DNA of 64,000 bases, taken from assembly GCA_947501325.1 (NCBI GenBank), contig CANMVC010000003.1, positions 37,830 to 101,829 of the forward strand, in the 5' to 3' direction. The position numbers were made by a program, and so were the translations under genes. Below, piece by piece: positions 1 through 64,000 of the stretch. The stretch comes from an uncultured Sphingomonadaceae bacterium (GTDB lineage Bacteria > Pseudomonadota > Alphaproteobacteria > Sphingomonadales > Sphingomonadaceae). The notes below the pieces were generated by a model. The model did not search any database, was not told where the DNA came from, and saw only the letters and a list, made by a program, of their open reading frames with translations. The first letter of the stretch is position 1. Each line of letters opens with the position of its first letter.

Positions 1-723
1 AGCTATTAAAAATGACGCGACGATGACCCTTTCACGGCCAGCGCAAAATTTGAGCCAGATTAAACACACGATGGTAGCTATGAAACCATTTAGGTAATTT
101 TCGATGCCATCTTCTGTATATGTAAATTCTCTCTCGAATGGAAAGACAATCAACAGAGTATATAGAAATATTATAAATATAACGATTGTAAAAAAAGATA
201 TAAAAATCTTCAATGAATTCGATGACAAATGATAAACGACCGAGAAAATTAAAATCAGGACAAATACGATAAAGGTATTATGAGAAAATATCGAAAGGAG
301 CGAAAATATCGCTCCTTTCAAGTATCGCTTAGATATAATTGCTTCTATCGCTACTGCAAAAAAAACACAGGCTATACCTTGCCTCAGAATATTAGAAAAT
401 AGGAGGACACCAAATGGTGAAACGCACGCGACAAGGAAACTGGGTATTAACTTGAACGAAGATAGGCACAATATTAAGGTCATTGCGCCAAATAAGATCA
501 TTAAAAAACTATCTCTACTTGAAAATAATCCTGTGTATTTTATTATAAACCATGAAATAATTTCCTTGATATAGTAGCTCGACTGGGTGCTGATTAGGGG
601 ACTTTGCATCCAGTATCGATCAATATCCACTCCTCCACGAGCATCTCCTAAAACAAGCACGATGGTTATGCTAATAGACACAACCAACAGCCAATAGAGC
701 CTCAGACTAATAGTATAAGGCAT
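1..723 (-). CDS. EpsG-family (Wzy-type) polysaccharide polymerase, N-terminal 241 codons; 3' end lies beyond the left window edge
   Basis: Absent from the ORF track because there is no stop in the window. My own minus-strand translation from ATG (723-721) stays open to position 1: MPYTISLRLYWLLVVSISITIVLVLGDARGGVDIDRYW...LRQGIACVFFAVAIEAIISKRYLKGAIFSLLSIFSHNTFIVFVLILIF... It is a polytopic hydrophobic protein with the RQ..A...A....K....L...H.. pattern I associate with EpsG/Wzy polymerases. The start overlaps the upstream gene's stop by 22 nt. Confidence 0.5.
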   Translation of the reverse strand, partial: MPYTISLRLYWLLVVSISITIVLVLGDARGGVDIDRYWMQSPLISTQSSYYIKEIISWFIIKYTGLFSSRDSFLMILFGAMTLILCLSSFKLIPSFLVACVSPFGVLLFSNILRQGIACVFFAVAIEAIISKRYLKGAIFSLLSIFSHNTFIVFVLILIFSVVYHLSSNSLKIFISFFTIVIFIIFLYTLLIVFPFEREFTYTEDGIENYLNGFIATIVCLIWLKFCAGRERVIVASFLIA

Positions 724-1406
724 ATTGAAAATACTCCACATCCGAGGACTTTGCCAAACATGGCACTTAGGTAGAAAGCCTCTCCGTCTTTATTTCTTTC
801 AGCTTTTGCCAGAGTGGGGAAAATATAAAAATTCAATACCAGATTTCCTACCCCACTGAATAGCGTGGCGGACTGTAAAATTGTACTCTGAAACTCCGGA
901 ATACGTAGAGAAAGAATGTTGACGATAAAAACTGAAGACAGCGCAAGCAGGCTGGTAAAACTCTGTGCAAAGATCAACCAATACTTTCTGTTAATCCAAA
1001 AGCGAGATTTCATTGACGGGTCAAACAGTTTCAGTGCGGTAGCCCATCCACGCAATCCAATGCGCCCATGGGCCTCAAATTCTTTCAATGCAGAAACAAA
1101 AATATTTGACACGGCATCCATTCGCCAACTTAGGATTGCTAAAAAAAATGCAACGCCAAGCAACCCTATGATCGCGATTTGCTTAATTCCGGAAACGGTT
1201 CCGCCCAAGTCGATGTAAAGGCCTAGTAGCGGTGGAATAAGAAAGCCGTTGAAGCGATTCAAGCTATACACCTGGTTGGCCAACACGATTGCAAAAGAAT
1301 ACACGCTGCTTTTATAACCGGCAAATCTTGCGATCATTCCTATGGCTTCTATTGAACCATAGGAGATGAACATGATCACGATAATCAAGCTGATTATATC
1401 AATCAC
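702..1406 (-). CDS. DUF2837 / Amj-like polytopic membrane protein (candidate lipid-linked glycan flippase)
   Basis: 234 aa and hydrophobic. The N-terminal stretch ISYGSIEAIGMIARFAGYKSSVYSFAIVLANQVYSLNRFNGFLIPPLLGLYID resembles, from memory, the Amj/YdaH pattern (..IE.L.YS.R.AG.R......L......SR......P.LG..VD). The C-terminal QSATLFSGVGNLVLNFYIFP resembles Amj Q.SG.INGLATIL. The start overlaps the upstream stop by 8 nt, suggesting translational coupling. Confidence 0.45.
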   Translation of the reverse strand: MIDIISLIIVIMFISYGSIEAIGMIARFAGYKSSVYSFAIVLANQVYSLNRFNGFLIPPLLGLYIDLGGTVSGIKQIAIIGLLGVAFFLAILSWRMDAVSNIFVSALKEFEAHGRIGLRGWATALKLFDPSMKSRFWINRKYWLIFAQSFTSLLALSSVFIVNILSLRIPEFQSTILQSATLFSGVGNLVLNFYIFPTLAKAERNKDGEAFYLSAMFGKVLGCGVFSICLILLV

Positions 1407-2478
1407 GATCTGATTCCAAATCTAGGTAGTCTCTGATTTCAGAGTATCGAGACCTGAAATACGCCATTTGGCTGTTGTCACGGAATGTTAATCGATCAAA
1501 GGATGCTTTGCTGTTTGACAGAGAAATTGGTTCAGGAGCAAAGCTCCCACCTGTTATTACCGAGGACATATCAAGATATTTGAATCCATCGCCTGGGACG
1601 ATCGCTTTGAAGTTGGCCGGCCGGACCAGTGAAACTGGAATACCATATGCAAAACAAACAATGAAAATATGCATTGCAGTTGTTACAATCTTTTGGAATC
1701 CATGCAGCTGTTCTATGAGCAATTCAATCTCTGCGGGCGTGCGAGCATAAGGCAAAATAGTTTCAATCGGGCCCTTTAACGACGTCCATTCATCAACGTG
1801 ATTCACGTGCGGAACGAATGCGAGGTCTGATCGCATCGCTTTGGAGGGTGGGGAATAGCGAAAAGGCATGAAAAATCCTGGATCACAAGGTTGAAAAATG
1901 GGCTTTTGATCAACCTCCAATATTTTATCTTGTGATAGCAGTCCTCGGACCGAGACATAATTACTGGCATCACCAATCCTATCAGTTTGCGAATTGAATC
2001 CGGAACCCAGAACGATAGATAGCTTGTTGGCTGATGCCAAAATCGATCCAACGGATAGAAAATGAGGCTCCAATCTCTGGTCCCTGAGATGCAAATATTT
2101 TATTGGCTGATCGGTTATCTTGCTAATCAAATAGGGTGCCAACCAGTCACCAAAATTGCCTTTATACGGTAGTGCAGTCCAAGAGCACCTGATCGTTTTT
2201 TTATTGCTTACAGATTCGTAGAACTGAATGGCTTCTCCCCAACGTGCAAGATCGCCCATGCCGTGATTATACGCATGCTCAATGTCTGTCCGTCGAAAAC
2301 GGGAGCTCGTTATTCGCAGTTTGACTGCAAAGGAAGATGAGTTTCTGCTGAGCAATTTCCCCAATATTAGGTTTGCACGATAATAACAGGAGGCCAACAA
2401 ACGCAAAAACTTGGGTGATGAGAGCTTGAACGCCAAATTTTTAATATATCTTATTGTCATGCTTACATTAATCTTCAA
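1399..2478 (-). CDS. Polysaccharide pyruvyl transferase family protein (ExoV/CsaB-like)
   Basis: 359 aa. Carries the NFGDWLAPYL motif (the N-x-GD-x-L signature of PF04230-type pyruvyl transferases) followed by SVGSIL...VLGSGF. Embedded in a glycan operon. Confidence 0.7.
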   Translation of the reverse strand: MKINVSMTIRYIKNLAFKLSSPKFLRLLASCYYRANLILGKLLSRNSSSFAVKLRITSSRFRRTDIEHAYNHGMGDLARWGEAIQFYESVSNKKTIRCSWTALPYKGNFGDWLAPYLISKITDQPIKYLHLRDQRLEPHFLSVGSILASANKLSIVLGSGFNSQTDRIGDASNYVSVRGLLSQDKILEVDQKPIFQPCDPGFFMPFRYSPPSKAMRSDLAFVPHVNHVDEWTSLKGPIETILPYARTPAEIELLIEQLHGFQKIVTTAMHIFIVCFAYGIPVSLVRPANFKAIVPGDGFKYLDMSSVITGGSFAPEPISLSNSKASFDRLTFRDNSQMAYFRSRYSEIRDYLDLESDRD

Positions 2479-3601
2479 CGAGATCGCAAATCTTCATTAT
2501 TTGACTTTCTCGATCAAATCTAATGTCAGGGACCCATGGAGCTGCAATTATTTCCAAATTTGAACGCGATGACAGTTCGCGAACCAAGTCATCTGCGTCA
2601 CCTGGCGTGTACTGAATAACATTCTTGCTTTCTAATAGACCATCTATTTCGGGAGACGTCTGTGAGTTAATCATGGGACTTCCGATAAACAGATAATCAG
2701 AAAGCTTGTTTGTAATCGATTGGGCAGCCCCCGCTTTTATTGAATTCACTGACGCGTCCATTTCTGATATATGCTCTCGTAGCTCCTTATATGGAACAAA
2801 TCCGTAGAGAAAAGTGCCCTCATATCCGGCTTCCGCAATAGCTCCTTTTTCGGGGCCATCACCGAAAACATGGAATTCGAAATCCAATCCGCGCTTTCTA
2901 AGTTGTGTGACCGCAGCACAGACTGTTTTTATATCATAGCTGAACGATAGTGTCCCAAAATAGAAGAGTTTGATTGGAAATTTTTTCTTCTTGGTTTTTT
3001 CAATACTTAAATCAGATCCTAGGTAACACACATGCTTTTCTGGCGTAAGTATAACGTCTGAATAGGCTTCCAAATAGGTCTGAGAAACGCTTATCACGGA
3101 ATCAGCTTTTGAGAATATATATCCCTTCTTTTTTTGAAACGGGGCGAAGATAAATTTCATTACCGAAAATACACTGAAATTATGCCAAATAGCTTCAGGC
3201 CATAAGTCTTGAATATCTACAAAAAACTTCGCCTTTCTATTTGTCTTTGCAATATGATGACAGGGTCCGATCATCGGATAAGAAGCATATACAACATCAT
3301 ATTTGGAGAATTCCGGAAATTTTCGGCCGAAATTCTTTGAAAAGAAAAAAATATTCAAAAACCTACCAATCCCGAAGTTTCTCTTATATCGGAGGGTCTG
3401 AATCAGCGTCACCTTGAAATTCTCAGTGTCCAATTCGGAATAATTGCGCTTCCGTTTAAGTCGGTGAATAAAATCACTCGTAACCAGTTCAACACTATGG
3501 CCTCGCCGGGTTAGTTCTTCAGCGACAGCGGCAAAGCGATTTGGCAAACCATCTATCGCAAAGCTTGTATAGGGCGCGACAAGCAGTATCTCTTTTTTCA
3601 T
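2468..3601 (-). CDS. Glycosyltransferase family 4 (GT-B fold, WbuB-like)
   Basis: 377 aa. The N-terminus MKKEILLVAPYTSFAIDGLPNRFAAVAEELTRRGHSVELVT is typical of GT4. The C-terminal half has the F.G....KG / E-x7-E-like region. Confidence 0.8.
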   Translation of the reverse strand: MKKEILLVAPYTSFAIDGLPNRFAAVAEELTRRGHSVELVTSDFIHRLKRKRNYSELDTENFKVTLIQTLRYKRNFGIGRFLNIFFFSKNFGRKFPEFSKYDVVYASYPMIGPCHHIAKTNRKAKFFVDIQDLWPEAIWHNFSVFSVMKFIFAPFQKKKGYIFSKADSVISVSQTYLEAYSDVILTPEKHVCYLGSDLSIEKTKKKKFPIKLFYFGTLSFSYDIKTVCAAVTQLRKRGLDFEFHVFGDGPEKGAIAEAGYEGTFLYGFVPYKELREHISEMDASVNSIKAGAAQSITNKLSDYLFIGSPMINSQTSPEIDGLLESKNVIQYTPGDADDLVRELSSRSNLEIIAAPWVPDIRFDRESQIMKICDLVED

Positions 3602-3631
3602 ATTTTGATAGTCTTCCGGCTATTGCATAAA

Positions 3632-4762
3632 CTATTCACCGTTTAGGCAGTCGCGAATTTCCTGGATAACTTCATCTTGTTCACCATCACTCATATCGCT
3701 TCCGGAAGGAAGACAAAGGCCATTAGCAAACAATCGCTCATCTAAGCCCCTTCCCACATACAAACTTCCAGAAAAGAGCGGTTGTAAATGCATTGGCTTC
3801 CAAAGTGGGCGAGATTCAATGCCGTGCTTCAACAGATGCAGGCGAATGCAATCACGAGTTTTCCCGCTTTTAAGAGGATCAACAGTAATCGCAGTCAACC
3901 AGCGGCTGCAATGAGACCAATTAGGTTCGGGCATAAACTCGATCCCCTCTACATTGTCAAGTGCGTTACGATAGCGCGAAAAAATAGTCCGCCGACGACG
4001 AACGCGCTCGTCCAGTACGCTAAGCTGGCCCAAGCCTATCGCCGCCGCGATATTGCTCATCCGATAATTGTAGCCATAGGTTGAATGTTCATAGTGAGGG
4101 GCTAAGTCGCGAGCTTGAGTCGAAAGAAAGCGCGCACGGTCTATTGCGAGCCTGTCACGAGATACGAGCATTCCACCACCGCCGGTTGTAATCATCTTGT
4201 TTCCATTAAAGGACAAGATCGCAAAATCGCCGCCGCTGCCACATTGGCGATCTTGATATCTTGCGCCGAGCGATTCGGCACTATCAAAAATGAGTTTAAC
4301 ACCAAAATTTTGCGCCAAACCTTCTATACGGTTGATGTCGCAACTCTGCCCATACAGGTCAGTTGCTATGATTGCTTTTGGTAGGCTATTTTTGGCTGCA
4401 GCTTTTTTTAATGCATCCTCAAGCAGCTCGGGACAAATGGTCCAGCTTTCACTCGAGATGTCGAAAAAACGCGGCTGTGATTGCTCATAGAGAACAGGAA
4501 AAACCCCCCCCGCGAAAGTCATTGAGCAGACCCATACCTCGTCGTCAGCTGTTAGATCAAGTAAACGCAATGCAAGATGCAAAGCTGCCGTTCCACTGCT
4601 CACGGCCAAGCAATGGACTTGTCCTCCTACATAACCCGCCACGCTTTCTTCGAATTGATCCAGCTGAGGGCCAACTGGCGCAATATAGTTACTTTCAAAC
4701 GCTTGTCGGACGTGCTCTAGCTCGGAGCCGCCCATATGTGGTCGCGATAGATGAATGCGCAT
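3632..4762 (-). CDS. DegT/DnrJ/EryC1/StrS-family PLP-dependent nucleotide-sugar aminotransferase (PglE/WecE-like)
   Basis: 376 aa. N-terminal SELEHVRQAFESNYIAPVGPQLDQFE, and SFNGNKMITTGGGGMLV containing the conserved PLP-binding lysine context. Confidence 0.85.
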   Translation of the reverse strand: MRIHLSRPHMGGSELEHVRQAFESNYIAPVGPQLDQFEESVAGYVGGQVHCLAVSSGTAALHLALRLLDLTADDEVWVCSMTFAGGVFPVLYEQSQPRFFDISSESWTICPELLEDALKKAAAKNSLPKAIIATDLYGQSCDINRIEGLAQNFGVKLIFDSAESLGARYQDRQCGSGGDFAILSFNGNKMITTGGGGMLVSRDRLAIDRARFLSTQARDLAPHYEHSTYGYNYRMSNIAAAIGLGQLSVLDERVRRRRTIFSRYRNALDNVEGIEFMPEPNWSHCSRWLTAITVDPLKSGKTRDCIRLHLLKHGIESRPLWKPMHLQPLFSGSLYVGRGLDERLFANGLCLPSGSDMSDGEQDEVIQEIRDCLNGE

Positions 4763-4780
4763 AAGCCGACTTTCAAGAAA

Positions 4781-5452
4781 CTAGGATTTGTTGAAAATAA
4801 GGAACATGTGTGACTTATCTTCCGGCACTTGGTACACTCTGCATTTCGCATTCTGCGCATCGGCTATGCGTTGAATTTCAGCGAAAGCAGTTTGCTTCGA
4901 GGAGTTTACTTGCCAAAGGCCGCTTCCTGGAGTCTTGCCAGAGAGTTTTCCAAGCCTTTTTTTGAGGAACAGCGGCAATGGAATTGTGATCGTTTTGTAG
5001 GGACGAGAAGTCACCCTCGACGAGAAATAGATCCGAAAGTCATCTACCGGTATACTGATTACCGCACAAGAGCGAGCCACATGGATGCACTGGCTGATAA
5101 TATTCTCGAATTCGGTGAAAGGTATATGGTGAAGGACGCGCGCGCACAGCACAACGTCCCAGGAAGACGCATCAAACTTTTGATCAAGTTCAGTCACATC
5201 TCCTACAAAATCCGGCTGAAGCTCTTCGTTGAGATCAAGGGTTGCCACTTCCACACCAAGATTCTTCAGGTAGGAAGATACCAAGCCTGTGCCCTTGCCA
5301 ATTTCCAACACTCGCCGCGGGGCTGAAGCCAGCACCTCATCTATCTGATGCCAGTAGGTTAATAGTCGAGTTTTGCTATTGTAGTTTTTGAACGAATAAT
5401 AGGCCGATTTCAACTTACTATATTTGTGCGCATACTCTTCTTCTTTATTCAT
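4781..5452 (-). CDS. Class I SAM-dependent methyltransferase
   Basis: 223 aa. Motif I VLEIGKGTGLVSSYL followed by the acidic TLDLN and VLCARVLHHI (motif II/III-like). The start overlaps the ATP-grasp stop. Confidence 0.7.
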   Translation of the reverse strand: MNKEEEYAHKYSKLKSAYYSFKNYNSKTRLLTYWHQIDEVLASAPRRVLEIGKGTGLVSSYLKNLGVEVATLDLNEELQPDFVGDVTELDQKFDASSWDVVLCARVLHHIPFTEFENIISQCIHVARSCAVISIPVDDFRIYFSSRVTSRPYKTITIPLPLFLKKRLGKLSGKTPGSGLWQVNSSKQTAFAEIQRIADAQNAKCRVYQVPEDKSHMFLIFNKS

Positions 5453-6443
5453 GAGAACTACTTTCAGTTGGATTCACCCGAGTAATCACCTCGGCATCGT
5501 ACCTCAGCATCATCAAGTTAGGCTCCCAGTCAGAGTGGGGATTCTTAATGGGTTTGCCTAACAAATACTCGTCTATTAGCCAAGATGGATAGTCTGCGCC
5601 TGCCAGCCTTGTCAGAGGATAGCCGCCTCCAAAGCGAGCGTTAATTTCTATACAAGAGCTTTGGCTATTGAACTTGTTCACAAATAGCTGCAGCGTCAGA
5701 ACACCTTGATACCCATCTATCTTGCTCAACTTTTCAGCCAGCTCAGATACAAAATGAGCCTTGCATGTTATCGCCTTGCTAACTTCCCCGCCCCTAACTT
5801 CCAAACGCTTCCGTGGGACAAAACAGATAAGATCTCCATCGTGATTATAATAAAGATCGCAAGTAAACTCATCATGCTCTGAAGGGTCCAAGTATTGACA
5901 GAACATATTTCGATCATTGGCTATAAGTTCATCGACTATAGCTGACTTAGAATCCAGAATATGCAGCCCTTCGCTTGACGACCCATCAAAGGGTTTAACG
6001 ATAACAGGATATTTAATCTCTTCGTGAGAATAAATATCAGGAACATTTATATCCCTCTCGAGAAAAAAGGCTGCGGTTAGTCGTTTATCGCCAAACGTAT
6101 GAACAAGATCAGCCTGACTGACCAAGAGCTTTATTCCATTGGCCTCAAACCGAGGTCTCGCCTTAGCCAAAAGTTGCAAACCTGTATCTATAGTTGGTAT
6201 AACAAGCCCTATATCGCGCTCTTTGCATTCTTTCAGAAGCAATTCAAAAAAGTTAGATGCGCTAATTGGCGGTAGTTTGAAATTGTTTTTTGTACTGGCG
6301 CAAACGGCGCTCAATTCTGGCCTCGTATCGGCCGCGAAAGCATCAATGCCATACTCCATCCCCGCCTTCACGAATGCGCTAAATAGAGATACGCGTCTGC
6401 CAGCGGAAAGAAGGAGTACATTCTTATACTTTTGTTTTTCCAT
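5445..6443 (-). CDS. ATP-grasp domain carboxylate-amine ligase
   Basis: The track ORF runs 5445..6491. I prefer the internal ATG at 6443 (MEKQKYKNVLLLSAGRRV...), which lies 1 nt after the upstream stop. YPVIVKPFDGSSSEGLHIL and the later E.N.RFGGGYP are typical ATP-grasp elements. Confidence 0.75.
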   Translation of the reverse strand: MEKQKYKNVLLLSAGRRVSLFSAFVKAGMEYGIDAFAADTRPELSAVCASTKNNFKLPPISASNFFELLLKECKERDIGLVIPTIDTGLQLLAKARPRFEANGIKLLVSQADLVHTFGDKRLTAAFFLERDINVPDIYSHEEIKYPVIVKPFDGSSSEGLHILDSKSAIVDELIANDRNMFCQYLDPSEHDEFTCDLYYNHDGDLICFVPRKRLEVRGGEVSKAITCKAHFVSELAEKLSKIDGYQGVLTLQLFVNKFNSQSSCIEINARFGGGYPLTRLAGADYPSWLIDEYLLGKPIKNPHSDWEPNLMMLRYDAEVITRVNPTESSSHE

Positions 6444-6444
6444 A

Positions 6445-7029
6445 CTAACCTTTGAATCGCTTGCTAATTTCTGAGTCCATTGCGCCAACATCTTTATGCT
6501 GGAGTGTGGAGATAGCCGTCAAAGCCAATATCTTCAAATCGAGCAACAAGCTTTGGTTTTTCACATACCAAACGTCCATCTCGAATCTTTTCTCCCAGCT
6601 TATTTTATTCCGGCCATTGATCTGAGCCCATCCTGTCAGTCCTGGAGGCACATCAAGTCGTAGCGCTTGTTCAGGCGAATAAAGACCGACATAATCCATC
6701 AGCAATGGCCTTGGGCCGACGAAGTTCATTTCACCCTTCAAAATGTTAAATAACTCAGGCAGCTCATCGAGATTACTTCGTCTCAAAAATCTGCCAAAAC
6801 TGGTGAGGCGCTGCGATGATGGCAGCAAACTGCCCGCCTCATCTAACTCGTTTGTCATTGTCCTGAACTTTATTATTGTGAATGGACGTCCATTACGGCC
6901 GGCGCGTTCTTGAAAGAAAAAGACCGGCGTACCCAGTTTCACGCGAACCATTATCGCGACAACACAACAAATCAAAATCAGAAGTGGCGCCAACCCGATA
7001 GCCAAAATTAAATTTAGTAATCTATTCAT
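6445..7029 (-). CDS. Small monotopic phosphoglycosyl transferase (bacterial sugar transferase, PglC-like) priming enzyme
   Basis: 194 aa with one N-terminal hydrophobic helix. Motifs FFFQERAGRNGRPFTIIKFRTM, LDELPELFNILKGEMNFVGPRP and PGLTGWAQ are hallmark PF02397 elements. Confidence 0.85.
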   Translation of the reverse strand: MNRLLNLILAIGLAPLLILICCVVAIMVRVKLGTPVFFFQERAGRNGRPFTIIKFRTMTNELDEAGSLLPSSQRLTSFGRFLRRSNLDELPELFNILKGEMNFVGPRPLLMDYVGLYSPEQALRLDVPPGLTGWAQINGRNKISWEKRFEMDVWYVKNQSLLLDLKILALTAISTLQHKDVGAMDSEISKRFKG

Positions 7030-7042
7030 GGAAGATTTTTCT

Positions 7043-7330
7043 TTATTCTAAATACTCTCGATTATCAGTATATATTGCCCACATTTGGGCGATCAGATCG
7101 GTCGATTGAAGCTGAATTACGTGTCTGTCAATCGTAGAATGATAAGCTAGGAAAACTATTGTACGGTTCAAGTCTATATCTAGAGATCGGATCCTAATGT
7201 CAGGGTCAAAATCGATAAACCCGAATTTGTTTTGAATCATGCCTGAAGGCCGGACAATTGCTTGTGAACGCTGAGACCTTCTTATCATCGCTATGTTCTG
7301 TGAGGCAAAGCATGGGGTAAAATGGTCCAA
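7043..7330 (-). CDS. Hypothetical small protein (doubtful)
   Basis: 95-aa ORF in the gap between the unknown 392-aa gene and the priming transferase. No recognisable motif and no clear ribosome-binding site. Confidence 0.2.
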   Translation of the reverse strand: MDHFTPCFASQNIAMIRRSQRSQAIVRPSGMIQNKFGFIDFDPDIRIRSLDIDLNRTIVFLAYHSTIDRHVIQLQSTDLIAQMWAIYTDNREYLE

Positions 7331-7499
7331 AATGTTAAAGTAATTTTTGCTTAGAGTGGCATTAGCTCGGCGTTGGGGAGCTCAAATTATCTATGGGGGC
7401 TATTTGAAGAGCTATCTTAAAATATCTCAGTAAAGTTAAAAACATTTGGCAGCATCAATCGGCATTGCGGATAGCTTTTGTACTAGCTTGATGATCAAA

Positions 7500-8678
7500 C
7501 TATCTAATTGACAAATTTTCAAATTTGAGATCAAAATCTCCATCGTTGCTTTCTGCTTCAGCAACGATATCCAACCAAAAAAAGCGGCAATCAAGATTGG
7601 GATTGATGATCTCTCGGCGAATTTCCGGCCCTTCAAATGGTATCCGTGCAGATAAATTATTTTTCTTATTGCTTTCTGCACAGTAAATACGAAGCGATAG
7701 CTTATCTCCAGCCTGCAAAGGAGTTGCAAGCTTTCCAGTTAATTGAAGGCGGCCACGATCCGCAGGCAGTTCGATCAATTGCCTCGCAAATACACCGCCA
7801 GAACCTTTGACAGCATTGAGCCATAACGCTCCCGATTCAATCACCGCTCCAAATTCTCCATTTGAGAATAATTGCCAGTCAAAGGGGGGGTATTTGGAGT
7901 TTTGGTCAAAGTCGGGGTTTCTTACTAGCTCTAGACTGTCCTGTGCTTGAGCGAAAATGCGGTATAAATTTCGAGCATCAATAAAACTGCCGTTTTTGAT
8001 CAGTGCTTGCAAAAGTTGTTCGTCATGGTTCTGAGTTGATTTTCCTGGTCCAGTACCAAGTTTTGTGCGCAGAATTGCTCCATTAACCAACGAGGGAGGG
8101 GTTCTAACCAGTTGCCGCCAAAACCGACCAGCCCATGGAGGATCAGTGTTGAGCATTTTAAACATCGGTTCGATAAAATCTGGTATTGCCATGGCTCTCG
8201 CCATAGCTGGGATGAATTGCTGACCAGACTTTGGTTCTGTACGCAGCGAGATATCATAGAAATTTAGGAGCGCAGCAACGTCATTCCTGCGGGCACTATC
8301 CGTGATCATCCATCCGGTAACTATTTGCTGACGGCGCGACAGTTCAAACGCTTGCTCCATTAGATCATGACGAACACCGCCGGACTTCGCTAAAGCGATA
8401 ACTGCAATAGCACCGGGAGTTATAGGCTCTGCTGTAAATGCCCGGATAGCTAAGTCATATGTTCTTGGTTCAATAGCTGATGGAAATTGATTCTGATTTT
8501 CTTGTATCGCATTCTGAGTTAACTGGATCGCTATCTCGTTCTCAGAAAAGCCGTTTACTGGTTGCAATGAGATCGCAAGACTAGGAGCTTTGTTCTTGGT
8601 AACTGCACCCAAAGCAGTTACGCCGGATATCGCCGCGATTGCTATTGCGAAAGCCCATATCGCGAGGTTTTTGATCAT
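7500..8678 (-). CDS. Hypothetical N-terminally anchored protein, helical N-domain plus beta-sandwich-like C-domain; function unknown
   Basis: 392 aa. Has an N-terminal hydrophobic anchor (MIKNLAIWAFAIAIAAISGVTALGA). It starts 19 nt downstream of the wzc stop on the same strand. I recognise no family motif. The C-terminal third (FDWQLFSNGEFGAVIESGALWLNAVKGSGGVFARQLIELP...LSLRIYCAES) looks like a jelly-roll or carbohydrate-binding module. Confidence 0.6.
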   Translation of the reverse strand: MIKNLAIWAFAIAIAAISGVTALGAVTKNKAPSLAISLQPVNGFSENEIAIQLTQNAIQENQNQFPSAIEPRTYDLAIRAFTAEPITPGAIAVIALAKSGGVRHDLMEQAFELSRRQQIVTGWMITDSARRNDVAALLNFYDISLRTEPKSGQQFIPAMARAMAIPDFIEPMFKMLNTDPPWAGRFWRQLVRTPPSLVNGAILRTKLGTGPGKSTQNHDEQLLQALIKNGSFIDARNLYRIFAQAQDSLELVRNPDFDQNSKYPPFDWQLFSNGEFGAVIESGALWLNAVKGSGGVFARQLIELPADRGRLQLTGKLATPLQAGDKLSLRIYCAESNKKNNLSARIPFEGPEIRREIINPNLDCRFFWLDIVAEAESNDGDFDLKFENLSIR

Positions 8679-8696
8679 GGTTTCATACCTCGACCA

Positions 8697-10898
8697 CTAT
8701 TCCGCGATAGCAGCTTTTTGTCCATAGCTATACTGATATGCATAGCCGTAGCCATAACCGGAATGTTGCGGCCGAATCTTGGTAACGATTCCCCCAAATA
8801 TATGCCCATTCGAGCTTTTTATACGCTGTAACGCAGATTGAATGCCGCGAAGCTTAACGCCGCCGGCCTCAATCGTATATATTACGCCTTCTACTGAATC
8901 GGCGAGGAGAGGGATGTCCGCAAGGCCTAAAACCGGTGGCGCATCAACAATTACTGAATCATATCTGCTACTTAATTGCTCAATTAGTTCTCGCATTCTG
9001 TTACTACTGAGAAGTTCTGCAGCATTTGGCGGTATCGGGCCAGCAGACATGGAATCAAATCCAAAGGCATTGTCTTTATTTATCAACCGATCGAGATCGT
9101 TATCGCCCGCAAGGAAATTGCTGAGGCCAGAACGGTTTTCAATCTCCAGCATTTGGTGCAAAGACGGGTTGCGCATGTCACCATCGATCAGCAGTATGCG
9201 TTTTTTTGAACTAGCAAGAACCGCTGCAAGTGCGAACGCCGACGTACTTTTTCCTTCATTTGGACGCGTGCTCGTTAGGAGAAAAGACCGAGGCAAGCCG
9301 TGATCGGTAAGAAATGCAAGGCTTGTGCGTAACGAGAGATAAGCCTCCCAAGCCACCGATTTCTTGTCATTCAAGCTCAGCAAGATATCTTCTTTGTCGA
9401 AATCCGGAATAGAGCCCAATGGTGCAATGCCCAATTTTGATTTTAAATCGGCAGGATCCTTAACCGTTTGATCAATTTGCTCCATAATGAACACAAAAGC
9501 GGCTGCCAAGCCGATACCGGCAATAAACGCCAACGCAATATTCAATATGATTTTTGGGCTAGAGGGGGTCGTCGATGGCTCTGCTTTATCGACAACTGAA
9601 ATATTGTTCGCACCAACACCAGCGACGCCGATTTCTTTGTATCGCTGCAAAAGACCGTCGTACAGTTGCCTGTTGGTATCCACTTCGCGCTGGAAGATAT
9701 TGTACTGGATAGAATCGCGCCGTTCCCCACTGAACTGCCCCTTAAGCGTCGCCACCTGGGCCGCTAACTGCTTTTCCTTTTCTAGCGCCGCTTCATAGCG
9801 AGCTAATGTTCCAGTTCGGGAACGCAATTCTTCAGCTGCTATGCTCTTATCCAAGGCCATAATCTGCGAAGTCAATCCCTTCGCTGTTGGATATTCGGGT
9901 TCAAACTGCACCATAAGCCGAGCATACTCCGCTTGTATCTTGGCGCGCTCTTCGCGAAGACGGTTCAGCGCCCCGTTGTCCAATGCATTTTTGTTGCCAG
10001 AACGCAGCCTCGCTTCGCTCTCTGCTGAAATGCGATCGGCTGTAGCTTGTGCCAATGCAAGATTTAGTGCTTCCAGATTGGCGGATGCCAAGGTTTTTTG
10101 TGCTACCGTTTTGCCGCTGGCGGTCTGCTCTGAAGAAAGTGTAATAATCTCTTTATTGTCAGCATAAGCAGAAAGATTGCGTTCTGAGTCCTCGAGCCGC
10201 TGCTTAAGGTCAGCGAGTTGCTCTTCCAGAAACTTTCGAGCATCCGCCGTTGAATTAAAACGCCGGTCAAGGTTCGAAGCAATAAATTGTTCGACCCAGG
10301 CGTTTGTTACCTGAGCAGACAATACTCGGTTGGGGCTCTGGAAGCTAATTTCAACCAAGCTTGAACCACGAATAGGAGAAATGGAAACGTGATCTAGCAG
10401 GAGATCGGTTGCAATTCTAAGTCGCCTTTTGCGTTCGGCGGCTGTTTGAACAGTCGATGCATCCGACAAGATACTCGCGTTGCTTGGATTTTCACCGAAC
10501 ATTTCGAAAAATTCATCGTTCGACGCTAAATCCCGCGCTCTCACGACCCTTTCGGCTAAGGAGCGGGCTTCCAAAAGGGAGTATTGTGTCTGGTAGAATT
10601 CTAAATTTTGACCGGCGCTATCCGAACCAGTTACGCCTTCTACGTTGGTTACCTTGTCCTGTTCGCGATTAATCTCAACCGTAGACGTTGACGTATAGAA
10701 TGGTGTCATAAGTAGGGTTGTTATAATGCCCAGAGCTACGCAGACGGCCATAATAATGGCGATAGCCATGCGATGGCGTAAAACCGCCTGCCAATACTCA
10801 ACTAATATGGGCGTTTCATGAGCAAAATCTTCATAGGGATGAGGATCGGCAACGCGATTCACGGGTTCATTGTCGTCCAAATGGTGGTCTTGTGTCAT
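8697..10898 (-). CDS. wzc: Polysaccharide co-polymerase / BY tyrosine autokinase (Wzc/ExoP/GumC-type, PCP-2a)
   Basis: 733 aa. Has an N-terminal Wzz-like region with long coiled-coil periplasmic segments and a second TM. The C-terminal kinase carries Walker A TSTRPNEGKSTSAFALA, Walker A'/B (LLIDGDMRNP, VIVDAPP) and a Tyr-rich tail HSGYGYGYAYQYSYG. Confidence 0.9.
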   Translation of the reverse strand: MTQDHHLDDNEPVNRVADPHPYEDFAHETPILVEYWQAVLRHRMAIAIIMAVCVALGIITTLLMTPFYTSTSTVEINREQDKVTNVEGVTGSDSAGQNLEFYQTQYSLLEARSLAERVVRARDLASNDEFFEMFGENPSNASILSDASTVQTAAERKRRLRIATDLLLDHVSISPIRGSSLVEISFQSPNRVLSAQVTNAWVEQFIASNLDRRFNSTADARKFLEEQLADLKQRLEDSERNLSAYADNKEIITLSSEQTASGKTVAQKTLASANLEALNLALAQATADRISAESEARLRSGNKNALDNGALNRLREERAKIQAEYARLMVQFEPEYPTAKGLTSQIMALDKSIAAEELRSRTGTLARYEAALEKEKQLAAQVATLKGQFSGERRDSIQYNIFQREVDTNRQLYDGLLQRYKEIGVAGVGANNISVVDKAEPSTTPSSPKIILNIALAFIAGIGLAAAFVFIMEQIDQTVKDPADLKSKLGIAPLGSIPDFDKEDILLSLNDKKSVAWEAYLSLRTSLAFLTDHGLPRSFLLTSTRPNEGKSTSAFALAAVLASSKKRILLIDGDMRNPSLHQMLEIENRSGLSNFLAGDNDLDRLINKDNAFGFDSMSAGPIPPNAAELLSSNRMRELIEQLSSRYDSVIVDAPPVLGLADIPLLADSVEGVIYTIEAGGVKLRGIQSALQRIKSSNGHIFGGIVTKIRPQHSGYGYGYAYQYSYGQKAAIAE

Positions 10899-10900
10899 TA

Positions 10901-11608
10901 TTATCTAAACAATATGATTAGTGGGGTGGAAAGCAGAGGAGAAGCCTGTATCACATCTCTAAATATCCGGCGAGCTTGCGAATCTCCGACTACTATTACG
11001 TCATTTGCAAAAACTTCAGGATCAGCATAGCTGCCACGACGGATGGATTTCAGATTGTAAAGTCCAGCAAGCTGATCACCATTTACTGTACGAAAAATGA
11101 CAACATCATTGAGCTTAGCGTACTCTGTTGTGCCGCCGGCTGTTGCGACCGCCCGCATTAATGTCATTCTACCGATAACGGGGTAAAGGCCTGGCTTGTC
11201 TACCTGACCGTCGACTGTGATCACTTGGCTTACAGTTTCCTCAAGGTTTACGGTGACTTCAGGATTACGCACATAGCGGCCCTGCAGCCGCTGCTCCAGT
11301 TCTCCTGCGAGCTCACCTGGAGTAAGGCCCGCAGCTTCAACAACGCCGATCAATGGGAAAGAGAGCCTGCCGCTTGCGTCGATCTGAACTTCTTTGCTCA
11401 AATCTTCGATCCCGAATACATCAATTTTCAGTTTATCAAACGGACCAATCAAATAAGCGCGATTGGAGCTTAGCAAATCGACGCGCGTCGGTTCTGGCAA
11501 TCCTTCGCTTGAAACAACGGATACATCGGGGCTTCCTCCCAGGACAGCCGGACCCCCGCAAGCGGATAGAAACAGCATCGGCAGTAACATGTATAAAAAT
11601 TTCAACAT
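10901..11608 (-). CDS. wza: Outer-membrane polysaccharide export lipoprotein (Wza/ExoF/GumB-type OPX)
   Basis: 235 aa. Lipobox LFLSAC-GG. YLIGPFDKLKIDVFG (Poly_export motif) followed by an SLBB-like VTVDGQVDKPGLYPV. Confidence 0.85.
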   Translation of the reverse strand: MLKFLYMLLPMLFLSACGGPAVLGGSPDVSVVSSEGLPEPTRVDLLSSNRAYLIGPFDKLKIDVFGIEDLSKEVQIDASGRLSFPLIGVVEAAGLTPGELAGELEQRLQGRYVRNPEVTVNLEETVSQVITVDGQVDKPGLYPVIGRMTLMRAVATAGGTTEYAKLNDVVIFRTVNGDQLAGLYNLKSIRRGSYADPEVFANDVIVVGDSQARRIFRDVIQASPLLSTPLIILFR

Positions 11609-11714
11609 TATCGATAAAAATTCCGTTTAATATGGCTCGCGTTAGACGATCAGGTTCTGCAGGTAAACTGTTGATAGATGAATGCCAGAATTATTCACTA
11701 TTCTCCGGTACGCT

Positions 11715-13181
11715 TTAAGAGTCCTGCATTGCATTTCGCTTAACGCTGCGCACGCTATCGCCTAAAATACATGCAAAAATCAAAAAAACCGTGATTATTG
11801 ATGGGACGCGTAGAGGATAGTCTCCGATGCTTCCAGCTAGGAAAAAAAGCATGACTATAGCGGCCATCAACCCAGTGTATTTCGTATATCGAGACAAACG
11901 CCAATATCTGGCCAAATTGGCCAACTGTGCGATAAACCAAATCGCTGCAACTAAACCGATTGATACAGCGGGTGCTCCGCCTTCGATTGAGAATTGTAAC
12001 CAGTCATTATGGGCTTGATTCAGATAAGTAGGGTTCAATAATTCCTTTGGCTCGTAAATTTTGTAAACGTGTTCAAATGTCCCGAACCCGCTTCCCCAAG
12101 GGAAATAATCATGAAGCATTGTTTGCAGGATTGGCAAAAGCTGTAAGCGCAGTTCGCCAATCACATTTCCACCAAAAAGCCGATCAAAAGCAAATGAACG
12201 CGAAAAATATACAGACAAAGCTCCGGTCGTGACGACTGTTGCTATGCTCCCTAGTAATACCAAATTGCGAGAGGAAATAAATTGTGCCTTTCGTTTTGCG
12301 TTCGCTACTTTGTTACGTCGGATTTCGTCGCTATAACGCCCAAAGTAGATAAATAGCATCGCTGCAAGCAGACCCGGAGCCATTAGCAAAAGCCCTGCCC
12401 GCGATCCGGTTACGAAAATGAGCGGCACAATAACAAAAATCGTCGCTATGCCGCCATAAAATTTCAACGTTGCCAACTTTTCCGTTGGCCGGAGGAAAGC
12501 CACATACCAACCAATCATAACAATCGTCGAAGCCAGAATAATCGCTTGATGATTCCGGTTTGCAAACAGACCAACGCCACCACCGAAATTGGTAATCCTG
12601 TACAAATAGAGCGGTCCTCGCGATGAACCGGCTAACTGAAACACTGCCAATAGCGCACTTATCAGACAGAGTCCCATGACTACAATTATTGCCTCTTTCC
12701 TGCGCGCTTCACTCAGGTTGAGGTAAAGCAGCATTGCAGCCAACGGCACTGAGAGCGAAAATAGGCTGTTTAAGGTTCGCGAAGGTGAAAGAGTTAGCGG
12801 CCGCCAAGGTTGTTCAATACCGGCAGTATTCGCGATAGTTGCAAACATCTCGCGGCTTGGAAGCTCGACCCATATTGATGGAGGGAGGGGGATGAGTTGC
12901 AATAGCATCAGAAGCAGTATTGCAAACACAATGTAGACCGAGAAAGTGCGGCCTTTCAAATGTTCGGGGCGCATGCACGTCAGAGCGTAGGCACAGAACA
13001 ACACGGCCAGCGGACGCAAAATCACCAATGACTGGACGTCATCGCGCGAGCCGCCACCTGTAAAAAAAACCAAAGTCAGAAATGCAACAAAAGCGTAGAA
13101 GCACAAACTTGGGTGATCTATTCTTTTTAAAATCTGATTTAACCGGTTACGTCGCGTGTCTATCATTCTAGAATCAACCAC
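11715..13181 (-). CDS. O-antigen ligase / Wzy_C-family polytopic membrane protein (ExoQ-like)
   Basis: 488 aa with at least 10 hydrophobic segments. FANRNHQAIILAS and later AHNDWLQFSIEGG are typical of the Wzy_C/O-antigen ligase domain. It is the first gene of the minus-strand operon. The start is GTG 13181 or ATG 13166. Confidence 0.75.
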   Translation of the reverse strand: MVDSRMIDTRRNRLNQILKRIDHPSLCFYAFVAFLTLVFFTGGGSRDDVQSLVILRPLAVLFCAYALTCMRPEHLKGRTFSVYIVFAILLLMLLQLIPLPPSIWVELPSREMFATIANTAGIEQPWRPLTLSPSRTLNSLFSLSVPLAAMLLYLNLSEARRKEAIIVVMGLCLISALLAVFQLAGSSRGPLYLYRITNFGGGVGLFANRNHQAIILASTIVMIGWYVAFLRPTEKLATLKFYGGIATIFVIVPLIFVTGSRAGLLLMAPGLLAAMLFIYFGRYSDEIRRNKVANAKRKAQFISSRNLVLLGSIATVVTTGALSVYFSRSFAFDRLFGGNVIGELRLQLLPILQTMLHDYFPWGSGFGTFEHVYKIYEPKELLNPTYLNQAHNDWLQFSIEGGAPAVSIGLVAAIWFIAQLANLARYWRLSRYTKYTGLMAAIVMLFFLAGSIGDYPLRVPSIITVFLIFACILGDSVRSVKRNAMQDS

Positions 13182-13778
13182 TGCCTAAATACTCGGATAT
13201 CTATTCATTTCGTGCGAAGCTCTATCCCGCTAGCGATGGCACTGGGTTTTTGCAAGCGTGTTGCAGAAGACAGCTGGGTTACTTACGCAGTCTGTTTTTT
13301 GTTCCCAGCCAGCACTTGAAATACCAAAATGGGATTATTGATTCAAGCTTTTGGATTGATATCAGTGACCAACGAACAAAATATATGGACCTCCCCAGCG
13401 CCGGACTTTTTTGATGTGTCGGCGGTATTGAGCACATGGATCTGTCGGGCCTCCAATTGAAGCTTCTTGAGCTTCTGGTGTTGATCGGATTCTCTTACCT
13501 TAATGCCTTGTAGGTTGAGCGGGTCATGCGGTCATCGTTCGTTGAAAGCTTTGAAACGGCAGCCCTTGCCGTTACACCATCGCACTCTCACCGTGCATTT
13601 CTCGCCATCTGAGCAGCAATTTGCGTGATTTCATTATATCTACCAGAAGGACCCAGTGCTCCTCGAATTTCCAAAACCATCAGTCTCAATTGGAAGCTTG
13701 ATAGGGCCGCCAATGCTAGCTATTTGAAAAATATAATGGCAACGTAGGTACGTATATGCGTTTTTCTATTGTAGTGAA

Positions 13779-15638
13779 TTGAGCGAGGATGAACAATTGT
13801 CTTTTTATCAAGATGGCTTGACTCGACGTGGCTTGATGGGCGGACTAACTGTTGCTTTCCAGCTATTTTTATCAAAATCAGGATTAGCAACGACAAGTCC
13901 CGGTTTTGACAAAAACAGGCACTCAAATATCAAAGAACTCTCAAAAGCTGCTAGAGGCGATCTGGTGACCATTCTGTCGGATCCCTTGCGGGGAGGATTG
14001 TTCAGTTTCGATCCGTCCAACCGACGAGAGGATGTCGCCGCCGATCCGCGCAGGGCGATGTTTGTAGCTCCTGAAGGAGAAGACGGAACTAACGGTGCCT
14101 TCTATCGCCAGCACGATCTGATCATTCACGTTAAATGGTTTGGTGTTACCGGCGACGGCGTGACCGATGATTCCCTGCCTTTTCAAGACGCGATCAATTA
14201 TGTTGCTCACCAAGGTGGCGGTGTATTGGTTTACGAAGGCACACCTTTAATCGGTGATCTGGTGGTTCAAACAGATTTTATCGATATCGTCGGCGCAACA
14301 AGAAGCTCATATCTCTTGGTTAAGGACGGCACTACCGGCATTACGTTTGATGCCAAATGGATAGGTCTACAAAAAACCCGGTTTGTTTCACAGGGCACCG
14401 AGAATGATGGGAATGGCACAAGTGCTGTGAAATTTTCTCGTGGAGCCAATTCCTCCAGCCATATCAATATTCAAGACATATATATTGACGGGTTTTCGGG
14501 CGTTGGGATTTCAGTCACGAATTCTGTTCATTTTTCCGGAAATTTCGCAACAATTCGAAACTGCGGTCGGGGAGTGGCACACTTCCCCGCGGGTGATACC
14601 AAGGCAGCTTTTGGAACAACCTTCAATCTAACAAACTTCTATTTCTCATCTTGCGCGACCGGCCTTTATGCTGAAGATTTGAAAGATGCTTTTCTTCTGG
14701 GCTGCACCGAGGAATTCTGCGATATTGGTATTGAAGCGGTACGGTCATCTATCACCGACTTTCATGGCTATCGTGAAGCCAATAAAATTAAAGGCATTCG
14801 GTCTATCGATAGTCAACTGAGGGTCCTCTTTCCGCGCGTAAAGCCAGGTCAAGGAAGCTCCCAATCTCAAAATGAACAGGAAACTATTTGGACCCTGGGC
14901 GTCCTTGATGCTTCGAGGCGCGGCTATACCAGCCTGAAAGACAATATTTATACTGGCAAGGGTTTCGAGCTTTTGTCTCGATTCGGTGTTGATCCCCAAG
15001 TTATTAAAGCAATTGGCGATACTGATAATGTTGGTGTGTCCTACGGTGACACAGCAATAGCAATGATACGCGGCGAAAACCTGCTGAAACCAGAAGACTG
15101 GGTTTCGAATAGGACCAGTGAATTCAAGGGCTGGGATGTTTCTGCCGCCGGTTACAGGATCGACAGCGAAACATTGACCGGTGCATGCGGGTTAAAACAA
15201 AAAGTAAAGTTGTTGGCAGGAAAACAGTATATTATCGACTTCCATGCATCTCTTTTTCGCGGCCGGGCTATTAGTCAAATAAAAATCGGAAAATATTTTG
15301 CGAAGCCTGGGAAACTGTTTACGGTTCCTACCGATGGAAACTATATGGTTAAGGCTTTTGGCATCCAGCCAGCAGGCGGCTTCAATAGCATAATCCATGT
15401 TGTTAAAATGTATCAAGTCGAAGCGAAAAAGGAGCATGTTTCTGATGCTGCCGATATACTTTCGCGCAACAAAGATGGTCGTGGAAAGATTTTTATGTCC
15501 AAACCCCCAACATCCGGCAGCTGGGCAGTTGGCGAAACTGTGATCAATAATTTAGCAACGACGGATCAATGGGACAAATGGAGATGCGTGGTTGCTGGTT
15601 CACCAGGAATATGGAAAGGCTACGGTGCGAGAGAATAA
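13779..15638 (+). CDS. Tat-signal right-handed beta-helix glycoside hydrolase/lyase (pectate-lyase-superfamily, tailspike-like)
   Basis: 619 aa with a TTG start. Twin-arginine motif TRRGLMGGL. VKWFGVTGDGVTDDSLPFQDAINYV is the Pectate_lyase_3-type N-terminal signature. The C-terminal GSWAVGETVINN...WDKWRCVVAGSPGIWKGYG resembles the conserved tail of such beta-helix proteins. Transcribed divergently from the glycan operon. Confidence 0.75.
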   Translation: MSEDEQLSFYQDGLTRRGLMGGLTVAFQLFLSKSGLATTSPGFDKNRHSNIKELSKAARGDLVTILSDPLRGGLFSFDPSNRREDVAADPRRAMFVAPEGEDGTNGAFYRQHDLIIHVKWFGVTGDGVTDDSLPFQDAINYVAHQGGGVLVYEGTPLIGDLVVQTDFIDIVGATRSSYLLVKDGTTGITFDAKWIGLQKTRFVSQGTENDGNGTSAVKFSRGANSSSHINIQDIYIDGFSGVGISVTNSVHFSGNFATIRNCGRGVAHFPAGDTKAAFGTTFNLTNFYFSSCATGLYAEDLKDAFLLGCTEEFCDIGIEAVRSSITDFHGYREANKIKGIRSIDSQLRVLFPRVKPGQGSSQSQNEQETIWTLGVLDASRRGYTSLKDNIYTGKGFELLSRFGVDPQVIKAIGDTDNVGVSYGDTAIAMIRGENLLKPEDWVSNRTSEFKGWDVSAAGYRIDSETLTGACGLKQKVKLLAGKQYIIDFHASLFRGRAISQIKIGKYFAKPGKLFTVPTDGNYMVKAFGIQPAGGFNSIIHVVKMYQVEAKKEHVSDAADILSRNKDGRGKIFMSKPPTSGSWAVGETVINNLATTDQWDKWRCVVAGSPGIWKGYGARE

Positions 15639-15731
15639 TAAGTTCGAATTATCTTAAGACGTACATACGGAACTATCATTTCAAATTTCGGCAAGCATAA
15701 GAAATATTGTTAACATGCTGATCGGGAATTC

Positions 15732-16023
15732 CTACAAACGTTGATGATCGATTGTGCGAGGCAGCTTACGCAAGATCTGGAGATTCGCCTCACGAAATGG
15801 CAAATTGATTTTAAGATTGCCGAAATCCACAAGGTCATCGAGGCTTTTCTTGCTCAACAAGTGACACTTGGAGCACATGTTGGGGAGAATCCCCAATTTT
15901 GAAATGGGCAGTGGAACCCCGAATAGAAGAGCCTGATTCACCAAGAAGTGCCAAAATACTGAAACAAGCAGAGGCGTGGATTAGCAGCAAGCGACGTATG
16001 TTTTTTTGTCTACCCGACAGCAT
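15732..16023 (-). pseudogene. Two short frame-shifted ORF fragments, unresolved remnant downstream of the TraD-like fragment
   Basis: ORFs 15835..16023 and 15732..15944 overlap in different frames. There is no intact gene. The first starts MLSGRQKNIRRLLLIHASACFSILALLG, a hydrophobic N-terminus. By traD-traG synteny it could be a coupling-protein N-terminal remnant, but this is a guess. Confidence 0.2.
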
Positions 16024-16130
16024 CGCGAACGTCTGCTTTGAATGGAGTTAATGCGGGGTTGAAAGTCCCACATGGTGCGCAAACCGAAGGGCTGTTATCT
16101 TTATCCCAACGGACCAGTCCGTCCAGATGG

Positions 16131-16892
16131 TTATAGGTTATCACACACTCTCTCAAACGCCCGTTTTCCTTTTCGTCGCCAAAGTAATCGCACTTTATCC
16201 CCGCGCTTGCTTTGCAGCAACTCGGCCATGCGCAGGAACGCCCCGAACATCATCGCCCGATCATCATCGGTGAGTTCCACCAGTCCAGCCTTCTGCACGA
16301 GTCCGCCCAGTTCGATCAGACGCCGCGTTCGTTCCCTACGCCGCATCACCCAGTCTCTCTTGTCGGTGCGGCGCTGACGGGCTTCAATTCGGTGCACCAT
16401 CGCCTGTGTCCGCGTGATTATCGGGACCAGTACATCCCGTATGACCGGTCCTTCAATATCATTGACTAGCCGATCGCCGATTTTGGGAAAGACATGCTTT
16501 TCCAGCGTCGTTATCCATTGCTTTTGGTGCTTGCCACTCTTCCACGCCAAACGGTATTCCGCATGAACGTGTTTCGCAGCGTCCCTAAAGGTCGGTATGA
16601 CCAGCGTTGCTTTTTTACGTTCTGCAATAGGATCAAGACCGTTTTGAATATCTTTTCGAATCAGATAGGCTGCTTCACGGGCTTCGGCCAATGACATAAG
16701 ACTGAGTGAGCCAAGACCAATATCACGACGCCGTCCGTTAATCTGACAGCGAATAATCCAATATCCTTTACCAGAATCGCCAATTCTCAAATACAGCCCA
16801 TCACCATCTCCATATTTTCCGGGTTCTTTGAGCTTACGAATTTTGGTTGTCGTCAACTTTCCCATTTCATCATCTTTCCATATTTGTCCCAC
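16131..16892 (-). pseudogene. Chimeric ORF: N-terminal arm/core-binding part of a P4-type tyrosine integrase fused to a TraD-like conjugal-transfer fragment; catalytic domain absent
   Basis: Residues about 10-160 (LTTTKIRKLKEPGKYGDGDGLYLRI...GRRRDIGLGS...SLAEAREAA...) match the DUF4102 arm-binding plus SAM-like region of tRNA-associated integrases. Residues about 175-253 (RRRERTRRLIELGGLVQKAGLVELTDDDRAMMFGAFL) match the small TraD of rhizobial conjugation systems. No R-H-R-Y catalytic domain is present. Composition turns visibly GC-richer at about 16400. Confidence 0.7.
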
Positions 16893-17019
16893 AATTTACC
16901 CCACACTTATTGTGGGCTTCTGTGGAACATTATAAGAACGCGTGAAAATCGCACAAGCCAGAAAACTAAGCAAATTCATTGCTTTAGAGACAATATGAGA
17001 CTTTCTGGGATAATATGAA

Positions 17020-17109
17020 TGGAGGACACGGAGGGATTCGAACCCTCGAAGCCCGTAAAGGCTTGTCTCCTTAGCAAGGAGGTGGTTTCAGCCGCTCACC
17101 CACGTGTCC
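17020..17109 (-). tRNA. tRNA-Ser (anticodon GCU)
   Basis: Hand-folded. Acceptor GGACACG/CGTGTCC, U8 G9, 3-bp D stem GGT/ACC, anticodon stem CCTCC/GGAGA with loop TTGCTAA, long variable arm CAAGCCTTTACGGGCTTC, T arm GAGGG-TTCGAAT-CCCTC, and an encoded CCA. The discriminator is U, which is unusual for Ser. Confidence 0.85.
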
Positions 17110-17367
17110 TCGTGTTTGGCTCGCCAATTTCCAGCGCTATAACGTTTCATTGTGGCGGTTGCAACGGGTAAAGTGGCTGCCTTCGCCTCGATTCAGCATT
17201 TACCGGTAAAACAGCCGCGCAACGGATAAGCTAGCCTTCGATTCTCGCCGCAATCCGGCAAATATACTCCATAGGTCGCAAATACGACTCAGGTCGTCGT
17301 CCGTTCATTGCCTAGTCATCGCGAAACGCCATGGTTGGCAATGGCTGGTATGGGAAGGAGTTTACCC

Positions 17368-18240
17368 ATGACTAAGTCGTGTCCAAAGGAAATGTCTGTG
17401 AAAAAAATTACCCGTGAGACTCTCGGTACAAGATTGCTTGGCCTGTTTGCCGTCGCTGCGATGGCTTTTACGCCGGCTCTCTCGCCTGCTTTCGCGCAGG
17501 TTCAGACTATTGATCCGAATGATGCGATTGATGCTGACCTGAACAATCCTGACTATGACGGCAATTTCGAAGCACCCGCGCCCGAGCAGGATACGACGGT
17601 GAACAACGATATAGATGGCGATCTCGCGACGCCGGGTCAGGTTGATAATGGCACAAGTTATGATGGTCCCGCGAACGAGAGTGGCTATAATCAAAATACC
17701 GTTGATCAGAGCAGTGTTGATGAAAATGGCAATGTGATTGCCAATGTCGACGATGCGACAACCTTTCAGGACGATGATCTGATCGGCGCAGCAGAAGGCG
17801 TGTTTGGCAAAGGTGCCAAGGGCCTTGCTGGCGTGATCGAAGATATTTTGAAGAAGCAGGGGCGTCCCAATGCCTATATTGCGGGACGTGAAGCCTCTGG
17901 CGCATTTGTCGTGGGTCTGCGCTATGGTTCCGGTAAATTATATCACAAGATTGAAGGCGAAAAGCCGGTTTACTGGACCGGCCCCTCTATCGGTTTTGAT
18001 GTCGGCGGCAATGCGGCGAATAGCTTCGTGCTGGTCTACAACCTCTATGATACCGAAGATCTTTATCAGCGCTTTCCTGCGGGGGAGGGCGCGGCCTATT
18101 TCGTAGGTGGCTTTCATGTGAGCTATTTGCGAAGCGGCGACAAAGTGTTGATCCCGGTGCGATTGGGGGCGGGTCTGCGCTTAGGCGCCAATGTCGGCTA
18201 TATGAAGTTCAGCAAGAAACAGAGATGGCTGCCGTTCTAA
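17368..18240 (+). CDS. DUF1134 (EipA-like) periplasmic protein
   Basis: The track ORF starts at 17308. I prefer ATG 17368, preceded by GGAAGGAG. Has a signal peptide (...AFTPALSPAFA-QV) and an acidic/Asn-rich linker. The C-terminal GAAEGVFGKGAKGLAGVIEDILKKQGRPNAYIAGREASGAFVVGLRYGSGKLY...VYNLYD...KKQRWLPF is the pattern I associate with DUF1134. Confidence 0.7.
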   Translation: MTKSCPKEMSVKKITRETLGTRLLGLFAVAAMAFTPALSPAFAQVQTIDPNDAIDADLNNPDYDGNFEAPAPEQDTTVNNDIDGDLATPGQVDNGTSYDGPANESGYNQNTVDQSSVDENGNVIANVDDATTFQDDDLIGAAEGVFGKGAKGLAGVIEDILKKQGRPNAYIAGREASGAFVVGLRYGSGKLYHKIEGEKPVYWTGPSIGFDVGGNAANSFVLVYNLYDTEDLYQRFPAGEGAAYFVGGFHVSYLRSGDKVLIPVRLGAGLRLGANVGYMKFSKKQRWLPF

Positions 18241-18247
18241 ACACCAT

Positions 18248-18862
18248 TTAGGCCTTAACGGCGCGCAATTTTTCCATTCGCGAGAGATAGCGCGCCAATA
18301 TATCAATTTCGAGATTGACCTGATCGCCGGCTTTCAAGTCCGCGAAAGTCGTCACGCTGGCAGTATGCGGGATGATATTCAGTCCAAAAACCGTGCTGCC
18401 ATCCGGCTGGTCGTCCACCGTATTGACGGTCAGTGATATGCCATCGACCGTGATAGACCCTTTGGGCGCCAGATAGGCCGCGATTTCTTGGGGAGCGTGG
18501 ATACGAATGGGGTGCGAATCCCCTTCCGTCTCTATCGACACAACATCCCCTACGGCATCGACATGGCCGGTCACAATATGGCCGCCCAATTCATCGCCCA
18601 CTTTCAGCGCGCGTTCGAGATTGAGCTTTCGCCCTTCGGTCCACATGGATTTGGCAGTTTTGGAAATGCTTTCCGCCGAAACATCGACCGCAAACCAGTC
18701 CGACCCTTTATCAACAACCGTTAAACAGGCCCCCGAACAGGCGATAGATGCACCAATATCAACGCCGCTCATGTCATAGTTACAAGAGATGATCAGCCGC
18801 AGGTCGCCCCGCTCTTCCACCTTGGTAATCGTGCCGATATCGGAAACTATGCCTGTAAACAT
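18248..18862 (-). CDS. ribE: Riboflavin synthase (alpha chain)
   Basis: 204 aa. MFTGIVSDIGTI... plus a duplicated lumazine-binding repeat (GDSIA-like SIACSGACLTV and GSITVDGISLTV). Confidence 0.9.
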   Translation of the reverse strand: MFTGIVSDIGTITKVEERGDLRLIISCNYDMSGVDIGASIACSGACLTVVDKGSDWFAVDVSAESISKTAKSMWTEGRKLNLERALKVGDELGGHIVTGHVDAVGDVVSIETEGDSHPIRIHAPQEIAAYLAPKGSITVDGISLTVNTVDDQPDGSTVFGLNIIPHTASVTTFADLKAGDQVNLEIDILARYLSRMEKLRAVKA

Positions 18863-18907
18863 GAAAAGCCTTTACGAAAATTGGATGTAACGGTCAGCCT
18901 GGCGAAC

Positions 18908-19885
18908 TTAGGCGGCGCGTTCGTATATCTCAAGCACATCCTGACCAAGATCGCGGCGATCCTGCCGATTCCACTGACCATGGGCGACGTCAAGACTGCC
19001 AAGGCCGATATCACCAATGCCGGGCAAGCCACCGCCAATGATGATCGGCGCGCGATAGAGGAGCAAGCGATCAACCAGATTGGCTTTGAGAAAAGAAGCG
19101 GCTGTTGCCGCCCCTCCCTCGACCAACAGCCAGTTTGTTTTGTCCAATCCTGCAATGGCTTCGGGCTCCGAGATTCCGGTCCAATGCGCCGCAACATCGG
19201 CTTTGCCAAGGACCACAGGTTTGGGTGAGCGATCCTCGAGGCCTGTCAAACGAACATCAAGGCCGGGGTTATCGGCCGCCACCGTGCCTGCACCCACCAA
19301 AATCGCATCACTACGGGCCCGTTCCAGATGCGTGTGCGCGCGCGCGCGTGAACCGGTGATCCATTTGCTGGTGCCATCTGCCAATGCGATACAGCCATCC
19401 AACGACATTGCGAGCTTCAGCGTGACATGCGGCCGCCCCTTTTCCATGCGGGTGAAAAACCCTGCCATGGCGCGATGCGCCTGCTCTTCAAGAACGCCGA
19501 CCGAAATCGAAATGCCTGCCTCACCCAGCTGATCAATGCCTTGCCGCCGGGTTCGTTCGTCAATGTCCAATGTCGCAACAATCACGCGCGCTGGTGCTGC
19601 TTCCTTCACCAAATCGGTACAGGTTGGGCCGCGTTTGCTCTTATGGGCGCAAGGCTCCATCGTCACAAACATATCGGCACCTTTGGCAGCTTTGCCCGCT
19701 TGCGCCAGAGCCATGGCTTCAGCGTGGGGTCGGCCACCGGGCTGAGTCCAGCCACGACCAACAATCACATCATCTTGAACGATGATGCAACCGACATTGG
19801 GATTATCGCCAGTTCGACCTCGACCACGCTCGGACAAGGCAATTGCAGCAGCCATATAACGGGCATCTTTATGGCTGCTTAGCAT
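18908..19885 (-). CDS. ribD: Bifunctional diaminohydroxyphosphoribosylaminopyrimidine deaminase / 5-amino-6-(5-phosphoribosylamino)uracil reductase
   Basis: 325 aa. Deaminase zinc motifs HAEAMAL and PCAH..K....C, followed by a reductase domain (KLAMSLDG, LLVEGGA). Confidence 0.9.
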   Translation of the reverse strand: MLSSHKDARYMAAAIALSERGRGRTGDNPNVGCIIVQDDVIVGRGWTQPGGRPHAEAMALAQAGKAAKGADMFVTMEPCAHKSKRGPTCTDLVKEAAPARVIVATLDIDERTRRQGIDQLGEAGISISVGVLEEQAHRAMAGFFTRMEKGRPHVTLKLAMSLDGCIALADGTSKWITGSRARAHTHLERARSDAILVGAGTVAADNPGLDVRLTGLEDRSPKPVVLGKADVAAHWTGISEPEAIAGLDKTNWLLVEGGAATAASFLKANLVDRLLLYRAPIIIGGGLPGIGDIGLGSLDVAHGQWNRQDRRDLGQDVLEIYERAA

Positions 19886-20289
19886 GTGATGCCAGCCGGG
19901 CGCTCTACTTCGATTTCGCCGCGTGCCAATCTTTCCGCTTTCGCTTGGCGCTCAATCTCTTCCACATCCATGCCGGACATCCGGCCCAGGGATTTCATCG
20001 CTTCGCGCCGTTTGGCATCGCGTTTGTCTTTCAGGCATTGTACCGCCCAGCGGTCGTTCAATATATCCTCGTCCGCGCGGTCCAACGTCCAATTTTCGAC
20101 ATAGACCACTTCTTGCGGAACGTAGACATCCGTGTTGACCTTCGGGTCGATAATGAACAGAAAAAAGATGAATCCAGAACAAGCCAATGCCAGAAAAAGG
20201 GGTAGGGCCTGTTCTCTGGGGTTACGCCGCAAAAGCGTGATCAAATCTTTCAGGCCGCCACCGACGGAAACATCTTTTAACATTTTCAT
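19879..20289 (-). CDS. Hypothetical single-pass membrane protein
   Basis: 136 aa with one TM (LPLFLALACSGFIFFLFII) and a charged C-terminus. Its stop overlaps the ribD start. Confidence 0.55.
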   Translation of the reverse strand: MKMLKDVSVGGGLKDLITLLRRNPREQALPLFLALACSGFIFFLFIIDPKVNTDVYVPQEVVYVENWTLDRADEDILNDRWAVQCLKDKRDAKRREAMKSLGRMSGMDVEEIERQAKAERLARGEIEVERPAGITC

Positions 20290-20378
20290 GATCGTTAAAT
20301 AGGGGGCAAAAGCGGTTATGACCAGCCCCGAAACAGCAGATTTTCTGCCGAGTGGCGCTGGCCTTACCGCTTCCGGGG

Positions 20379-21050
20379 TCAGCTGTTAATCTGAAACCGG
20401 ACTTTTAGAGTAATCCAACTTTCAAATCGCACCCCGTCTTTTGTCGCAGGCTCAAACCGCCATTTCTTGAGGGCATGGCGCTTGGTTGCTGTCCAAAAAT
20501 CATCATGCGGACTGTCAATCAACTCGATTCTCTTGGCCCGGCCATCTGTCCCGACCAAAACGCGAACCGCAATGATTCCCTCTTCTCCCATTCTCAAAAG
20601 ACCAGAGGGGTAAGGCGGCTGGAACTGGTTGCTAAAACGGCTATTCAGTTTGGCCGCAGCAATGACCGGCTCTGAAATGGCCTCAACGGGTGTTATCGGG
20701 ACTTCGATTCGATCACCTAAGCCACTAAAATCGATTCCGTTGTCGACGTCCGCAAATCTATTTGCCGGTGGGTCATTGAACACCGGGCGCTCTACAATAG
20801 GCGTGACTTTCACCGAATCTTGGGCTTTCGTGGGAAGTTCGACATCCACCTTTTGCGGCTCTGGGATGGTTTCCACTGGTTCCGGTTTCACGATTACGTC
20901 GTAAGTTTCAATGACGGTTGGCGGCTTGATAGGTAAATCAATACCAGGAATCGCCATTATACCGGCAATAGCCAATGCGTGAATCCCCACGGCCAGGCCA
21001 ATACCTTTATAATTTGGCGGTTTTTGGGCGTAAGTTGATGTGAAGCTCAT
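20379..21050 (-). CDS. tonB: Energy transducer TonB-family protein
   Basis: 223 aa. N-terminal anchor, Pro-rich spacer (KPPTVIETYDVIVKPEPVETIPEP) and a C-terminal TonB_C pattern (PPYPSGLLRMGEEGIIAVRVLVGTDGRAKRIELI.S....F...). Confidence 0.8.
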   Translation of the reverse strand: MSFTSTYAQKPPNYKGIGLAVGIHALAIAGIMAIPGIDLPIKPPTVIETYDVIVKPEPVETIPEPQKVDVELPTKAQDSVKVTPIVERPVFNDPPANRFADVDNGIDFSGLGDRIEVPITPVEAISEPVIAAAKLNSRFSNQFQPPYPSGLLRMGEEGIIAVRVLVGTDGRAKRIELIDSPHDDFWTATKRHALKKWRFEPATKDGVRFESWITLKVRFQINS

Positions 21051-21128
21051 AAGTCTGTCCTTTCATCCGTCTCCTCGGATGACAGTGCAGTTGCCCCTTG
21101 TGTGGCGCTTATAGATCCGCACCGTCAT

Positions 21129-21150
21129 ATGTGATGATATACTATTACAT
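21129..21150. promoter_or_regulatory. Imperfect 10-2-10 inverted repeat in an AT-rich tract upstream of tonB (candidate operator)
   Basis: ATGTGATGAT-at-ACTATTACAT, with 7/10 arm complementarity, about 80 nt upstream of the tonB start. Only a weak resemblance to a Fur box. Confidence 0.2.
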
Positions 21151-21203
21151 AATAAAATCAAGCATATAGAATTTCAGGCATAAGCGACGGTACCAAATAA
21201 AAC

Positions 21204-22541
21204 TTATGAGGAAGCGTTTTTCAGGCGGTCGAGAGCCGATTCCCGGCCAATGAGCGGCAGCAGCGCGCCCATATCCGGACCATATTCCAGACCGGTAAGG
21301 GCCTGCCGCAACGGCATGAACAACGGCTTGCCTTTGCGGCCGGTGCTGTCTTTCAGCGCGCCAGTCCAGTCTTTCCAGATCGTCTCTGACCATGGCATGC
21401 TTTCCAACGCCTCACAGGCTTGCCCAACAAAATTACCGTCTTCATCGGATAGTTCTGCGGCGGCTATGGGGCCTGTCACCACCTGCCACCAACGATCAAC
21501 CTCACCCATATCGTGCAAATTGGGGCGAATGACTGCCCATCCCTCCGCGGTCATGGCATCGGGCAAGCGCTCCTGCACATCGGCATATTCCAGCAGATGA
21601 ACAATCTTCTGGTTGAGTTGCGCCAGCTCGTCATCATCAAAGCGCGCCGGCGCGCGCCCAAAGCGTGTGAAATCAAAGCCTTCCACTAACGTCATAACGT
21701 CGGCAATGGGCTCCACCGGATCGCTGGTTCCGATGCGCGCAAGCAGCGCAACAATGGATTGCGGTTCGATATTGCGTTCCCGGAAACCGCCAACGCCCAG
21801 CGACCCCAGACGCTTGGAAAGCTTGCCTTCGGTCCCGACCAGCAACGCTTCATGCGCAAATTCAGGCGTGCTCGCGCCAAAGGCGTGAAACATCTGGATC
21901 TGGACAGCGGTATTGGCGACATGATCCTCTCCGCGCACGACATGGGTGATGCCCATATCCATGTCATCGATGGTGGAGGGCAACATATAGAGCCAGCTGC
22001 CGTCCTCGCGCCGGATCACCGGATCAGAGAGCAGGGCCGGATCAAAATGCTGGTCTCCGCGGATCAGGTCGGTCCATTCTATCGGCGTGTCATGATCCAG
22101 TTTGAAGCGCCAATGCGCCTTGCGGCCCTCCGCTTCAAACGCGGCTATCTGCGCTTCGGTCAGATCGAGTGCGCCCCGGTCATAGGTTGGCGGCTTTCCG
22201 CGCCCAAGCTGCACCTTGCGTTTCAGATCCAGTTCCTGCGCCGTTTCATAAGCGGGGTAAACCCGGCCCGCCGCGCGCAATTCCGCGAACCGCTCTTCGT
22301 AACGATCATAGCGCGCCGATTGCCGTTCCTCGCTATCGGGATGGATGCCGAGCCACGCCAGATCAGCGCGAATCGCGGTGACATATTCCTCCTTGGAACG
22401 CTCCTTGTCGGTATCATCCAGCCGCAACAGAAATTCGCCGCCCTGTTTCTTGGCGAACATCCAGTTATGGAGCGCGGTGCGGATATTGCCGACATGAAGA
22501 TGGCCCGTTGGAGAGGGCGCGAAGCGGGTTTTTATGGTCAT
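21204..22541 (-). CDS. gltX: Glutamate--tRNA ligase
   Basis: 445 aa. RFAPSPTGHLHVGNIRTAL (HIGH motif) and KLSKR (KMSKS motif). Confidence 0.95.
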   Translation of the reverse strand: MTIKTRFAPSPTGHLHVGNIRTALHNWMFAKKQGGEFLLRLDDTDKERSKEEYVTAIRADLAWLGIHPDSEERQSARYDRYEERFAELRAAGRVYPAYETAQELDLKRKVQLGRGKPPTYDRGALDLTEAQIAAFEAEGRKAHWRFKLDHDTPIEWTDLIRGDQHFDPALLSDPVIRREDGSWLYMLPSTIDDMDMGITHVVRGEDHVANTAVQIQMFHAFGASTPEFAHEALLVGTEGKLSKRLGSLGVGGFRERNIEPQSIVALLARIGTSDPVEPIADVMTLVEGFDFTRFGRAPARFDDDELAQLNQKIVHLLEYADVQERLPDAMTAEGWAVIRPNLHDMGEVDRWWQVVTGPIAAAELSDEDGNFVGQACEALESMPWSETIWKDWTGALKDSTGRKGKPLFMPLRQALTGLEYGPDMGALLPLIGRESALDRLKNASS

Positions 22542-24193
22542 ATAGTCCTAAATGCATTGGTTATGGGATAGCGCCGGTCACGGCCAAAATTTCTGGTGCC
22601 CAGTTTCACGCCGGGAGGCGCCTGACGCCGTTTATATTCGGCTATATAGAGCAATTTCTCGATCCGTATCACGGTTTCGCGATCAAAGCCGCGTGCGACC
22701 AGATCGGATACCGATAGCTCTTCTTCTATCAGGCCGTGAAGCAAGGGGTCGAGAATGTCATATTCAGGCAGGCTGTCACTGTCTTTCTGGTCTTCCCGCA
22801 GCTCGGCCGTTGGCGGTTTGGTGATGACGGTTTCCGGCATCACCGGCCCATCCGGGCCCATGCCGAGCGACGGCTTGTTGCGATTGCGCCATTCCGACAG
22901 TTTGAAACAGGTCAGCTTATAGGCGTCTTTGAGCACGGAATAGCCGCCGGCCATATCGCCATAGATGGTCGCATAGCCAACGCTCATCTCGCTCTTGTTG
23001 CCGGTGGTCAGCAGCATATGACCAAATTTGTTGCTCATCGCCATCAGGGTCACACCGCGGATACGGGACTGGATATTCTCTTCGGTAATGTCGACCTCTT
23101 CATCGGCAAAACTGTCTTCGAGCATCGCGTCAAAACCTTCGACCGCCGGAACAATTGAAATGGTGTCGAGCCGCGTGCCGAGCATTGCTGCGCAGCCAGC
23201 CGCATCGTCCAAACTCTCTTGTGACGTGAAGCGCGATGGCATCATCACACACCAGACCCGATCAGCCCCCAGAGCATCAACCGCCACGGCCGCAGACAGC
23301 GCACTATCGATACCGCCGGACAAGCCAAGGATGACGCCAGGAAAGCGGTTGGCATTCACATAGTCGCGTAAGCCAACTATCATCGCGTTATATATATCGG
23401 CGGGATGATCATCGAGCTTGTGGATCTCGCCTTGCTGGCAGGTCCAACCCTGATCCTCGTTCGACCAGTAGGTATCGACAATCGCTTCATCCCAGTCCGG
23501 AAGCTGATGCATCACGCTGGTGTCGCCATTCAAGACGAAACTCGCGCCATCAAACACCACTTCGTCCTGGCCGCCAATGCGGTTGAGGAACAGCAGCGGC
23601 AGGCCGGTTTCCCGCACCCGCTGAGTCGCCACTTGGCCCAGACGGCGATCATCTTTCTCGATTTCATAGGGACTGCCATGCACAGAAATCAGCATTTCGG
23701 CGCCCTGCGCCTTCAGATGCTCGCAGACAGTCGGGAACCAGACATCCTCGCAGATTGGCAAACCGATCTTGCAGCCACGAAAGTCGATAGGCGCGGGCAG
23801 CGGGCCGGAAGTGAACAAACGCTTTTCGTCAAAAGTGCCGTAATTGGGCAGCTCTACCTTGTAGCGGACTTCTTTTATCTGACCGCCTTCGAGCAGCGCA
23901 ATGCCATTATACAGGTTGCCGTTCTCACGGAAAATTGACCCGACCAACATGGCCGCCCCGCTATCTTTCGTCGCGTCGGCCAACCGTTGCAATTCCGTTT
24001 CCGAACGCTCCACCACTGCCGGTTTGAGAACCAGGTCTTCGGGCGGATATCCGATGAGCTGCAGTTCCGGAAACACCACCAGGTCGCTATCCGGCTTCGA
24101 CTGATAGACCGCGATCATCGCATCGGCATTGCCGCGCAAATCGCCGACCGATTGAGTCATCTGGGCAAGAGTGATGGTGAGCTGTGCTGTCAT
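22538..24193 (-). CDS. nadE: Glutamine-dependent NAD+ synthetase
   Basis: 551 aa. N-terminal nitrilase-like CN-hydrolase domain (FPELQLIGYPPEDL, ICEDVWFP) plus a C-terminal synthetase with the SGGIDS P-loop. Confidence 0.9.
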   Translation of the reverse strand: MTAQLTITLAQMTQSVGDLRGNADAMIAVYQSKPDSDLVVFPELQLIGYPPEDLVLKPAVVERSETELQRLADATKDSGAAMLVGSIFRENGNLYNGIALLEGGQIKEVRYKVELPNYGTFDEKRLFTSGPLPAPIDFRGCKIGLPICEDVWFPTVCEHLKAQGAEMLISVHGSPYEIEKDDRRLGQVATQRVRETGLPLLFLNRIGGQDEVVFDGASFVLNGDTSVMHQLPDWDEAIVDTYWSNEDQGWTCQQGEIHKLDDHPADIYNAMIVGLRDYVNANRFPGVILGLSGGIDSALSAAVAVDALGADRVWCVMMPSRFTSQESLDDAAGCAAMLGTRLDTISIVPAVEGFDAMLEDSFADEEVDITEENIQSRIRGVTLMAMSNKFGHMLLTTGNKSEMSVGYATIYGDMAGGYSVLKDAYKLTCFKLSEWRNRNKPSLGMGPDGPVMPETVITKPPTAELREDQKDSDSLPEYDILDPLLHGLIEEELSVSDLVARGFDRETVIRIEKLLYIAEYKRRQAPPGVKLGTRNFGRDRRYPITNAFRTI

Positions 24194-24233
24194 CTCGCCC
24201 TGATAGAAACCCGCGCAGCGCGGGGCAAATGAT

Positions 24234-24803
24234 TTATCCGAAAACTAGCGACCCCATTGCCCGGCCAGGAATGAACGCAAACAGGCCAGCGATGAGCAAG
24301 CCAATATAGGGGCCCTGCATCGCACGATAATGTTCAACGACATTACCCCGCCGGATTTGCCAGACGCCATATGGAATCGACACCAACGTTACCACGGAAA
24401 AGATATGAATGAAGCTGAGCCCGGTTCCACCAATGCCCTGTCCGGGACGACCGATCCAGAAGCTCACAATAGCGGTGGTCACCATCAACATCCCCCAGAT
24501 GCGCCCCAGATGCTTATGGAGCCGGTCGCCTTTTTCACGCCACAGGACATAAGCTCCTAGCGGGATGGCCGGGATTACAGTCGCAAGGTGAATGATGACC
24601 GGCAGGCTGATCGGCCGCTTTTGCGCAATCTCTACATCTGCACTGTAGGCAAAGCCGCCATATAGGGAAGACAGGGCCATCAGCACCAAGGTTGCCAATA
24701 TAGTCGCGCCGCCCAGCAGAATGATGTTCTGGATATTATACCCGCTATTCTTTTGCATCTCAGATTGCACTTCTGATTTAGAATTCACCATGATTTTCCC
24801 CAT
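24234..24803 (-). CDS. DUF2306-like polytopic membrane protein (start uncertain)
   Basis: The track ORF reaches 24920 but would then overlap the divergent gene. Internal Met codons at 24803, 24791 and 24758 are candidates. Several TM segments and an H..LGRIWG motif. Confidence 0.45.
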   Translation of the reverse strand: MGKIMVNSKSEVQSEMQKNSGYNIQNIILLGGATILATLVLMALSSLYGGFAYSADVEIAQKRPISLPVIIHLATVIPAIPLGAYVLWREKGDRLHKHLGRIWGMLMVTTAIVSFWIGRPGQGIGGTGLSFIHIFSVVTLVSIPYGVWQIRRGNVVEHYRAMQGPYIGLLIAGLFAFIPGRAMGSLVFG

Positions 24804-24963
24804 TGGTTCGCTTGATTGCAAACCAGGTTGATCATCCGGAATCTCAATTCCAGCTTGCTTACGTGACTGGTTCTCGCTTATTCGTGAGTCGCCCAGAAAA
24901 CCGGTGATCTGCCCATTCACGAAGCGTAAATGGGCCAGCGGGATGGCGGCATTGGGGAGTTAT

Positions 24964-25773
24964 ATGGGCGGCAATGCCAGAAAATTATCCGTGAGATGGG
25001 TTGCTGTGGAATTGCTGGTCATGGCGTTGATCGGTCTTGTCTTCGGTTTTCTCGGCCCTTTTGGCACTTATGCCATGCCGGTGGCAATGCGCCTCGCCTA
25101 TTGGGTTGGCTTTATCATCGTGGGCTATGCGATTTTCCGGCCGGTATCGATTAGCGCGGGATGGCTGCGCGAAAGCATCGGCATCCCCGTTTGGACTGCC
25201 GAGTTAATGGCCACCGCCGTTGCCGCCTTGCCGCTGACCTTCCTCATTGGTTTTGCGATTTCAGGAATGCGGTTTGACCCCGATGTCCTCGGTGATCGCT
25301 TTGTGCTGCTCTATCTACAATGCGCAGCCATTGGTTTTGGTATTTTCCTGTTCATGCGGTTGTTATTTGGAGCGGAAGAGGCGGGCGAACATGTCAGCGA
25401 TGATCGCTTGGAGCCAGACCAGCCGAAAAAAGAACCAGTCAAGCAAACTGTGAAACCGGTCCAAACCCAATTGCATGACAGGCTTTCGCCGGGTTTTTCC
25501 AGTCCCATAATAGCGCTCGGCGTCGAAGATCATTATGTCCGCGTGCACTCTGCGGAGCGCAGCGAAATGCTTTTGTTGCGGCTAAGCGATGCGATCCGGG
25601 AAACGAAGCCTTTGGAAGGCATGCAGGTCCACCGCAGCTGGTGGGTATCCCGCGATGCCATCGTGACATCAAAACGCGAGGGACGGAACTTACGTCTATC
25701 ACTATCCGGCGGCCTGGAAGTACCGGTTTCCCGGGCCTATGTGACAAAGTTGAAACAAACTGGCTGGATTTGA
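24964..25773 (+). CDS. Membrane-anchored LytTR-domain DNA-binding protein
   Basis: I prefer ATG 24964, preceded by GGGGAG. Four TM segments, then a C-terminal LytTR pattern (VEDHYVRVHSAERSEMLLLRLSDAI...MQVHRSWWVSRDAI). Confidence 0.7.
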   Translation: MGGNARKLSVRWVAVELLVMALIGLVFGFLGPFGTYAMPVAMRLAYWVGFIIVGYAIFRPVSISAGWLRESIGIPVWTAELMATAVAALPLTFLIGFAISGMRFDPDVLGDRFVLLYLQCAAIGFGIFLFMRLLFGAEEAGEHVSDDRLEPDQPKKEPVKQTVKPVQTQLHDRLSPGFSSPIIALGVEDHYVRVHSAERSEMLLLRLSDAIRETKPLEGMQVHRSWWVSRDAIVTSKREGRNLRLSLSGGLEVPVSRAYVTKLKQTGWI

Positions 25774-25885
25774 CCGAAAGGCACTTTCGATTTGCGGTTC
25801 ACCTGTCTAACAGGGTCGCGAATCATTCACATAGGGTCCGCGATTCTGATGCAATGGCTGGCCTGCTCTCGGGGGAAGCCACGCA

Positions 25886-26821
25886 ATGAAACTCATGTCC
25901 GGCAACAGCAATTTGACGCTCGCGCAGTCCGTAGCCGATTATCTGGACATCAAGCTGACCGATGCCAGCGTGAAACGATTTGCAGACGATGAGATTTTTG
26001 TCGAAATTCATGAAAATGTGCGCGGTGAAGATGTCTTCATCATGCAATCGACCAGCTTCCCGGCCAATGACAATTTGATGGAATTGCTGATCGGCATCGA
26101 TGCCCTGCGCCGCGCGTCTGCCAAGCGCATCACCGCCGTCATCCCGTATTTCGGCTATGCCCGGCAAGACCGAAAGCCGGGCCCGAGAACCCCGATCTCT
26201 GCCAAGCTGGTCGCGAACCTGATTACAGAAGCGGGCGCCGACCGGGTGCTATCTGTCGATCTGCACGCGGGCCAAATTCAGGGGTTTTTCGATATTCCGA
26301 CCGACAACCTCTATGGCGCGCCGGTCATGTCGGCGGACATTCAGGCGCGGTTTGGCGGGCATGAATTGATGGTCATTTCGCCCGATGTTGGCGGCGTGGT
26401 GCGTGCCCGGGCGCTAGCTAAGCGGCTAGACAACGCGCCTTTGGCGATCGTCGACAAACGCCGCGAGCGGGCCGGTGAATCGGAAGTCATGAATATCATC
26501 GGTGATGTTTCCGGACGGTTTTGCATCCTGATCGACGATATTGTCGATAGTGGCGGGACGCTTTGCAATGCGGCCGATGCGCTCAGAGCAAAAGGTGCGA
26601 CCGAAGTCGTGGCTTACATTACCCATGGGGTATTATCCGGCGGCGCGGTGGCGCGGATCAATGACAGCTGCCTCAAAGAACTGGTGATCACCGATTCCAT
26701 CGGCGCAACCGATGCGGTCAAAGATTCAGACAAGATCAGGCATCTGACTATTGCCCCCTTATTAGGCGAAGCGATCAAACGGATTGCGGACGAAACCAGT
26801 GTTTCAAGCCTGTGGGATTAA
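25886..26821 (+). CDS. prs: Ribose-phosphate pyrophosphokinase
   Basis: 311 aa. [30 protein letters not shown] and the [14 protein letters not shown]-binding loop. Confidence 0.95.
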
Positions 26822-26919
26822 ATCGTGCTCTTGCGCAAGCAGGAGTCTGATCCAGCCGTCTTCAAGTTTTGCCGATTGAGGAGATGGACCTCGGACCGAG
26901 TCCGAGCTACGATAGCGCC

Positions 26920-27699
26920 ATGACCCCCAAAGATATTGCCCTTGCAGAAAAGCTTGCCGAGGCTGCAGGCGAAGCTATCCGCCCACTCTTCCGCGCAAAA
27001 TTTGATCAGGAATCGAAAAGCGATTCCACACCGGTAACGGAAGCAGACCGCGCCGCCGAAGCCGCTATGCGCAAAATTATCGAAACCGAATGTCCGGAAG
27101 ACGGCATTATCGGTGAGGAATATGGCACGATCAACGAAGGCGCATCGCGCCAATGGGTGCTCGATCCGATTGACGGCACCACCAGCTTCATAGCCGGTCG
27201 GCCGATTTTTGGAACACTCATCGCGCTGATGCAGGATGGCTGGCCGGTTATCGGGATTATTGACCAGCCCATTGCACGGGAGCGTTGGGTTGGTGTGGTC
27301 GGGCGCCCAACCACCTTCAATGGCGCAGCCGCCAAATCTGCGCGGTGCCGAGAATTGAAAGATGCCGTGCTCGCCACGACCACGCCGCATCAATTTGATG
27401 AGCATGATGCGGAACATTTCATGGGCCTCGCCGGCAAAGTCGCGCCGCGCAAGATTATCTATGGCGGCGATTGCTATAATTACGGTCTGGTTGCGAGCGG
27501 CCATGTCGACGTCGTCTGCGAAGCCGGGCTGATGCTGCATGATTATGCGGCGCTCGCCCCGATTATCGATGGCGCCGGCGGAATGATGTGCGACTGGAAC
27601 GGCGAGCCGCTTCATGCCGAATCCGACGGCCATGTACTGGCCATAGGAGATCAGGCGCGGGTCGATGATGTGCTAGAGGCGATTGCATGCAACCATTAG
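26920..27699 (+). CDS. hisN: Inositol-monophosphatase-family protein, probably histidinol-phosphatase
   Basis: I prefer ATG 26920. Motifs PVTEADRAAE, GEEYG, WVLDPIDGTTSF and ...ERWVG are typical of the alphaproteobacterial HisN subgroup. The assignment is by pattern memory only. Confidence 0.6.
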   Translation: MTPKDIALAEKLAEAAGEAIRPLFRAKFDQESKSDSTPVTEADRAAEAAMRKIIETECPEDGIIGEEYGTINEGASRQWVLDPIDGTTSFIAGRPIFGTLIALMQDGWPVIGIIDQPIARERWVGVVGRPTTFNGAAAKSARCRELKDAVLATTTPHQFDEHDAEHFMGLAGKVAPRKIIYGGDCYNYGLVASGHVDVVCEAGLMLHDYAALAPIIDGAGGMMCDWNGEPLHAESDGHVLAIGDQARVDDVLEAIACNH

Positions 27700-28595
27700 A
27701 GCCTGTTAGCAAAACGCGGTTCGTCCTGCCACCACCGCCGCTGCAGCGCTATCTGACGACCTATTATTTTAGTGAGATCGAAAGCCTGGATGGGACGGCG
27801 GTATCGGACATGCTGTTACCGCAATGGGCGAGCATCCGGTTCATATATCAGGGCAGAGTGGATATGACGGTTCCCGATCATAAACCACAGCCATCCCCGC
27901 TGGCCGCCATGACAGGGCCGACCAGTCTGGCCTCGCCGATTTCCAGCAAATCCGCAAAAATCGCGGCCTTTGGCTTATTGCCACTTGGCTGGCACAAATT
28001 TGTTGGCCAGCCGGCCTCGCGCTGGGCCAACAAGGTGATTGATGTCGAAACCACGCATAAATTCGATCTTTTTGCGCAAATCTGGGACGCTATCCGAAAT
28101 TTGGAGACCGAAGCAGAGATGATCGATACCTTCAATCATATGCTTCTCGAGGCGCTGGAACCATCCGATGCCGAAGATGACCGGATTGAGGCGGCTCATC
28201 TCGCGCTGACCGATCCTGCGATCGACAGTGTCGGCGCGCTGTGTGAACGGCTGGATATGGATACCAAACAGCTCAGCCGCTTTTCGAATCGGGTGTTTGG
28301 CTTTCTCCCCAAATTATTGCTGCGGCGGCAGCGTTTTGTCCGCACATTGGGTCAGGCCTTAATGAACCCCGACCAAAGCTGGAGCGAATGCGTGGATCTC
28401 AACTATTATGATCAGGCGCATTTTAATCGCGACTTCAAACGGTTCATGGGGCTGACACCGCGGCAATATATGGCCCAGCCGCACCCGATTTTCGGGATCG
28501 GTGCAACGGAGCGGACCAAAGCCCTGGGGCGACCCTTGCAGGCGATGGATCGGCCGATAGACCCCAATGGCGAGGACAATAGCAACGCGGCATAG
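27687..28595 (+). CDS. AraC-family transcriptional regulator
   Basis: 302 aa with a C-terminal HTH_18 region (...YYDQAHFNRDFKRFMGLTPRQY). Confidence 0.75.
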   Translation: MQPLEPVSKTRFVLPPPPLQRYLTTYYFSEIESLDGTAVSDMLLPQWASIRFIYQGRVDMTVPDHKPQPSPLAAMTGPTSLASPISSKSAKIAAFGLLPLGWHKFVGQPASRWANKVIDVETTHKFDLFAQIWDAIRNLETEAEMIDTFNHMLLEALEPSDAEDDRIEAAHLALTDPAIDSVGALCERLDMDTKQLSRFSNRVFGFLPKLLLRRQRFVRTLGQALMNPDQSWSECVDLNYYDQAHFNRDFKRFMGLTPRQYMAQPHPIFGIGATERTKALGRPLQAMDRPIDPNGEDNSNAA

Positions 28596-28740
28596 CTTAA
28601 AGCACCAAAAGGATCGCTGATTTGCAATATATCTTGCATTTCAGGCGAATCTAGCTATTGCCGCCCTTCCGATGTGATGCACTGGCCAGTGTTGGGCTGC
28701 CACATGTGTCCGTAACGGTAACTTTTCAAAGGAGACCAAA

Positions 28741-28941
28741 ATGCCCAAGTTGAAGACCAAAAGTGGTGTGAAGAAACGCTTCAAAATCACCGCAACCGGC
28801 AAGGTAAAGCACGGCGTAGCCGGCAAACGCCACCGTTTGATGAGCCATAACAGCAAATATATCCGTCAGCAGCGCGGCACCAAGAAATTATGTGATGCCG
28901 ACGCGCGGACAGTCAAGAAATGGGCACCTTACGGGCTTTAA
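28741..28941 (+). CDS. rpmI: 50S ribosomal protein L35
   Basis: [24 protein letters not shown]..., preceded by AAGGAG. Confidence 0.95.
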
Positions 28942-28986
28942 CAGCACCGAAGATCCCATAGCTTTTAAAATTCAAGGATATAGAAA

Positions 28987-29349
28987 ATGGCACGTGTAAA
29001 ACGGGGTACGACCACTCGTACAAAACATAAAAGATTATTGGTACAGGCGAAGGGCTATTATGGCCGTCGCAAAAATACCATCCGCGTCGCGCGGCAGGCT
29101 GTCGAAAAAGCCGGCCAATATGCGTATCGCGATCGTAAAGTTAAAAAGCGGGCTTTCCGCGCACTCTGGATCCAGCGCATTAACGCTGCGGTTCGCGCAG
29201 AAGGCATGACATACGGCACGTTCATTCACGGCACCAAGCTTGCCGGCATTGAACTCGATCGTAAAGTCATGGCTGACCTGGCGATGAATGAACCTGCGCT
29301 CTTTAGCGGCATCATCAAACAGGCGCAGGATGCTCTAGCGAAAGCTTAA
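28987..29349 (+). CDS. rplT: 50S ribosomal protein L20
   Basis: [30 protein letters not shown]... Confidence 0.95.
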
Positions 29350-29368
29350 GTATTTCCATAAATTTCAA

Positions 29369-29405
29369 AAAGCGCCGGGGAGCAATCTCGCGGCGCTTTT
29401 TTATT
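29369..29405 (+). terminator. Rho-independent terminator after rplT
   Basis: 8-bp GC-rich stem AAGCGCCG/CGGCGCTT with a 13-nt loop, followed by a T-run (TTTTATT). Confidence 0.7.
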
Positions 29406-29460
29406 GGGTTTTTCACCGCAGCCTGCTTTAGACGGTCAGCAGGGAAAATAGGGTAAAGTC

Positions 29461-30576
29461 ATGAGTGACATCGAAGTAATAAAAGACAAATATCTCGGTG
29501 AGATAAGTGCCGCCACCGATGGCGATGCGCTGGAAACCATCCGCGTCGCTGCGCTGGGCAAGAAGGGCGAGATTTCGCTGCTGCTCAAAACCCTCGGTAA
29601 AATGACGCCCGAAGAACGCCAGACGGAGGGACCGAAAATCAACGGTGCCCGCCAGGCGGTGGCCGACGCGATTGCTGCGCGTAAAGAAGCGATGGAGAGC
29701 GATGTTCTGAACGCCCGCCTCGCCACCGAAAAACTCGACATGACTTTGCCGCCGCCCAGCGCGCCCAAGGGCAGCATTCATCCGGTCAGTCAGGTCATGG
29801 ACGAACTGGCCGAGATATTCGCTGATCTGGGCTTCTCGGTCGCGACCGGTCCGGAAATCGAAGATGACTGGCACAATTTCACCGCGCTCAACATTCCGGA
29901 AACCCATCCGGCGCGCGCGATGCATGACACTTTCTATTTCCCGCAGACTGACGATCAGGGCATGCCGAAACTGCTGCGTACGCATACCTCGCCTGTGCAA
30001 ATCCGCACGATGATGGATGTTGCCAAGCAAACTGACGGCGAGGGTGAACCGATCTACATTATCGCACCGGGCCGCACCTATCGCAGTGATAGCGATGCCA
30101 CCCATACGCCGATGTTCCATCAGGTCGAAGGCCTGGTGATCGACAAAAATATTCATATGGGTCATCTCAAATGGACACTCGAAACCTTTGTTCGCGCCTT
30201 TTTCGAGCGCGACGATATCGAACTGCGCCTACGCCCAAGCTATTTCCCGTTCACCGAGCCCAGTGCCGAAGTCGATGTCGGATTTTCCGTTGAAAAAGGC
30301 CGCCGCATCATCGGCGGTGATCCGCGCGGCGACAATGGTGGCTGGATGGAAATTCTCGGCTCCGGCATGGTCCATCCCAATGTGATTAGAAACTGCGGGC
30401 TTGATCCCGATGTCTGGCAGGGCTTTGCCTTTGGCTGCGGTATCGACCGGCTGGCAATGCTGAAATATGGCATGGATGATTTGCGGGCGTTCTTTGACGG
30501 CGACTTGCGCTGGACGGAGCATTACGGCTTTGACGCGCTCGACGTACCCACATTGAGCGGAGGAGTCGGCGCATGA
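29461..30576 (+). CDS. pheS: Phenylalanine--tRNA ligase alpha subunit
   Basis: 371 aa. [22 protein letters not shown] and [12 protein letters not shown] are class II motifs. Confidence 0.95.
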
Positions 30577-33047
30577 AATTTTCCCTAAGCTGGCTCAAAG
30601 CGCATCTCGATACCGATGCAAGCCTCACCGAAATTACCGACAAGCTGACCGATATCGGTTTGGAACTGGAAGGGTTGGAGAACCCCGCCGATGCCCTGCG
30701 CCCTTTCCGTGTGGCCAAGGTTATCGAAGCCGGTCCGCATCCCAATGCGGACAAGCTGCAATTGCTGAAGGTGGACGATGGTTCGGATCAGCCTTGGCAA
30801 GTTGTATGCGGCGCGCCCAATGCGCGCAAGGATATGGTCGGCGTCTTTGGCCCTCCCGGCACCTATATTCCCGGCAGTGATTTCACCCTGAAACCAGCCA
30901 AGATTCGTGATGTCGAGAGTTTCGGCATGATGTGCAGCGCGCGTGAGCTGGAACTGGGTGACGATCATGATGGTATCATTGAACTGCCCGCCGATGCCGC
31001 AGCAGCGGTTGGTACCAGCTATGCCGATTACGCACAGCTCGATGATCCGGTCATAGATATTGCGATCACACCCAATCGTCAGGATTGCATGGGCGTGCGC
31101 GGCATTGCCCGGGATCTGGCAGCGGCTGGTATCGGTACGCTGAAGCCGCTGGAAATCGGTTCCGTTGAACGCAGTGGCGCTGGCCCGGATGTCCGCACGG
31201 ATGATCCCGAAGGCTGTCCCGCCTTTTACGGCTGCACAGTGACCGGCCTGACCAACGGCACATCACCCGACTGGATGCAGGCACGGCTCAAATCGGCTGG
31301 CCAGAAACTCATCAACGCACTGGTGGATATCACCAATTACGTGATGCTCGACCATGGGCGGCCGTTGCACGTTTATGATGTGGCCAAGCTCAAGGGCGGA
31401 TTGGTTGCACGTAAAGCCAAAGCGGGCGAAAAGCTCACCGCGCTCAACGACAAAGAGTACACGCTCGACGAGACTATGACCGTCATTGCTGATGACAATG
31501 GCGCGCATGATATTGGCGGCATCATGGGCGGCGCGGAAACAGGTTCCGAAGAATCTACCACCGAAGTGTTGATCGAATGCGCCTATTTCGATCCCGCTTC
31601 CATCGCAAAAACCGGTCAGAAGCTAATGCTGACCAGCGATGCCCGTCAGCGCTTTGAACGGGGTGTGGATCCGGCGTTTCTGGATAATGGTATTGATATC
31701 GCAACGGCTTTGGTGCTCGATCTGTGTGGCGGCAATGCCAGCGAGATAACCCGCGCCGGAGCCCCACCGACGGACATGCCCACGATCAGCTATGATCCCA
31801 AGCAATGTGCCGCATTGGGCGGTATTGATGTCGCGCCGGAAAAACAGAAATCCATCTTGGAAGCGCTGGGCTTTCAAGTGACGCTGTGCTCCCGCGTAGG
31901 CGGGAGCCTATCTCCAGAAGCCGGGGCTGGCGAGGCGGTGGAGATGGATTCCCGCCTGCGCGGGAATACAGATAAAGGTCATGCTTCCTTGTGGGATGTC
32001 ACACCCCCGACATGGCGTCGTGACGTCGAGGGTTGGCAGGATCTGGTCGAGGAAGTGGTCCGGATCGAAGGGCTCGACAACGTCCCGTCCACGCCGTTAC
32101 CGCGCAAGGCTGGTGTCGCCAAGCCAACGGCCTCTCCGGAACAACTGGCCGAACGCAAAGCGCGTCGTGCTGCGGCGGCACGCGGTCTGAACGAGACAGT
32201 GACGTGGAGCTTTATCTCCGACAAGGAAGCCGCGCCCTTTGGCGGTGGCACCTGGTCGCTGGCCAATCCGATTAGCGAAGACCTGAAAGTCATGCGTCCT
32301 TCGTTATTGCCCGGCCTGATCGCCGCGGCCCAGCGCAATGCCGATCGCGGCGCATCCTCCATGCGCTTGTTTGAAGTCGGGCGCCGCTATCTCGCAACCA
32401 CCGAGCATCAGACAATCGGCCTGGTGCTGGCTGGCGAGAACAAAGCACGCAGCTGGCAAGCGGGATCAGCGACCAAATATGACGCTTTTGATGCCAAGGC
32501 CGAAGTGCTTGCCATCTTGGAAGCCGCCGGTGCGCCGATTGATAAATTGATGGATTTCGGGGAAGCGGGGGATCATTATCATCCTGGCCAGTCGGGCACA
32601 TTGCGGCTTGGGCCCAAGAAGATTCTCGCCGCTTATGGCGCGTTGCATCCCTCAGTGACCAAGGCGCTCGGCCTGAAAGGGTCAGCCGTTGGCGCAGAAA
32701 TTTTCCTCGACGCCATCCCCGTGAAAAAAGCCAAAGATCATATGCGTGAGGCCTTCGCCCCGCCTGCTCTGCAGGCGGTGACTCGCGATTTCGCTTTCAT
32801 TGTCGATGCAGACCTGCCAGCCGGCGATCTGGTGCGCGCGGTCAAAGGCGCGGATAAGAAACTGATCACTGGCGCGCGGTTGTTTGACCTGTTTGAAGGC
32901 GCAAGCGTGGGTGCAGGCAAGAAATCGCTGGCGGTGGAGATTACATTGCAGCCAGTGGAAGCGACCCTGACCGAAGAGGATTTGAAAGCCGTTTCGGATA
33001 AGGTTGTGGCGGGTGCGGCAAAGCTGGGGGCGGAACTGAGGGGTTAA
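30573..33047 (+). CDS. pheT: Phenylalanine--tRNA ligase beta subunit (carries an extra segment of about 30 aa, see findings)
   Basis: 824 aa. [13 protein letters not shown], tRNA-binding domain ([13 protein letters not shown]), B3_4, B5, and a C-terminal FDX-ACB domain. The ATGA start overlaps the pheS stop. Confidence 0.95.
31889..31967. repeat. Nested palindromic repeat element (family B) lying in frame inside pheT
   Basis: CTCCCGC-gtag-GCGGGAG / CCTATCTCC ...22 nt... GGAGATGG / ATTCCCGC-ctgc-GCGGGAAT. The same architecture occurs at 55765-55846. It translates as ...[27 protein letters not shown]... Confidence 0.7.
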
Positions 33048-33050
33048 GAC

Positions 33051-33767
33051 GTGCTGAAATATCTGTTGTCTTTGTTGGTCTTGTGTAGCCTGTCTGTTGT
33101 CTCAAAAGCAGAGGCAGCCAGCTCATATGATGTAACCGAACCAAAGAAAATCAAGTCTTCCAAAAAGCTGAAAACTGATCAAGGCGCTGTTCGATTGTCG
33201 GTCCGCCTGCAAATTCAAACAACACAAACGTTGTTCGTATATTTTGTCCGGTTAAACGATGATGGTAGCGATTCCAAACAGCTTCTACGCTTCGAAAGGG
33301 GTGCTGGGGCTCCCTTTTTAGGCAGCAATATGATTGATCCCAAACCTGTTGTTTACCGAGCGCCTCCTGGGAAATACCGCCCCATGGCCTTTACAGTAGC
33401 TTGTGAAGGCTTGCCTACCGTCGGGGCGGTATGTTCAGGCGCTATCGCTGGGTCCGGCGGTTTTCCGACCGGTCGATATTTGCAATCAAGTCCGATTGTC
33501 GAAATACGGCCTGGACACATTACTGAGGCCGGCGATTTTGTTGTTGAATATACTGGTGCAATGATCCCCGGAAAGCATGTTGGTGAAATCAAAAAAAATG
33601 GCCTTGATTATGCGCTGCGGTGGAAACCGCTCGCTCCGCTATCAAGTCAGAAATTTTCTTCGCTACCAGTACTGCGAACAAAGGATGTAGAACCGGAATT
33701 CCAATCAAAAATCACCTGTTCAAAGCGACCCAAAGGCGTGTCGCTATACATCCCGTTTGCTTGCTGA
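33051..33767 (+). CDS. Hypothetical secreted protein
   Basis: 238 aa with a GTG start 4 nt after the pheT stop. Signal peptide MLKYLLSLLVLCSLSVVSKAEA. AT-richer than its flanks. Its stop overlaps the prfC ATG (TGATG). No family recognised. Confidence 0.6.
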   Translation: MLKYLLSLLVLCSLSVVSKAEAASSYDVTEPKKIKSSKKLKTDQGAVRLSVRLQIQTTQTLFVYFVRLNDDGSDSKQLLRFERGAGAPFLGSNMIDPKPVVYRAPPGKYRPMAFTVACEGLPTVGAVCSGAIAGSGGFPTGRYLQSSPIVEIRPGHITEAGDFVVEYTGAMIPGKHVGEIKKNGLDYALRWKPLAPLSSQKFSSLPVLRTKDVEPEFQSKITCSKRPKGVSLYIPFAC

Positions 33768-35329
33768 TGACCAATCCACGCCGCACATTTGCGATTATCT
33801 CTCACCCCGATGCGGGTAAGACGACGCTGACCGAGAAGCTGCTGCTGAAAGGCGGTGCTATTCACCTGGCCGGCGAGGTCAAGGCGCGCGGGGACAACCG
33901 GCGGGCGCGCTCGGACTGGATGAAGATCGAGCAGCAGCGCGGGATTTCCGTGACCAGCTCGGTGATGACCTTTGAACGCAATGGCATCACCTTCAACCTG
34001 CTCGACACACCGGGCCATGAGGATTTTTCCGAAGATACCTATCGCACGCTGACCGCCGTCGACAGCGCGATCATGGTAATTGATGCTGCGAGCGGTATCG
34101 AGGCGCAGACGCTCAAATTGTTTGAAGTCTGCCGCCTGCGTAGTGTGCCGATTATCACCTTTGTCAACAAGGTGGATCGTGAAGGCCGCGACCCGTTTGA
34201 ATTGCTCGACGAAGTGGCAGACAAGCTGGCGCTCGATGTTTGCCCGATGAGTTGGCCCACCGGTATGGGCGGGCAGTTTGAAGGGATTTATGACCTCTAT
34301 CGCAACCAGCTGCACCAGCCCGATGGCGACAGCAAACAATATGATGGCAAGGTTCAGCAATTTGAGGGGCTGGACGACCCCAAGCTCGCTGATGTGCTGA
34401 GCGATGAAGCATTGGAACGGCTGACGAGCGAAGGTGAACTGGCGCAAGGCGGCTATAGCAGCTTTGATCTGGAAGCTTATCAAAGCGGCGATCTCACGCC
34501 GGTCTATTTCGGGTCCGCACTTAAACAATTTGGCGTAGAAGAGCTGATCGAGGCGATTGCCGACTATGCGCCGAGCCCGCGGCCACAGCCAGCCGAGCCT
34601 GCCCCGATTGCACCCGACAGCAAGGATGTCACTGGTTTCATTTTCAAGATTCAGGCGAATATGGACCCGCAGCACCGCGACCGCATCGCTTTCATGCGGC
34701 TTTGTTCCGGCGAGTTTAAGCGCGGCATGAAACTGACGCCCTCCGCGCTGGGTAAACCGATTGCCATCCACAGCCCGATATTATTCTTCGCGCAGGACCG
34801 CGAAATTGCCGATACCGCGCAGCCCGGCGACATTATCGGTATCCCCAACCACGGGACATTGCGGGTCGGTGATACATTGTCCGAGAAAAATCAGGTGCGG
34901 ATTACCGGCTTGCCGAACTTTGCCCCGGAAATCCTGCGCCGGGTGATCCTGAAAGACCCGACCCAGACCAAGAAACTGCGCAAGGCGCTGGATGACCTGT
35001 CCGAAGAGGGCGTCGTGCAGGTTTTCTATCCCGAAATCGGGGCCAACTGGATTATCGGCGTGGTCGGGCAATTGCAGCTCGAAGTCTTGGTTAGCCGCCT
35101 GTCCGCAGAATATAAGGTTGAGGCCGGCCTCGAACCCGCTCCCTTTGAAACCGCGCGCTGGATCAGCGGCGATGATGAGGTGCTGAGCGCCTTTGCCAAT
35201 ATCAACCAGACCAGCCTCGCCAAGGACCGCGACGACAATCTGGTATTCCTCGCCAAATCCGGCTGGGATGTGAGTTATCAGGAAGAACGCAATCCGGAGA
35301 TCAAGTTCAGCGCAACCCGAGAGCGATAA
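33767..35329 (+). CDS. prfC: Peptide chain release factor 3
   Basis: The track ORF starts at 33620 (an upstream extension in the same frame that overlaps the 3' end of 33051-33767). The real start is ATG 33767 (MTNPRRTFAIISHPDAGKTTLTEKLLL). GTPase motifs G1 to G4 are present (DTPGHEDF, NKVDR). Confidence 0.9.
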   Translation: MTNPRRTFAIISHPDAGKTTLTEKLLLKGGAIHLAGEVKARGDNRRARSDWMKIEQQRGISVTSSVMTFERNGITFNLLDTPGHEDFSEDTYRTLTAVDSAIMVIDAASGIEAQTLKLFEVCRLRSVPIITFVNKVDREGRDPFELLDEVADKLALDVCPMSWPTGMGGQFEGIYDLYRNQLHQPDGDSKQYDGKVQQFEGLDDPKLADVLSDEALERLTSEGELAQGGYSSFDLEAYQSGDLTPVYFGSALKQFGVEELIEAIADYAPSPRPQPAEPAPIAPDSKDVTGFIFKIQANMDPQHRDRIAFMRLCSGEFKRGMKLTPSALGKPIAIHSPILFFAQDREIADTAQPGDIIGIPNHGTLRVGDTLSEKNQVRITGLPNFAPEILRRVILKDPTQTKKLRKALDDLSEEGVVQVFYPEIGANWIIGVVGQLQLEVLVSRLSAEYKVEAGLEPAPFETARWISGDDEVLSAFANINQTSLAKDRDDNLVFLAKSGWDVSYQEERNPEIKFSATRER

Positions 35330-35345
35330 AGCCGGGTCGGCCCCT

Positions 35346-35975
35346 TCAGGAAACCTCGGTCAACCGCAAATAGGGCCGCTGTTCATCCCAGCCTTGTGGA
35401 AACAGCTTCTCAGCCTCTTCCTTTTCAATCGATGGGGGAATGATGACCTTGTCACCGGACTGCCAGTCGGCGGGGGTCGCAATATTTTTTCTGTCCGATA
35501 GCTGCAATGCATCAATCACCCGCAAAATCTCGTCAAAATTGCGCCCGATCGTCATCGGATAGGTCATGATCAGGCGGATTTTCTTCTCCGGGTCGATGAT
35601 GAATACCGACCGCACCGCTTCTGTGTGACTCTCGCCAGGGTGGATCATGTCGTAGAGCCTGGATATTTTGCAATCCGGATCGGCAAGGATCGGGAAGCGG
35701 ACATTGGTGTGCTGTGTCGCATTCACATCGTGGATCCAGTCCCAATGCTCTTCGACTATATCCGTTGAAAGGCCCAGCGGCTTGACATTGCGGGCAGAAA
35801 ATTCATCCGCAAGCTGCGCGGTTCGCCCCATTTCGGTTGTGCAAACAGGCGTAAAATCAGCCGGATGGCTGAAGAAAAACACCCAATCATCTTCCGCCCA
35901 TTTGTGCAGGTCGATTTCGCCTGTGGTGCTGTCGGCAACAAAATTGGGCGCGATGTCGCCAATATGGAGAGACAT
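35346..35975 (-). CDS. 1-Cys peroxiredoxin (Prx6-like, AhpC/TSA family)
   Basis: I prefer ATG 35975 (MSLHIGDIAPNF...), preceded by AAGGA. FSHPADFTPVCTTE contains the peroxidatic Cys motif. Confidence 0.85.
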   Translation of the reverse strand: MSLHIGDIAPNFVADSTTGEIDLHKWAEDDWVFFFSHPADFTPVCTTEMGRTAQLADEFSARNVKPLGLSTDIVEEHWDWIHDVNATQHTNVRFPILADPDCKISRLYDMIHPGESHTEAVRSVFIIDPEKKIRLIMTYPMTIGRNFDEILRVIDALQLSDRKNIATPADWQSGDKVIIPPSIEKEEAEKLFPQGWDEQRPYLRLTEVS

Positions 35976-36088
35976 GATCATTTCCTTCGCTTTACCGCGT
36001 GCAAGGCGGGCTGGGGTTTCAGCAAGAAAGATGATCATGGCAGCACGCAGGCGCAATCAGGGAAAATACATATCGAACCGGCTGGCGA

Positions 36089-37882
36089 TCAGAATATGTA
36101 ATAGATTGCGAAACAGGCTGCCAGCCCCACACCGATATTAAGCGGCAGGCCGATCCGGACGAAATCGGAAAAGCGATAATTGCCTGCCGTATAGACCAAT
36201 GTATTCGTCTGATATCCCACCGGCGTCGCAAAACTCGCCGACGCCCCGAACATTACCGCGACCAGCAGGCTGCGTACATCCACACCGGTTTGTTCGGCAA
36301 TACCGATAACGAGTGGCGTCATAATGACCGCCACCGCATTATTGGTCGCGGTTTCAGTGAGTAGCGATGTCAGGGAATAGACCACGATAATCAGCCATAA
36401 GGGGGAAAGCATGTTGAGCAATGGCAGTGCCGTGTCGATAATCAGCTGCACGGTCCCGGCATTTTCCAACCCCTTGCCCACCGCCAGCATGGCAAAGATC
36501 AGCACTAGCACATTCCCGTCGATGGAGCTCCATGCCTCTTCGCTGTCGATACATTTGGTCAACAACACCGCCGCAACGCCCAACATGGCCAGCGCGGCAA
36601 TCGGCATCACGCCCAAGGCTGCAGCGATGATGATGATCGCCAGCGTCAAAATCGCCATTGGGGCGCGGCGACGACGATAGGCACGGGCCTCCGGCTCTTC
36701 CAGGTGCACCAGATCGACATTTTCCTGCAACGTGCCGACCGACAGATCATCGGTTTGCACCAGCAAGCTGTCGCCATGCCTGATCCGCGCGTTGGCGAGG
36801 GTCGGTCCGGCAATATGGCGTGGCCGCGACAGACCTAGTACACGGGCAGGAACGCGGGACAAAAAGGGCAGATTGGGCAAGGTTTTCCCCACCGATCGGT
36901 GAGAAGGCCCGATCACCAGCTCGACCAGCCTGGTATGTTCGTCCGCGAGCGGGATGGTTGGTTGCTTGACGCCAGCATAACCCAATAGGATCCCATCCGT
37001 CTCGGCTAGCGATAACAGCTCTTCCTGTGTCACAGAGGCGACCAGAGTCTCTCCGCCCAGTACGATATGGTCCGAAAACTCAAAACGGTCGATCCCGGTG
37101 CCAACCCGGCGGCCCAGTATCTCCACCCCGGAAGGGGCAAAGGCCCCGATGTCAGAAACTTTCCTGCCAACAAAATCGCTTTCCTCGTCGATGCGGATAT
37201 CGGTTAGATATTGCGACTCCGGCATCTGATCGGCGAGGCTCTCACTGTCGCGTTTGGGCAGAAACAAGGGGCCCAATATGGCGATCATGATAATGCCGGT
37301 CACCGCAGCGACCAGACCAACCTGGGTTATCTCAAACAGACCAAAGGCGGCCTGCCCGTTTTCCTGTGCCACACCATCGACGAGCAGGTTCGTGGATGTC
37401 CCCAGCAGCGTGAGGCTGCCGCCCAATATCGATATATAGGATAGCGGAATGAGCAGCTTGCTCGCCGCTATGCCCGATACTTTCGCGATTTTGCGCATGA
37501 TCGGGATCAGGATGATGACCACCGGTGTGTTGTTGACAAAGGCTGAAGAGGCAAAGGTACCGCCCAGAAATCCGCCAATCGCCATGAAGGGCCGGTTCCC
37601 CGCCTGGCGCGCCGCAAAGCCAGCGAGCGCTTCGATGACCCCTGTTCGCACCAATGCGCCGGACAATATGAACATCGCACCAATGGTCAGCGGGGCCGGG
37701 TTGGAAAACACCGACAGCATATTATCGCTGCTCAGCAAGCCAATGACCATCATCAGCGCCGCGGCAGCAACGGCGGTCACGGCTGGCGGGCGACGCTCAC
37801 CAACAAAAGCAGCAAATAAGGCAAATAATATCAACAGCCCCGCATAAGGTTTTGCGATATCCCAATAACTAGCCCAATCCAA
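36089..37882 (-). CDS. SLC13/DASS-family anion permease with two central TrkA-C domains
   Basis: 597 aa. Polytopic N- and C-terminal halves flank a cytoplasmic region of about 180 aa with duplicated RCK_C-like repeats (G..V.DI......V.ILG..R / ...GD.LLV). Confidence 0.8.
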   Translation of the reverse strand: MDWASYWDIAKPYAGLLILFALFAAFVGERRPPAVTAVAAAALMMVIGLLSSDNMLSVFSNPAPLTIGAMFILSGALVRTGVIEALAGFAARQAGNRPFMAIGGFLGGTFASSAFVNNTPVVIILIPIMRKIAKVSGIAASKLLIPLSYISILGGSLTLLGTSTNLLVDGVAQENGQAAFGLFEITQVGLVAAVTGIIMIAILGPLFLPKRDSESLADQMPESQYLTDIRIDEESDFVGRKVSDIGAFAPSGVEILGRRVGTGIDRFEFSDHIVLGGETLVASVTQEELLSLAETDGILLGYAGVKQPTIPLADEHTRLVELVIGPSHRSVGKTLPNLPFLSRVPARVLGLSRPRHIAGPTLANARIRHGDSLLVQTDDLSVGTLQENVDLVHLEEPEARAYRRRRAPMAILTLAIIIIAAALGVMPIAALAMLGVAAVLLTKCIDSEEAWSSIDGNVLVLIFAMLAVGKGLENAGTVQLIIDTALPLLNMLSPLWLIIVVYSLTSLLTETATNNAVAVIMTPLVIGIAEQTGVDVRSLLVAVMFGASASFATPVGYQTNTLVYTAGNYRFSDFVRIGLPLNIGVGLAACFAIYYIF

Positions 37883-38046
37883 ATTTTGCTCCTGCGTTAT
37901 CGGTTTCTTTTCCGATGTTCTAACAGGAAGATGGCGCGCTCTGCCAGCAAATTAGCCCTGCGATGCCCGGTTTGTTTGTCATCATAAAGGAACCAAATCC
38001 GCGGTCCGGCGTAAAATGAACAGAGAAAAAATTCACGGAGTATGGA

Positions 38047-38205
38047 ATGAACAAGAAATTTATCCTCAGGAGCCTTGCTGCAACCGTAGTTTCGTTCGCG
38101 GCAAAAATTATCGTCAAGAAACTGCAGGAAAAGAAAACTGAATCAAAAGACGAGCATCAAGATCCCGACACCAATGTCTATCCGCCACAGGGCTCCGGAC
38201 TCTAA
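38047..38205 (+). CDS. Candidate small protein (52 aa), absent from the ORF track because it is under 60 aa
   Basis: ATG 38047 is preceded by GGAG at a 6-nt spacing. Translation: MNKKFILRSLAATVVSFAAKIIVKKLQEKKTESKDEHQDPDTNVYPPQGSGL. It has an amphipathic N-terminal helix and a charged tail, and it fills an otherwise empty 320-nt gap. Confidence 0.35.
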   Translation: MNKKFILRSLAATVVSFAAKIIVKKLQEKKTESKDEHQDPDTNVYPPQGSGL

Positions 38206-39042
38206 TCAGCCGTCGTTTAATGAATTGATCAGCCTGCTCAACTGAAGCTCACCGTCTCTTGTCTGACCGCCATTATCGAGAAATTTCTGCATTTTGGACC
38301 GTGCCTCGGGCATGCGGATAAGCTGCTGAAACAGGAATGACTCTTCGGCCAAGCCCTTATCCAAAGGGCCGGCGGCATTGTTAATCGATTGCTTGGCGTA
38401 TCTTGTCGCTTCGCCGGGGAAGCTGGCAATCCGTTGCGCCAATGCGCCCACCTTTCCATCAATTTCGTCAGCTGCATAGATCCGGTTGAGATAGCCCCAG
38501 CGCTCGGCTGTTTCCGCATCAAGATCCTCTGCGCCCAATATCACTTCCATCGCCCGCCCGTGACCGATTATGCGGGCAAGATTCTGGGTACCGGTTCCGC
38601 CGGGCAAGATGCCTAGCGGCACTTCCATCTGATTGATCGTTGTTTTCCCCCGAACCCCGAAACGCATGTCCATATTTGAGATAATTTCGTTGCCGCCACC
38701 GCCAACGCGCCCTTCGACCTGCGCGATCGTGACCTTGTCCATCGTGCGAAAGCGCTGACACATGGCATGGAACGGATTGGGCTCCATACCGCGTTCTGCG
38801 GGGCCATCAACGGGCATCGACAATATGAGCGCGACATCAAAATGCGCCATGAAAAATTCCGGGTCGGCGCTTTTGAACAAAATGACGGTCAAATCAGGAT
38901 CGGCCTCTAGCTCTTCGGCCAATGCCATCCATTCGCCAAAAAGCTTTTGCGTGATCAGATTAACCGGCGGATTGGATATAACCACCTCGGCCAATCTGTT
39001 GGTTTTGTCGACCGCGAACAGGTCATAATCATAGGCCATCAT
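38206..39042 (-). CDS. Enoyl-CoA hydratase/isomerase (crotonase) family protein
   Basis: 278 aa. Crotonase-fold pattern (ISNPPVNLIT..., FKSADPEFFMAHFD, VEGRVGGGGNE). Confidence 0.8.
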   Translation of the reverse strand: MMAYDYDLFAVDKTNRLAEVVISNPPVNLITQKLFGEWMALAEELEADPDLTVILFKSADPEFFMAHFDVALILSMPVDGPAERGMEPNPFHAMCQRFRTMDKVTIAQVEGRVGGGGNEIISNMDMRFGVRGKTTINQMEVPLGILPGGTGTQNLARIIGHGRAMEVILGAEDLDAETAERWGYLNRIYAADEIDGKVGALAQRIASFPGEATRYAKQSINNAAGPLDKGLAEESFLFQQLIRMPEARSKMQKFLDNGGQTRDGELQLSRLINSLNDG

Positions 39043-39081
39043 TGGTCCTCACCGTTTCGCGACAATCCGTCGCCATAGGAT

Positions 39082-39672
39082 TTACTTTCGCAGCAAAAAC
39101 ACCGCGTGCTCAGCAAGCAGATTGGCCATCGCCCGGCTCGTCTGTTTATCACCGCTCAGGAACCATTCTCCCTGCTGCTTCAGCTTGCCATCGCGCACCA
39201 AAGCACGGAAATCGTCGATCGTCACATGGTGGATATTGGGTGTATCATACCAGGTCTGCGGCAACAGCCGGGTGACCGGCATCCGGCCGCCGACAAGCAG
39301 CGACATGCGTACGCGCCAATGGGCGAAATTCGGAAAGCTGACAAAGGCCTGCTTGCCGATACGTAGCAATTCTTCAAGAATGGCATTGGGCCGGTGGGTG
39401 GTTTGCAATGTCTGGCTCAGGATCGCATAGTCGAAACTGCCATCGGGATAGGCCGACAGATCCGTATCGGCATCGCCCTGCACTACAGAGAGGCCTTTGC
39501 TTACCGCGCTGGCCACATTGGCCGGGTCGATTTCCAGACCCCGCGCGTCGACCTTTTTTTGGTCGCGCAGAGCCGCCATCAACGCGCCGTCCCCGCAACC
39601 GATATCAAGCACACGGGCATTGGGGCTGATATTGTCAGCGATAATCTGCAGATCGGGCCGGAGCTTGCTCAT
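39082..39672 (-). CDS. metW: Methionine biosynthesis protein MetW
   Basis: 196 aa. MSKLRPDLQIIADNI..ARVLDIGCGDGALM...FDYAILSQTLQ. Lies immediately downstream of metX. Confidence 0.9.
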   Translation of the reverse strand: MSKLRPDLQIIADNISPNARVLDIGCGDGALMAALRDQKKVDARGLEIDPANVASAVSKGLSVVQGDADTDLSAYPDGSFDYAILSQTLQTTHRPNAILEELLRIGKQAFVSFPNFAHWRVRMSLLVGGRMPVTRLLPQTWYDTPNIHHVTIDDFRALVRDGKLKQQGEWFLSGDKQTSRAMANLLAEHAVFLLRK

Positions 39673-39826
39673 GCTTTGTCCAACGACGCGCTAGCGTCAA
39701 TTGAAGGAGATGTTCGTTCGCGCGAAGACGCGAATGCGCAAAGAGTGAAGGACTGCCCCATCTTTTCGCGTCGTCGTGTCTTCGCGCGCAAACCAGATAA
39801 CGGCAGATAATATGCGTGACCTTCGG

Positions 39827-40951
39827 TCATCCTGTTTCCCCCGCCTTCAAAAACCCGTCTACAATCCGGTTCATTTCGGGATTTTCCAGCAGGAAACTGT
39901 CATGACCAAAGGCGCTCGACAATTCGACAAAGCTGGCCGCTGCCCCAGCTGCATTAAGTGCATGCACGATGGTCCGCGATTCGCTGGTGGGGTAAAGCCA
40001 ATCCGTGTCAAAGCTGATCAGACAAAAACGCGTCTTGGATCCCTTGAACGCATGCGCGAGCGTTCCGCCATGGGCTTCGGCCAGATCAAAATAGTCCATC
40101 GCGCGCGTGATGTAGAGATAGCTGTTCGCATCAAAGCGATCGACAAAGCTGATCCCCTGATGCCGCAAATAGCTTTCGACCTGAAAATCGGCATCGAAGC
40201 CGAAAGTTTTGGCTTCCCGGTCCTGCAAACGCCGACCGAATTTTTCGGTCAGTCCCGCTTCGGACAGATAGGTAATATGCGCGGCCATGCGCGCCACGGC
40301 GAGACCGCTGCTCGGCGGATCATCATCGGCATAATAAGCCCCGCCGCGCCAGCGCGGATCGGCCATGATCGCCTGGCGCCCGACTTCATGAAAGGCGATA
40401 TTTTGCGCCGAATGCCGCGCGGCCGATGCAATAATCACCGCTGATTTCACACGCTCGGGATAAAGCGCAGTCCAGCTAATCGCCTGCATTCCGCCCATTG
40501 ACCCGCCGATGACGGCATGAAGTCGTTCGATGCCGAGATGGTCGAGCAGCAGAGCCTGCGCGCGAACCATATCGGCAATGGTCAGCACCGGAAAATCCAT
40601 CCCCCACGGTTTTTCCGTGGCGGGATTGATGGTCGCAGGCCCTGAAGATCCCATGCAACTGCCAATCACATTGGCGCAGATGACGAAATGCCGGTTGGTA
40701 TCAATGGGTTTCCCAGGGCCAACCATATCCGTCCACCAGCCACCTTTGCCGGTAAGCGGGTGGGTAGAGGCCACATATTGATCCATGGTCAGCGCATGGC
40801 AAATCAGGACCGCATTGCTTACATCCGCGTTGAGCGAGCCATAAGTCTCGTAGGCAAGCTCCACAGGTGCCAGTTCGCCGCCACTATCCAGCGGTAACGG
40901 GCCCAGCAAGCGGACGCTTTTATCCAATCCAAAACGCGCATCTTCACTCAT
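39827..40951 (-). CDS. metX: Homoserine O-acetyltransferase
   Basis: 374 aa. Alpha/beta hydrolase with GGSMGGMQA (nucleophile elbow) and the ICHALT... N-terminal pattern. Confidence 0.9.
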
Positions 40952-41064
40952 AAATTCAGTGGCTAAGGCCCGATTCGCCGCCGGTCAAACGATATTGCGG
41001 TTGACTGACAAGCTGTGACGGCTAGTCCGGCTGCATATTCAGATACAAGCATTGAGAGTCTGTT

Positions 41065-42171
41065 ATGGGAAATCAAACACCACAGCCAAAAGACTGGATC
41101 CTGGACATAGCCGCTTATGTCCCCGGTAAAGCCGGTAGCGATGATGGCAAAAAGCTGATCAAATTGTCGGCCAATGAAAATCCGCTGGGCTGCAGCCCGG
41201 ACGCGACCCATGCGATGAAAGCCGCTGCCGCCAGCGTGGATCGCTATCCTGATGGCGGTTCCAATGCCTTGCGCGCGGCCATAGGGACCAAATATGGTCT
41301 CGATCCTGCGCGGATTATCTGTGGCACGGGTTCCGATGATGTGTTGCAACTGGTCGCCAACGCCTTCACCGGACCGGGCGATGAAGTTATCTATGTGCGC
41401 TATGGCTTTGCGGTCTATGAAATTGCCGCCAAGCGCTATGGCGGCACACCAGTGGTTGCCGATGATAGCGACTATGGCACAGATGTCGATGCGATACTCG
41501 CCAAGGTTACCAACAAGACCAAGCTGATCTATCTGGCAAACCCCAATAATCCGACCGGTACATTAATCGGCGCGGCCGAGGTGCAGCGTCTGCATGACGC
41601 GCTGCCTGGCAGCGTTCTGCTGGTGCTGGATGGAGCTTATGCCGAATATTTGGAAAGCGATGAAGATGATGGCGCGCTGGAGCTGGCCAAGACAGCATCC
41701 AATGTCCTCATGACCCGAACCTTTTCCAAGATTCACGGGCTAGCCGCCGAACGCATTGGTTGGGGCTATGCTTCTGCGGCGATTATCGACGCGATGAACC
41801 GTATCCGGCAACCGTTTAATGTCACAACCGCCGGCCAGGAGGCTGCGCTGGCAGCATTGGCCGACGATGATTTCGTAAAAAACAGCCGCGATCATAACCG
41901 CATATGGCGCGACTGGATGACCAGCGAGATTGCAGCGCTGGGCAATCACGGGCTGCGGGTCATTCCCTCCCATACCAATTTCCTGCTGGTATTGTTTGAA
42001 GGCGCGCTCTCGGCAGAGGCCACAAACAACGCTCTGATGGACAAAGGCTATGTTGTGCGCTGGCTGCCCGGACAGGGTCTCGTCAATGGGCTGCGCATCA
42101 CCATCGGCACCGAAGAAGAAAACCGCGGCTTCATGGACGCCCTGCGCGGGATATTGGAAGCTGCCGACTGA
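41065..42171 (+). CDS. hisC: Histidinol-phosphate aminotransferase
   Basis: 368 aa. [21 protein letters not shown] and the [15 protein letters not shown] lysine motif. Confidence 0.9.
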
Positions 42172-43079
42172 TGCTGCCTTTTGCAAATATTACGATTATC
42201 GGCCTGGGGCTAATCGGGTCATCCATAGCCCACGGCGTCAGGGCCAATATGCCTTCTGCGCGCATTACCGGTTATGACGTGGACCCGGCCGTCCGCGCCC
42301 GGGTGCAAGAGCTTGGCTTTTGCGATGACGTGTCCGATAGTGCCGGGGCGGCGGTCATTGACGCCGATCTTGTCCTGCTGTGCGTGCCGGTTGGCGCCAT
42401 GGCGTCAATCGCCTCGGACATGGCGGAAGACCTGCCCAAAGACGCGGTTATCAGCGATGTCGGCTCGTCCAAGGGCAATGTGATTGCCTCGCTGCAAGCC
42501 GCCCTGCCCGGCGCGCGGATCATCCCGGCCCATCCCGTCGCTGGTACCGAACATAGCGGCCCGGACGCCGGTTTCGCGACGCTGTTTAACGACCGCTGGT
42601 GCATATTGACGCCGCCGGATGACGCGCAAGAAGGCGATATCGAACGCGTGCGCGCCTTCTGGGAAAAGCTGGGCGCGAATATCGAGATTATGGATGCGAA
42701 ACATCATGATCTGGTGCTCGCAGTGACCAGCCATTTGCCCCATCTCATCGCCTATACGATTGTCGGCACCGCGTCCGATCTTGAAGATGTTACCCGCAGC
42801 GAAGTGATCAAATATTCCGCCGGCGGTTTTCGTGACTTCACTCGCATCGCAGCCTCCGATCCAACCATGTGGCGCGATGTCTTCATGTCGAACAAGGATG
42901 CGGTGCTGGAAATGCTGCAGCGTTTCTCGGAAGACCTGACCGCCCTGCAGCGCGCGATCCGCTGGGACAAGGGCGACGAGCTGTTCGACCTGTTCACCAA
43001 AACCCGCGCCATCCGCCGCCGGATTATCGAAGAGGGCCAGGACGATGCCGCGCCTGATTTCGGCCGGAGTCATGAATAG
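42171..43079 (+). CDS. tyrC: Prephenate/arogenate (cyclohexadienyl) dehydrogenase
   Basis: 302 aa. Rossmann motif IIGLGLIGSSIA, HPVAGTEHSG and SHLPHLIAY. The start overlaps the hisC stop (TGATG). Confidence 0.85.
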   Translation: MLPFANITIIGLGLIGSSIAHGVRANMPSARITGYDVDPAVRARVQELGFCDDVSDSAGAAVIDADLVLLCVPVGAMASIASDMAEDLPKDAVISDVGSSKGNVIASLQAALPGARIIPAHPVAGTEHSGPDAGFATLFNDRWCILTPPDDAQEGDIERVRAFWEKLGANIEIMDAKHHDLVLAVTSHLPHLIAYTIVGTASDLEDVTRSEVIKYSAGGFRDFTRIAASDPTMWRDVFMSNKDAVLEMLQRFSEDLTALQRAIRWDKGDELFDLFTKTRAIRRRIIEEGQDDAAPDFGRSHE

Positions 43080-43764
43080 AATTTGGGATATACCCGTTCA
43101 GCAAGAGCGGCTCGATTGTGGGACCAATATTGCACGCCATCGACATGGATCGGCCTATGCGGCGGTTATACTAAGCGGCGGTTATTATGAAGCCGGAGAT
43201 GCGGGCCGGTGGCATGTCGGTCCCGGCGATGCCTTGATCCATGAACCATTTGAGTCACACAAAAATCTTGTTGAGAAGCCCCATACGGCCATACTCAATA
43301 TGGCATTGCCCGCTGACCATAATCTGCCCTCCGCTTTTCATATTTCGGACCTCGATGCCTTTGTCCGTCTCGCTGGAAAGGATTTGCAGGCGGCATTGGC
43401 TTTGCTGCAAGGCCGTGGCGGACTGGTGCCGTCACTGAATGACTGGCCCGACATGCTTGCCGCGTTGATAAAGCAATCACCGGATCAGAGCATCCACCAT
43501 TGGGCAGAAGAAATCGGCATCAATCCCAGCACGGTCAGTCGCGGGTTTCGCAAAGCTTTCGGGGTAAGCCCCTCCCGATATCGTCTGGAGTATCGTGCGC
43601 GCAAAGCCTGGAAGGCAATTTTGGAAACTAGCAATTCTCTATGCGACATCGCTCTCCAATGCGGTTTTTCTGATCAAGCCCATATGACACGGTCCGTAGC
43701 TTTGGTGACTGGTGCAACGCCGTCCATCTGGCGCAAGATCAAATATGTTCAATACGGCGGTTAG
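43072..43764 (+). CDS. AraC-family transcriptional regulator (cupin-like N-domain)
   Basis: I prefer ATG 43072, which overlaps the tyrC stop region. The C-terminal HTH is ...IALQCGFSDQAHMTRSVALVTGATPSIWR. Confidence 0.75.
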   Translation: MNRIWDIPVQQERLDCGTNIARHRHGSAYAAVILSGGYYEAGDAGRWHVGPGDALIHEPFESHKNLVEKPHTAILNMALPADHNLPSAFHISDLDAFVRLAGKDLQAALALLQGRGGLVPSLNDWPDMLAALIKQSPDQSIHHWAEEIGINPSTVSRGFRKAFGVSPSRYRLEYRARKAWKAILETSNSLCDIALQCGFSDQAHMTRSVALVTGATPSIWRKIKYVQYGG

Positions 43765-43823
43765 ACTGGCTGGTAGTTCTGGAACGTAAGGCACGTTTGC
43801 CTGCAATACCGGGAATGCCGTTT

Positions 43824-44873
43824 ATGACAAAAACAATCATGCTGCTGCTATCGCTGATTGCCAGCGAAGCTATGGCATCAAAGAACCAGATAGCTGCTCC
43901 TGAAGCCATAATTTCAGAAGCCACTGGCGCCATTGGCGTGCTTGATGGGGCCCGGGCGATCAGGCTGCTCAAGGATCATCCCCCATCGGTTTTCAATACC
44001 GACGATACCGCGCTGCGAAAATGCATTTTGAACCGTTTAGACCTCAAGCAGAAAGTGGCCATACCGGAGCAGATAGAGTCGCCGATCATTCGCCAGATAT
44101 TCCAGTCCTATATGATTTATTGGCGGGCCAGCATGAACGATAGTTCAAACATCGCTGCCTATCACGGCGCGCTGGTTCAGGATTTGCAAAACGCTATTGG
44201 CAGACCCGATTTAGCAACGATTGAAGACATTGAACCGGTTTTGCAGAAACTCCTGTCCGAGGCTGGTTATCATTCCCTGCAGGGGCGCACTGGCCAGCTC
44301 CGCGAGCTTATGGTCTGGACCGACCAGAAAGAACGAACTTATAAAGTAAGGCTGCCGGAAGGCGTACAAAGCACACGGGTCATGATGATGGACAATTTCA
44401 TCAGCTTTGGCTGGTATGGCTATCATAGCTGCGAACGATCAAAAACCGGCGGCTGGGCAACAAAGGATATGATCCATTTAGTCGTTCCCGCCTATAAGAG
44501 TCTGGATGACGAAAGTTTCAAAGTCAGCTTCCTCGCCCATGAAGCACAGCATTTTTTGGATAAAAATCGCTTCGCTGATCTCGACGGTTGGGAGTGGGAA
44601 TATCGCGCCAAGCTGGTTGAACTGGCCTTGGCTGACGTAACGCGGGAAAAACTGTTGAAACGTTTTGCAAGAAGCCAGAGCGACGACATCCAATCGTCGC
44701 ACGGCTATGCAAACAAACAGGTGCTGTCCGATCTCCGTACCCATTTGCAAGTGGATGATGCTACCGCGCTTCTCGCCGTACCGAGCGAGCAATTGCAGCA
44801 GGCCGCCTTGCAATTGCTTAAGGCAGATACGAAACGTAGGACGGCACGCGGTCAAGCAGAAGCGACAGAGTGA
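43824..44873 (+). CDS. Hypothetical secreted protein with an HExxH motif (possible metallopeptidase-like fold)
   Basis: I prefer ATG 43824 (MTKTIMLLLSLIASEAMA signal peptide). Contains a single HEAQH motif (SFLAHEAQHFLD). AT-richer than its flanks. The 3' end overlaps the convergent transporter gene by 56 nt. Confidence 0.55.
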   Translation: MTKTIMLLLSLIASEAMASKNQIAAPEAIISEATGAIGVLDGARAIRLLKDHPPSVFNTDDTALRKCILNRLDLKQKVAIPEQIESPIIRQIFQSYMIYWRASMNDSSNIAAYHGALVQDLQNAIGRPDLATIEDIEPVLQKLLSEAGYHSLQGRTGQLRELMVWTDQKERTYKVRLPEGVQSTRVMMMDNFISFGWYGYHSCERSKTGGWATKDMIHLVVPAYKSLDDESFKVSFLAHEAQHFLDKNRFADLDGWEWEYRAKLVELALADVTREKLLKRFARSQSDDIQSSHGYANKQVLSDLRTHLQVDDATALLAVPSEQLQQAALQLLKADTKRRTARGQAEATE

Positions 44874-46416
44874 TGATCGCTAGGGTAAACAGACCAAGCC
44901 CTGCCGAGATCGACATGACCGTGCGGCGCGGCGGCAGGTCCAGCTCTGACAGCAAGGGTGCGCCCATCGGTGATGGTTTTGCCCTGGCGAAAGACAGCAG
45001 CCACGCCGCCCCGACCGTCACCAGTAACCCGATGACATTCCACCACATCCAGAACAGGTCCGGCTGAAACCTCCACAGATAGAGATTGAAAAATAATCCG
45101 GCGAGAAAGCCGATATTGATGTTCCGCGCGCTGCGCTGCCGCGACAATATCGCCATCAGGAATACGCCCAGGACCGGCCCGTACAGCGCCGATCCCACCT
45201 TGTTAACCGCTTCGATCACCGTATCGGCAATATCGCCAGCAAAAGCGGAGAAAAACAGGATCAGCGCGCCCCAGAACAAGGCGGCAAGCCGCGCCGTCAT
45301 CACTTCCTGTTTTGCGCTTTTTGCTTTCCAGCCGAACGCAGCGAGATCCTCGATCGATATGGCTGACAGGGAATTGACCGCGGAACTCAGTGTCGACATC
45401 GCCGCCGACATGATCGCGATCAGCAGCAGACCAATAATGCCGTGCGGCAGATATTCTAGGATGAAGAGCGGCATCAGATAGTCTGGCCGATCCGCCGGGA
45501 TCAGCGCCAGAAAATCCGGATTGGCCGCGGCTGCGACGCCGATGGCGAGGCCGGTAATGCAGTATAATAATGTGATCGGAAAACGCAGCAAGCCATTGGC
45601 GATCAACAGCTTCTGGATATCACCGATGCTTTTTGCCGACAGCGACCGCTGCGCCTGCGTCTGATCACAGGCATAATAGGACGCATATAGCACGAAGCCG
45701 CCGAACAGCATGGGCAGCAGCGCAAATTCATCCGTCACCAGCCCCGCAAAGCTCCAGTCGACGACCCGCAGCCGCCCGGGATCAACATTGGTCCAGATCG
45801 CGTCAAAGCCGCCAATCGCGGGCAGCGCGTAAGACAGACAGACCGCGAGCCCGAACACGACCAGAATCATCTGGACCGCATCAGCATAAACCACCGCCTT
45901 GATCCCGCCGAGCAGGGAATAGATCAAAGTGATGATGCTGATGACAAGAACCGATTGCAGAAACGGGATCCCGAGCACGGCCTCGATAATGATCCCGGTG
46001 GCGTACACCATGACGCCCGTGCCAAAGGCGCGCACGATCTGAAACGCAATACTGATGATCAGCCGGGTCGAGCGGCCATATTGCCGTTCCAGATAATCAT
46101 AGATGCTGATCACCCCGGAACGGTAAAGCGCCGGCACGATGACAAACATCACCAGCAGCATTGCGAGCGGCAGGGCAAATTCAAAGGTCAGCCATTTGAG
46201 CCCACCCCCCTCGCGCAGGCCGACAAAGGCGGGCGCAGAGATGAAGCTGATCGCAGAGAGCTGCGTTGCCATGGCTGAGAGAGACAGGGGAAACCAGCCG
46301 AGCGACTTGTTGCCGAGAAAATAATCGCCTTCGCTGGACTGGTTGCGCAACAAGACCCCGAAGCCCAGCATGACCGCGAGATAGGCCGCGACCACCAGAT
46401 AGTCGAGACTGTTCAT
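44818..46416 (-). CDS. Sodium:solute symporter (SSF) family transporter
   Basis: 532 aa with about 13 TM segments. N-terminal pattern DYFLGNKSLGWFPLSLSAMATQLSAISFISAP. Confidence 0.85.
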   Translation of the reverse strand: MNSLDYLVVAAYLAVMLGFGVLLRNQSSEGDYFLGNKSLGWFPLSLSAMATQLSAISFISAPAFVGLREGGGLKWLTFEFALPLAMLLVMFVIVPALYRSGVISIYDYLERQYGRSTRLIISIAFQIVRAFGTGVMVYATGIIIEAVLGIPFLQSVLVISIITLIYSLLGGIKAVVYADAVQMILVVFGLAVCLSYALPAIGGFDAIWTNVDPGRLRVVDWSFAGLVTDEFALLPMLFGGFVLYASYYACDQTQAQRSLSAKSIGDIQKLLIANGLLRFPITLLYCITGLAIGVAAAANPDFLALIPADRPDYLMPLFILEYLPHGIIGLLLIAIMSAAMSTLSSAVNSLSAISIEDLAAFGWKAKSAKQEVMTARLAALFWGALILFFSAFAGDIADTVIEAVNKVGSALYGPVLGVFLMAILSRQRSARNINIGFLAGLFFNLYLWRFQPDLFWMWWNVIGLLVTVGAAWLLSFARAKPSPMGAPLLSELDLPPRRTVMSISAGLGLFTLAIITLSLLLDRVPSYVSYLP

Positions 46417-46523
46417 AAGGGTTGTGTTTTTACCCGGACGATACCCACCAATTGCTTTATTGCGATTTCAAGCATCCATCTTAGACGATGATCGTGAATT
46501 TGGTCCAGTAGCAGAAACGATAT

Positions 46524-47213
46524 TCAATCATTCAAAACATTGATCGCCGCATGCACGCGGTCACGAATATCGTCGCGGTCGAGGCCCGGTTCGATTTCCG
46601 GTTGCACTTCATAGGTAATCACACCGCTGTTTTGCACAAATGTGTCGCGCGGGGAGACAAGGCCGCTGTTGAGCGCCACCGGCACCAGCGGCAGGCCCAT
46701 CAGCTTGTAGATGCCGGCAAATCCGGTCTGCAATTCTGGCCGCTCTCCATGATGGGCGCGGCTGCCTTCGGCGAAAATGACGATCGGGCGGCCTTCGGCA
46801 ACCGCTTTTTTGGCCTGTTTGATAATCTGACGCATGGCCGCGCCACCGCCATTGCGGTCAATACCCAAAAGCCCGTGCTTTTTGGCGATCCAGCCCCAGA
46901 GCGGAATGACGAGCAGCTCTTTCTTGGCAATTACCACCGGCTTGTCGAAAATCCGCAGCAGGTCAATCGTCTCGAACATGCTTTCATGTTTGAAGACATA
47001 AAGCAGCGGTTCGTTGCGGATTTCGCCCTTTATCTCGACCTTGATACCGAGAATGAAACGCGCGCAGAAATAGTGATACCGGCTCCAGACTTGCGCCATA
47101 TAGTGGGTGCCGGATTCTGAAAATACCGCGACGATAAACGCCAAAATGATGATCGGCGTCGAGCCGCCATAGAATAGCGGAATGAACAGGATCGACCGGA
47201 TTTTTGCCAACAT
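46524..47213 (-). CDS. plsC: 1-acyl-sn-glycerol-3-phosphate (lysophospholipid) acyltransferase
   Basis: 229 aa. KHESMFETID (an H-x4-D/E block variant) and the FAEGSR block. Confidence 0.8.
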   Translation of the reverse strand: MLAKIRSILFIPLFYGGSTPIIILAFIVAVFSESGTHYMAQVWSRYHYFCARFILGIKVEIKGEIRNEPLLYVFKHESMFETIDLLRIFDKPVVIAKKELLVIPLWGWIAKKHGLLGIDRNGGGAAMRQIIKQAKKAVAEGRPIVIFAEGSRAHHGERPELQTGFAGIYKLMGLPLVPVALNSGLVSPRDTFVQNSGVITYEVQPEIEPGLDRDDIRDRVHAAINVLND

Positions 47214-47215
47214 GC

Positions 47216-47749
47216 TTAAACCCCCGCCAAAGCGGCCAGACGCCGCATGAGATATTTGTTATATTCCTTGAACAAAGTGCTGAGGGACGGCGCGCTCGGA
47301 ACCGCGTCAGATATGATCTTGATATCCGTCGGCACGGCCCGCTCCAGTTCAAGCTTGGCGCGGCGCATATGCCAGTCCGATGTCACCAGCCGCAGCGATG
47401 TGTCTTCGCGACGGGCGGTCCAGCGTGCTGTTTCCAGCGCATTGGACCGCGTGTCCACAGCCTGGAACCCCAGATCAATGCAGCACTCAAACAAATCATT
47501 CGGACGATCATATTCAGCCGCCAGTTCTCCGGGTTTCACATCACGATCCACGCCCGATATTAGCAAATGCCCGGATTTCTTCGCTTCCAGTATCTGCAAG
47601 GCATGTTCAATCCGCTTGGGACCGCCAGTCAGGACGACGATGGAATCCGTCCGCACGTCATCTCCCGCTGGACGCGGCAAATCTACTGCAAACCAGACAA
47701 AGCCGATCATCCAGAACAGCAGCAAAAAACAGAAGAAACGAAGGATCAT
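47216..47749 (-). CDS. DUF218 (YdcF/ElyC/SanA-like) protein
   Basis: 177 aa. N-terminal TM, then IVVLTGGPKRIEHAL...LLISGV and TSDWHMRRA. Confidence 0.7.
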   Translation of the reverse strand: MILRFFCFLLLFWMIGFVWFAVDLPRPAGDDVRTDSIVVLTGGPKRIEHALQILEAKKSGHLLISGVDRDVKPGELAAEYDRPNDLFECCIDLGFQAVDTRSNALETARWTARREDTSLRLVTSDWHMRRAKLELERAVPTDIKIISDAVPSAPSLSTLFKEYNKYLMRRLAALAGV

Positions 47750-47758
47750 ATGGTGTGA

Positions 47759-48685
47759 CTACAATATTTTTCTGAGCGCGCCCATGACCGTCATGCGCGC
47801 AGTCACCATCGCAAGTGTCATTCCCAATATCGGAACCGCGCCGATAATCAACCAGCTATACCAGGATAGCCCCAACGATTGCACCAACCCGGAGCCGAGC
47901 GCAGAAAGCTGCATGCCCAGCAACAGGATGATCGCCGTGCCGCAAATCAACCCCAATAGCCCGCCGAGTAGCGCATCGAGCGCAATGCGCCGCTGAAAAA
48001 GGCGGCTAATCTGTCTGTCGGTGCCGCCGAGCAGATGAATCACCCCGATGGTTTCCTTATGCGTGTTGAGCGCAGCGCGGGCGGATATGATCACGGCTGC
48101 CGCTGTTGCCATAGCGAGCAATGCGACGAGACCAAAAGCGATCCATTGCAGCGACTGGACCAGCGCAATGACGGGTGCAATCAAGCCGCTGCTGGGTTCT
48201 ACGCGGGCGTTGTCCGCCAAGGGCCTGATCGCTGCGCGCAACGATTCCAGCTCTTCTGAGCCGGCCGGGCGTACCAGTTTCAGATCAATCAAGGCCGGCA
48301 GCGGAATATCTTCCAGCAGGCTGCTGCCTTCACGGCTATCGGCTGCTCCAGCGGTCTGCCCCAACCACGGTGCAATTAACTCTTCAATCTCTTCGGGTGG
48401 CAAGACGCGTACTTCCTCAACCAGCGCCATGCCACGCAGGCGGGCTGCTGCGTCATTGGCCTGCTGCGCCTTGATATCCGGGTTGGCTTGAACGATCTGA
48501 ACCGTCGCGCGACTGGACAACTGATCGGACACGTTTTGACCCGCTTCGGCAAAGGCCAGACCGGTGGCAGTCGCAAGAACCATCAGGAAAATCATGATCG
48601 CAATGACCCAGGGCATGGGCCCGGACAAGCGTCCTTCCGGGATCAGACGGCGATCATGGCCAGGAATGACAAAAAAGCTCAACAT
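47759..48685 (-). CDS. ftsX: Cell-division ABC transporter permease-like protein FtsX
   Basis: 308 aa. A TM, a periplasmic domain, then three C-terminal TMs. Lies immediately downstream of ftsE. Confidence 0.85.
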   Translation of the reverse strand: MLSFFVIPGHDRRLIPEGRLSGPMPWVIAIMIFLMVLATATGLAFAEAGQNVSDQLSSRATVQIVQANPDIKAQQANDAAARLRGMALVEEVRVLPPEEIEELIAPWLGQTAGAADSREGSSLLEDIPLPALIDLKLVRPAGSEELESLRAAIRPLADNARVEPSSGLIAPVIALVQSLQWIAFGLVALLAMATAAAVIISARAALNTHKETIGVIHLLGGTDRQISRLFQRRIALDALLGGLLGLICGTAIILLLGMQLSALGSGLVQSLGLSWYSWLIIGAVPILGMTLAMVTARMTVMGALRKIL

Positions 48686-48696
48686 CGTGCCGCCAC

Positions 48697-49407
48697 CTAG
48701 GCTCTGTCCCGCGGCAGAGGCGGGTTGCGCAAGGACCCGGTCGGATCGGACAGACTGCCTTTTTCCAATTTCATCATCTGCGCGCCCGGCACTTTGCTCA
48801 ACAGATGAATATCATGGGTGGCCACCACGATCGTCGTGCCCAATGTATTGAGTGCCTCAAACAGCTGGAGCAGGCGCACGGCCATTTCCGGATCAACATT
48901 GCCGGTTGGTTCATCGGCCACCAATATTTCGGGCCGGCCAATGACCGCCCGGGCGATCGCCACCCGCTGCTGCTCTCCGCCTGACAGGGTCGCGGGACGG
49001 GCTTCTGCACGGTCGCCAAGACCAACCCAGTCAAGCATTTCAGCGACTGGCGTGGTGAGATCTTTCTCTTTCACCCCGGCAACACGCAGCGGCAGGGCGA
49101 TATTATCAAAGGCCGACAGATGCGGTACCAACCGGAAATCTTGAAAAACCACACCGATGCGCCGCCGGAATCCGGGCAAACGCTCCCGTGACATCGTCAC
49201 AGCATCTTCCCCGAAAAGGCGGATGAGACCGCGGCTGGGCCGCTGTGCGAGATAGAGCAGTTTGAGCAGCGATGTTTTGCCGGCACCAGAAGCGCCGGTC
49301 AAAAAGTAAAAACTGCCCGGATAAAGCGTGAAACTGAGGTCCGACAGCGTTTCCACGCCCGCCCCGTAGCGCAAGCCAACATTTTCAAATTGAACAATTT
49401 CATTCAT
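48697..49407 (-). CDS. ftsE: Cell-division ATP-binding protein FtsE
   Basis: 236 aa. Walker A GASGAGKTS, signature LSGGEQQR and Walker B ILVADEPTG. Confidence 0.9.
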   Translation of the reverse strand: MNEIVQFENVGLRYGAGVETLSDLSFTLYPGSFYFLTGASGAGKTSLLKLLYLAQRPSRGLIRLFGEDAVTMSRERLPGFRRRIGVVFQDFRLVPHLSAFDNIALPLRVAGVKEKDLTTPVAEMLDWVGLGDRAEARPATLSGGEQQRVAIARAVIGRPEILVADEPTGNVDPEMAVRLLQLFEALNTLGTTIVVATHDIHLLSKVPGAQMMKLEKGSLSDPTGSLRNPPLPRDRA

Positions 49408-49608
49408 CGGGATTTTTCAAATCATTTGATCGGGTTGGGACGCTGTATATTTCCTTGCTTCAATAGGACGTTACCTCGCCTGAAATCAACTGCTGCGTGC
49501 CGCGTCGCCCGTCGGACCGACCTTAAGGCGTGGAAAAAAAGGCACTTGTCTCAAAAGCATGCAGCACAGACTTGCAGTTTCATGGATTGCCGTGTTTAGA
49601 GGGACGTC

Positions 49609-50391
49609 ATGATATTGAATTGCCCGGCCTGCAAGACACGTTATCTCGTGCCAGACAGTGCGATTGGCCCCACCGGCCGGTCGGTGCGCTGCGCGTCATG
49701 CCGTCATAACTGGTTCCAAGAGGGTGCCCCGCCGCCACAACCCGTTGTGACACCTCCGCCAGCACAAAAGCCATTGCCCGGCACTGCGCCGCTTGCCGAC
49801 CCTCCGTCCGGGTCAGCCGCGGAACCGGAGCGGCCAAGCCAACCCCACCAACGCGAAACAACAACCGCGTCATCCGCCGCGCCGCCGCCAACGGCTCCTG
49901 TGACGCCCCCCTTTGTCTCGGAAACCAGCAGCTTTGCGCACGAACCCCCGTTTAAGCCGAGGCGCAATCCGGCCAAATTATGGACGATCGCGGCCATTGC
50001 TTTTGCCAGTCTCGTCATCATCGGCGGCGGCCTGTTTTACGCATTTGGACCGAAAAACTGGTTTGAAAGCTATCAAATGGCCTCGGTGGACGATACGCCA
50101 CTCTTGATCGAACTCAGCGAGAAGCAGGATCGCCGAACGCTGCAGGACGGCACCGAATATTTCGCCGCCAGCGGAACGATCATCAATCCGTCCGATACCG
50201 AACAATCCGTGCCATCCATGCTGGTCATCTTGCGTGATGCCAGCGGCCGGATTGTCTATAGCTGGAAAATGAAGGCGCCCGCCAAATCGCTTGCGCCCGG
50301 GGCGAAAATCAATTTCAATGAAGCCAAGCTGGACGTTCCGCGCTCTGCCAGTCAGCTGGAAGTGGGCTGGGCGGATGTGACACGCGAATAG
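49609..50391 (+). CDS. MJ0042-type zinc-ribbon / DUF3426 membrane protein
   Basis: 260 aa. MILNCPACKTRYLVPDSAIGPTGRSVRCASCRHNW (CxxC...CxxC), a Pro-rich linker, one TM and a C-terminal DUF3426-like domain. Confidence 0.7.
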   Translation: MILNCPACKTRYLVPDSAIGPTGRSVRCASCRHNWFQEGAPPPQPVVTPPPAQKPLPGTAPLADPPSGSAAEPERPSQPHQRETTTASSAAPPPTAPVTPPFVSETSSFAHEPPFKPRRNPAKLWTIAAIAFASLVIIGGGLFYAFGPKNWFESYQMASVDDTPLLIELSEKQDRRTLQDGTEYFAASGTIINPSDTEQSVPSMLVILRDASGRIVYSWKMKAPAKSLAPGAKINFNEAKLDVPRSASQLEVGWADVTRE

Positions 50392-50423
50392 CCGATGGGC
50401 TGGTTCAGCCCCGCCGTTCCGCG

Positions 50424-50702
50424 CTAGTGAAACTCGGTCACCAGGACTTGCGACTGACCATCCAGAGCGACTTTGCCTTGCGTGCGGGCCAGAGCAAAAA
50501 CACTGCCGCTTGTCCCGGTTAACCCCGGTTTTGTGTCGCGCTGCTGTGCAGATGCGCCAAAGCTGACCGATTCTCCGCTGATAATGCGCGCCGAGACTGT
50601 GACTTGTGTTCGGGCGTTGGACGAGGATGCCGTTTGCGCGGCAACAGGCGCGCCAGCCAGTATCCCGATCATCATTGTCAAAGAAAGCAAGATAATGCGC
50701 AT
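50424..50702 (-). CDS. Hypothetical small secreted protein
   Basis: 92 aa with signal peptide MRIILLSLTMMIGILAGAPVAAQ. No motif recognised. Confidence 0.45.
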   Translation of the reverse strand: MRIILLSLTMMIGILAGAPVAAQTASSSNARTQVTVSARIISGESVSFGASAQQRDTKPGLTGTSGSVFALARTQGKVALDGQSQVLVTEFH

Positions 50703-50951
50703 GAGCTAAAGAAAGCCCATAAAACCGCCCCCTGGCAAGGTAAATAAAAGGTTAACGCGCGCTTTTTTCGTCCTCTCACCCGATAAAACGGACAAAGTGA
50801 GTGAAACTGTATGACAAAGGGACATATTTGGGCGCAGCGTCAATCCGCATGGCTCATGGTAGCCGCGCCAACAATATCTGTTGCGGGCCTATCCACCCTT
50901 TGCTAGAGGCACGCGCCTACCAAGGGCTTATGGCCCGGTTCGAATGACAGT

Positions 50952-51040
50952 GCGGTCGTGGCGGAATTGGTAGACGCGCAGCGTTGAGGTCGCTGTGGGG
51001 TTAATACCCCGTGGAAGTTCGAGTCTTCTCGACCGCACCA
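50952..51040 (+). tRNA. tRNA-Leu (anticodon GAG)
   Basis: Hand-folded. Acceptor GCGGTCG/CGACCGC, D arm GCG..CGC, anticodon stem CAGCG/CGCTG with loop TTGAGGT, long variable arm, T arm GGAAG-TTCGAGT-CTTCT, discriminator A, and an encoded CCA. Confidence 0.85.
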
Positions 51041-51267
51041 GTATTTACTTTTGAAATCTTTAGCGACAGCAACGGGGCGCAATGGCTCTGCGGCCGCCCG
51101 CAACCATATCACTTATCTTCAGACCGGACATTGGACTGGCAAAGCTCCGCCAGGTTAACGCCTTGGGCGCTAAGTGTCTAAATTTGTTACGCTGTTGTAT
51201 AGTATCGCGCGCAGTTTATGATAGTCTGATAAGGCGCTGCCAGAACCAAGTAACAAGGACTCACCCG

Positions 51268-51780
51268 TTGGCTTTCAGAAATCGTGACAACGACTGGCAG
51301 TCGGATGTGGAAAGAGTGGATGCTGCTCGCCCGATGTTCCAGGAACAGTCGCTCTGGGCGATCAAAGTCTATCGATATGGTAGAGCTGTCGATAAACGCG
51401 CCGACGGTTTTCGCAAATGGGCTGGAACAAAACTCTACTGGTTCCTGTTCCGCTTTGTCGAAACACTGGTCGGTATTAGTCTGCCGAAAGAAGCCAACAT
51501 CGGACCGGGTTTAAGGATCTGGCACTTTGGTGGGGTTTTTATCAATCCCGGCGTTGTGTTGGGGTCGGGCTGCACGCTCCGTCAGGGCGTAACGATCGGC
51601 AATCGGATCGAAGGCGGCGGTGTTCCAGTCATCGGCAATAATGTCGAGATTGGCGCCTATGCCCAGATTCTGGGCGATATCCGTATCGGCGACAATTGCA
51701 ATATTGGCGCATCCGCAGTGGTGCTTTGCGATATACCCAATGGCAAGACGGCTGTGGGTAATCCGGCCGAGATTATCTGA
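51268..51780 (+). CDS. Hexapeptide-repeat O-acetyltransferase (serine acetyltransferase-like, WcaB/CysE family)
   Basis: The track ORF starts at 51082, directly after the tRNA. I prefer TTG 51268 (AAGGA lies 8 nt upstream) or ATG 51334. NDWQSDVERV...SLWAIKVYRYG is the N-terminal pattern of this family. The C-terminal left-handed beta-helix repeats are IGPGLRIWHFGGVFINPGVVLGSGCTLRQGVTIG...VIGNNVEIGAYAQILGDIRIGDNCNIGA. Confidence 0.7.
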   Translation: MAFRNRDNDWQSDVERVDAARPMFQEQSLWAIKVYRYGRAVDKRADGFRKWAGTKLYWFLFRFVETLVGISLPKEANIGPGLRIWHFGGVFINPGVVLGSGCTLRQGVTIGNRIEGGGVPVIGNNVEIGAYAQILGDIRIGDNCNIGASAVVLCDIPNGKTAVGNPAEII

Positions 51781-51812
51781 TGGTGGACTCAACTGATTTT
51801 GGAAATTTTTAA

Positions 51813-53045
51813 ATGCGTTCAAACGATCAAGGCTCCGGCCGCATCCCAATTGCATATCTGATCAATCAATATCCATCGATAAGCCATACTTTCATCAGAA
51901 ACGAAATTCTGGAACTCGAAAAACAAGGCTTTAACGTGACCCGGATATCGGTCCGCGGTTGGGATGCCGAGCTCATCGACGAAGCTGATATCGCCGAGCA
52001 TCGCAAGACATCTTATCTGCTAAAAGGCGGCTTATGGCCGCTAGCCGCGAGCCTCATCACCATTCTCTTTACCCACCCGATTGCTCTTTGGGCCGCGTTC
52101 CTTTTGGCGATGAAAATGGGGCGGTCGAGCGACCGCTTCATGCTTTTCCATCTCGTCTATCTGACCGAGGCCTGCCTGTTATTCCGGCAGATGCAGCGCG
52201 ACGGCTTGACTCATGTCCATTGTCATTTCGGCACAAATGCCACGGACGTCGGATTGCTGTGCAGCATGATCGGCGATATCTCCTACAGCTTTACGATTCA
52301 CGGGTCGGAAGAGTTCGACAAGGTCAAAAGCCTCAATCTGCGGGAAAAGGTGAAACAGGCCCGATTTGTTATCGCCATATCCACATTTTGCCGAAGCCAA
52401 ATCTACCGGTTTGCGCGTCAGCAGGATTGGGCAAAGATCAAGATCGTGCACTGCGGACTGGGTAGCGGCTTTATCGATAGTGCCGTCTCGGATCTACCAG
52501 ACAAGCCAAATTTCGTGTCGGTCGGTCGGTTTGCCGAGCAAAAGGGTCAAATAATATTGATCCGGGCCTGCAAAATTCTTGCCGAGAAAGGCGTCGCATT
52601 TGAACTGACAATGGTTGGCGACGGTGAAATGCGGCCGCAAATTGAACAGGAAATAGCCCATGGCGGTTTAGAGAAATCGGTCAAGCTGGTCGGCTCGAAA
52701 TCGGGAGCCGAAGTGAGAGATATTATCTTTCAATCCAAAGCACTCGTCCTCCCCAGTTTCGCCGAAGGATTGCCGGTGGTCATCATGGAGGCGATGGGGC
52801 TCGCAAGACCGATCATATCAACCTATATTGCCGGCATCCCGGAGCTGGTGCGGGACGAAAGCGAAGGCTTTCTGGTGTTTGCCAGCGACGAAACGGCCCT
52901 TGCCGACGCGATGGAGCGGCTGTTGAAGCTTGATGACAGCGCGCTCAAGCAAATGGGCGAACGGGCGCGGACGCGTGTCCGCGAGCGGCATAATGCGGTC
53001 ACGGAAGTCGCAAAGCTTAAACAACATTTTCTGGATATGGAATAA
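51813..53045 (+). CDS. Glycosyltransferase family 4 (WcaL-like)
   Basis: 410 aa. IAYLINQYPSISHTFIRNEILELEKQGFNV resembles the WcaL-type N-terminus. The C-terminal part has the FVSVGRFAEQKG...PSFAEGLPVVIMEAMGLARP E-x7-E region. Confidence 0.8.
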   Translation: MRSNDQGSGRIPIAYLINQYPSISHTFIRNEILELEKQGFNVTRISVRGWDAELIDEADIAEHRKTSYLLKGGLWPLAASLITILFTHPIALWAAFLLAMKMGRSSDRFMLFHLVYLTEACLLFRQMQRDGLTHVHCHFGTNATDVGLLCSMIGDISYSFTIHGSEEFDKVKSLNLREKVKQARFVIAISTFCRSQIYRFARQQDWAKIKIVHCGLGSGFIDSAVSDLPDKPNFVSVGRFAEQKGQIILIRACKILAEKGVAFELTMVGDGEMRPQIEQEIAHGGLEKSVKLVGSKSGAEVRDIIFQSKALVLPSFAEGLPVVIMEAMGLARPIISTYIAGIPELVRDESEGFLVFASDETALADAMERLLKLDDSALKQMGERARTRVRERHNAVTEVAKLKQHFLDME

Positions 53046-53122
53046 TGGCGGAGGCTGAATCGGCTTGCTATATAAGTTCATTAGCGTTCAATCGTTCAGC
53101 TAGCCAAAACTTGATACTCGTT

Positions 53123-53147
53123 GCCTTCGATAACTAGTTTCGAAGGC
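53123..53147 (+). terminator. Perfect 8-bp hairpin after the GT4 gene (no U-tract)
   Basis: GCCTTCGA-taactagtt-TCGAAGGC, 78 nt after the stop. The lack of a T-run makes intrinsic termination uncertain. Confidence 0.3.
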
Positions 53148-53302
53148 CTACTGTTCGCAAAGACCGCATCAATCTTTGACGCAAATCGTTTTCATTCGGC
53201 CCAAAAAATAATATGTGTTTATTAATTAAAGATATACCGCCGATTGACTCAAATAATATCATAAAATCGCCGCCGTTCGACAAAATAGGGAGGGGAGTTA
53301 AA

Positions 53303-54250
53303 TTGCCAGTACAAGCCGACTCACTAAAGAATAAAATTAGCGGTCTTCCGCTCAATTTTCTAAAATTGATTTTGCCCAAAAGATTTCGAGATACACTCGG
53401 AAGTTTGTTTGAAAAAACGCTGCGGCTGTTTCCTCGAAAAACCAGAATCAAGCTTAGATATTACAAGTCTTTTTCGGCTTTTCCTGATATGAGAAACCCA
53501 AGAACATTTAACGAAAAATGTACTGTACTAAAGTTCGTCAGCCCGAATCTTGCTCCGTATGTTGATAAAGTCCGAGCCAAGGATTTTATCGGAACGAAAG
53601 TTAGTAGTGAGCACATAATTCCAACTCTTTATTCAGGAAAAAATTTGCCGGATAGAGCTGATAGAAATTGGCCATTGCCCTTCGTTGTCAAAACTAACAA
53701 CGGTTCGGGAGGAAACATATTTGTCAGAGATCATGTCGATCATGAAGAACTGGAAAGAAAAATTGCAGTATTTTTGAGTCATGATTTTGGAAAATTTAGC
53801 GACGAAGAATATTATCGGAATGTTGAACCTCAAGTTCTGGTTGAACCATTCATATCAAATTCTTCGGAGCTCCCTTGGGATTACAAATGTCACGTCTTCG
53901 ACGGGAAACTAGAGTTCATACAGTTGGATCTGGACCGGGAATTTGCTCACAAGAGGGTGCTTTATGACCCGAATTGGGAGCAGCTCCAATTTCGGTTTGG
54001 CACTCATGGCCCCGCAACCGGCATTCCCCGGCCCAGAAATTTTGAAAAGATGATAGATATTGCTGAAACAATTGGTTCAAGCTTTGGCTATGTCCGAGTA
54101 GATTTGTATAATATAGAAGGCCAAATATTCGTGGGAGAATTGGGGTTCACCCCTGATGCTGGGCTAAGCAAGTTTGACCCTCAATCAATGGATTTAGAAC
54201 TGGGGAAATTGTGGCCATGGCCTGACCCTGCATTTCCTGAACTGCGTTAA
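53303..54250 (+). CDS. TupA-like ATP-grasp amidoligase
   Basis: The track ORF starts at 53213. I prefer TTG 53303, preceded by GGGAGGGGAG. NPRTFNEKCTVLKF...YVDKVRAKDFI, PFVVKTNNGSGGNIFV, DYKCHVFDGKLEFIQLDLDR..H.R..YD..W and GELGFTPDAG match my memory of PF14305. This is the most AT-rich gene of the islet. Confidence 0.7.
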   Translation: MPVQADSLKNKISGLPLNFLKLILPKRFRDTLGSLFEKTLRLFPRKTRIKLRYYKSFSAFPDMRNPRTFNEKCTVLKFVSPNLAPYVDKVRAKDFIGTKVSSEHIIPTLYSGKNLPDRADRNWPLPFVVKTNNGSGGNIFVRDHVDHEELERKIAVFLSHDFGKFSDEEYYRNVEPQVLVEPFISNSSELPWDYKCHVFDGKLEFIQLDLDREFAHKRVLYDPNWEQLQFRFGTHGPATGIPRPRNFEKMIDIAETIGSSFGYVRVDLYNIEGQIFVGELGFTPDAGLSKFDPQSMDLELGKLWPWPDPAFPELR

Positions 54251-54350
54251 AAGCTCGCCTATAAGTGTGTAAGCCGTTCCCTGACCGTTAGTCAGCCTCA
54301 CCAGATAAATCTTGAACGCAATGCGCTAGCGATCCGATTGGATCGAATAA

Positions 54351-54438
54351 TGGCGGAGTCGGAGGGATTCGAACCCTCGATAGGTTGCCCTATACACGCT
54401 TTCCAAGCGTGCGCGATCGACCACTCTGCCACGACTCC
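54351..54438 (-). tRNA. tRNA-Ser (anticodon GGA)
   Basis: Hand-folded. Acceptor GGAGTCG/CGACTCC, anticodon stem CACGC/GCGTG with loop TTGGAAA, long variable arm TATAGGGCAACCTATC, T arm GAGGG-TTCGAAT-CCCTC, discriminator G, and an encoded CCA. One A-C mismatch in the D stem. Confidence 0.8.
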
Positions 54439-54556
54439 GCAATGCTTATCAGAATCATCTGGTTGGTCGAAACTCTGACAGCGACGCTTCCCCTAGTGCG
54501 CGAAACGCTCTTTCGCAAGAGCTTGGTTGGGGTTAGGGTCAGGAATATCTCATTAT

Positions 54557-54627
54557 CCGTTTGTCCCGAGCCTGTCGAAGGGCGTTCCAAGACCATAGAC
54601 ATCCTTCGACAGGCTCAGGACGAACGG
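54557..54627. repeat. REP-like long-stem palindromic element (family A), copy 1
   Basis: Arms of 25 nt: CCGTTTGTCCCGAGCCTGTCGAAGG ...21 nt... CCTTCGACAGGCTCAGGACGAACGG, with 23/25 complementary. A second copy is at 58284-58356. It is the source of the spurious N-terminal extension of track ORF 54561. Confidence 0.8.
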
Positions 54628-54647
54628 CACATTGCAGGAACCCGCTT

Positions 54648-55742
54648 ATGAAACGCTATGCTTTTATCCTCCCTCTCGCCGCACTGCTCGCGAGCGCCCC
54701 GCTCTCAGCGCAGGAGCTTCCCAAAAAGGAATATCCCAGCCCCAATGCGATAGTCGATGCGGCCCCGGCGAGCGACTGGAAAGCCATAGCGGCCAGCGAT
54801 CTGCTGGTCATGGATCTGGCACCCGAAGCAAAGGGTGAAGCCCGCCGCGTGGTCATCCAATTGATGCCGCCGCCTTTCTCGCAAGGCTGGATCGGCAATA
54901 TCCGCAGGCTCGCCGCCGCGAAATTCTGGGACGGCACCAGCATCAACCGGGTGCAGGATAATTATGTCGTGCAATGGGGCGATGCGGGATATGACAATCC
55001 GGAATCGGGAGAAGTGGAGCAGAAGGCTTTGCCGGAGGGTTTGGTGGAAGTGCCAGAGAGTGAGTATGAGATAAAAACCAAAGAGCTGATAAAGGTTACT
55101 GCTGGTTTTGAAACAAACGAAGCTGCCGAATCGTTTGTCGAAGGAGAAGTTGCTGAAGTATTCAGGGAAGCTGAGGAGTATCGAGATACGAGACCCGGCG
55201 AGCTCCCTCCCTGGATGATATTGTGGAAAGCCCTTGGCAAAAACCCTTACTCTAAGGTTGTCGCATTCGTAGACGGATGGCCAGTTGCTGCAAGCGATGG
55301 TGGAATAGAGGAGTCGACTTGGCCCATCCACTGCTACGGCGCGGTTGGTGTAGGTCGCAACCTCTCGCCCGATACCGGCACGAGCGCCGAACTCTATACC
55401 GTTATCGGCCATGCCCCGCGCCATCTGGATCGCAATATCGCGGTGGTCGGACGCATCGTTGAAGGCATCGAGCATCTCTCCAGCCTGCCGCGCGGCAAGG
55501 GTCAGTTGGGCTTTTATGCCGATCCCAAGAAGCGCGTGCCGATCCAGTCGATCCGGCTGGGCAACGCCCTGCCCGCCACGGACCAACCCCGGTTTGAATA
55601 TCTCGACACCGCCAGCAAAGCCTTCGCCCAATATGCCGATGCCCGCGCCAACCGCCGCGATCCGTTTTTTATCAAACCGGCAGGCGGCGTGGATATTTGC
55701 AATATACCGGTGCCGGTGCGGCGGGTGAAGGCGGGAGAATAA
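54648..55742 (+). CDS. Secreted cyclophilin-type peptidyl-prolyl isomerase-like protein, paralog 1
   Basis: I prefer ATG 54648 (MKRYAFILPLAALLASAPLSAQ signal peptide). WDGTSINRVQDNYVVQWGD and ...AVVGRIVEGIEHL resemble cyclophilin F.R.....QGGD / G.V..G motifs. It is a clear paralog of 56007-57023. Confidence 0.6.
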   Translation: MKRYAFILPLAALLASAPLSAQELPKKEYPSPNAIVDAAPASDWKAIAASDLLVMDLAPEAKGEARRVVIQLMPPPFSQGWIGNIRRLAAAKFWDGTSINRVQDNYVVQWGDAGYDNPESGEVEQKALPEGLVEVPESEYEIKTKELIKVTAGFETNEAAESFVEGEVAEVFREAEEYRDTRPGELPPWMILWKALGKNPYSKVVAFVDGWPVAASDGGIEESTWPIHCYGAVGVGRNLSPDTGTSAELYTVIGHAPRHLDRNIAVVGRIVEGIEHLSSLPRGKGQLGFYADPKKRVPIQSIRLGNALPATDQPRFEYLDTASKAFAQYADARANRRDPFFIKPAGGVDICNIPVPVRRVKAGE

Positions 55743-55764
55743 AGATTTAATCTAAAAGCCTGGT

Positions 55765-55846
55765 GCCCCTGCGCAGGCAGGGGCCCATCTCGGACGCTCT
55801 CGTTTAACCGCATCGGCGGGAGATGGACTCCTGCCTGCGCAGGAGC
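55765..55846. repeat. Nested palindromic repeat element (family B), intergenic copy
   Basis: GCCCCTGC-gcag-GCAGGGGC / CCATCTC ...27 nt... GGAGATGG / CTCCTGC-ctgc-GCAGGAG. Same architecture as the pheT-internal copy, with compensatory stem changes. Confidence 0.75.
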
Positions 55847-56006
55847 ACAGACCAAATGATTTTCCCCTTTCCTACATCGGGTCAAATCGGCTAGCTTTCC
55901 CCCATGACGCATTCATCAATCCTTCCTGCTCCGCCCGCCGCTGACCCGCTTTTTTTGGCCCTTTCCGGGCGCAAAGATTTTTCCGCTTTGGGGGGTGTGA
56001 CCCTGT

Positions 56007-57023
56007 GTGACCCTGATGTATAATTTTCAAAATTTTGCATTACCGGGCGCCTGCTTTCGCAGCAGCCTCGCAGCCCTCTTGGCTTTCCTGCTGCCCATCG
56101 CCCCCGCCATAGCGCAAGATCAAGATGATCCCGCCATCGAACAACCCGCGCCAACCCCGCAAGAGGTGCTGGCCGCTGCGCCCGCCGACCATTGGTTGCC
56201 GATTCCGGTTCGCGACCTGATCATCTTCACCCTGCCCGATGATGCGGAAGGTAACAAACGGCAGGCGGTGATCCAGCTGATCCCGGCCGAGCTTTCGGGC
56301 GCGCATGTTCGCAATGTCCGCAAATTTGCCGCCCAGCGCTGGTGGGATGGCACGAAAATATACCGTGTCTCCAAGGATTTCGTCACCCAATTTGGCGGCA
56401 ATCCCGACAATAAGCAGGTTCCCGAGAATCTCGAAACCGTGCCGGAGAGCGACTATTTCAACGCGGCGCTCGGTGCCAAGCGCGCTACGGACCAGGCCGC
56501 GCTGGATGCGGCCGTTGCGTATAGCAATGAATATCAGGGCACAGAAATCCGGCCACTGATGAAGATGATCTATGAAAGCTATGGCGCGAAAGTCGGCTTT
56601 GGCGCGGGCTGGCCGATTGGTACCAAGGATGGCAAGGCCTTTCCGATCACCTGCCGCGGGTCCTTGTCTCCGGCCCATTATGATCCGCCCGATGCCGGCA
56701 CCGGCGCGGAAATCTCGATCATCACGGGCGAAGCGGCGCGCAGCCTGGATATGACCTTTGGCATGGTCGGGCGAGTGATTGATGGCCTGGAGCATGTCAC
56801 CAACCTGCCGCTTGGCACGGCAGCAGGCGGATTTTATGCCGACAAGTCACAGCATATTCCGATCACCTCGGTGCGTCTGGCGAGCGAACTGCCTCTGGCC
56901 GAGCAGCCGCGCTATGAATATCTCGCCAGTTACAGCCCGTCGCTGCTGCAATATATTGAAGCCCATGGCGGCTATGGCAATATCTGCACCGTTCCCGTGC
57001 CGATAAGAAAAGTTGCCGAATGA
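56007..57023 (+). CDS. Secreted cyclophilin-type peptidyl-prolyl isomerase-like protein, paralog 2
   Basis: 338 aa with start at GTG 56007 or ATG 56016. Signal peptide ...LLAFLLPIAPAIAQ. WDGTKIYRVSKDFVTQFGG and MVGRVIDGLEHV. Confidence 0.6.
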   Translation: MTLMYNFQNFALPGACFRSSLAALLAFLLPIAPAIAQDQDDPAIEQPAPTPQEVLAAAPADHWLPIPVRDLIIFTLPDDAEGNKRQAVIQLIPAELSGAHVRNVRKFAAQRWWDGTKIYRVSKDFVTQFGGNPDNKQVPENLETVPESDYFNAALGAKRATDQAALDAAVAYSNEYQGTEIRPLMKMIYESYGAKVGFGAGWPIGTKDGKAFPITCRGSLSPAHYDPPDAGTGAEISIITGEAARSLDMTFGMVGRVIDGLEHVTNLPLGTAAGGFYADKSQHIPITSVRLASELPLAEQPRYEYLASYSPSLLQYIEAHGGYGNICTVPVPIRKVAE

Positions 57024-57112
57024 TGTAACTTTATTACGCAGCCCTCTCGCACATGTCATATTTTGCTGATATTGGACGAGGGCAAGACTCGGCAAAAAAC
57101 AGGAGCCTCCCC

Positions 57113-58234
57113 ATGCGTGTCGGTACCCCGAAAGAAGTGAAAAACCATGAATATCGCGTCGGGTTGACGCCGGAATCGGTGCGGGAACTGTCCGCCCATG
57201 GCCATGATGTGCTGGTCGAAACCGGCGCCGGTCTGGGCATTGGCGCGGAGGATGCCGAATATGTCGATGCGGGCGCAACCATTGCAGCCAAGGCATCCGA
57301 GATATTTGAAAAATGCGACATGGTCGTGAAGGTCAAGGAACCCCAGCCAGCCGAACGGGCCATGCTGCGCGAGGGACAGATTCTGTTCACCTATCTGCAC
57401 CTTGCCCCCGATCCGGAGCAGACCGCCGATCTCGTCAAATCCAAAGCCATTTGCATCGCCTATGAAACCGTCACCGGCACCGGTGGCCTGCCATTGCTGA
57501 AACCGATGAGTCAGGTCGCGGGACGCATGTCGATACAGGCCGGCGCGACCGCACTTGAAAAAGCCCATGGCGGCCGCGGCATATTGCTGGGCGGTGTACC
57601 GGGCGTATCGCCGGGCAAGGTGACCATTATCGGCGGCGGCGTCGTTGGCTTTAACGCGGCGCAAATGGCCGCTGGTCTGGGTGCGGACGTGACCATATTG
57701 GACCGCAACCCGGATGTGCTGGAATCGGTCGGCACCCATTTTGAATCGCGGGCCAAAACGCGTTTCTCCAACAAAGCCAATCTGGCCGAATGTGTCGCTG
57801 AGGCGGATCTGGTCATCGGCGCGGTGCTGATCCCAGGGGCCGAAGCGCCGAAGCTGGTGACCCGCGACATGCTCTCGACCATGCGGCCCGGTTCTGTGCT
57901 CTGCGATGTAGCCATTGATCAGGGCGGCTGTTTTGAAACGTCCAAGGCGACGACCCATGAAGACCCGACTTATGTGGTCGATGACGTCGTGCATTATTGC
58001 GTGGCAAACATGCCCGGCGCGGTATCGCGGACATCGACCTATGCGCTCAATAACGTCACCCTGCCCCATGCACTTGCCATTGCGAACAAGGGTTGGGAGG
58101 CGGCTTTGCGCGATGATGCACATCTCGCCGAGGGGCTCAACGTATGGAACGGCCATGTCACCTATCGCGCGGTGGCCGAAGATTTGGGCTATGAATATAT
58201 GCCGGTGTCAGAGATAGTGGGGTTGAAGGTATAG
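57113..58234 (+). CDS. ald: Alanine dehydrogenase
   Basis: I prefer ATG 57113, preceded by AGGAG ([20 protein letters not shown]...). NAD-binding motif IIGGGVVG. Confidence 0.9.
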
Positions 58235-58283
58235 CTTAAGGGGATGGGATGATCGCTGAAATTTTGTAACAACCCATCCACAA

Positions 58284-58356
58284 CCGTTCGTGGTGAGCCT
58301 GTCGAACCACATCCGTCGGCCAGTAAACTGTCCTTCGACAAGCTCAGGACGAACGG
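58284..58356. repeat. REP-like long-stem palindromic element (family A), copy 2
   Basis: CCGTTCGTGGTGAGCCTGTCGAA ...27 nt... TTCGACAAGCTCAGGACGAACGG, with 20/23 complementary. Lies between ald and the SDR gene. Confidence 0.8.
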
Positions 58357-58389
58357 CAAAAAGGGCAACCGATTAAAAAGGAGCACCAT

Positions 58390-59361
58390 ATGGCAGCAGC
58401 AGATCAGAAACCCCTCGGTTCCGGCTTTCCAGCGAAGAGTGAACCGCAAGACGTGCTGGCTGCCATCGACCTGACCGGCAAGATCGCAATTGTCACCGGC
58501 GGCTATTCCGGCATTGGTCTGGAAACGACAAGGGCGCTGGCCGGCAAGGGTGCGAAAGTGATTGTACCGGTGCGCGATGAAGCCAAGGCGGCGAAGAACC
58601 TATCCGGCGTGGCGGGTGATGTTTCTTCTGCCACCATGGATTTGTCGGACATTGCCTCGGTGCGGAAATTTGCCGATGCCATGAATGCCAGTCTGAGTCA
58701 GTTGGACCTGTTAATCAACAATGCGGGGATTATGGCCTGCCCATTGGAGCGCGTCGGTCCGGGTTGGGAAAGCCAGTTCGGCGTCAACCATATGGGTCAT
58801 TTCGCCCTGACCAAAGGCCTCATGCCCCTGCTCGAAAAGGCCGAGGCGCCGCGCGTCGTCGCGCTGTCCTCGATTGCCCACAAACGCAACGGCATTTTGT
58901 GGGATGATATCCAGTTCGAAAATAGCGAATATAATAAATGGACCTCCTATGCGCAGTCCAAGAGCGCCAATGCCCTGTTCGCCAATGCGCTCAGCCGGCG
59001 GATGGAGAGCTTTGGCGGACGCGCTTTCTCCGTGCATCCGGGCGGCATTTTCACGCCGCTGCAACGCCATTTGCCCGTCGAAGAGCAGATCGCGTTGGGC
59101 TGGCTGGACGAAAATGGCGAGCCTTCGGAAATGGCTAAAAATGGTTTCAAATCAACCACGCAAGGTTGCACAACCAGCCTGTGGGCCGCAACATCGCCGC
59201 TGCTGAACGACAAGCATGGCCTCTATTGCGAGGATTGCGATGTTGCCCAGTTGATGGACGAAGATTCGCCGCCCTTTGGCTGTGTCGCGCCGCATGCGTG
59301 CGATGACAAGGATGCTGAACGGCTCTGGGAGCTCAGCGAAACATTGCTGGCTGCGGCGTAA
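58390..59361 (+). CDS. Short-chain dehydrogenase/reductase (SDR) family oxidoreductase
   Basis: 323 aa. TGGYSGIG (a TGxxxGxG variant), NNAG and the YAQSK active-site YxxxK. Confidence 0.85.
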   Translation: MAAADQKPLGSGFPAKSEPQDVLAAIDLTGKIAIVTGGYSGIGLETTRALAGKGAKVIVPVRDEAKAAKNLSGVAGDVSSATMDLSDIASVRKFADAMNASLSQLDLLINNAGIMACPLERVGPGWESQFGVNHMGHFALTKGLMPLLEKAEAPRVVALSSIAHKRNGILWDDIQFENSEYNKWTSYAQSKSANALFANALSRRMESFGGRAFSVHPGGIFTPLQRHLPVEEQIALGWLDENGEPSEMAKNGFKSTTQGCTTSLWAATSPLLNDKHGLYCEDCDVAQLMDEDSPPFGCVAPHACDDKDAERLWELSETLLAAA

Positions 59362-59375
59362 GGAGAAGCCCGGTC

Positions 59376-59591
59376 ATGATGAATGAGCATCTGGGCGATG
59401 CCGAATATTCCGGCTTGCTCGTTCGCGATGTTGGCGGGTTTGCGCTGCAATCCGATGACGGACAGCGCTACCGCCTCGAATTGCTCCGCACGCCGATTGA
59501 TGAAGTGGAAAAACGCGTGATTGTCACCGGACGGCTCATTCATGATGACCAGATCGAAGCCGAAGGCGTGCGACTGGCGGATGGCGGCTGA
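59376..59591 (+). CDS. Small hypothetical protein (possibly DUF5818-like)
   Basis: 71 aa with AAGGAG 9 nt upstream of the ATG. The family assignment is a weak recollection. Confidence 0.5.
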   Translation: MMNEHLGDAEYSGLLVRDVGGFALQSDDGQRYRLELLRTPIDEVEKRVIVTGRLIHDDQIEAEGVRLADGG

Positions 59592-59596
59592 CGATC

Positions 59597-60136
59597 ATGG
59601 GCTTGCAAGAGACCATGCGGCCCGCGCGCGCTGAAGACCTCCCGGCGCTGCATGCCCTGGTGGAAAGCGCCTATCGGGGAGACAGCGCCAAGCGCGGCTG
59701 GACGCACGAAGCCGATTTGCTGGGCGGGCAGAGAACCGATTTGGAGGCTCTGCGGGAAATATTGGCGGATGAGAATCAGGTCATCCTGCTCGCTATGGAC
59801 GGTGCTGATATGGCCGGTTGCGTGCAACTCATGCGCGTCAAAGAGGGAGTGGCCTATCTCGGCCTGCTGACGGTTGACCCCGACCGCCAAGCGGGCGGAC
59901 TGGGCAAGAAATTGCTGGATGCGTCGGAACACTATGTTGCCGAAAACTGGCAGGCGAAAGTGATAGAAATGACCGTCATCCGCCAGCGCGCCGATCTGAT
60001 CGCCTATTATGAACGGCGGGGATATGGCCAGACCGGCGAGCGGCGCCCGTTCCCGCTCGATGACCCGCGCTATGGCCTGCCGAAGACGCAGGAACTGGAA
60101 TTTGTGGTGTTACGGAAGGAGATTAAAACCGCCTAA
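59597..60136 (+). CDS. GNAT-family N-acetyltransferase
   Basis: 179 aa with the acetyl-CoA-binding motif Q..GLGKKLL (RQAGGLGKKLLD). Confidence 0.8.
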   Translation: MGLQETMRPARAEDLPALHALVESAYRGDSAKRGWTHEADLLGGQRTDLEALREILADENQVILLAMDGADMAGCVQLMRVKEGVAYLGLLTVDPDRQAGGLGKKLLDASEHYVAENWQAKVIEMTVIRQRADLIAYYERRGYGQTGERRPFPLDDPRYGLPKTQELEFVVLRKEIKTA

Positions 60137-61653
60137 GCCGCTTTTCCCTCGAGGGCTTTTTGCCGGCGGCGCTGTACCGAACTGCCAAGCCCCAGGGCTT
60201 CGCGATATTTGGCGACCGTCCGCCGGGCAATGTCAAAGCCCTTGTCCTTGAGCAGCGCGACCAGCTTGTCGTCGGAGAGGATCTTCTTGGGATCCTCGTT
60301 ATCGATCAGCGCCTTGATGTGGCTCTTCACCGCTTCGGCCGAGGCCGCTTCGCCGCCGGTTGAAGACTGGATGCCGCTGGTGAAAAAATACTTGAGCTCA
60401 AACGTGCCGCGAGAGCAGGAGAGATATTTGTTGGACGTCACCCGGCTAACCGTCGATTCATGCATCTCGATCTTGTCTGCGACATTTTTGAGCGTCAAAG
60501 GCCGCAAATGCGCCACCCCTTCGCGGAAGAAATTTTCCTGTTGCTTCACGATTTCGGTGGCCACCTTGATGATGGTGCGCTGCCGCTGGTCGAGCGCTTT
60601 AACCAGCCAGCTTGCGTCAGCCATGCAGTCATTAAGCCACTCTTTCGAGGCCTTGTCCTGCGCCCCGTCTTTCAGCTCGGTGAAATAGGTGCGGTTCACC
60701 AGCACTTTGGGCAAGGTCGCGCTATTGATCTCAATCAGCCATTTTCCGCTGCGCTCGGCAATGAAAATGTCCGGCACAACGGCCTGCACATCACCGCCGC
60801 CAATCTTGCAGCCGGGCTTGGGATCATAGGCGCGAATCTCCGATATCATGTCCATCAGATCTTCATCATCCACACCGCATATGCGCTTCAATTGTGGTAA
60901 AGCACCTTTGGCCAGCAGGTCGAGATTATCAATCAGCCGCGCCATCGCCGGATCATATCGATCCGCTTCCTTGGCCTGCAGCGCCAAGCATTCGGCCAGA
61001 TCCCGCGCGCCCACGCCCACCGGTTCCAGGTTCTGCACCTCGGCCAATACACGCTTTACATCATCAAGCTGCACACCCAGCCGGTGCGCAAATTCGAGCA
61101 AATCGGCCTGCAAATAACCGCATTCATCAATCTGATCGATAAGATGCTGGGCGATAAACAAATCCGCACCCGACAATATCGCGCCCGCCTGCTCCATCAG
61201 ATGTTCCGCCAGCGTCGTTTCGGCGACCAGCATATTCTCGAAATCCGGGGCTTCTCCGCCGACAGCGCCGCTGCCGGAATTGCTGGTACCGTTAAGACCA
61301 AGGCCGCCGTCCAAGGCGCCATCGCTTTCACTCAAGCTGTTATTCGAAAATTGGTCCGCGTCGCCCGCCATATCAAGCTTCGATTCCGCTTCCGCTGGAC
61401 CTGAGGACAATATCTCATCACTGCCTTGAGACCCCGGTTCAGGCGGAAGATCAGCGCCATTGTCGCCATCATCGCTTTTGGCTTCGGCGCTCAGGTCACC
61501 GGTCTCGAGCAAGGGGTTCTTCTCAATCTCTTCGGCAATATAGGTTTCAAGCTCCAGATTGGATAAAGCCAGCAACTTGATCGCCTGCTGCAATTGCGGC
61601 GTCATCACCAGTGACTGGCTCTGCCTTAAGTCAAGACGCGGCCCTAATGCCAT
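60133..61653 (-). CDS. rpoN: RNA polymerase sigma-54 factor
   Basis: 506 aa. The N-terminus is Gln/Leu-rich (LRQSQSLVMTPQLQQAIKLL). The C-terminal RpoN box is ARRTVAKYR. Confidence 0.95.
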   Translation of the reverse strand: MALGPRLDLRQSQSLVMTPQLQQAIKLLALSNLELETYIAEEIEKNPLLETGDLSAEAKSDDGDNGADLPPEPGSQGSDEILSSGPAEAESKLDMAGDADQFSNNSLSESDGALDGGLGLNGTSNSGSGAVGGEAPDFENMLVAETTLAEHLMEQAGAILSGADLFIAQHLIDQIDECGYLQADLLEFAHRLGVQLDDVKRVLAEVQNLEPVGVGARDLAECLALQAKEADRYDPAMARLIDNLDLLAKGALPQLKRICGVDDEDLMDMISEIRAYDPKPGCKIGGGDVQAVVPDIFIAERSGKWLIEINSATLPKVLVNRTYFTELKDGAQDKASKEWLNDCMADASWLVKALDQRQRTIIKVATEIVKQQENFFREGVAHLRPLTLKNVADKIEMHESTVSRVTSNKYLSCSRGTFELKYFFTSGIQSSTGGEAASAEAVKSHIKALIDNEDPKKILSDDKLVALLKDKGFDIARRTVAKYREALGLGSSVQRRRQKALEGKAA

Positions 61654-61672
61654 TATGCTTGGTTCCGCCTAG

Positions 61673-62467
61673 TCATAGGGCAAAACCCTCACCGAGATAA
61701 AGCCGCCGGACATTCTCATCTTTAACCAACGCTTCAGGACTACCTGCAAACAAAACCTGGCCATCATAAATGATGCAGGCCCGATCAACAATATCGAGCG
61801 TTTCGCGAACATTATGGTCGGTGATCAAAACGCCAATACCGCGGTTCTTGAGCTGCACGACGAGATCGCGGATATCGGAAATCGAAATGGGGTCGATCCC
61901 CGCAAACGGCTCGTCCAGCAATATAATCGACGGATCAGCGGCCAAAGCACGCGCAATTTCGCAGCGCCGCCGCTCGCCACCCGACAAAGCCATTGCAGGA
62001 GAGCTCCGAAGCTTGGTCAAACCGAATTCGTCGAGCAGCCGGTCCAGTGTCTCGGCACGAACAGCCTTGTTATTCTCAACCATTTCCAAAACGGCGAGGA
62101 TATTCTGTTCGACTGTCATGCCGCGAAATATAGACGTCTCCTGGGGCAGATAACCCAGACCCAATATCGCCCGGCGATACATGGGTAACGGGGTAATATC
62201 TTCGCCATCCAACATGATCCGGCCAGCGTCCGGGCGAACCAAACCCATGACGGAATAGAAGCAGGTCGTCTTGCCAGCACCATTGGGCCCTAACAAACCA
62301 ACCACTTCGCCGCGACCGACAGAAAGCGATACATCCGACAATACCGACCGCTTGTCATAGCTTTTCGCGATAGACACAACAGCAAGGCCGTGCTCCATGG
62401 CATCACTTGCCATAGCCGAGCCCTGATCGGTCATCACAGCCGGATCAAAAGTGGTCGTTTCGTTCAT
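61673..62467 (-). CDS. lptB: LPS export ABC transporter ATP-binding protein
   Basis: 264 aa. Walker A GPNGAGKTT, signature LSGGERRR and Walker B ILLDEPFAG. Position between lptA and rpoN is the expected synteny. Confidence 0.95.
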   Translation of the reverse strand: MNETTTFDPAVMTDQGSAMASDAMEHGLAVVSIAKSYDKRSVLSDVSLSVGRGEVVGLLGPNGAGKTTCFYSVMGLVRPDAGRIMLDGEDITPLPMYRRAILGLGYLPQETSIFRGMTVEQNILAVLEMVENNKAVRAETLDRLLDEFGLTKLRSSPAMALSGGERRRCEIARALAADPSIILLDEPFAGIDPISISDIRDLVVQLKNRGIGVLITDHNVRETLDIVDRACIIYDGQVLFAGSPEALVKDENVRRLYLGEGFAL

Positions 62468-62670
62468 CTCAGTCCTTTAACTCTGGCGCTATTTGTACCC
62501 GATAAGATTGTGCAATGGTTAACAACATGGCCCAATTTACTCGAAATTGGCAAGCTTTATGCATGATTGGTCGAAAATGGTTCTTTTTGGCGTGATAAGA
62601 CAAGGACTGACCGGCGAAATATGACAGCGAGCAGATCCAAAAATTAATCCCGTTGCGGATTTGGCGATGT

Positions 62671-63222
62671 CTACTCTGTGCGTTGGGGAACCGTGAAAGT
62701 GCCCGACACGCGGCCGTTGGGGTTCTGCGTACCAGGCGTCGATCCACCCGCCGAACGACCATCTATGGTCGAACGACCTGATGCGAGATCAATAATCACA
62801 CGTCCGCCGGATAATCGATTGGTCCCTTGGGTCAATGTGACATTACCCACCAGAGTAATGAGACGCCGGTTCAAGTCGTATATTGCCGCATTGCCTGTAG
62901 CGGTATCGCCGCCCTTGCGAATAGTCACGCCGCCTGACGCATCAATCCGGTCCACTTCAATGCCGCCCGTATTGCGATAGGCCACCGTCATCCGGGTAGA
63001 GTTCAGAACCAATCCGGCTTGCTCTACGCGAACAGCACCCGATAGCACGACGCGGTCTGCCCGGTCTTGAACCTCAATCCGGCCAGCGTCAAAATTGACG
63101 GGGGCATTGCTGTTATGGCCGCCAAAAACCTGCGCTGGCGCGGGCCTTGAAAAAACAAGGATTGTCGCCGTCACCAGCAATGCGCCCATGGAGGCTGAAA
63201 GAAAGGAACCTTTAGTCATCAT
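62671..63222 (-). CDS. lptA: LPS transport periplasmic protein LptA (OstA N-terminal-like)
   Basis: 183 aa. Signal peptide, then OstA-like beta-jellyroll repeats (V.L.G.V...QG...L.........G.V.I..G......G......D). The stop of lptC overlaps its start. Confidence 0.8.
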   Translation of the reverse strand: MMTKGSFLSASMGALLVTATILVFSRPAPAQVFGGHNSNAPVNFDAGRIEVQDRADRVVLSGAVRVEQAGLVLNSTRMTVAYRNTGGIEVDRIDASGGVTIRKGGDTATGNAAIYDLNRRLITLVGNVTLTQGTNRLSGGRVIIDLASGRSTIDGRSAGGSTPGTQNPNGRVSGTFTVPQRTE

Positions 63223-63863
63223 CGCCCTCTTAATCCGTTTTGCACGATACGCAACTTCGCGTTGCCGTCCAGCGTCACTGTCCGTTCCGACATATCCGCA
63301 CTCAGGCTATCTGCCCGGAATGTCCCGATATTTGTGCGCCCTTCAACCGGCGCGTCGCTTTTCAATGTTCGGCCTTTTAAATCCACTGTCACGTTATTTG
63401 TTGTCAGCCGATAGCCGCCAGCGCTTTCAACCTGCACAGCCCCGGGTACTTTGACATTTTCGCGATCCATATCATAGCGCCCTTCGCCTGCCCGGATCTG
63501 GGCTGGCCCGTCACTTAATAATATCCTGGCCGAGAGGTCTTTCAGCTGGACCACCGGTTCCCGCGAACTTTTCTGGACGGCCGATCCGGCCTTGATCGAA
63601 AACGGACGGCCTTGGCTATCTTCACCGCGGTAAATCGCTTCGGTTACACGCATCCGTTCTTTCGCAACATCGACGCTATTCTTGTCGAGAACAAAGCTCA
63701 GCTCTCCACTCATCGTAAAAGGCGCCAATGCCAATAGTGCGCCCAATGCACCGACGCCAAGTGGTAATAATACCCGCAACAAACGGATATTGCGATCATG
63801 GCTGCCTCCGGGCGCCGCAAATTGCTGGCGCTTGGTTTTGATATGTTCGGTTGCGTTTGTCAT
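63219..63863 (-). CDS. lptC: LPS export system protein LptC
   Basis: 214 aa with an N-terminal anchor (LLRVLLPLGVGALGALLALAPF) and a beta-rich periplasmic domain. Position upstream of lptA supports the call. Confidence 0.75.
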   Translation of the reverse strand: MTNATEHIKTKRQQFAAPGGSHDRNIRLLRVLLPLGVGALGALLALAPFTMSGELSFVLDKNSVDVAKERMRVTEAIYRGEDSQGRPFSIKAGSAVQKSSREPVVQLKDLSARILLSDGPAQIRAGEGRYDMDRENVKVPGAVQVESAGGYRLTTNNVTVDLKGRTLKSDAPVEGRTNIGTFRADSLSADMSERTVTLDGNAKLRIVQNGLRGR

Positions 63864-63920
63864 CTCTACCTATATTCAAGGCAATTTTCGGAATGTACGA
63901 GGGCTGAATTTTCGATAATT

Positions 63921-64000
63921 TCAGGCATGGGCGAATATGTCTGTTTCAGGCCAACCGGCGATATCAAGACGCGCACGATGCGGTAAAAAATCAAAACAGG
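63921..64000 (-). CDS. Possible 3' end of a gene entering from the right window edge
   Basis: My own translation of one minus-strand frame is open from the edge to TGA at 63923-63921 (...FDFLPHRARLDIAGWPETDIFAHA*). Only 26 codons are visible and no identification is possible. Confidence 0.2.
   Translation of the reverse strand, partial: CFDFLPHRARLDIAGWPETDIFAHA

Follow-up and report, generated by a model that had tools for sequence, protein, structure and literature searches.

The closest described relative of the locus analysed here is the PglB2 system of Neisseria. PglB2 is an ATP-grasp/phosphoglycosyl-transferase that is responsible for a glyceramido-acetamido-trideoxyhexose (review, PMC11130364), which bears out what an earlier note on this DNA had said of it, namely a fusion of a transferase to an ATP-grasp domain that is linked to a glyceramido sugar. 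The enzyme is tied to the glyceramido sugar GATDH (PMC11130364, PMC6959607), the sugar being determined by the pglB2 allele (PMC11130364, PMC4569582), and split pglB2 is reported to be functional in Neisseria (PMC4569582). A literature search for an in vitro reconstitution of any member of the PglB2-type ATP-grasp family returned none. What is known about the function of PglB2 in Neisseria rests on genetics and mass spectrometry. A further reference point is the Campylobacter PglF-PglE-PglD-PglC pathway to Und-PP-diNAcBac, which supplies the closest solved relatives of the DegT aminotransferase and of the transferase described below. Finally, the ATP-grasp enzyme Pyl of B. cereus ATCC 14579 is reported to ligate 2-oxoglutarate to the 4-amino group of a UDP-4-amino-sugar in the Pat/Pyl pathway to UDP-yelosamine; its amino-sugar substrate comes from a DegT-type aminotransferase, and the genes lie beside a small phosphoglycosyl transferase (title of Hwang et al. 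2014 as cited in PMC8987622; PMC11626204). As described, Pyl offers a separate precedent for the acylation of a UDP-4-amino sugar by an ATP-grasp enzyme. Unlike the locus analysed here, the Pat/Pyl pathway comes with no mention of a methyltransferase in these two sources.

The window, that is, the whole 64-kb stretch of DNA that we analysed, contains a polysaccharide locus of a marine bacterium in which four adjacent genes run on the minus strand from 7029 to 3632. In this order they encode a PglC-type phosphoglycosyl transferase, an ATP-grasp ligase, a class I SAM methyltransferase and a PglE-like DegT aminotransferase (Table 1). Pfam, NCBIfam and PDB matches place all four genes where the earlier note had seen them, and its observation that the ATP-grasp gene starts 1 nt past the transferase stop proved exact: the TAG occupies 6447-6445, followed by a lone T at 6444 and the ATG at 6443-6441. 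A mechanical ORF list offers a longer ATP-grasp ORF of 348 aa with its start at 6491; we prefer the 332-aa form because the start of the homologues coincides with the ATG at 6443. The methyltransferase gene, with its ATG at 5452, has an 8-nt overlap with the stop of the ATP-grasp gene, and the DegT gene lies 18 nt past the methyltransferase gene. The four genes are packed as a single operon.

Table 1. Annotated features of the polysaccharide locus and its right-hand border (positions counted from the first nucleotide of the window).
Feature	Position	Strand	Basis
EpsG-family (Wzy-like polymerase) gene, 5' part	1..700	-	Pfam EpsG 40.4 bits
Multi-pass membrane protein	702..1406	-	hydrophobic sequence; no Pfam or NCBIfam match
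Polysaccharide pyruvyl-transferase-like protein, weak assignment	1399..2478	-	PS_pyruv_trans 27.1 bits, cut-off 25.3
GT4 glycosyltransferase, probably adding the second sugar	2468..3601	-	Glyco_trans_1_4, Glyco_transf_4
PLP-dependent DegT aminotransferase, PglE/LegC-like	3632..4762	-	376 aa; DegT_DnrJ_EryC1 E 1e-87
Class I SAM-dependent methyltransferase	4781..5452	-	223 aa; Methyltransf_11/23/25 above cut-off
Stand-alone ATP-grasp ligase	5445..6443	-	332 aa; PylC-like_N, ATPgrasp_Ter, ATP-grasp_3 domains
Small monotopic PglC-type phosphoglycosyl transferase; opens the operon	6445..7029	-	194 aa; Pfam Bac_transf E 2.6e-58
Conserved 392-aa protein, beside the Wzc-like gene	7500..8678	-	no family match
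Wzc-type polysaccharide co-polymerase / tyrosine autokinase	8697..10898	-	Wzz, GNVR, AAA_31 domains
Wza-type outer-membrane polysaccharide export protein	10901..11608	-	Poly_export, SLBB domains
Wzy_C / O-antigen-ligase-like membrane protein	11715..13181	-	Wzy_C 47.5 bits
Integrase remnant	16131-16892	-	Arm-DNA-bind_3, Phage_int_M, TraD fragments in 253-aa ORF
tRNA-Ser(gct)	17020-17109	-	ARAGORN

The operon sits in a Wza/Wzc/Wzy polysaccharide locus, whereas PglB2 belongs to the O-linked protein-glycosylation locus of Neisseria (GATDH pathway). The two settings share a DegT aminotransferase in the same cluster and an adjacent, related GT4 gene: the GT4 enzyme of the window is 31-36% identical to the GT4 protein whose gene directly precedes pglB2 in loci of Neisseria and Glaesserella. 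The EpsG-family frame is open without a stop and runs off the left window edge, where the operon continues beyond the window. On the other side, the conserved 392-aa product is 42% identical to a 392-aa protein encoded beside the Wzc gene of a related locus, L083. The GC content is 0.40-0.48 over 1-16 kb versus 0.50-0.59 for most of the remaining window, and the integrase remnant together with the tRNA gene marks the right-hand border of this low-GC polysaccharide island.

Both catalytic modules of N. meningitidis PglB2 are present at full length, and the domain boundary of the fusion coincides exactly with the gene boundary in the window. Pairwise BLASTP gave 47% identity (E 4e-62) between the transferase and PglB2 residues 1-198, and 44% identity between the ATP-grasp and residues 206-524 (E 8e-92, alignment of 321 residues), so that the analogy drawn in the earlier note withstands the comparison with both PglB2 domains. 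When the two proteins were concatenated as one query, the N. meningitidis PglB2 cluster was the second-best non-self match (490 bits, 44% identity, 98% of the query). NCBIfam NF009405 is the best model both for the window ATP-grasp (321.7 bits) and for the PglB2 C-domain (373.1 bits), with the next model at about 130-170 bits. Its curated cut-off of 390 is missed by both proteins alike; since the model is the clear best for both and yet the PglB2 C-domain itself falls short, the cut-off must be stricter than the PglB2 clade. The name given in NCBIfam (NF009405 / PRK12767.1-4) is only "carbamoyl phosphate synthase-like protein". An alignment of 14 family members, the window protein included, has 47 invariant columns, and the window enzyme keeps all near-invariant family residues; the nearest solved structure is 2PN1 (E 9e-21). 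We regard the enzyme as a homologue of the PglB2 C-terminal domain and predict that it N-acylates a UDP-4-amino sugar.

Across 80 GTDB genomes, relatives of the ATP-grasp sit with a small transferase, a DegT aminotransferase and a PglF-like dehydratase. They are thereby associated with glycan loci and do not show the clustering with Ddl or glutathione-synthetase-like enzymes, devoid of any glycan link, that the earlier note had considered. Natural fusions of NF009405-type ATP-grasps to PglC-type transferases are numerous, PglB2 among them. Stand-alone and fused forms are both common, the stand-alone form being the majority, and N. meningitidis itself has abundant 333-aa split alleles. The two-gene form of the window, as opposed to the PglB2 fusion, is found in these Neisseria alleles and in most other genomes; the split arrangement is ordinary, not special. 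Of the split PglB2-like module proposed in the earlier note, the homology to both domains holds, but the splitness is common, and an HAD hydrolase had been overlooked as the regular third partner. In a tree, the window ATP-grasp and those of L083 and L085, which have a methyltransferase partner and the gene order of the window, form a clade inside the PglB2-like family, and their sister clade is HAD-partnered. L083 also has the same 1-nt spacing between transferase and ATP-grasp. One residue, K52 (versus Asp), separates the window clade from the HAD-partnered enzymes; it is absent from the other methyltransferase-partnered ATP-grasps and is therefore no marker of a changed specificity.

The top PDB match of the transferase is C. 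concisus PglC 8G1N, over the full length (residues 3-193, E 1.4e-52), and those of the DegT protein are C. jejuni PglE 1O61/4ZTC (E 9e-85, 288 bits). The latter protein is of the C. jejuni PglE/LegC type and only 29% identical to the Neisseria aminotransferase; against TIGR04181 (LegC family) it reaches 327.6 bits, under the cut-off of 420. It is predicted to make UDP-4-amino-4,6-dideoxy-HexNAc, and like the Campylobacter pathway the window system would prime with a 2,4-diamino-2,4,6-trideoxyhexose. In contrast to Campylobacter, however, there is no PglF-like dehydratase in the 64-kb window. A tblastn search of the 64 kb with the Neisseria dehydratase as query revealed no homologue of the UDP-GlcNAc 4,6-dehydratase (Polysacc_synt_2; best E 0.3), so that the window by itself encodes an incomplete pathway. 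The dehydratase gene is thus not adjacent, unlike in the Neisseria PglB2 system, and because the left edge of the window truncates the locus it may lie outside the window. A second difference to Campylobacter is that the ATP-grasp and the methyltransferase stand in the place of a PglD-type hexapeptide acetyltransferase. As the earlier note had stated for this slot, no PglD/NeuD-type N-acetyltransferase was found, here among the ORFs scanned across the 64 kb; the sole hexapeptide protein of the window (51082-51780) is CysE/EpsC/WcaB-like and reaches 57 bits with the NeuD/PglB model (cut-off 160.8).

The real peculiarity of the locus is its methyltransferase, which occupies the slot normally held by the HAD hydrolase, the usual third partner of the ATP-grasp. 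In Neisseria this hydrolase is ORF8, whose gene overlaps the pglB2 stop. Its homologue directly follows the ATP-grasp in 71 of the 80 GTDB genomes and is found one intervening gene further in 2 more, while a methyltransferase of the window type occurs in none of these 80 genomes with a PglB2-type ATP-grasp. No HAD homologue was found anywhere within the 64-kb window. In 24 non-redundant loci, close relatives of the methyltransferase have an ATP-grasp and a small transferase as neighbours, and only one of these loci, L090, has the HAD, together with both ATP-grasp and methyltransferase. HAD and methyltransferase are nearly mutually exclusive partners. Since this rare methyltransferase stands where the PglB2 system normally has a phosphatase, the priming sugar is probably a new methylated variant. 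The AlphaFold (AF2) model of the protein (pLDDT 89.5) has a methyltransferase fold, for which Foldseek returned many SAM/SAH-bound methyltransferases with a probability of 1.00; motif I reads LEIGKGTGL, and E50, G52, G54, D73 and D99 do not vary among 27 family members. The protein thus has the Rossmann-like fold, the GxGxG motif for SAM and the acidic residues for binding of ribose and adenine that mark class I enzymes.

The caution of the earlier note that the acyl donor and the methyl acceptor defy prediction from sequence stands, and several readings have to be weighed. The acid could be the same as in Neisseria: the ATP-grasp would install a glyceroyl group, with glycerate supplied by general metabolism or by a phosphatase whose gene lies elsewhere, and the methyltransferase would O-methylate one of the glyceroyl hydroxyls to give an O-methyl-glyceramido sugar. 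The 44% identity to PglB2 across the whole domain, the shared best NCBIfam model and the HAD-partnered sister clade argue for this, and L090 indicates that the two partners can coexist. Moreover, the methyltransferase family has two invariant histidines, H109 and H215, and invariant histidines are often seen in O-methyltransferases. The missing HAD, both in the window and in 23 of the 24 methyltransferase loci, would nevertheless be odd if the HAD makes or finishes the glyceroyl group, and an identity of 44% does not fix the substrate specificity of an ATP-grasp ligase; we therefore hold the O-methyl-glyceramido sugar to be a tentative possibility. Alternatively, a different acid could be attached, one that carries a further anionic or amino group (for example a dicarboxylic, keto or amino acid), and this group could then be capped as a methyl ester or N-methyl, paralleling the phosphate removal by the HAD. 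The near mutual exclusivity fits such an acid. The same methyltransferase family, moreover, is also paired with another family of ATP-grasps (393-399 aa, about 25% identical), which points to a chemical feature in common and not to glycerate specifically. Several top structural neighbours of the methyltransferase act on acidic groups, namely ChlM (carboxyl) and DhpI (phosphonate) at a TM of about 0.6, but the neighbours are a mixed set that includes N- and C-methyltransferases, and the structure comparison does not single out one acceptor type. To our knowledge, no described glycan contains a methyl-capped N-acyl bacillosamine, which counts against a different acid. The argument for it is entirely one by analogy, including that to B. 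cereus Pyl, which is reported to couple 2-oxoglutarate, a dicarboxylate, to a UDP-4-amino sugar (PMC8987622), and we consider this second acid conceivable but doubtful.

It is rather unlikely that the methyltransferase acts off the priming sugar, O-methylating the end of the chain or a different repeat-unit residue, with only a genetic linkage to the module. At profile level its family comprises 667 representatives (E<=1e-30), some of them fused to GT4 or GT2 glycosyltransferases, as would be expected of glycan O-methyltransferases; this breadth is as compatible with a general O-methyltransferase of glycans as with an enzyme specific for the acyl group, and three more distant members (L112-L114, about 33% identity) have no ATP-grasp nearby. 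Relatives with at least 40% identity, in contrast, lie directly beside an ATP-grasp and/or a small transferase in all contigs of sufficient length, despite varied arrangements, two ATP-grasp families and differing surrounding genes, and the overlap with the ATP-grasp stop codon likewise speaks for a closer tie. Finally, the ATP-grasp could have nothing to do with sugar modification and be, for instance, a ligase of peptides or metabolites that is in the locus by chance, as its NCBIfam name and its score below the cut-off (321.7 vs 390) might suggest. Such a chance presence is already disfavoured and appears highly improbable given the numerous natural fusions to PglC-type transferases, the association with DegT, dehydratase and transferase across the 80 genomes, and the fact that the pglB2 allele sets the glyceramido sugar in Neisseria (PMC11130364, PMC4569582).

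In summary, we believe with good but not full confidence that the genes between 7029 and 3632 make up the part for sugar priming in a polysaccharide locus of the Wzx/Wzy type that was acquired horizontally, and that they represent a variant of the Neisseria PglB2 system in split form. For the catalytic steps, the acid and the methyl acceptor we infer the following scheme. A UDP-GlcNAc 4,6-dehydratase encoded outside the window would furnish UDP-4-keto-6-deoxy-GlcNAc, which the PglE-like DegT protein would aminate at C4. The ATP-grasp would then convert a carboxylic acid into an acyl phosphate and join it to the 4-amino group, replacing the acetyl-CoA-dependent PglD step; both the Neisseria PglB2 system and that of the window are expected to swap the N4-acetyl group of bacillosamine for another acyl group at the expense of ATP. 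The methyl group would be added by the methyltransferase, with the acyl substituent of the nucleotide sugar as the most probable site. The product is likely a methylated Und-PP-linked 2-acetamido-4-acylamido-trideoxyhexose, the primer of a Wzy-dependent polysaccharide, and the PglH-like GT4 and later enzymes would extend the primed sugar. The near mutual exclusivity of HAD and methyltransferase leads us to the working guess that they may be alternative ways to finish the acyl group. The HAD of the common form would strip a phosphate, for example from a phosphoglycerate-derived acyl group, whereas in the form of the window the methyltransferase would cap a hydroxyl or carboxyl group. One may speculate, although we would not call it probable, that both finish one and the same ATP-grasp chemistry, which uses an acid with a second charged group: phosphoglycerate in the common form and a methyl-capped acid here. 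If this is true, the dephosphorylation of phosphoglycerate would account for ORF8 of Neisseria as well as for the source of the glyceramido group, and the locus of the window would make a methylated N-acyl bacillosamine of a type undescribed in glycan chemistry.

By sequence and context the four-gene module belongs to the PglB2-like family; it is without the HAD-family hydrolase partner and has an added methyltransferase. All four genes that the earlier note had placed here, close-packed on the minus strand, are indeed present, each with its domain matches, and the statement that the ATP-grasp gene begins 1 nt after the transferase stop is exact (TAG 6447-6445, ATG 6443-6441). A mechanical ORF call starts the ATP-grasp further upstream, at 6491; the N-termini of the homologues speak against this longer form. 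The ATP-grasp stop is overlapped by 8 nt by the methyltransferase start. Scanning 3500-7600 for promoters and terminators gave counts no more than chance level.

Coordinates of the module, its surroundings and the compared genes (window positions unless a homologous locus, L number, is named)
Feature	Position	Strand	Remarks
EpsG-family polymerase gene	continues past the window's left edge		downstream end of the series
Pyruvyl-transferase-like protein (weak), then membrane protein			downstream of GT4
GT4 glycosyltransferase	2468-3601		downstream of DegT
DegT aminotransferase, 376 aa	3632-4762	minus	Pfam E 1e-87; best solved relatives C. jejuni PglE 1O61/4ZTC, E 9e-85
Class I SAM methyltransferase, 223 aa	4781-5452	minus	Methyltransf_11/23/25
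ATP-grasp, 332 aa	5445-6443	minus	PylC-like_N, ATPgrasp_Ter, ATP-grasp_3; NCBIfam NF009405
Bac_transf protein, 194 aa	6445-7029	minus	Pfam E 2.6e-58; best solved relative C. concisus PglC 8G1N, E 1.4e-52
392-aa protein	7500-8678; L083 19457-20635		
619-aa beta-helix protein	13779-15638	plus	TTG start
Integrase remnant, 253-aa ORF	16131-16892		
tRNA-Ser(gct)	17020-17109		
Second low-GC islet	50952-54438		GC 0.47
Islet: CysE/EpsC/WcaB-like hexapeptide O-acetyltransferase	51082-51780		
Islet: EpsE-like GT4	51813-53045		
Islet: TupA-like ATP-grasp	53213-54250		
HAD site	L001/L002 9565-10251; L003-L082 just downstream of ~10950		
ATP-grasp of 393-399 aa	L087 10657-11838; L089 1325-2524; L091 4311-5510		also in 11 metagenome loci
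Two convergent gene pairs	L090 7387-10173		

When the concatenated window transferase and ATP-grasp were used as a query against 5.8 billion proteins, the best matches besides the window's own protein were natural two-domain fusions; the fusion cluster P0122 (525 aa, 570 members) bears the source name 'protein Pglb2 [Neisseria meningitidis]'. In BLASTP the transferase shares 47% identity with PglB2 residues 1-198 and the ATP-grasp 44% with residues 206-524 (E 8e-92), and the PglB2 domain boundary coincides with the boundary between the two window genes. NF009405 ('PRK12767.1-4') is by a wide margin the best NCBIfam model for the PglB2 C-domain and the window ATP-grasp alike, the latter scoring 321.7 bits against a cut-off of 390. 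PglB2 itself is an ATP-grasp/phosphoglycosyl-transferase whose product is a glyceramido-acetamido-trideoxyhexose and not diNAcBac (PMC11130364, PMC6959607). Because both domains match, the models agree and the literature confirms the role of PglB2, the analogy to PglB2 drawn in the earlier note is supported at the level of homology. Its description of the module as "split PglB2-like" holds insofar as two separate genes meet at the PglB2 domain boundary, but the split form is ordinary and common elsewhere. Transferase and ATP-grasp are separate genes in most of the 80 GTDB genomes with a PglB2-type ATP-grasp, the PglB2 cluster includes 333-aa stand-alone ATP-grasps on at least 1000 N. meningitidis contigs, a split pglB2 is reported to retain function (PMC4569582), and Vibrio vulnificus is reported to carry pglBa/pglBb (PMC10644004).

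The Neisseria gene that overlaps the pglB2 stop encodes a 228-aa HAD-family hydrolase, which appears in the literature as 'ORF8 / conserved hypothetical protein'. Surveying 80 GTDB loci that carry a PglB2-type ATP-grasp by tblastn, we found a HAD homologue directly after the ATP-grasp in 71 of them; in 2 further loci (L075, L076) a single glycosyltransferase gene separates the two. The small monotopic phosphoglycosyl transferase (PglC type) usually lies upstream of the ATP-grasp in these loci, with DegT and a PglF-like dehydratase nearby, while a relative of the window-type methyltransferase was found in none of the 80 (best E 0.07). No HAD homologue was found in the window. Because the HAD is near-constant in the 80 loci and absent from the window, the methyltransferase stands where the PglB2-type ATP-grasp regularly has its third partner. 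So constant a pairing of ATP-grasp and HAD also suggests that the Neisseria ORF8 HAD takes part directly in forming the glyceramido group, for instance by dephosphorylating a phosphoglycerate-derived acyl or by supplying glycerate.

A word-indexed search gave 29 relatives of the methyltransferase, and a metagenome scan added more. With duplicates removed and the window included, 24 non-redundant loci pair a relative (32% identity or more) with an ATP-grasp within ~1 kb, nearly always together with a small transferase. The ATP-grasp is PglB2-like in 10 of the 24, including the window, L083/L084 and L085/L086; L083/L084 show the gene order and the 1-nt spacer of the window. A different ATP-grasp of 393-399 aa, ~25% identical to that of the window, is found in 14 of the 24 and is usually accompanied by a small transferase and DegT. 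It has no solved relative, matches only 'hypothetical' NCBIfam models, and is probably the sign of a further, uncharacterised system for sugar N-acylation. The HAD is present in only one of the 24 loci, L090, where a transferase-methyltransferase pair is convergent with an ATP-grasp-HAD pair; as this locus carries both partners, HAD and methyltransferase are not strictly exclusive. No ATP-grasp lies near three more distant methyltransferases (~33% identity, L112-L114). An exhaustive profile search returned 667 representatives of the family at E<=1e-30, and a strong claim of rarity based on the 29 relatives was dropped on this result: the family is uncommon yet not tiny. Some of its more distant members (P0324, P0381, P0344, P0397) are fused to GT4 or GT2 domains, and others are tandem methyltransferase pairs. 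Overall, the lineage is associated with glycans, and the close subfamily within it is linked to the ATP-grasp/transferase module.

Neighbour-joining places the three methyltransferase-partnered ATP-grasps that have the window gene order in one clade, whose sister consists of HAD-partnered alphaproteobacterial enzymes. Since every near-invariant residue of the family is kept, the window ATP-grasp is, judged from its sequence, probably active. A single column splits the window clade from the HAD-partnered enzymes, with K/Q/G (K52 in the window) versus Asp in 97% of the latter. The Asp is retained in other methyltransferase-partnered PglB2-like ATP-grasps, which rules out this column as a marker of a substrate change.

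For the pathway we infer that DegT would make a UDP-4-amino sugar, that the ATP-grasp would acylate N4 via an acyl phosphate, that the methyltransferase would then methylate the acylated sugar, with the acyl group as the most likely site, and that the GT4 would carry out the extension. In a 2-acetamido-4-acylamido-2,4,6-trideoxyhexose the sole free ring hydroxyl is O3, the usual linkage point for the next sugar, and for this reason methylation of the ring of the priming sugar is disfavoured. The methyltransferase has a confident predicted model (pLDDT 89.5), but this model was rejected as a predictor of the methyl acceptor, since its Foldseek neighbours (TM ~0.5-0.6) include O-, N- and C-methyltransferases side by side. 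Among these neighbours are ChlM, DhpI, the N-methyltransferases for glycine and phosphatidylethanolamine, and C-methyltransferases. HAD and methyltransferase alternate almost exclusively, which suggests that the two are alternative finishing steps. No 4,6-dehydratase is encoded within the 64-kb window, past whose left edge the locus extends, and the ORFs scanned in the window include no PglD/NeuD-type acetyltransferase. The islet hexapeptide protein was considered as a hidden PglD and rejected as CysE/EpsC/WcaB-like.

The window GT4 shares 31-36% identity with the GT4 gene that directly precedes pglB2 in the Neisseria, N. weixii and Glaesserella loci, and the module may bring along a glycosyltransferase that acts on its acylated priming sugar. 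Upstream of the transferase gene, a gap of 470 nt is followed by genes for the 392-aa protein and for Wzc-like, Wza-like and Wzy_C-like proteins. The 392-aa protein has an N-terminal hydrophobic segment, is without a Pfam or NCBIfam family match, adjoins a Wzc-type gene in both the window and L083 (42% identity), and may be an unrecognised component of such alphaproteobacterial polysaccharide export clusters. The divergently oriented 619-aa protein at the border of the polysaccharide locus, with its pectate-lyase-like beta-helix domain, may serve to modify or degrade polysaccharide. GC is 0.40-0.48 over 1-16 kb versus 0.50-0.59 in most of the remaining window. The low-GC block ends at the integrase remnant (arm-binding and central-domain fragments plus a TraD fragment) and the adjoining tRNA-Ser(gct), beyond which lie higher-GC core genes (ribE, ribD, gltX, nadE and others). 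The stretch 16131-17109 resembles the scar left by a tRNA-targeted genomic island and, as the low-GC block ends here, this block is probably an acquired polysaccharide island. The second, small islet is flanked by tRNA-Leu(gag) and tRNA-Ser(gga). Faint word matches of the window (5-6% of words) in macroalgae and seawater metagenomes, together with the nearest relatives in the GTDB scan (alphaproteobacterial and Parvularculaceae MAGs, none above 50% identity), point to a marine alphaproteobacterium.

The N-acyl groups of the first sugar shape the antigenicity of bacterial surface glycans, and in meningococci the swap from pglB to pglB2 alters the pilin glycan and is linked to immune escape. Three known systems come closest: Neisseria PglB2 with ORF8, which has a HAD where the window has a methyltransferase; the Campylobacter PglFEDC pathway; and B. 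cereus Pat/Pyl, likened by its described activity. B. cereus Pyl is described (PMC11626204, PMC8987622) as an ATP-grasp ligating 2-oxoglutarate to a UDP-4-amino sugar. We found no paper on a biochemical reconstitution of the ATP-grasp route to such acyl groups, and none linking an ATP-grasp with glyceroyl. The near-constant HAD partner suggests a role for the unexplained Neisseria ORF8 and an origin of the glyceroyl group. Moreover, the survey sets apart a less common second form, with a dedicated methyltransferase in place of the HAD. The window operon is a compact four-gene example of this methyltransferase form, and both reconstitution and the search for a new sugar would do well to start from it.

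Follow-up and report, generated by a model that had tools for sequence, protein, structure and literature searches.

An in-frame REP dimer in pheT of a free-living sphingomonad, on alleles apparently exchanged by short-tract recombination

Can a dispersed palindromic repeat lie in frame within the gene of an essential translation enzyme, and how does such an insert come to be present in one allele and absent from another? The question is raised by pheT, which encodes the phenylalanine--tRNA ligase beta subunit and lies at 30573..33047 on the plus strand of the 64,000-nt stretch of DNA analyzed here (the window), from an uncultured member of the Sphingomonadaceae, a Parasphingorhabdus. The gene was identified from the ORF list, homology, and synteny. 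Its ORF is intact in the ORF list (824 aa), and it is a member of the rpmI-rplT-pheS-pheT operon, a synteny common to the related loci L001-L003. The protein is 92-94% identical to Parasphingorhabdus PheT with all five Pfam domains and matches Escherichia coli PheT (3pco_B, E = 9e-137). In the HMMER alignment to E. coli PheT, window residues 1-437 and 473-813 correspond to E. coli residues 1-438 and 443-783, and the loop between the two blocks has 35 residues in the window protein vs 4 in E. coli.

The extra DNA is a full-length, in-frame REP dimer, a non-autonomous element of about 89-90 bp. Nucleotide alignment with one empty allele (L001) and two filled alleles (L002 and L003), together with an alignment of 120 proteins, shows that 102 bp, or 34 codons, are missing from the empty allele (31880..31981, plus strand). 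The dimer itself spans 31883..31972 on both strands, as defined by our covariance model R1 and by the inverted repeat; the original prediction had placed an element at 31889-31967, which is the right location, but the full element is slightly wider. Reading along the plus strand, the tag CTGT (31884-31887) lies 5' of the left REP hairpin GCTCCCGC-GTAG-GCGGGAGC (31888..31907), which has 8-nt arms that are 100% complementary and a 4-nt loop. The left box CCTATCTCC (31907..31915; family consensus CCATCTCC) pairs with the right box GGAGATGG (31940..31947), and between them is a 24-nt spacer (31916..31939) that codes for part of PEAGAGEAV. The right REP hairpin ATTCCCGC-CTGC-GCGGGAAT (31948-31967) and its tag ACAG, together 31948..31971, code for ...DSRLRGNT and match the arm pattern with 0 mismatches. 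All of the sequence features originally listed for this locus are present.

The two 33-nt arms of the pheT element are 82% complementary, and its RNA folds at -61.4 kcal/mol, compared to -36 +/- 3.6 kcal/mol for shuffled sequences (z = -7.1; 0 of 200 shuffles as good), with one long hairpin as the minimum-energy fold. Model R1, which was trained on 39 copies from other genomes plus the window's intergenic copy (55761-55850) with the pheT copy left out, scores the pheT copy at 73.7 bits on the plus strand and 75.3 bits on the minus strand (E about 1e-15); its palindromic sequence accounts for the match on both strands. These scores are about equal to those of intergenic copies, which bears out the proposal that a member of a repeat family is inserted in frame in pheT.

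Two other copies lie in the window. An intact intergenic copy at 55760..55851 (79.6 and 78.3 bits on the two strands with R1, in whose training it was included) begins 21 nt past the stop codon of an ORF ending at 55742. As an inverted repeat (about 55763-55848), its arms are 90% complementary with a fold z of -9, confirming the suggestion that an intergenic element shares the architecture of the pheT element. Across the window, the 25-nt arm pattern matches only the four arms of these two copies, with 0 matches expected from shuffles. The third copy, downstream of prs (26822..26912, plus strand), is degenerate; it was placed by alignment and scores 18.5 bits with R1 (E = 0.02). Its ortholog in P. 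cellanae (L002, 6170-6260) is intact and scores 65 bits, and the arms of the two differ by about 29% as counted from the alignment. A search of the whole window against Rfam at gathering thresholds yielded three tRNAs only and no match at the element.

The REP dimer family is widespread in Sphingomonadales. A pattern scan with one genome per species found more than 119 loci, mostly in Sphingopyxis, Sphingobium, Novosphingobium, Sphingomonas, and Parasphingorhabdus, and 48 full dimers were extracted among the matches listed. Thus, further copies do exist, as the original prediction required: besides the three in the window, there are more in six of seven related loci (none in L001), at a density of roughly one every 10-30 kb of the DNA compared. 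Free stem positions covary across the family, with 142-144 of 146 arms Watson-Crick paired and up to four pair types. The family helices are 95.6-96.9% paired, and the box helix is 96% paired. A two-hairpin structure is 96.3% paired with a covariation score of 0.285 (0.150 for shuffles), whereas one long arm-to-arm hairpin is 90.7% paired with a score of 0.167. On this comparative sequence evidence, two local hairpins are the better supported structure of the family. More than half of the matches (78/146) lie in stop-free stretches of >=250 aa, though this census is uninformative alone, as long stop-free stretches are to be expected in GC-rich genomes. When 10 candidates were checked with Pfam, only two further in-frame hosts were supported, a MiaB/RimO-like protein (L115) and an AMP-binding protein (L080); in L068, L109, and L118, the element lies upstream of all domains matched by Pfam.

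The closest described relatives are the CGTC-1 REPs of Di Nocera, De Gregorio and Rocco 2013 (BMC Genomics 14:522; PMC3733652), which have an 8-bp stem, a 4-nt loop, and a CCA-like tail, and which occur mostly as inverted dimers and mostly just 3' of genes in hosts including Sphingomonas wittichii, Sphingopyxis alaskensis, Sphingobium chlorophenolicum, and Erythrobacter litoralis. The window elements share the 8-bp stem and 4-nt loop, and here too many dispersed copies occur as inverted dimers, with the intact intergenic copy of the window just 3' of an ORF. The tail is CCA in three window arms and CCT in the pheT left arm, and all run into the box CCATCTCC. In-frame copies were described in the same work: CGTC-1 dimers within genes code for 20-30 aa, with E. 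litoralis glyS, ileS, and truB given in its Additional file 3, and in-frame copies are also named for Sphingopyxis alaskensis tRNA synthetases (PMC3733652). The E. litoralis truB peptide RHPREGGDPANLGDHDESQLDPRLRGG shares its reading frame with CPREGGDPSP...EMDPGLRR here. The original prediction had called such an event in an aminoacyl-tRNA synthetase of a free-living alphaproteobacterium notable; given the glyS, ileS, and S. alaskensis cases (PMC3733652), that was overstated. The pheT case is not new in kind, since the repeat type and in-frame copies were catalogued in 2013, although "phenylalanyl" has 0 occurrences in the supplements of PMC3733652 and pheT is not among the host genes there. 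What goes beyond that study is the set of presence/absence alleles that appear to be exchanged by recombination, the repeated inserts at one loop, and the conservation of the arms at synonymous sites. The tag also differs. Rather than CGTC (or the variants TGTC and CCTC), the tag is CTGT in both arms of the pheT copy and in one arm of the intergenic copy, whose other arm has TGGT. This mismatch leads us to file the window element as a tag-variant relative of CGTC-1, not a strict member. In a scan of 146 arms, the five bases past the stem are GACGA, GACGG, or GACGC in 59 arms of the 12 commonest classes, and the ACAC/ACAG class to which the window element belongs is a minority. Together with the last stem base, GACGA, GACGG, and GACGC read TGACG, the reverse complement of CGTCA, and CGTCA-tagged copies dominate the listed matches.

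Rickettsia palindromic elements (RPEs), reportedly described by Ogata and colleagues in 2000 (Science 290:347) and 2002 (Genome Res 12:808), are said to lie in frame in protein genes, including housekeeping genes, and to encode surface peptides compatible with function. The pheT element is likewise palindromic and in frame, with the ORF and domains intact. RPE-1 is about 100-150 bp, and Rickettsia is obligately intracellular with a reduced genome in which RPEs have been described as old and decaying. In contrast, the sphingomonad here is free-living and marine and has few copies, with well-kept arms, and RPE-1 is longer than the pheT element and is not known to be related to it in sequence. 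A second comparison is with REPINs, which according to Bertels and Rainey in 2011 are reportedly mobilized by RAYT transposases; they form a GTAG-tagged class, and the cognate RAYT gene is flanked by REPs. The pheT element shares with REPINs two inverted REPs, a short spacer, a possible single long hairpin, and a unit of about 90 bp, but it has no GTAG tag, and no RAYT was found among the genes called in related loci. The Rickettsia elements, offered originally as a textbook precedent, are closer than an analogy, as the R. conorii CGTC-1 repeats are equated with RPE-6 (PMC3733652), a link made through that published statement only. Coxiella burnetii QMITE1 and QMITE2 are also small non-autonomous repeats that are sometimes in frame, e.g., as 33 aa at the EnhC C-terminus (Wachter et al. 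2018, PMC5896051). However, with lengths of 150-400 bp and target duplications in the form of direct repeats, they are true MITEs (PMC5896051), whereas the pheT element has inverted arms but no flanking direct repeat; and for the most part they extend proteins at the C-terminus or lie within hypothetical ORFs, compared to an internal loop of an essential enzyme here.

In the protein, a beta-hairpin of the B5 domain is predicted to be lengthened at its tip by the 34 aa of the insert. AlphaFold2 places it between B5 strands E435-438 and E474-477 as a low-confidence coil (pLDDT about 26-31, vs 75-81 in flanking B5 residues), in line with the surface loop that had been expected there. The full-length model is weak overall (mean pLDDT 57, for PheT alone), so its use is limited to the local B5 topology. 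The added length is always a multiple of three, 102 nt here and 78, 99, or 114 nt in relatives, and the ORF stays open in all pheT insert variants. The insert frame has no stop codon and reads ...C-S/P-R-x-G-G-x-x-S-P...E-M-D-S/P-R/G-L-R.... We infer that the insert is translated into a loop of 26-38 residues rich in Gly, Pro, Ser, and charged residues, and that this loop is probably disordered, at the protein surface, and tolerated by PheT. This follows from the ORF being intact in every variant, from protein identity to P. cellanae (92%) exceeding nucleotide identity (83.7%), from the canonical operon, and from the AlphaFold2 placement.

The insert is lineage-specific, as anticipated. About 75% of the 120 closest Parasphingorhabdus PheT proteins, including that of L001, have no insert; they have a 4-residue loop (LGFxVDxNW) and mostly read LGFxVDxNWQVTVPTWRRD. 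Presence is patchy across the PheT tree, and the inserts found in orthologs are palindromic like that of the window. Within this one genus, related PheT proteins have at least three different inserts at the same B5 hairpin tip, and a second repeat family occurs in frame at aa ~193, suggesting that both are permissive sites in PheT. Insert types A, B, and B' have spacers that are only about 38% identical, while types A and B' have a 3' extension of equal length that is about 56% identical (both counted by eye). A metagenome search for pheT yielded eight loci, none of which has the REP insert, and in which loop length varies.

The arms of the insert diverge far less than the rest of pheT. Between the window and P. 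cellanae, the arms differ by 4.7% (third positions, 9.5%) vs 16.6% (40%) in the rest of the gene (p = 0.004; third positions, p = 0.003), and between L045 and L059 by 3.1% (4.8%) vs 20.4% (42%; p = 8e-5 and 2e-4), in a set of only four pairwise comparisons that are mutually non-independent. Spacer divergence is 16.7-37.5%, about the background rate or above. Arms that are constant at synonymous sites beside a drifting spacer indicate either a function for the structure or gene conversion that continues from other copies; the arms are probably kept either by selection on DNA or RNA structure or by conversion from copies of the family.

If the former, the pheT hairpins may have been exapted for a cis role, with the peptide as a by-product; candidate roles are an RNA hairpin in pheST mRNA decay, processing, or translation pausing, or a DNA site for a nucleoid or topology protein. 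Compared to the remainder of this essential gene, divergence in the arms is 3-8 times lower, at third positions too, with the spacer at background. The stems of different variants differ by fully compensated pair swaps, e.g., TCCCCGC/GCGGGGA vs CTCCCGC/GCGGGAG and ATTCCCGC/GCGGGAAA vs ACCCCGGC/GCCGGGGA, and over this same evolutionary distance the orthologous intergenic copy 3' of prs has degenerated (arms about 29% different; 18.5 vs 65 bits). Even so, we consider exaptation unlikely: the four comparisons are not independent, gene conversion would also keep arms at the consensus and would explain a wholesale swap of the right hairpin, and the insert is dispensable, as about 75% of the 120 closest relatives are without it. 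A combined reading, in which the hairpins are selected for a cis role within the pheT coding sequence (for example, an RNA tuning pheST mRNA decay or processing, or co-translational folding at the B5 boundary) and short-tract recombination carries the insert haplotype from one Parasphingorhabdus species to another, we regard as distinctly unlikely.

The empty allele of L001, the closest relative found, bears on how the insert comes and goes. Its pheT is 96.5% identical to that of the window overall and about 99% identical outside the indel and the 3' end; over most of the gene outside the indel, identity is 98.7-99.6%. Within 30-40 nt of the indel, however, identity falls to 60-85%, with 40% of positions different in the 30 nt after it and 15% in the 40 nt before it. 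In this same flank patch, the window is 97.5-100% identical to the insert-bearing L003, while L001 resembles the insert-free L143, and flank states around the indel go together with insert status. Such divergent flanks argue for an allele swap by short-tract homologous recombination, not fresh transposition or excision; insert-bearing and insert-free pheT haplotypes thus appear, from these alignments, to be exchanged by a short recombination tract. A fresh excision from the L001 allele was also considered and rejected, since the flanks differ.

Active mobility, with a trans-acting RAYT/Y1-type transposase recently moving the element into pheT or excising it precisely, is accordingly disfavored, and we judge it very unlikely. 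It could account for the patchy presence across the PheT tree and for several different inserts in one loop, and GTAG-type REPs are thought to be mobilized by RAYTs (PMC3733652). Yet such divergence at the flanks of the indel, in genes otherwise about 99% identical, is the signature of allele replacement, and comparison of filled and empty sites showed no target-site duplication flanking the pheT, intergenic, or type B copies. CGTC REPs were concluded to have no dedicated transposase (PMC3733652), and none was seen in the related loci: there was no Pfam match to Y1_Tnp/RAYT among genes called in seven of them, and in L078 the gene flanked by two dimers encodes a superoxide dismutase. An ordinary lineage-specific loop expansion, its palindrome due to chance or protein-level selection, is scarcely credible: tip length does vary naturally (7, 9, 19, or 20 extra residues without a palindrome, e.g., in L142, L146, L147, and L148), but the reading is refuted by the R1 score (74-75 bits, E about 1e-15), the arm pattern scan (0 expected), and stems that change by compensated swaps altering amino acids, and the fold (z = -7) also counts against it.

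Altogether, it is highly probable that pheT contains an in-frame REP dimer that is translated and tolerated, with alleles exchanged by recombination and arms that are kept. By this account, a dimer of CGTC-1 type, with two inverted stem-loops, CCATCTCC/GGAGATGG boxes, and a 24-nt spacer, sits in the pheT codons for the B5 beta-hairpin tip with the frame kept. A short recombination tract would swap the insert-bearing and insert-free haplotypes between close relatives, and the insert would be translated as a tolerated, disordered surface loop. The hairpin arms are maintained, probably through selection on structure or through gene conversion, while the spacer drifts.

For annotation, REP-derived loops can be recognized by the peptide signatures ...REGG-PSP... 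and ...EMD-RLRG..., whether they lie in real proteins or in spurious ORFs. The empty allele in a relative that is about 99% identical makes the states before and after directly comparable. More broadly, a free-living bacterium can acquire and retain selfish palindromic DNA in an essential enzyme of translation, and the persistence of such DNA in this PheT indicates that the phenomenon is not confined to Rickettsia.

The pheT gene of the window (30573-33047; rplT and pheS lie upstream) is an intact ORF of 824 aa, and it carries a full-length REP dimer in frame. Every part of the architecture described in the original prediction is present on the coding strand at 31883-31972: left tag CTGT, left hairpin GCTCCCGC-GTAG-GCGGGAGC, left box CCTATCTCC, a 24-nt spacer, right box GGAGATGG, right hairpin ATTCCCGC-CTGC-GCGGGAAT, and right tag ACAG. 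Complementarity between its 33-nt arms is 82%, and the RNA fold of the element is -61.4 kcal/mol versus -36 ± 3.6 for dinucleotide shuffles (z = -7.1). The proposed second copy of the same layout was borne out in an intergenic spacer at 55763-55848; a 25-nt arm pattern matches only the four arms of these two copies in the 64 kb, where chance would give none. The element corresponds to no Rfam family.

Further copies, also anticipated, are abundant. A degenerate arm pattern, scanned across one genome per species, gave >119 loci among the matches listed, the great majority from Sphingomonadales (Sphingopyxis, Sphingobium, Novosphingobium, Sphingomonas, Parasphingorhabdus, and Blastomonas) and a few from Devosia, Legionella, and others. 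The pattern also occurs in 16 viral-collection (IMG/VR) contigs (L004-L019), which may be sphingomonad prophage regions or mis-binned host DNA; three of them have two matches and two of those are inverted dimers. The canonical left half of the family is CGTCA-TTCCCGC-GAAG-GCGGGAA-TCCATCTCC, followed after a ~24-nt spacer by the right half GGAGATGG-ATCCCCGC-CTTC-GCGGGGAT-GACG. Most of 48 extracted dimers are 87-92 nt long, with 5/48 outside this range (81 or 104-106 nt). Where the pattern leaves stem positions free, 142-144 of 146 arms have Watson-Crick pairs, of up to four types. Across 40 dimers, two local hairpins plus a box helix are 96.3% paired with a covariation score of 0.285 (0.150 in shuffles), compared to 90.7% and 0.167 for a single long arm-to-arm hairpin. 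This better pairing and covariation indicates that the local REP stem-loop is the conserved unit of the family.

A covariance model (R1), trained on 39 dimers of other genomes plus the window intergenic copy (55761-55850) and excluding the pheT copy, scores the pheT copy at 73.7 and 75.3 bits, one per strand, and the intergenic copy (55760-55851) at 78-80 bits. In related Parasphingorhabdus loci, R1 finds roughly one copy per 10-30 kb; its scan of the locus of the closest relative found (L001) gave no copy. Two scan hits are supported by sequence as further genuine in-frame hosts, with Pfam domains flanking or spanning the element: a MiaB/RimO-like enzyme with a copy between its UPF0004 and Radical_SAM domains (L115, 554-642), and an acyl-CoA-synthetase-like protein with a copy inside its AMP-binding domain (L080, about 186-280). 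In P. cellanae (L002), a 40-bit copy at 8798-8876, between rplT and pheS, overlaps the annotated pheS start. Since pheS is called there at 377 aa versus 371 aa in relatives, its start codon may have been mis-called into the repeat.

CGTC-tagged REPs were defined by Di Nocera, De Gregorio and Rocco 2013 (PMC3733652). Their CGTC-1 class combines 8-bp stems with 4-nt loops and CCA tails and is mostly organized as inverted dimers; it is distributed across the alphaproteobacteria (S. wittichii, S. alaskensis, S. chlorophenolicum, and E. litoralis among them) and has a counterpart, RPE-6, in R. conorii (PMC3733652). The window copies resemble CGTC-1 in stem, loop, tail, and dimer organization, but have CTGT or TGGT in place of the CGTC tag, and thus are a tag-variant relative. 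E. litoralis carries dimers in glyS, ileS, truB (RHPREGGDPANLGDHDESQLDPRLRGG), rsmE, and dnaE2 (PMC3733652, Additional file 3); pheT is absent from the host genes in that file. The original prediction was correct in its observation and core interpretation, but had judged the event notable for an aminoacyl-tRNA synthetase of a free-living bacterium. Such in-frame events are already known in free-living Sphingomonadales, other aminoacyl-tRNA synthetases included.

The 120 closest PheT proteins all come from Parasphingorhabdus or Sphingorhabdus-like bacteria, and about three quarters have the short loop LGFxV-D-x-N-WQVTVPTWRRD. Alignment to E. coli PheT covers window residues 1-437 and 473-813, with 4 E. 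coli residues versus 35 in the window, and L001 DNA lacks exactly 102 bp, window 31880-31981. An AlphaFold2 model (poor overall, mean pLDDT 57) places the insert in the B5 domain, as expected, where it is a coil (pLDDT about 26-31 vs 75-81 on either side) at the tip of the beta-hairpin formed by strands 435-438 and 474-477. In other lineages this tip holds 7, 9, or 19 residues without a palindrome, so it tolerates length change. Two such expansions, in the L142 pheT loop (GDLNPQNMEFSKAFLASFAIT) and at L147 1501-1866 (EALDINGGLTDPQNAFDDL), have an (L/T)-(N/D)-P-Q-N motif in common, so other lineages have a different, older loop expansion.

Four palindromic insert types occupy this one loop: A (34 aa; window, P0001, P0002, and P. 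cellanae P0003), B (26 aa; about 25 proteins), B' (33 aa), and C (38 aa). A fifth insert at the same tip, type D (20 aa), is AT-rich and non-palindromic. B and B' have the left arm and spacer in common, while A and B' have in common the right hairpin and an equal-length 3' extension (about 56% identical by our by-eye count); all three differ through fully compensated stem swaps. From these sequences, A, B, and B' may have a common origin. Type C is a separate event; its dimer is a different one, which has CCATTTCC boxes and carries GACG as the right-end tag (TGACG is the reverse complement of CGTCA). In a MAG (L021) with type C in pheT (1958-4519), another copy of about 60 bits (4520-4603) begins on the base right after the pheT stop codon, and its PheT has a unique 25-aa C-terminal extension.

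An unrelated palindromic repeat family is represented at 54557-54627, between tRNA-Ser(gga) and the next ORF, with 25-nt arms CCGTTTGTCCCGAGCCTGTCGAAGG and CCTTCGACAGGCTCAGGACGAACGG (92% complementary; fold -50.6 kcal/mol). Around aa ~193, PheT of the relatives P0001 (...AEPVEASGSNRPSTSSGRT...) and of P0028, P0039, and P0074 (these three with ...SAELVEA...RPSTGSGLTEL) carries this family in frame, as do, at the DNA level, the pheT genes of L003 (a 69-bp insertion corresponding to window position 31170) and L022. Together with the dimer at the B5 tip, this means that pheT has been hit by two repeat families in two loops.

How the insert came to be present in some pheT genes and absent from others can be read from its flanks. 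Recent transposition or excision is disfavored by their divergence: away from the indel, window and L001 pheT are 98.7-99.6% identical over most of the gene, versus 85% in the 40 nt before it and 60% in the 30 nt that follow. Comparison of filled and empty sites shows no target-site duplication. The insert-bearing L003 matches the window at 97.5-100% in the indel-flanking patch and only 90-96% elsewhere, and the L001 patch resembles insert-free L143. This tracking of flank divergence with insert status indicates that the filled and empty alleles are old haplotypes that short-tract homologous recombination has exchanged. This nucleotide-level exchange explains why carriers are scattered among non-carriers in a neighbor-joining PheT tree with insert columns removed. 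About half (41/83) of the window-L001 pheT mismatches cluster in the last ~300 nt (about 32750-33047), suggesting that a second boundary, of either recombination or insertion, lies at the 3' end. Between pheT and prfC, the window has an ORF of 238 aa whose N-terminus resembles a signal peptide (33051-33767); this gap holds shorter, different ORFs in L001 (162 aa) and L020 (151 aa), and no ORF in L002 or L003.

The pheT arms are unusually well kept at protein-silent sites. Window and P. cellanae pheT are 83.7% identical overall; 4.7% of 64 arm positions differ (third codon positions, 9.5%) versus 16.6% (40.1%) in the remainder of the gene (Fisher p = 0.004; third positions, 0.003), and 16.7% in the spacer. 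Between L045 and L059, the values are 3.1% (4.8%) versus 20.4% (42.2%; p = 8e-5; third positions, 2e-4), and two further pairs agree. In contrast, a degenerate third copy just downstream of prs (26822-26912), orthologous to an intact P. cellanae dimer (L002 6170-6260), has decayed in the window across this same span of divergence from P. cellanae, with about 29% arm differences by our own count and an R1 score of 18.5 bits versus 65 bits in P. cellanae. In L001 and L003, the intergenic spacer at this place contains another, unrelated sequence that has a small hairpin of its own. Selection on DNA or RNA structure could keep the pheT arms, as could gene conversion from other copies; because these comparisons are few and mutually non-independent, we regard a functional role of the palindrome as a minority hypothesis. 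Altogether, three aspects of pheT merit a brief follow-up: alleles are exchanged by recombination, a single B5 hairpin tip has been used repeatedly (with another site taken by the second repeat family), and the arms stay conserved at synonymous positions.
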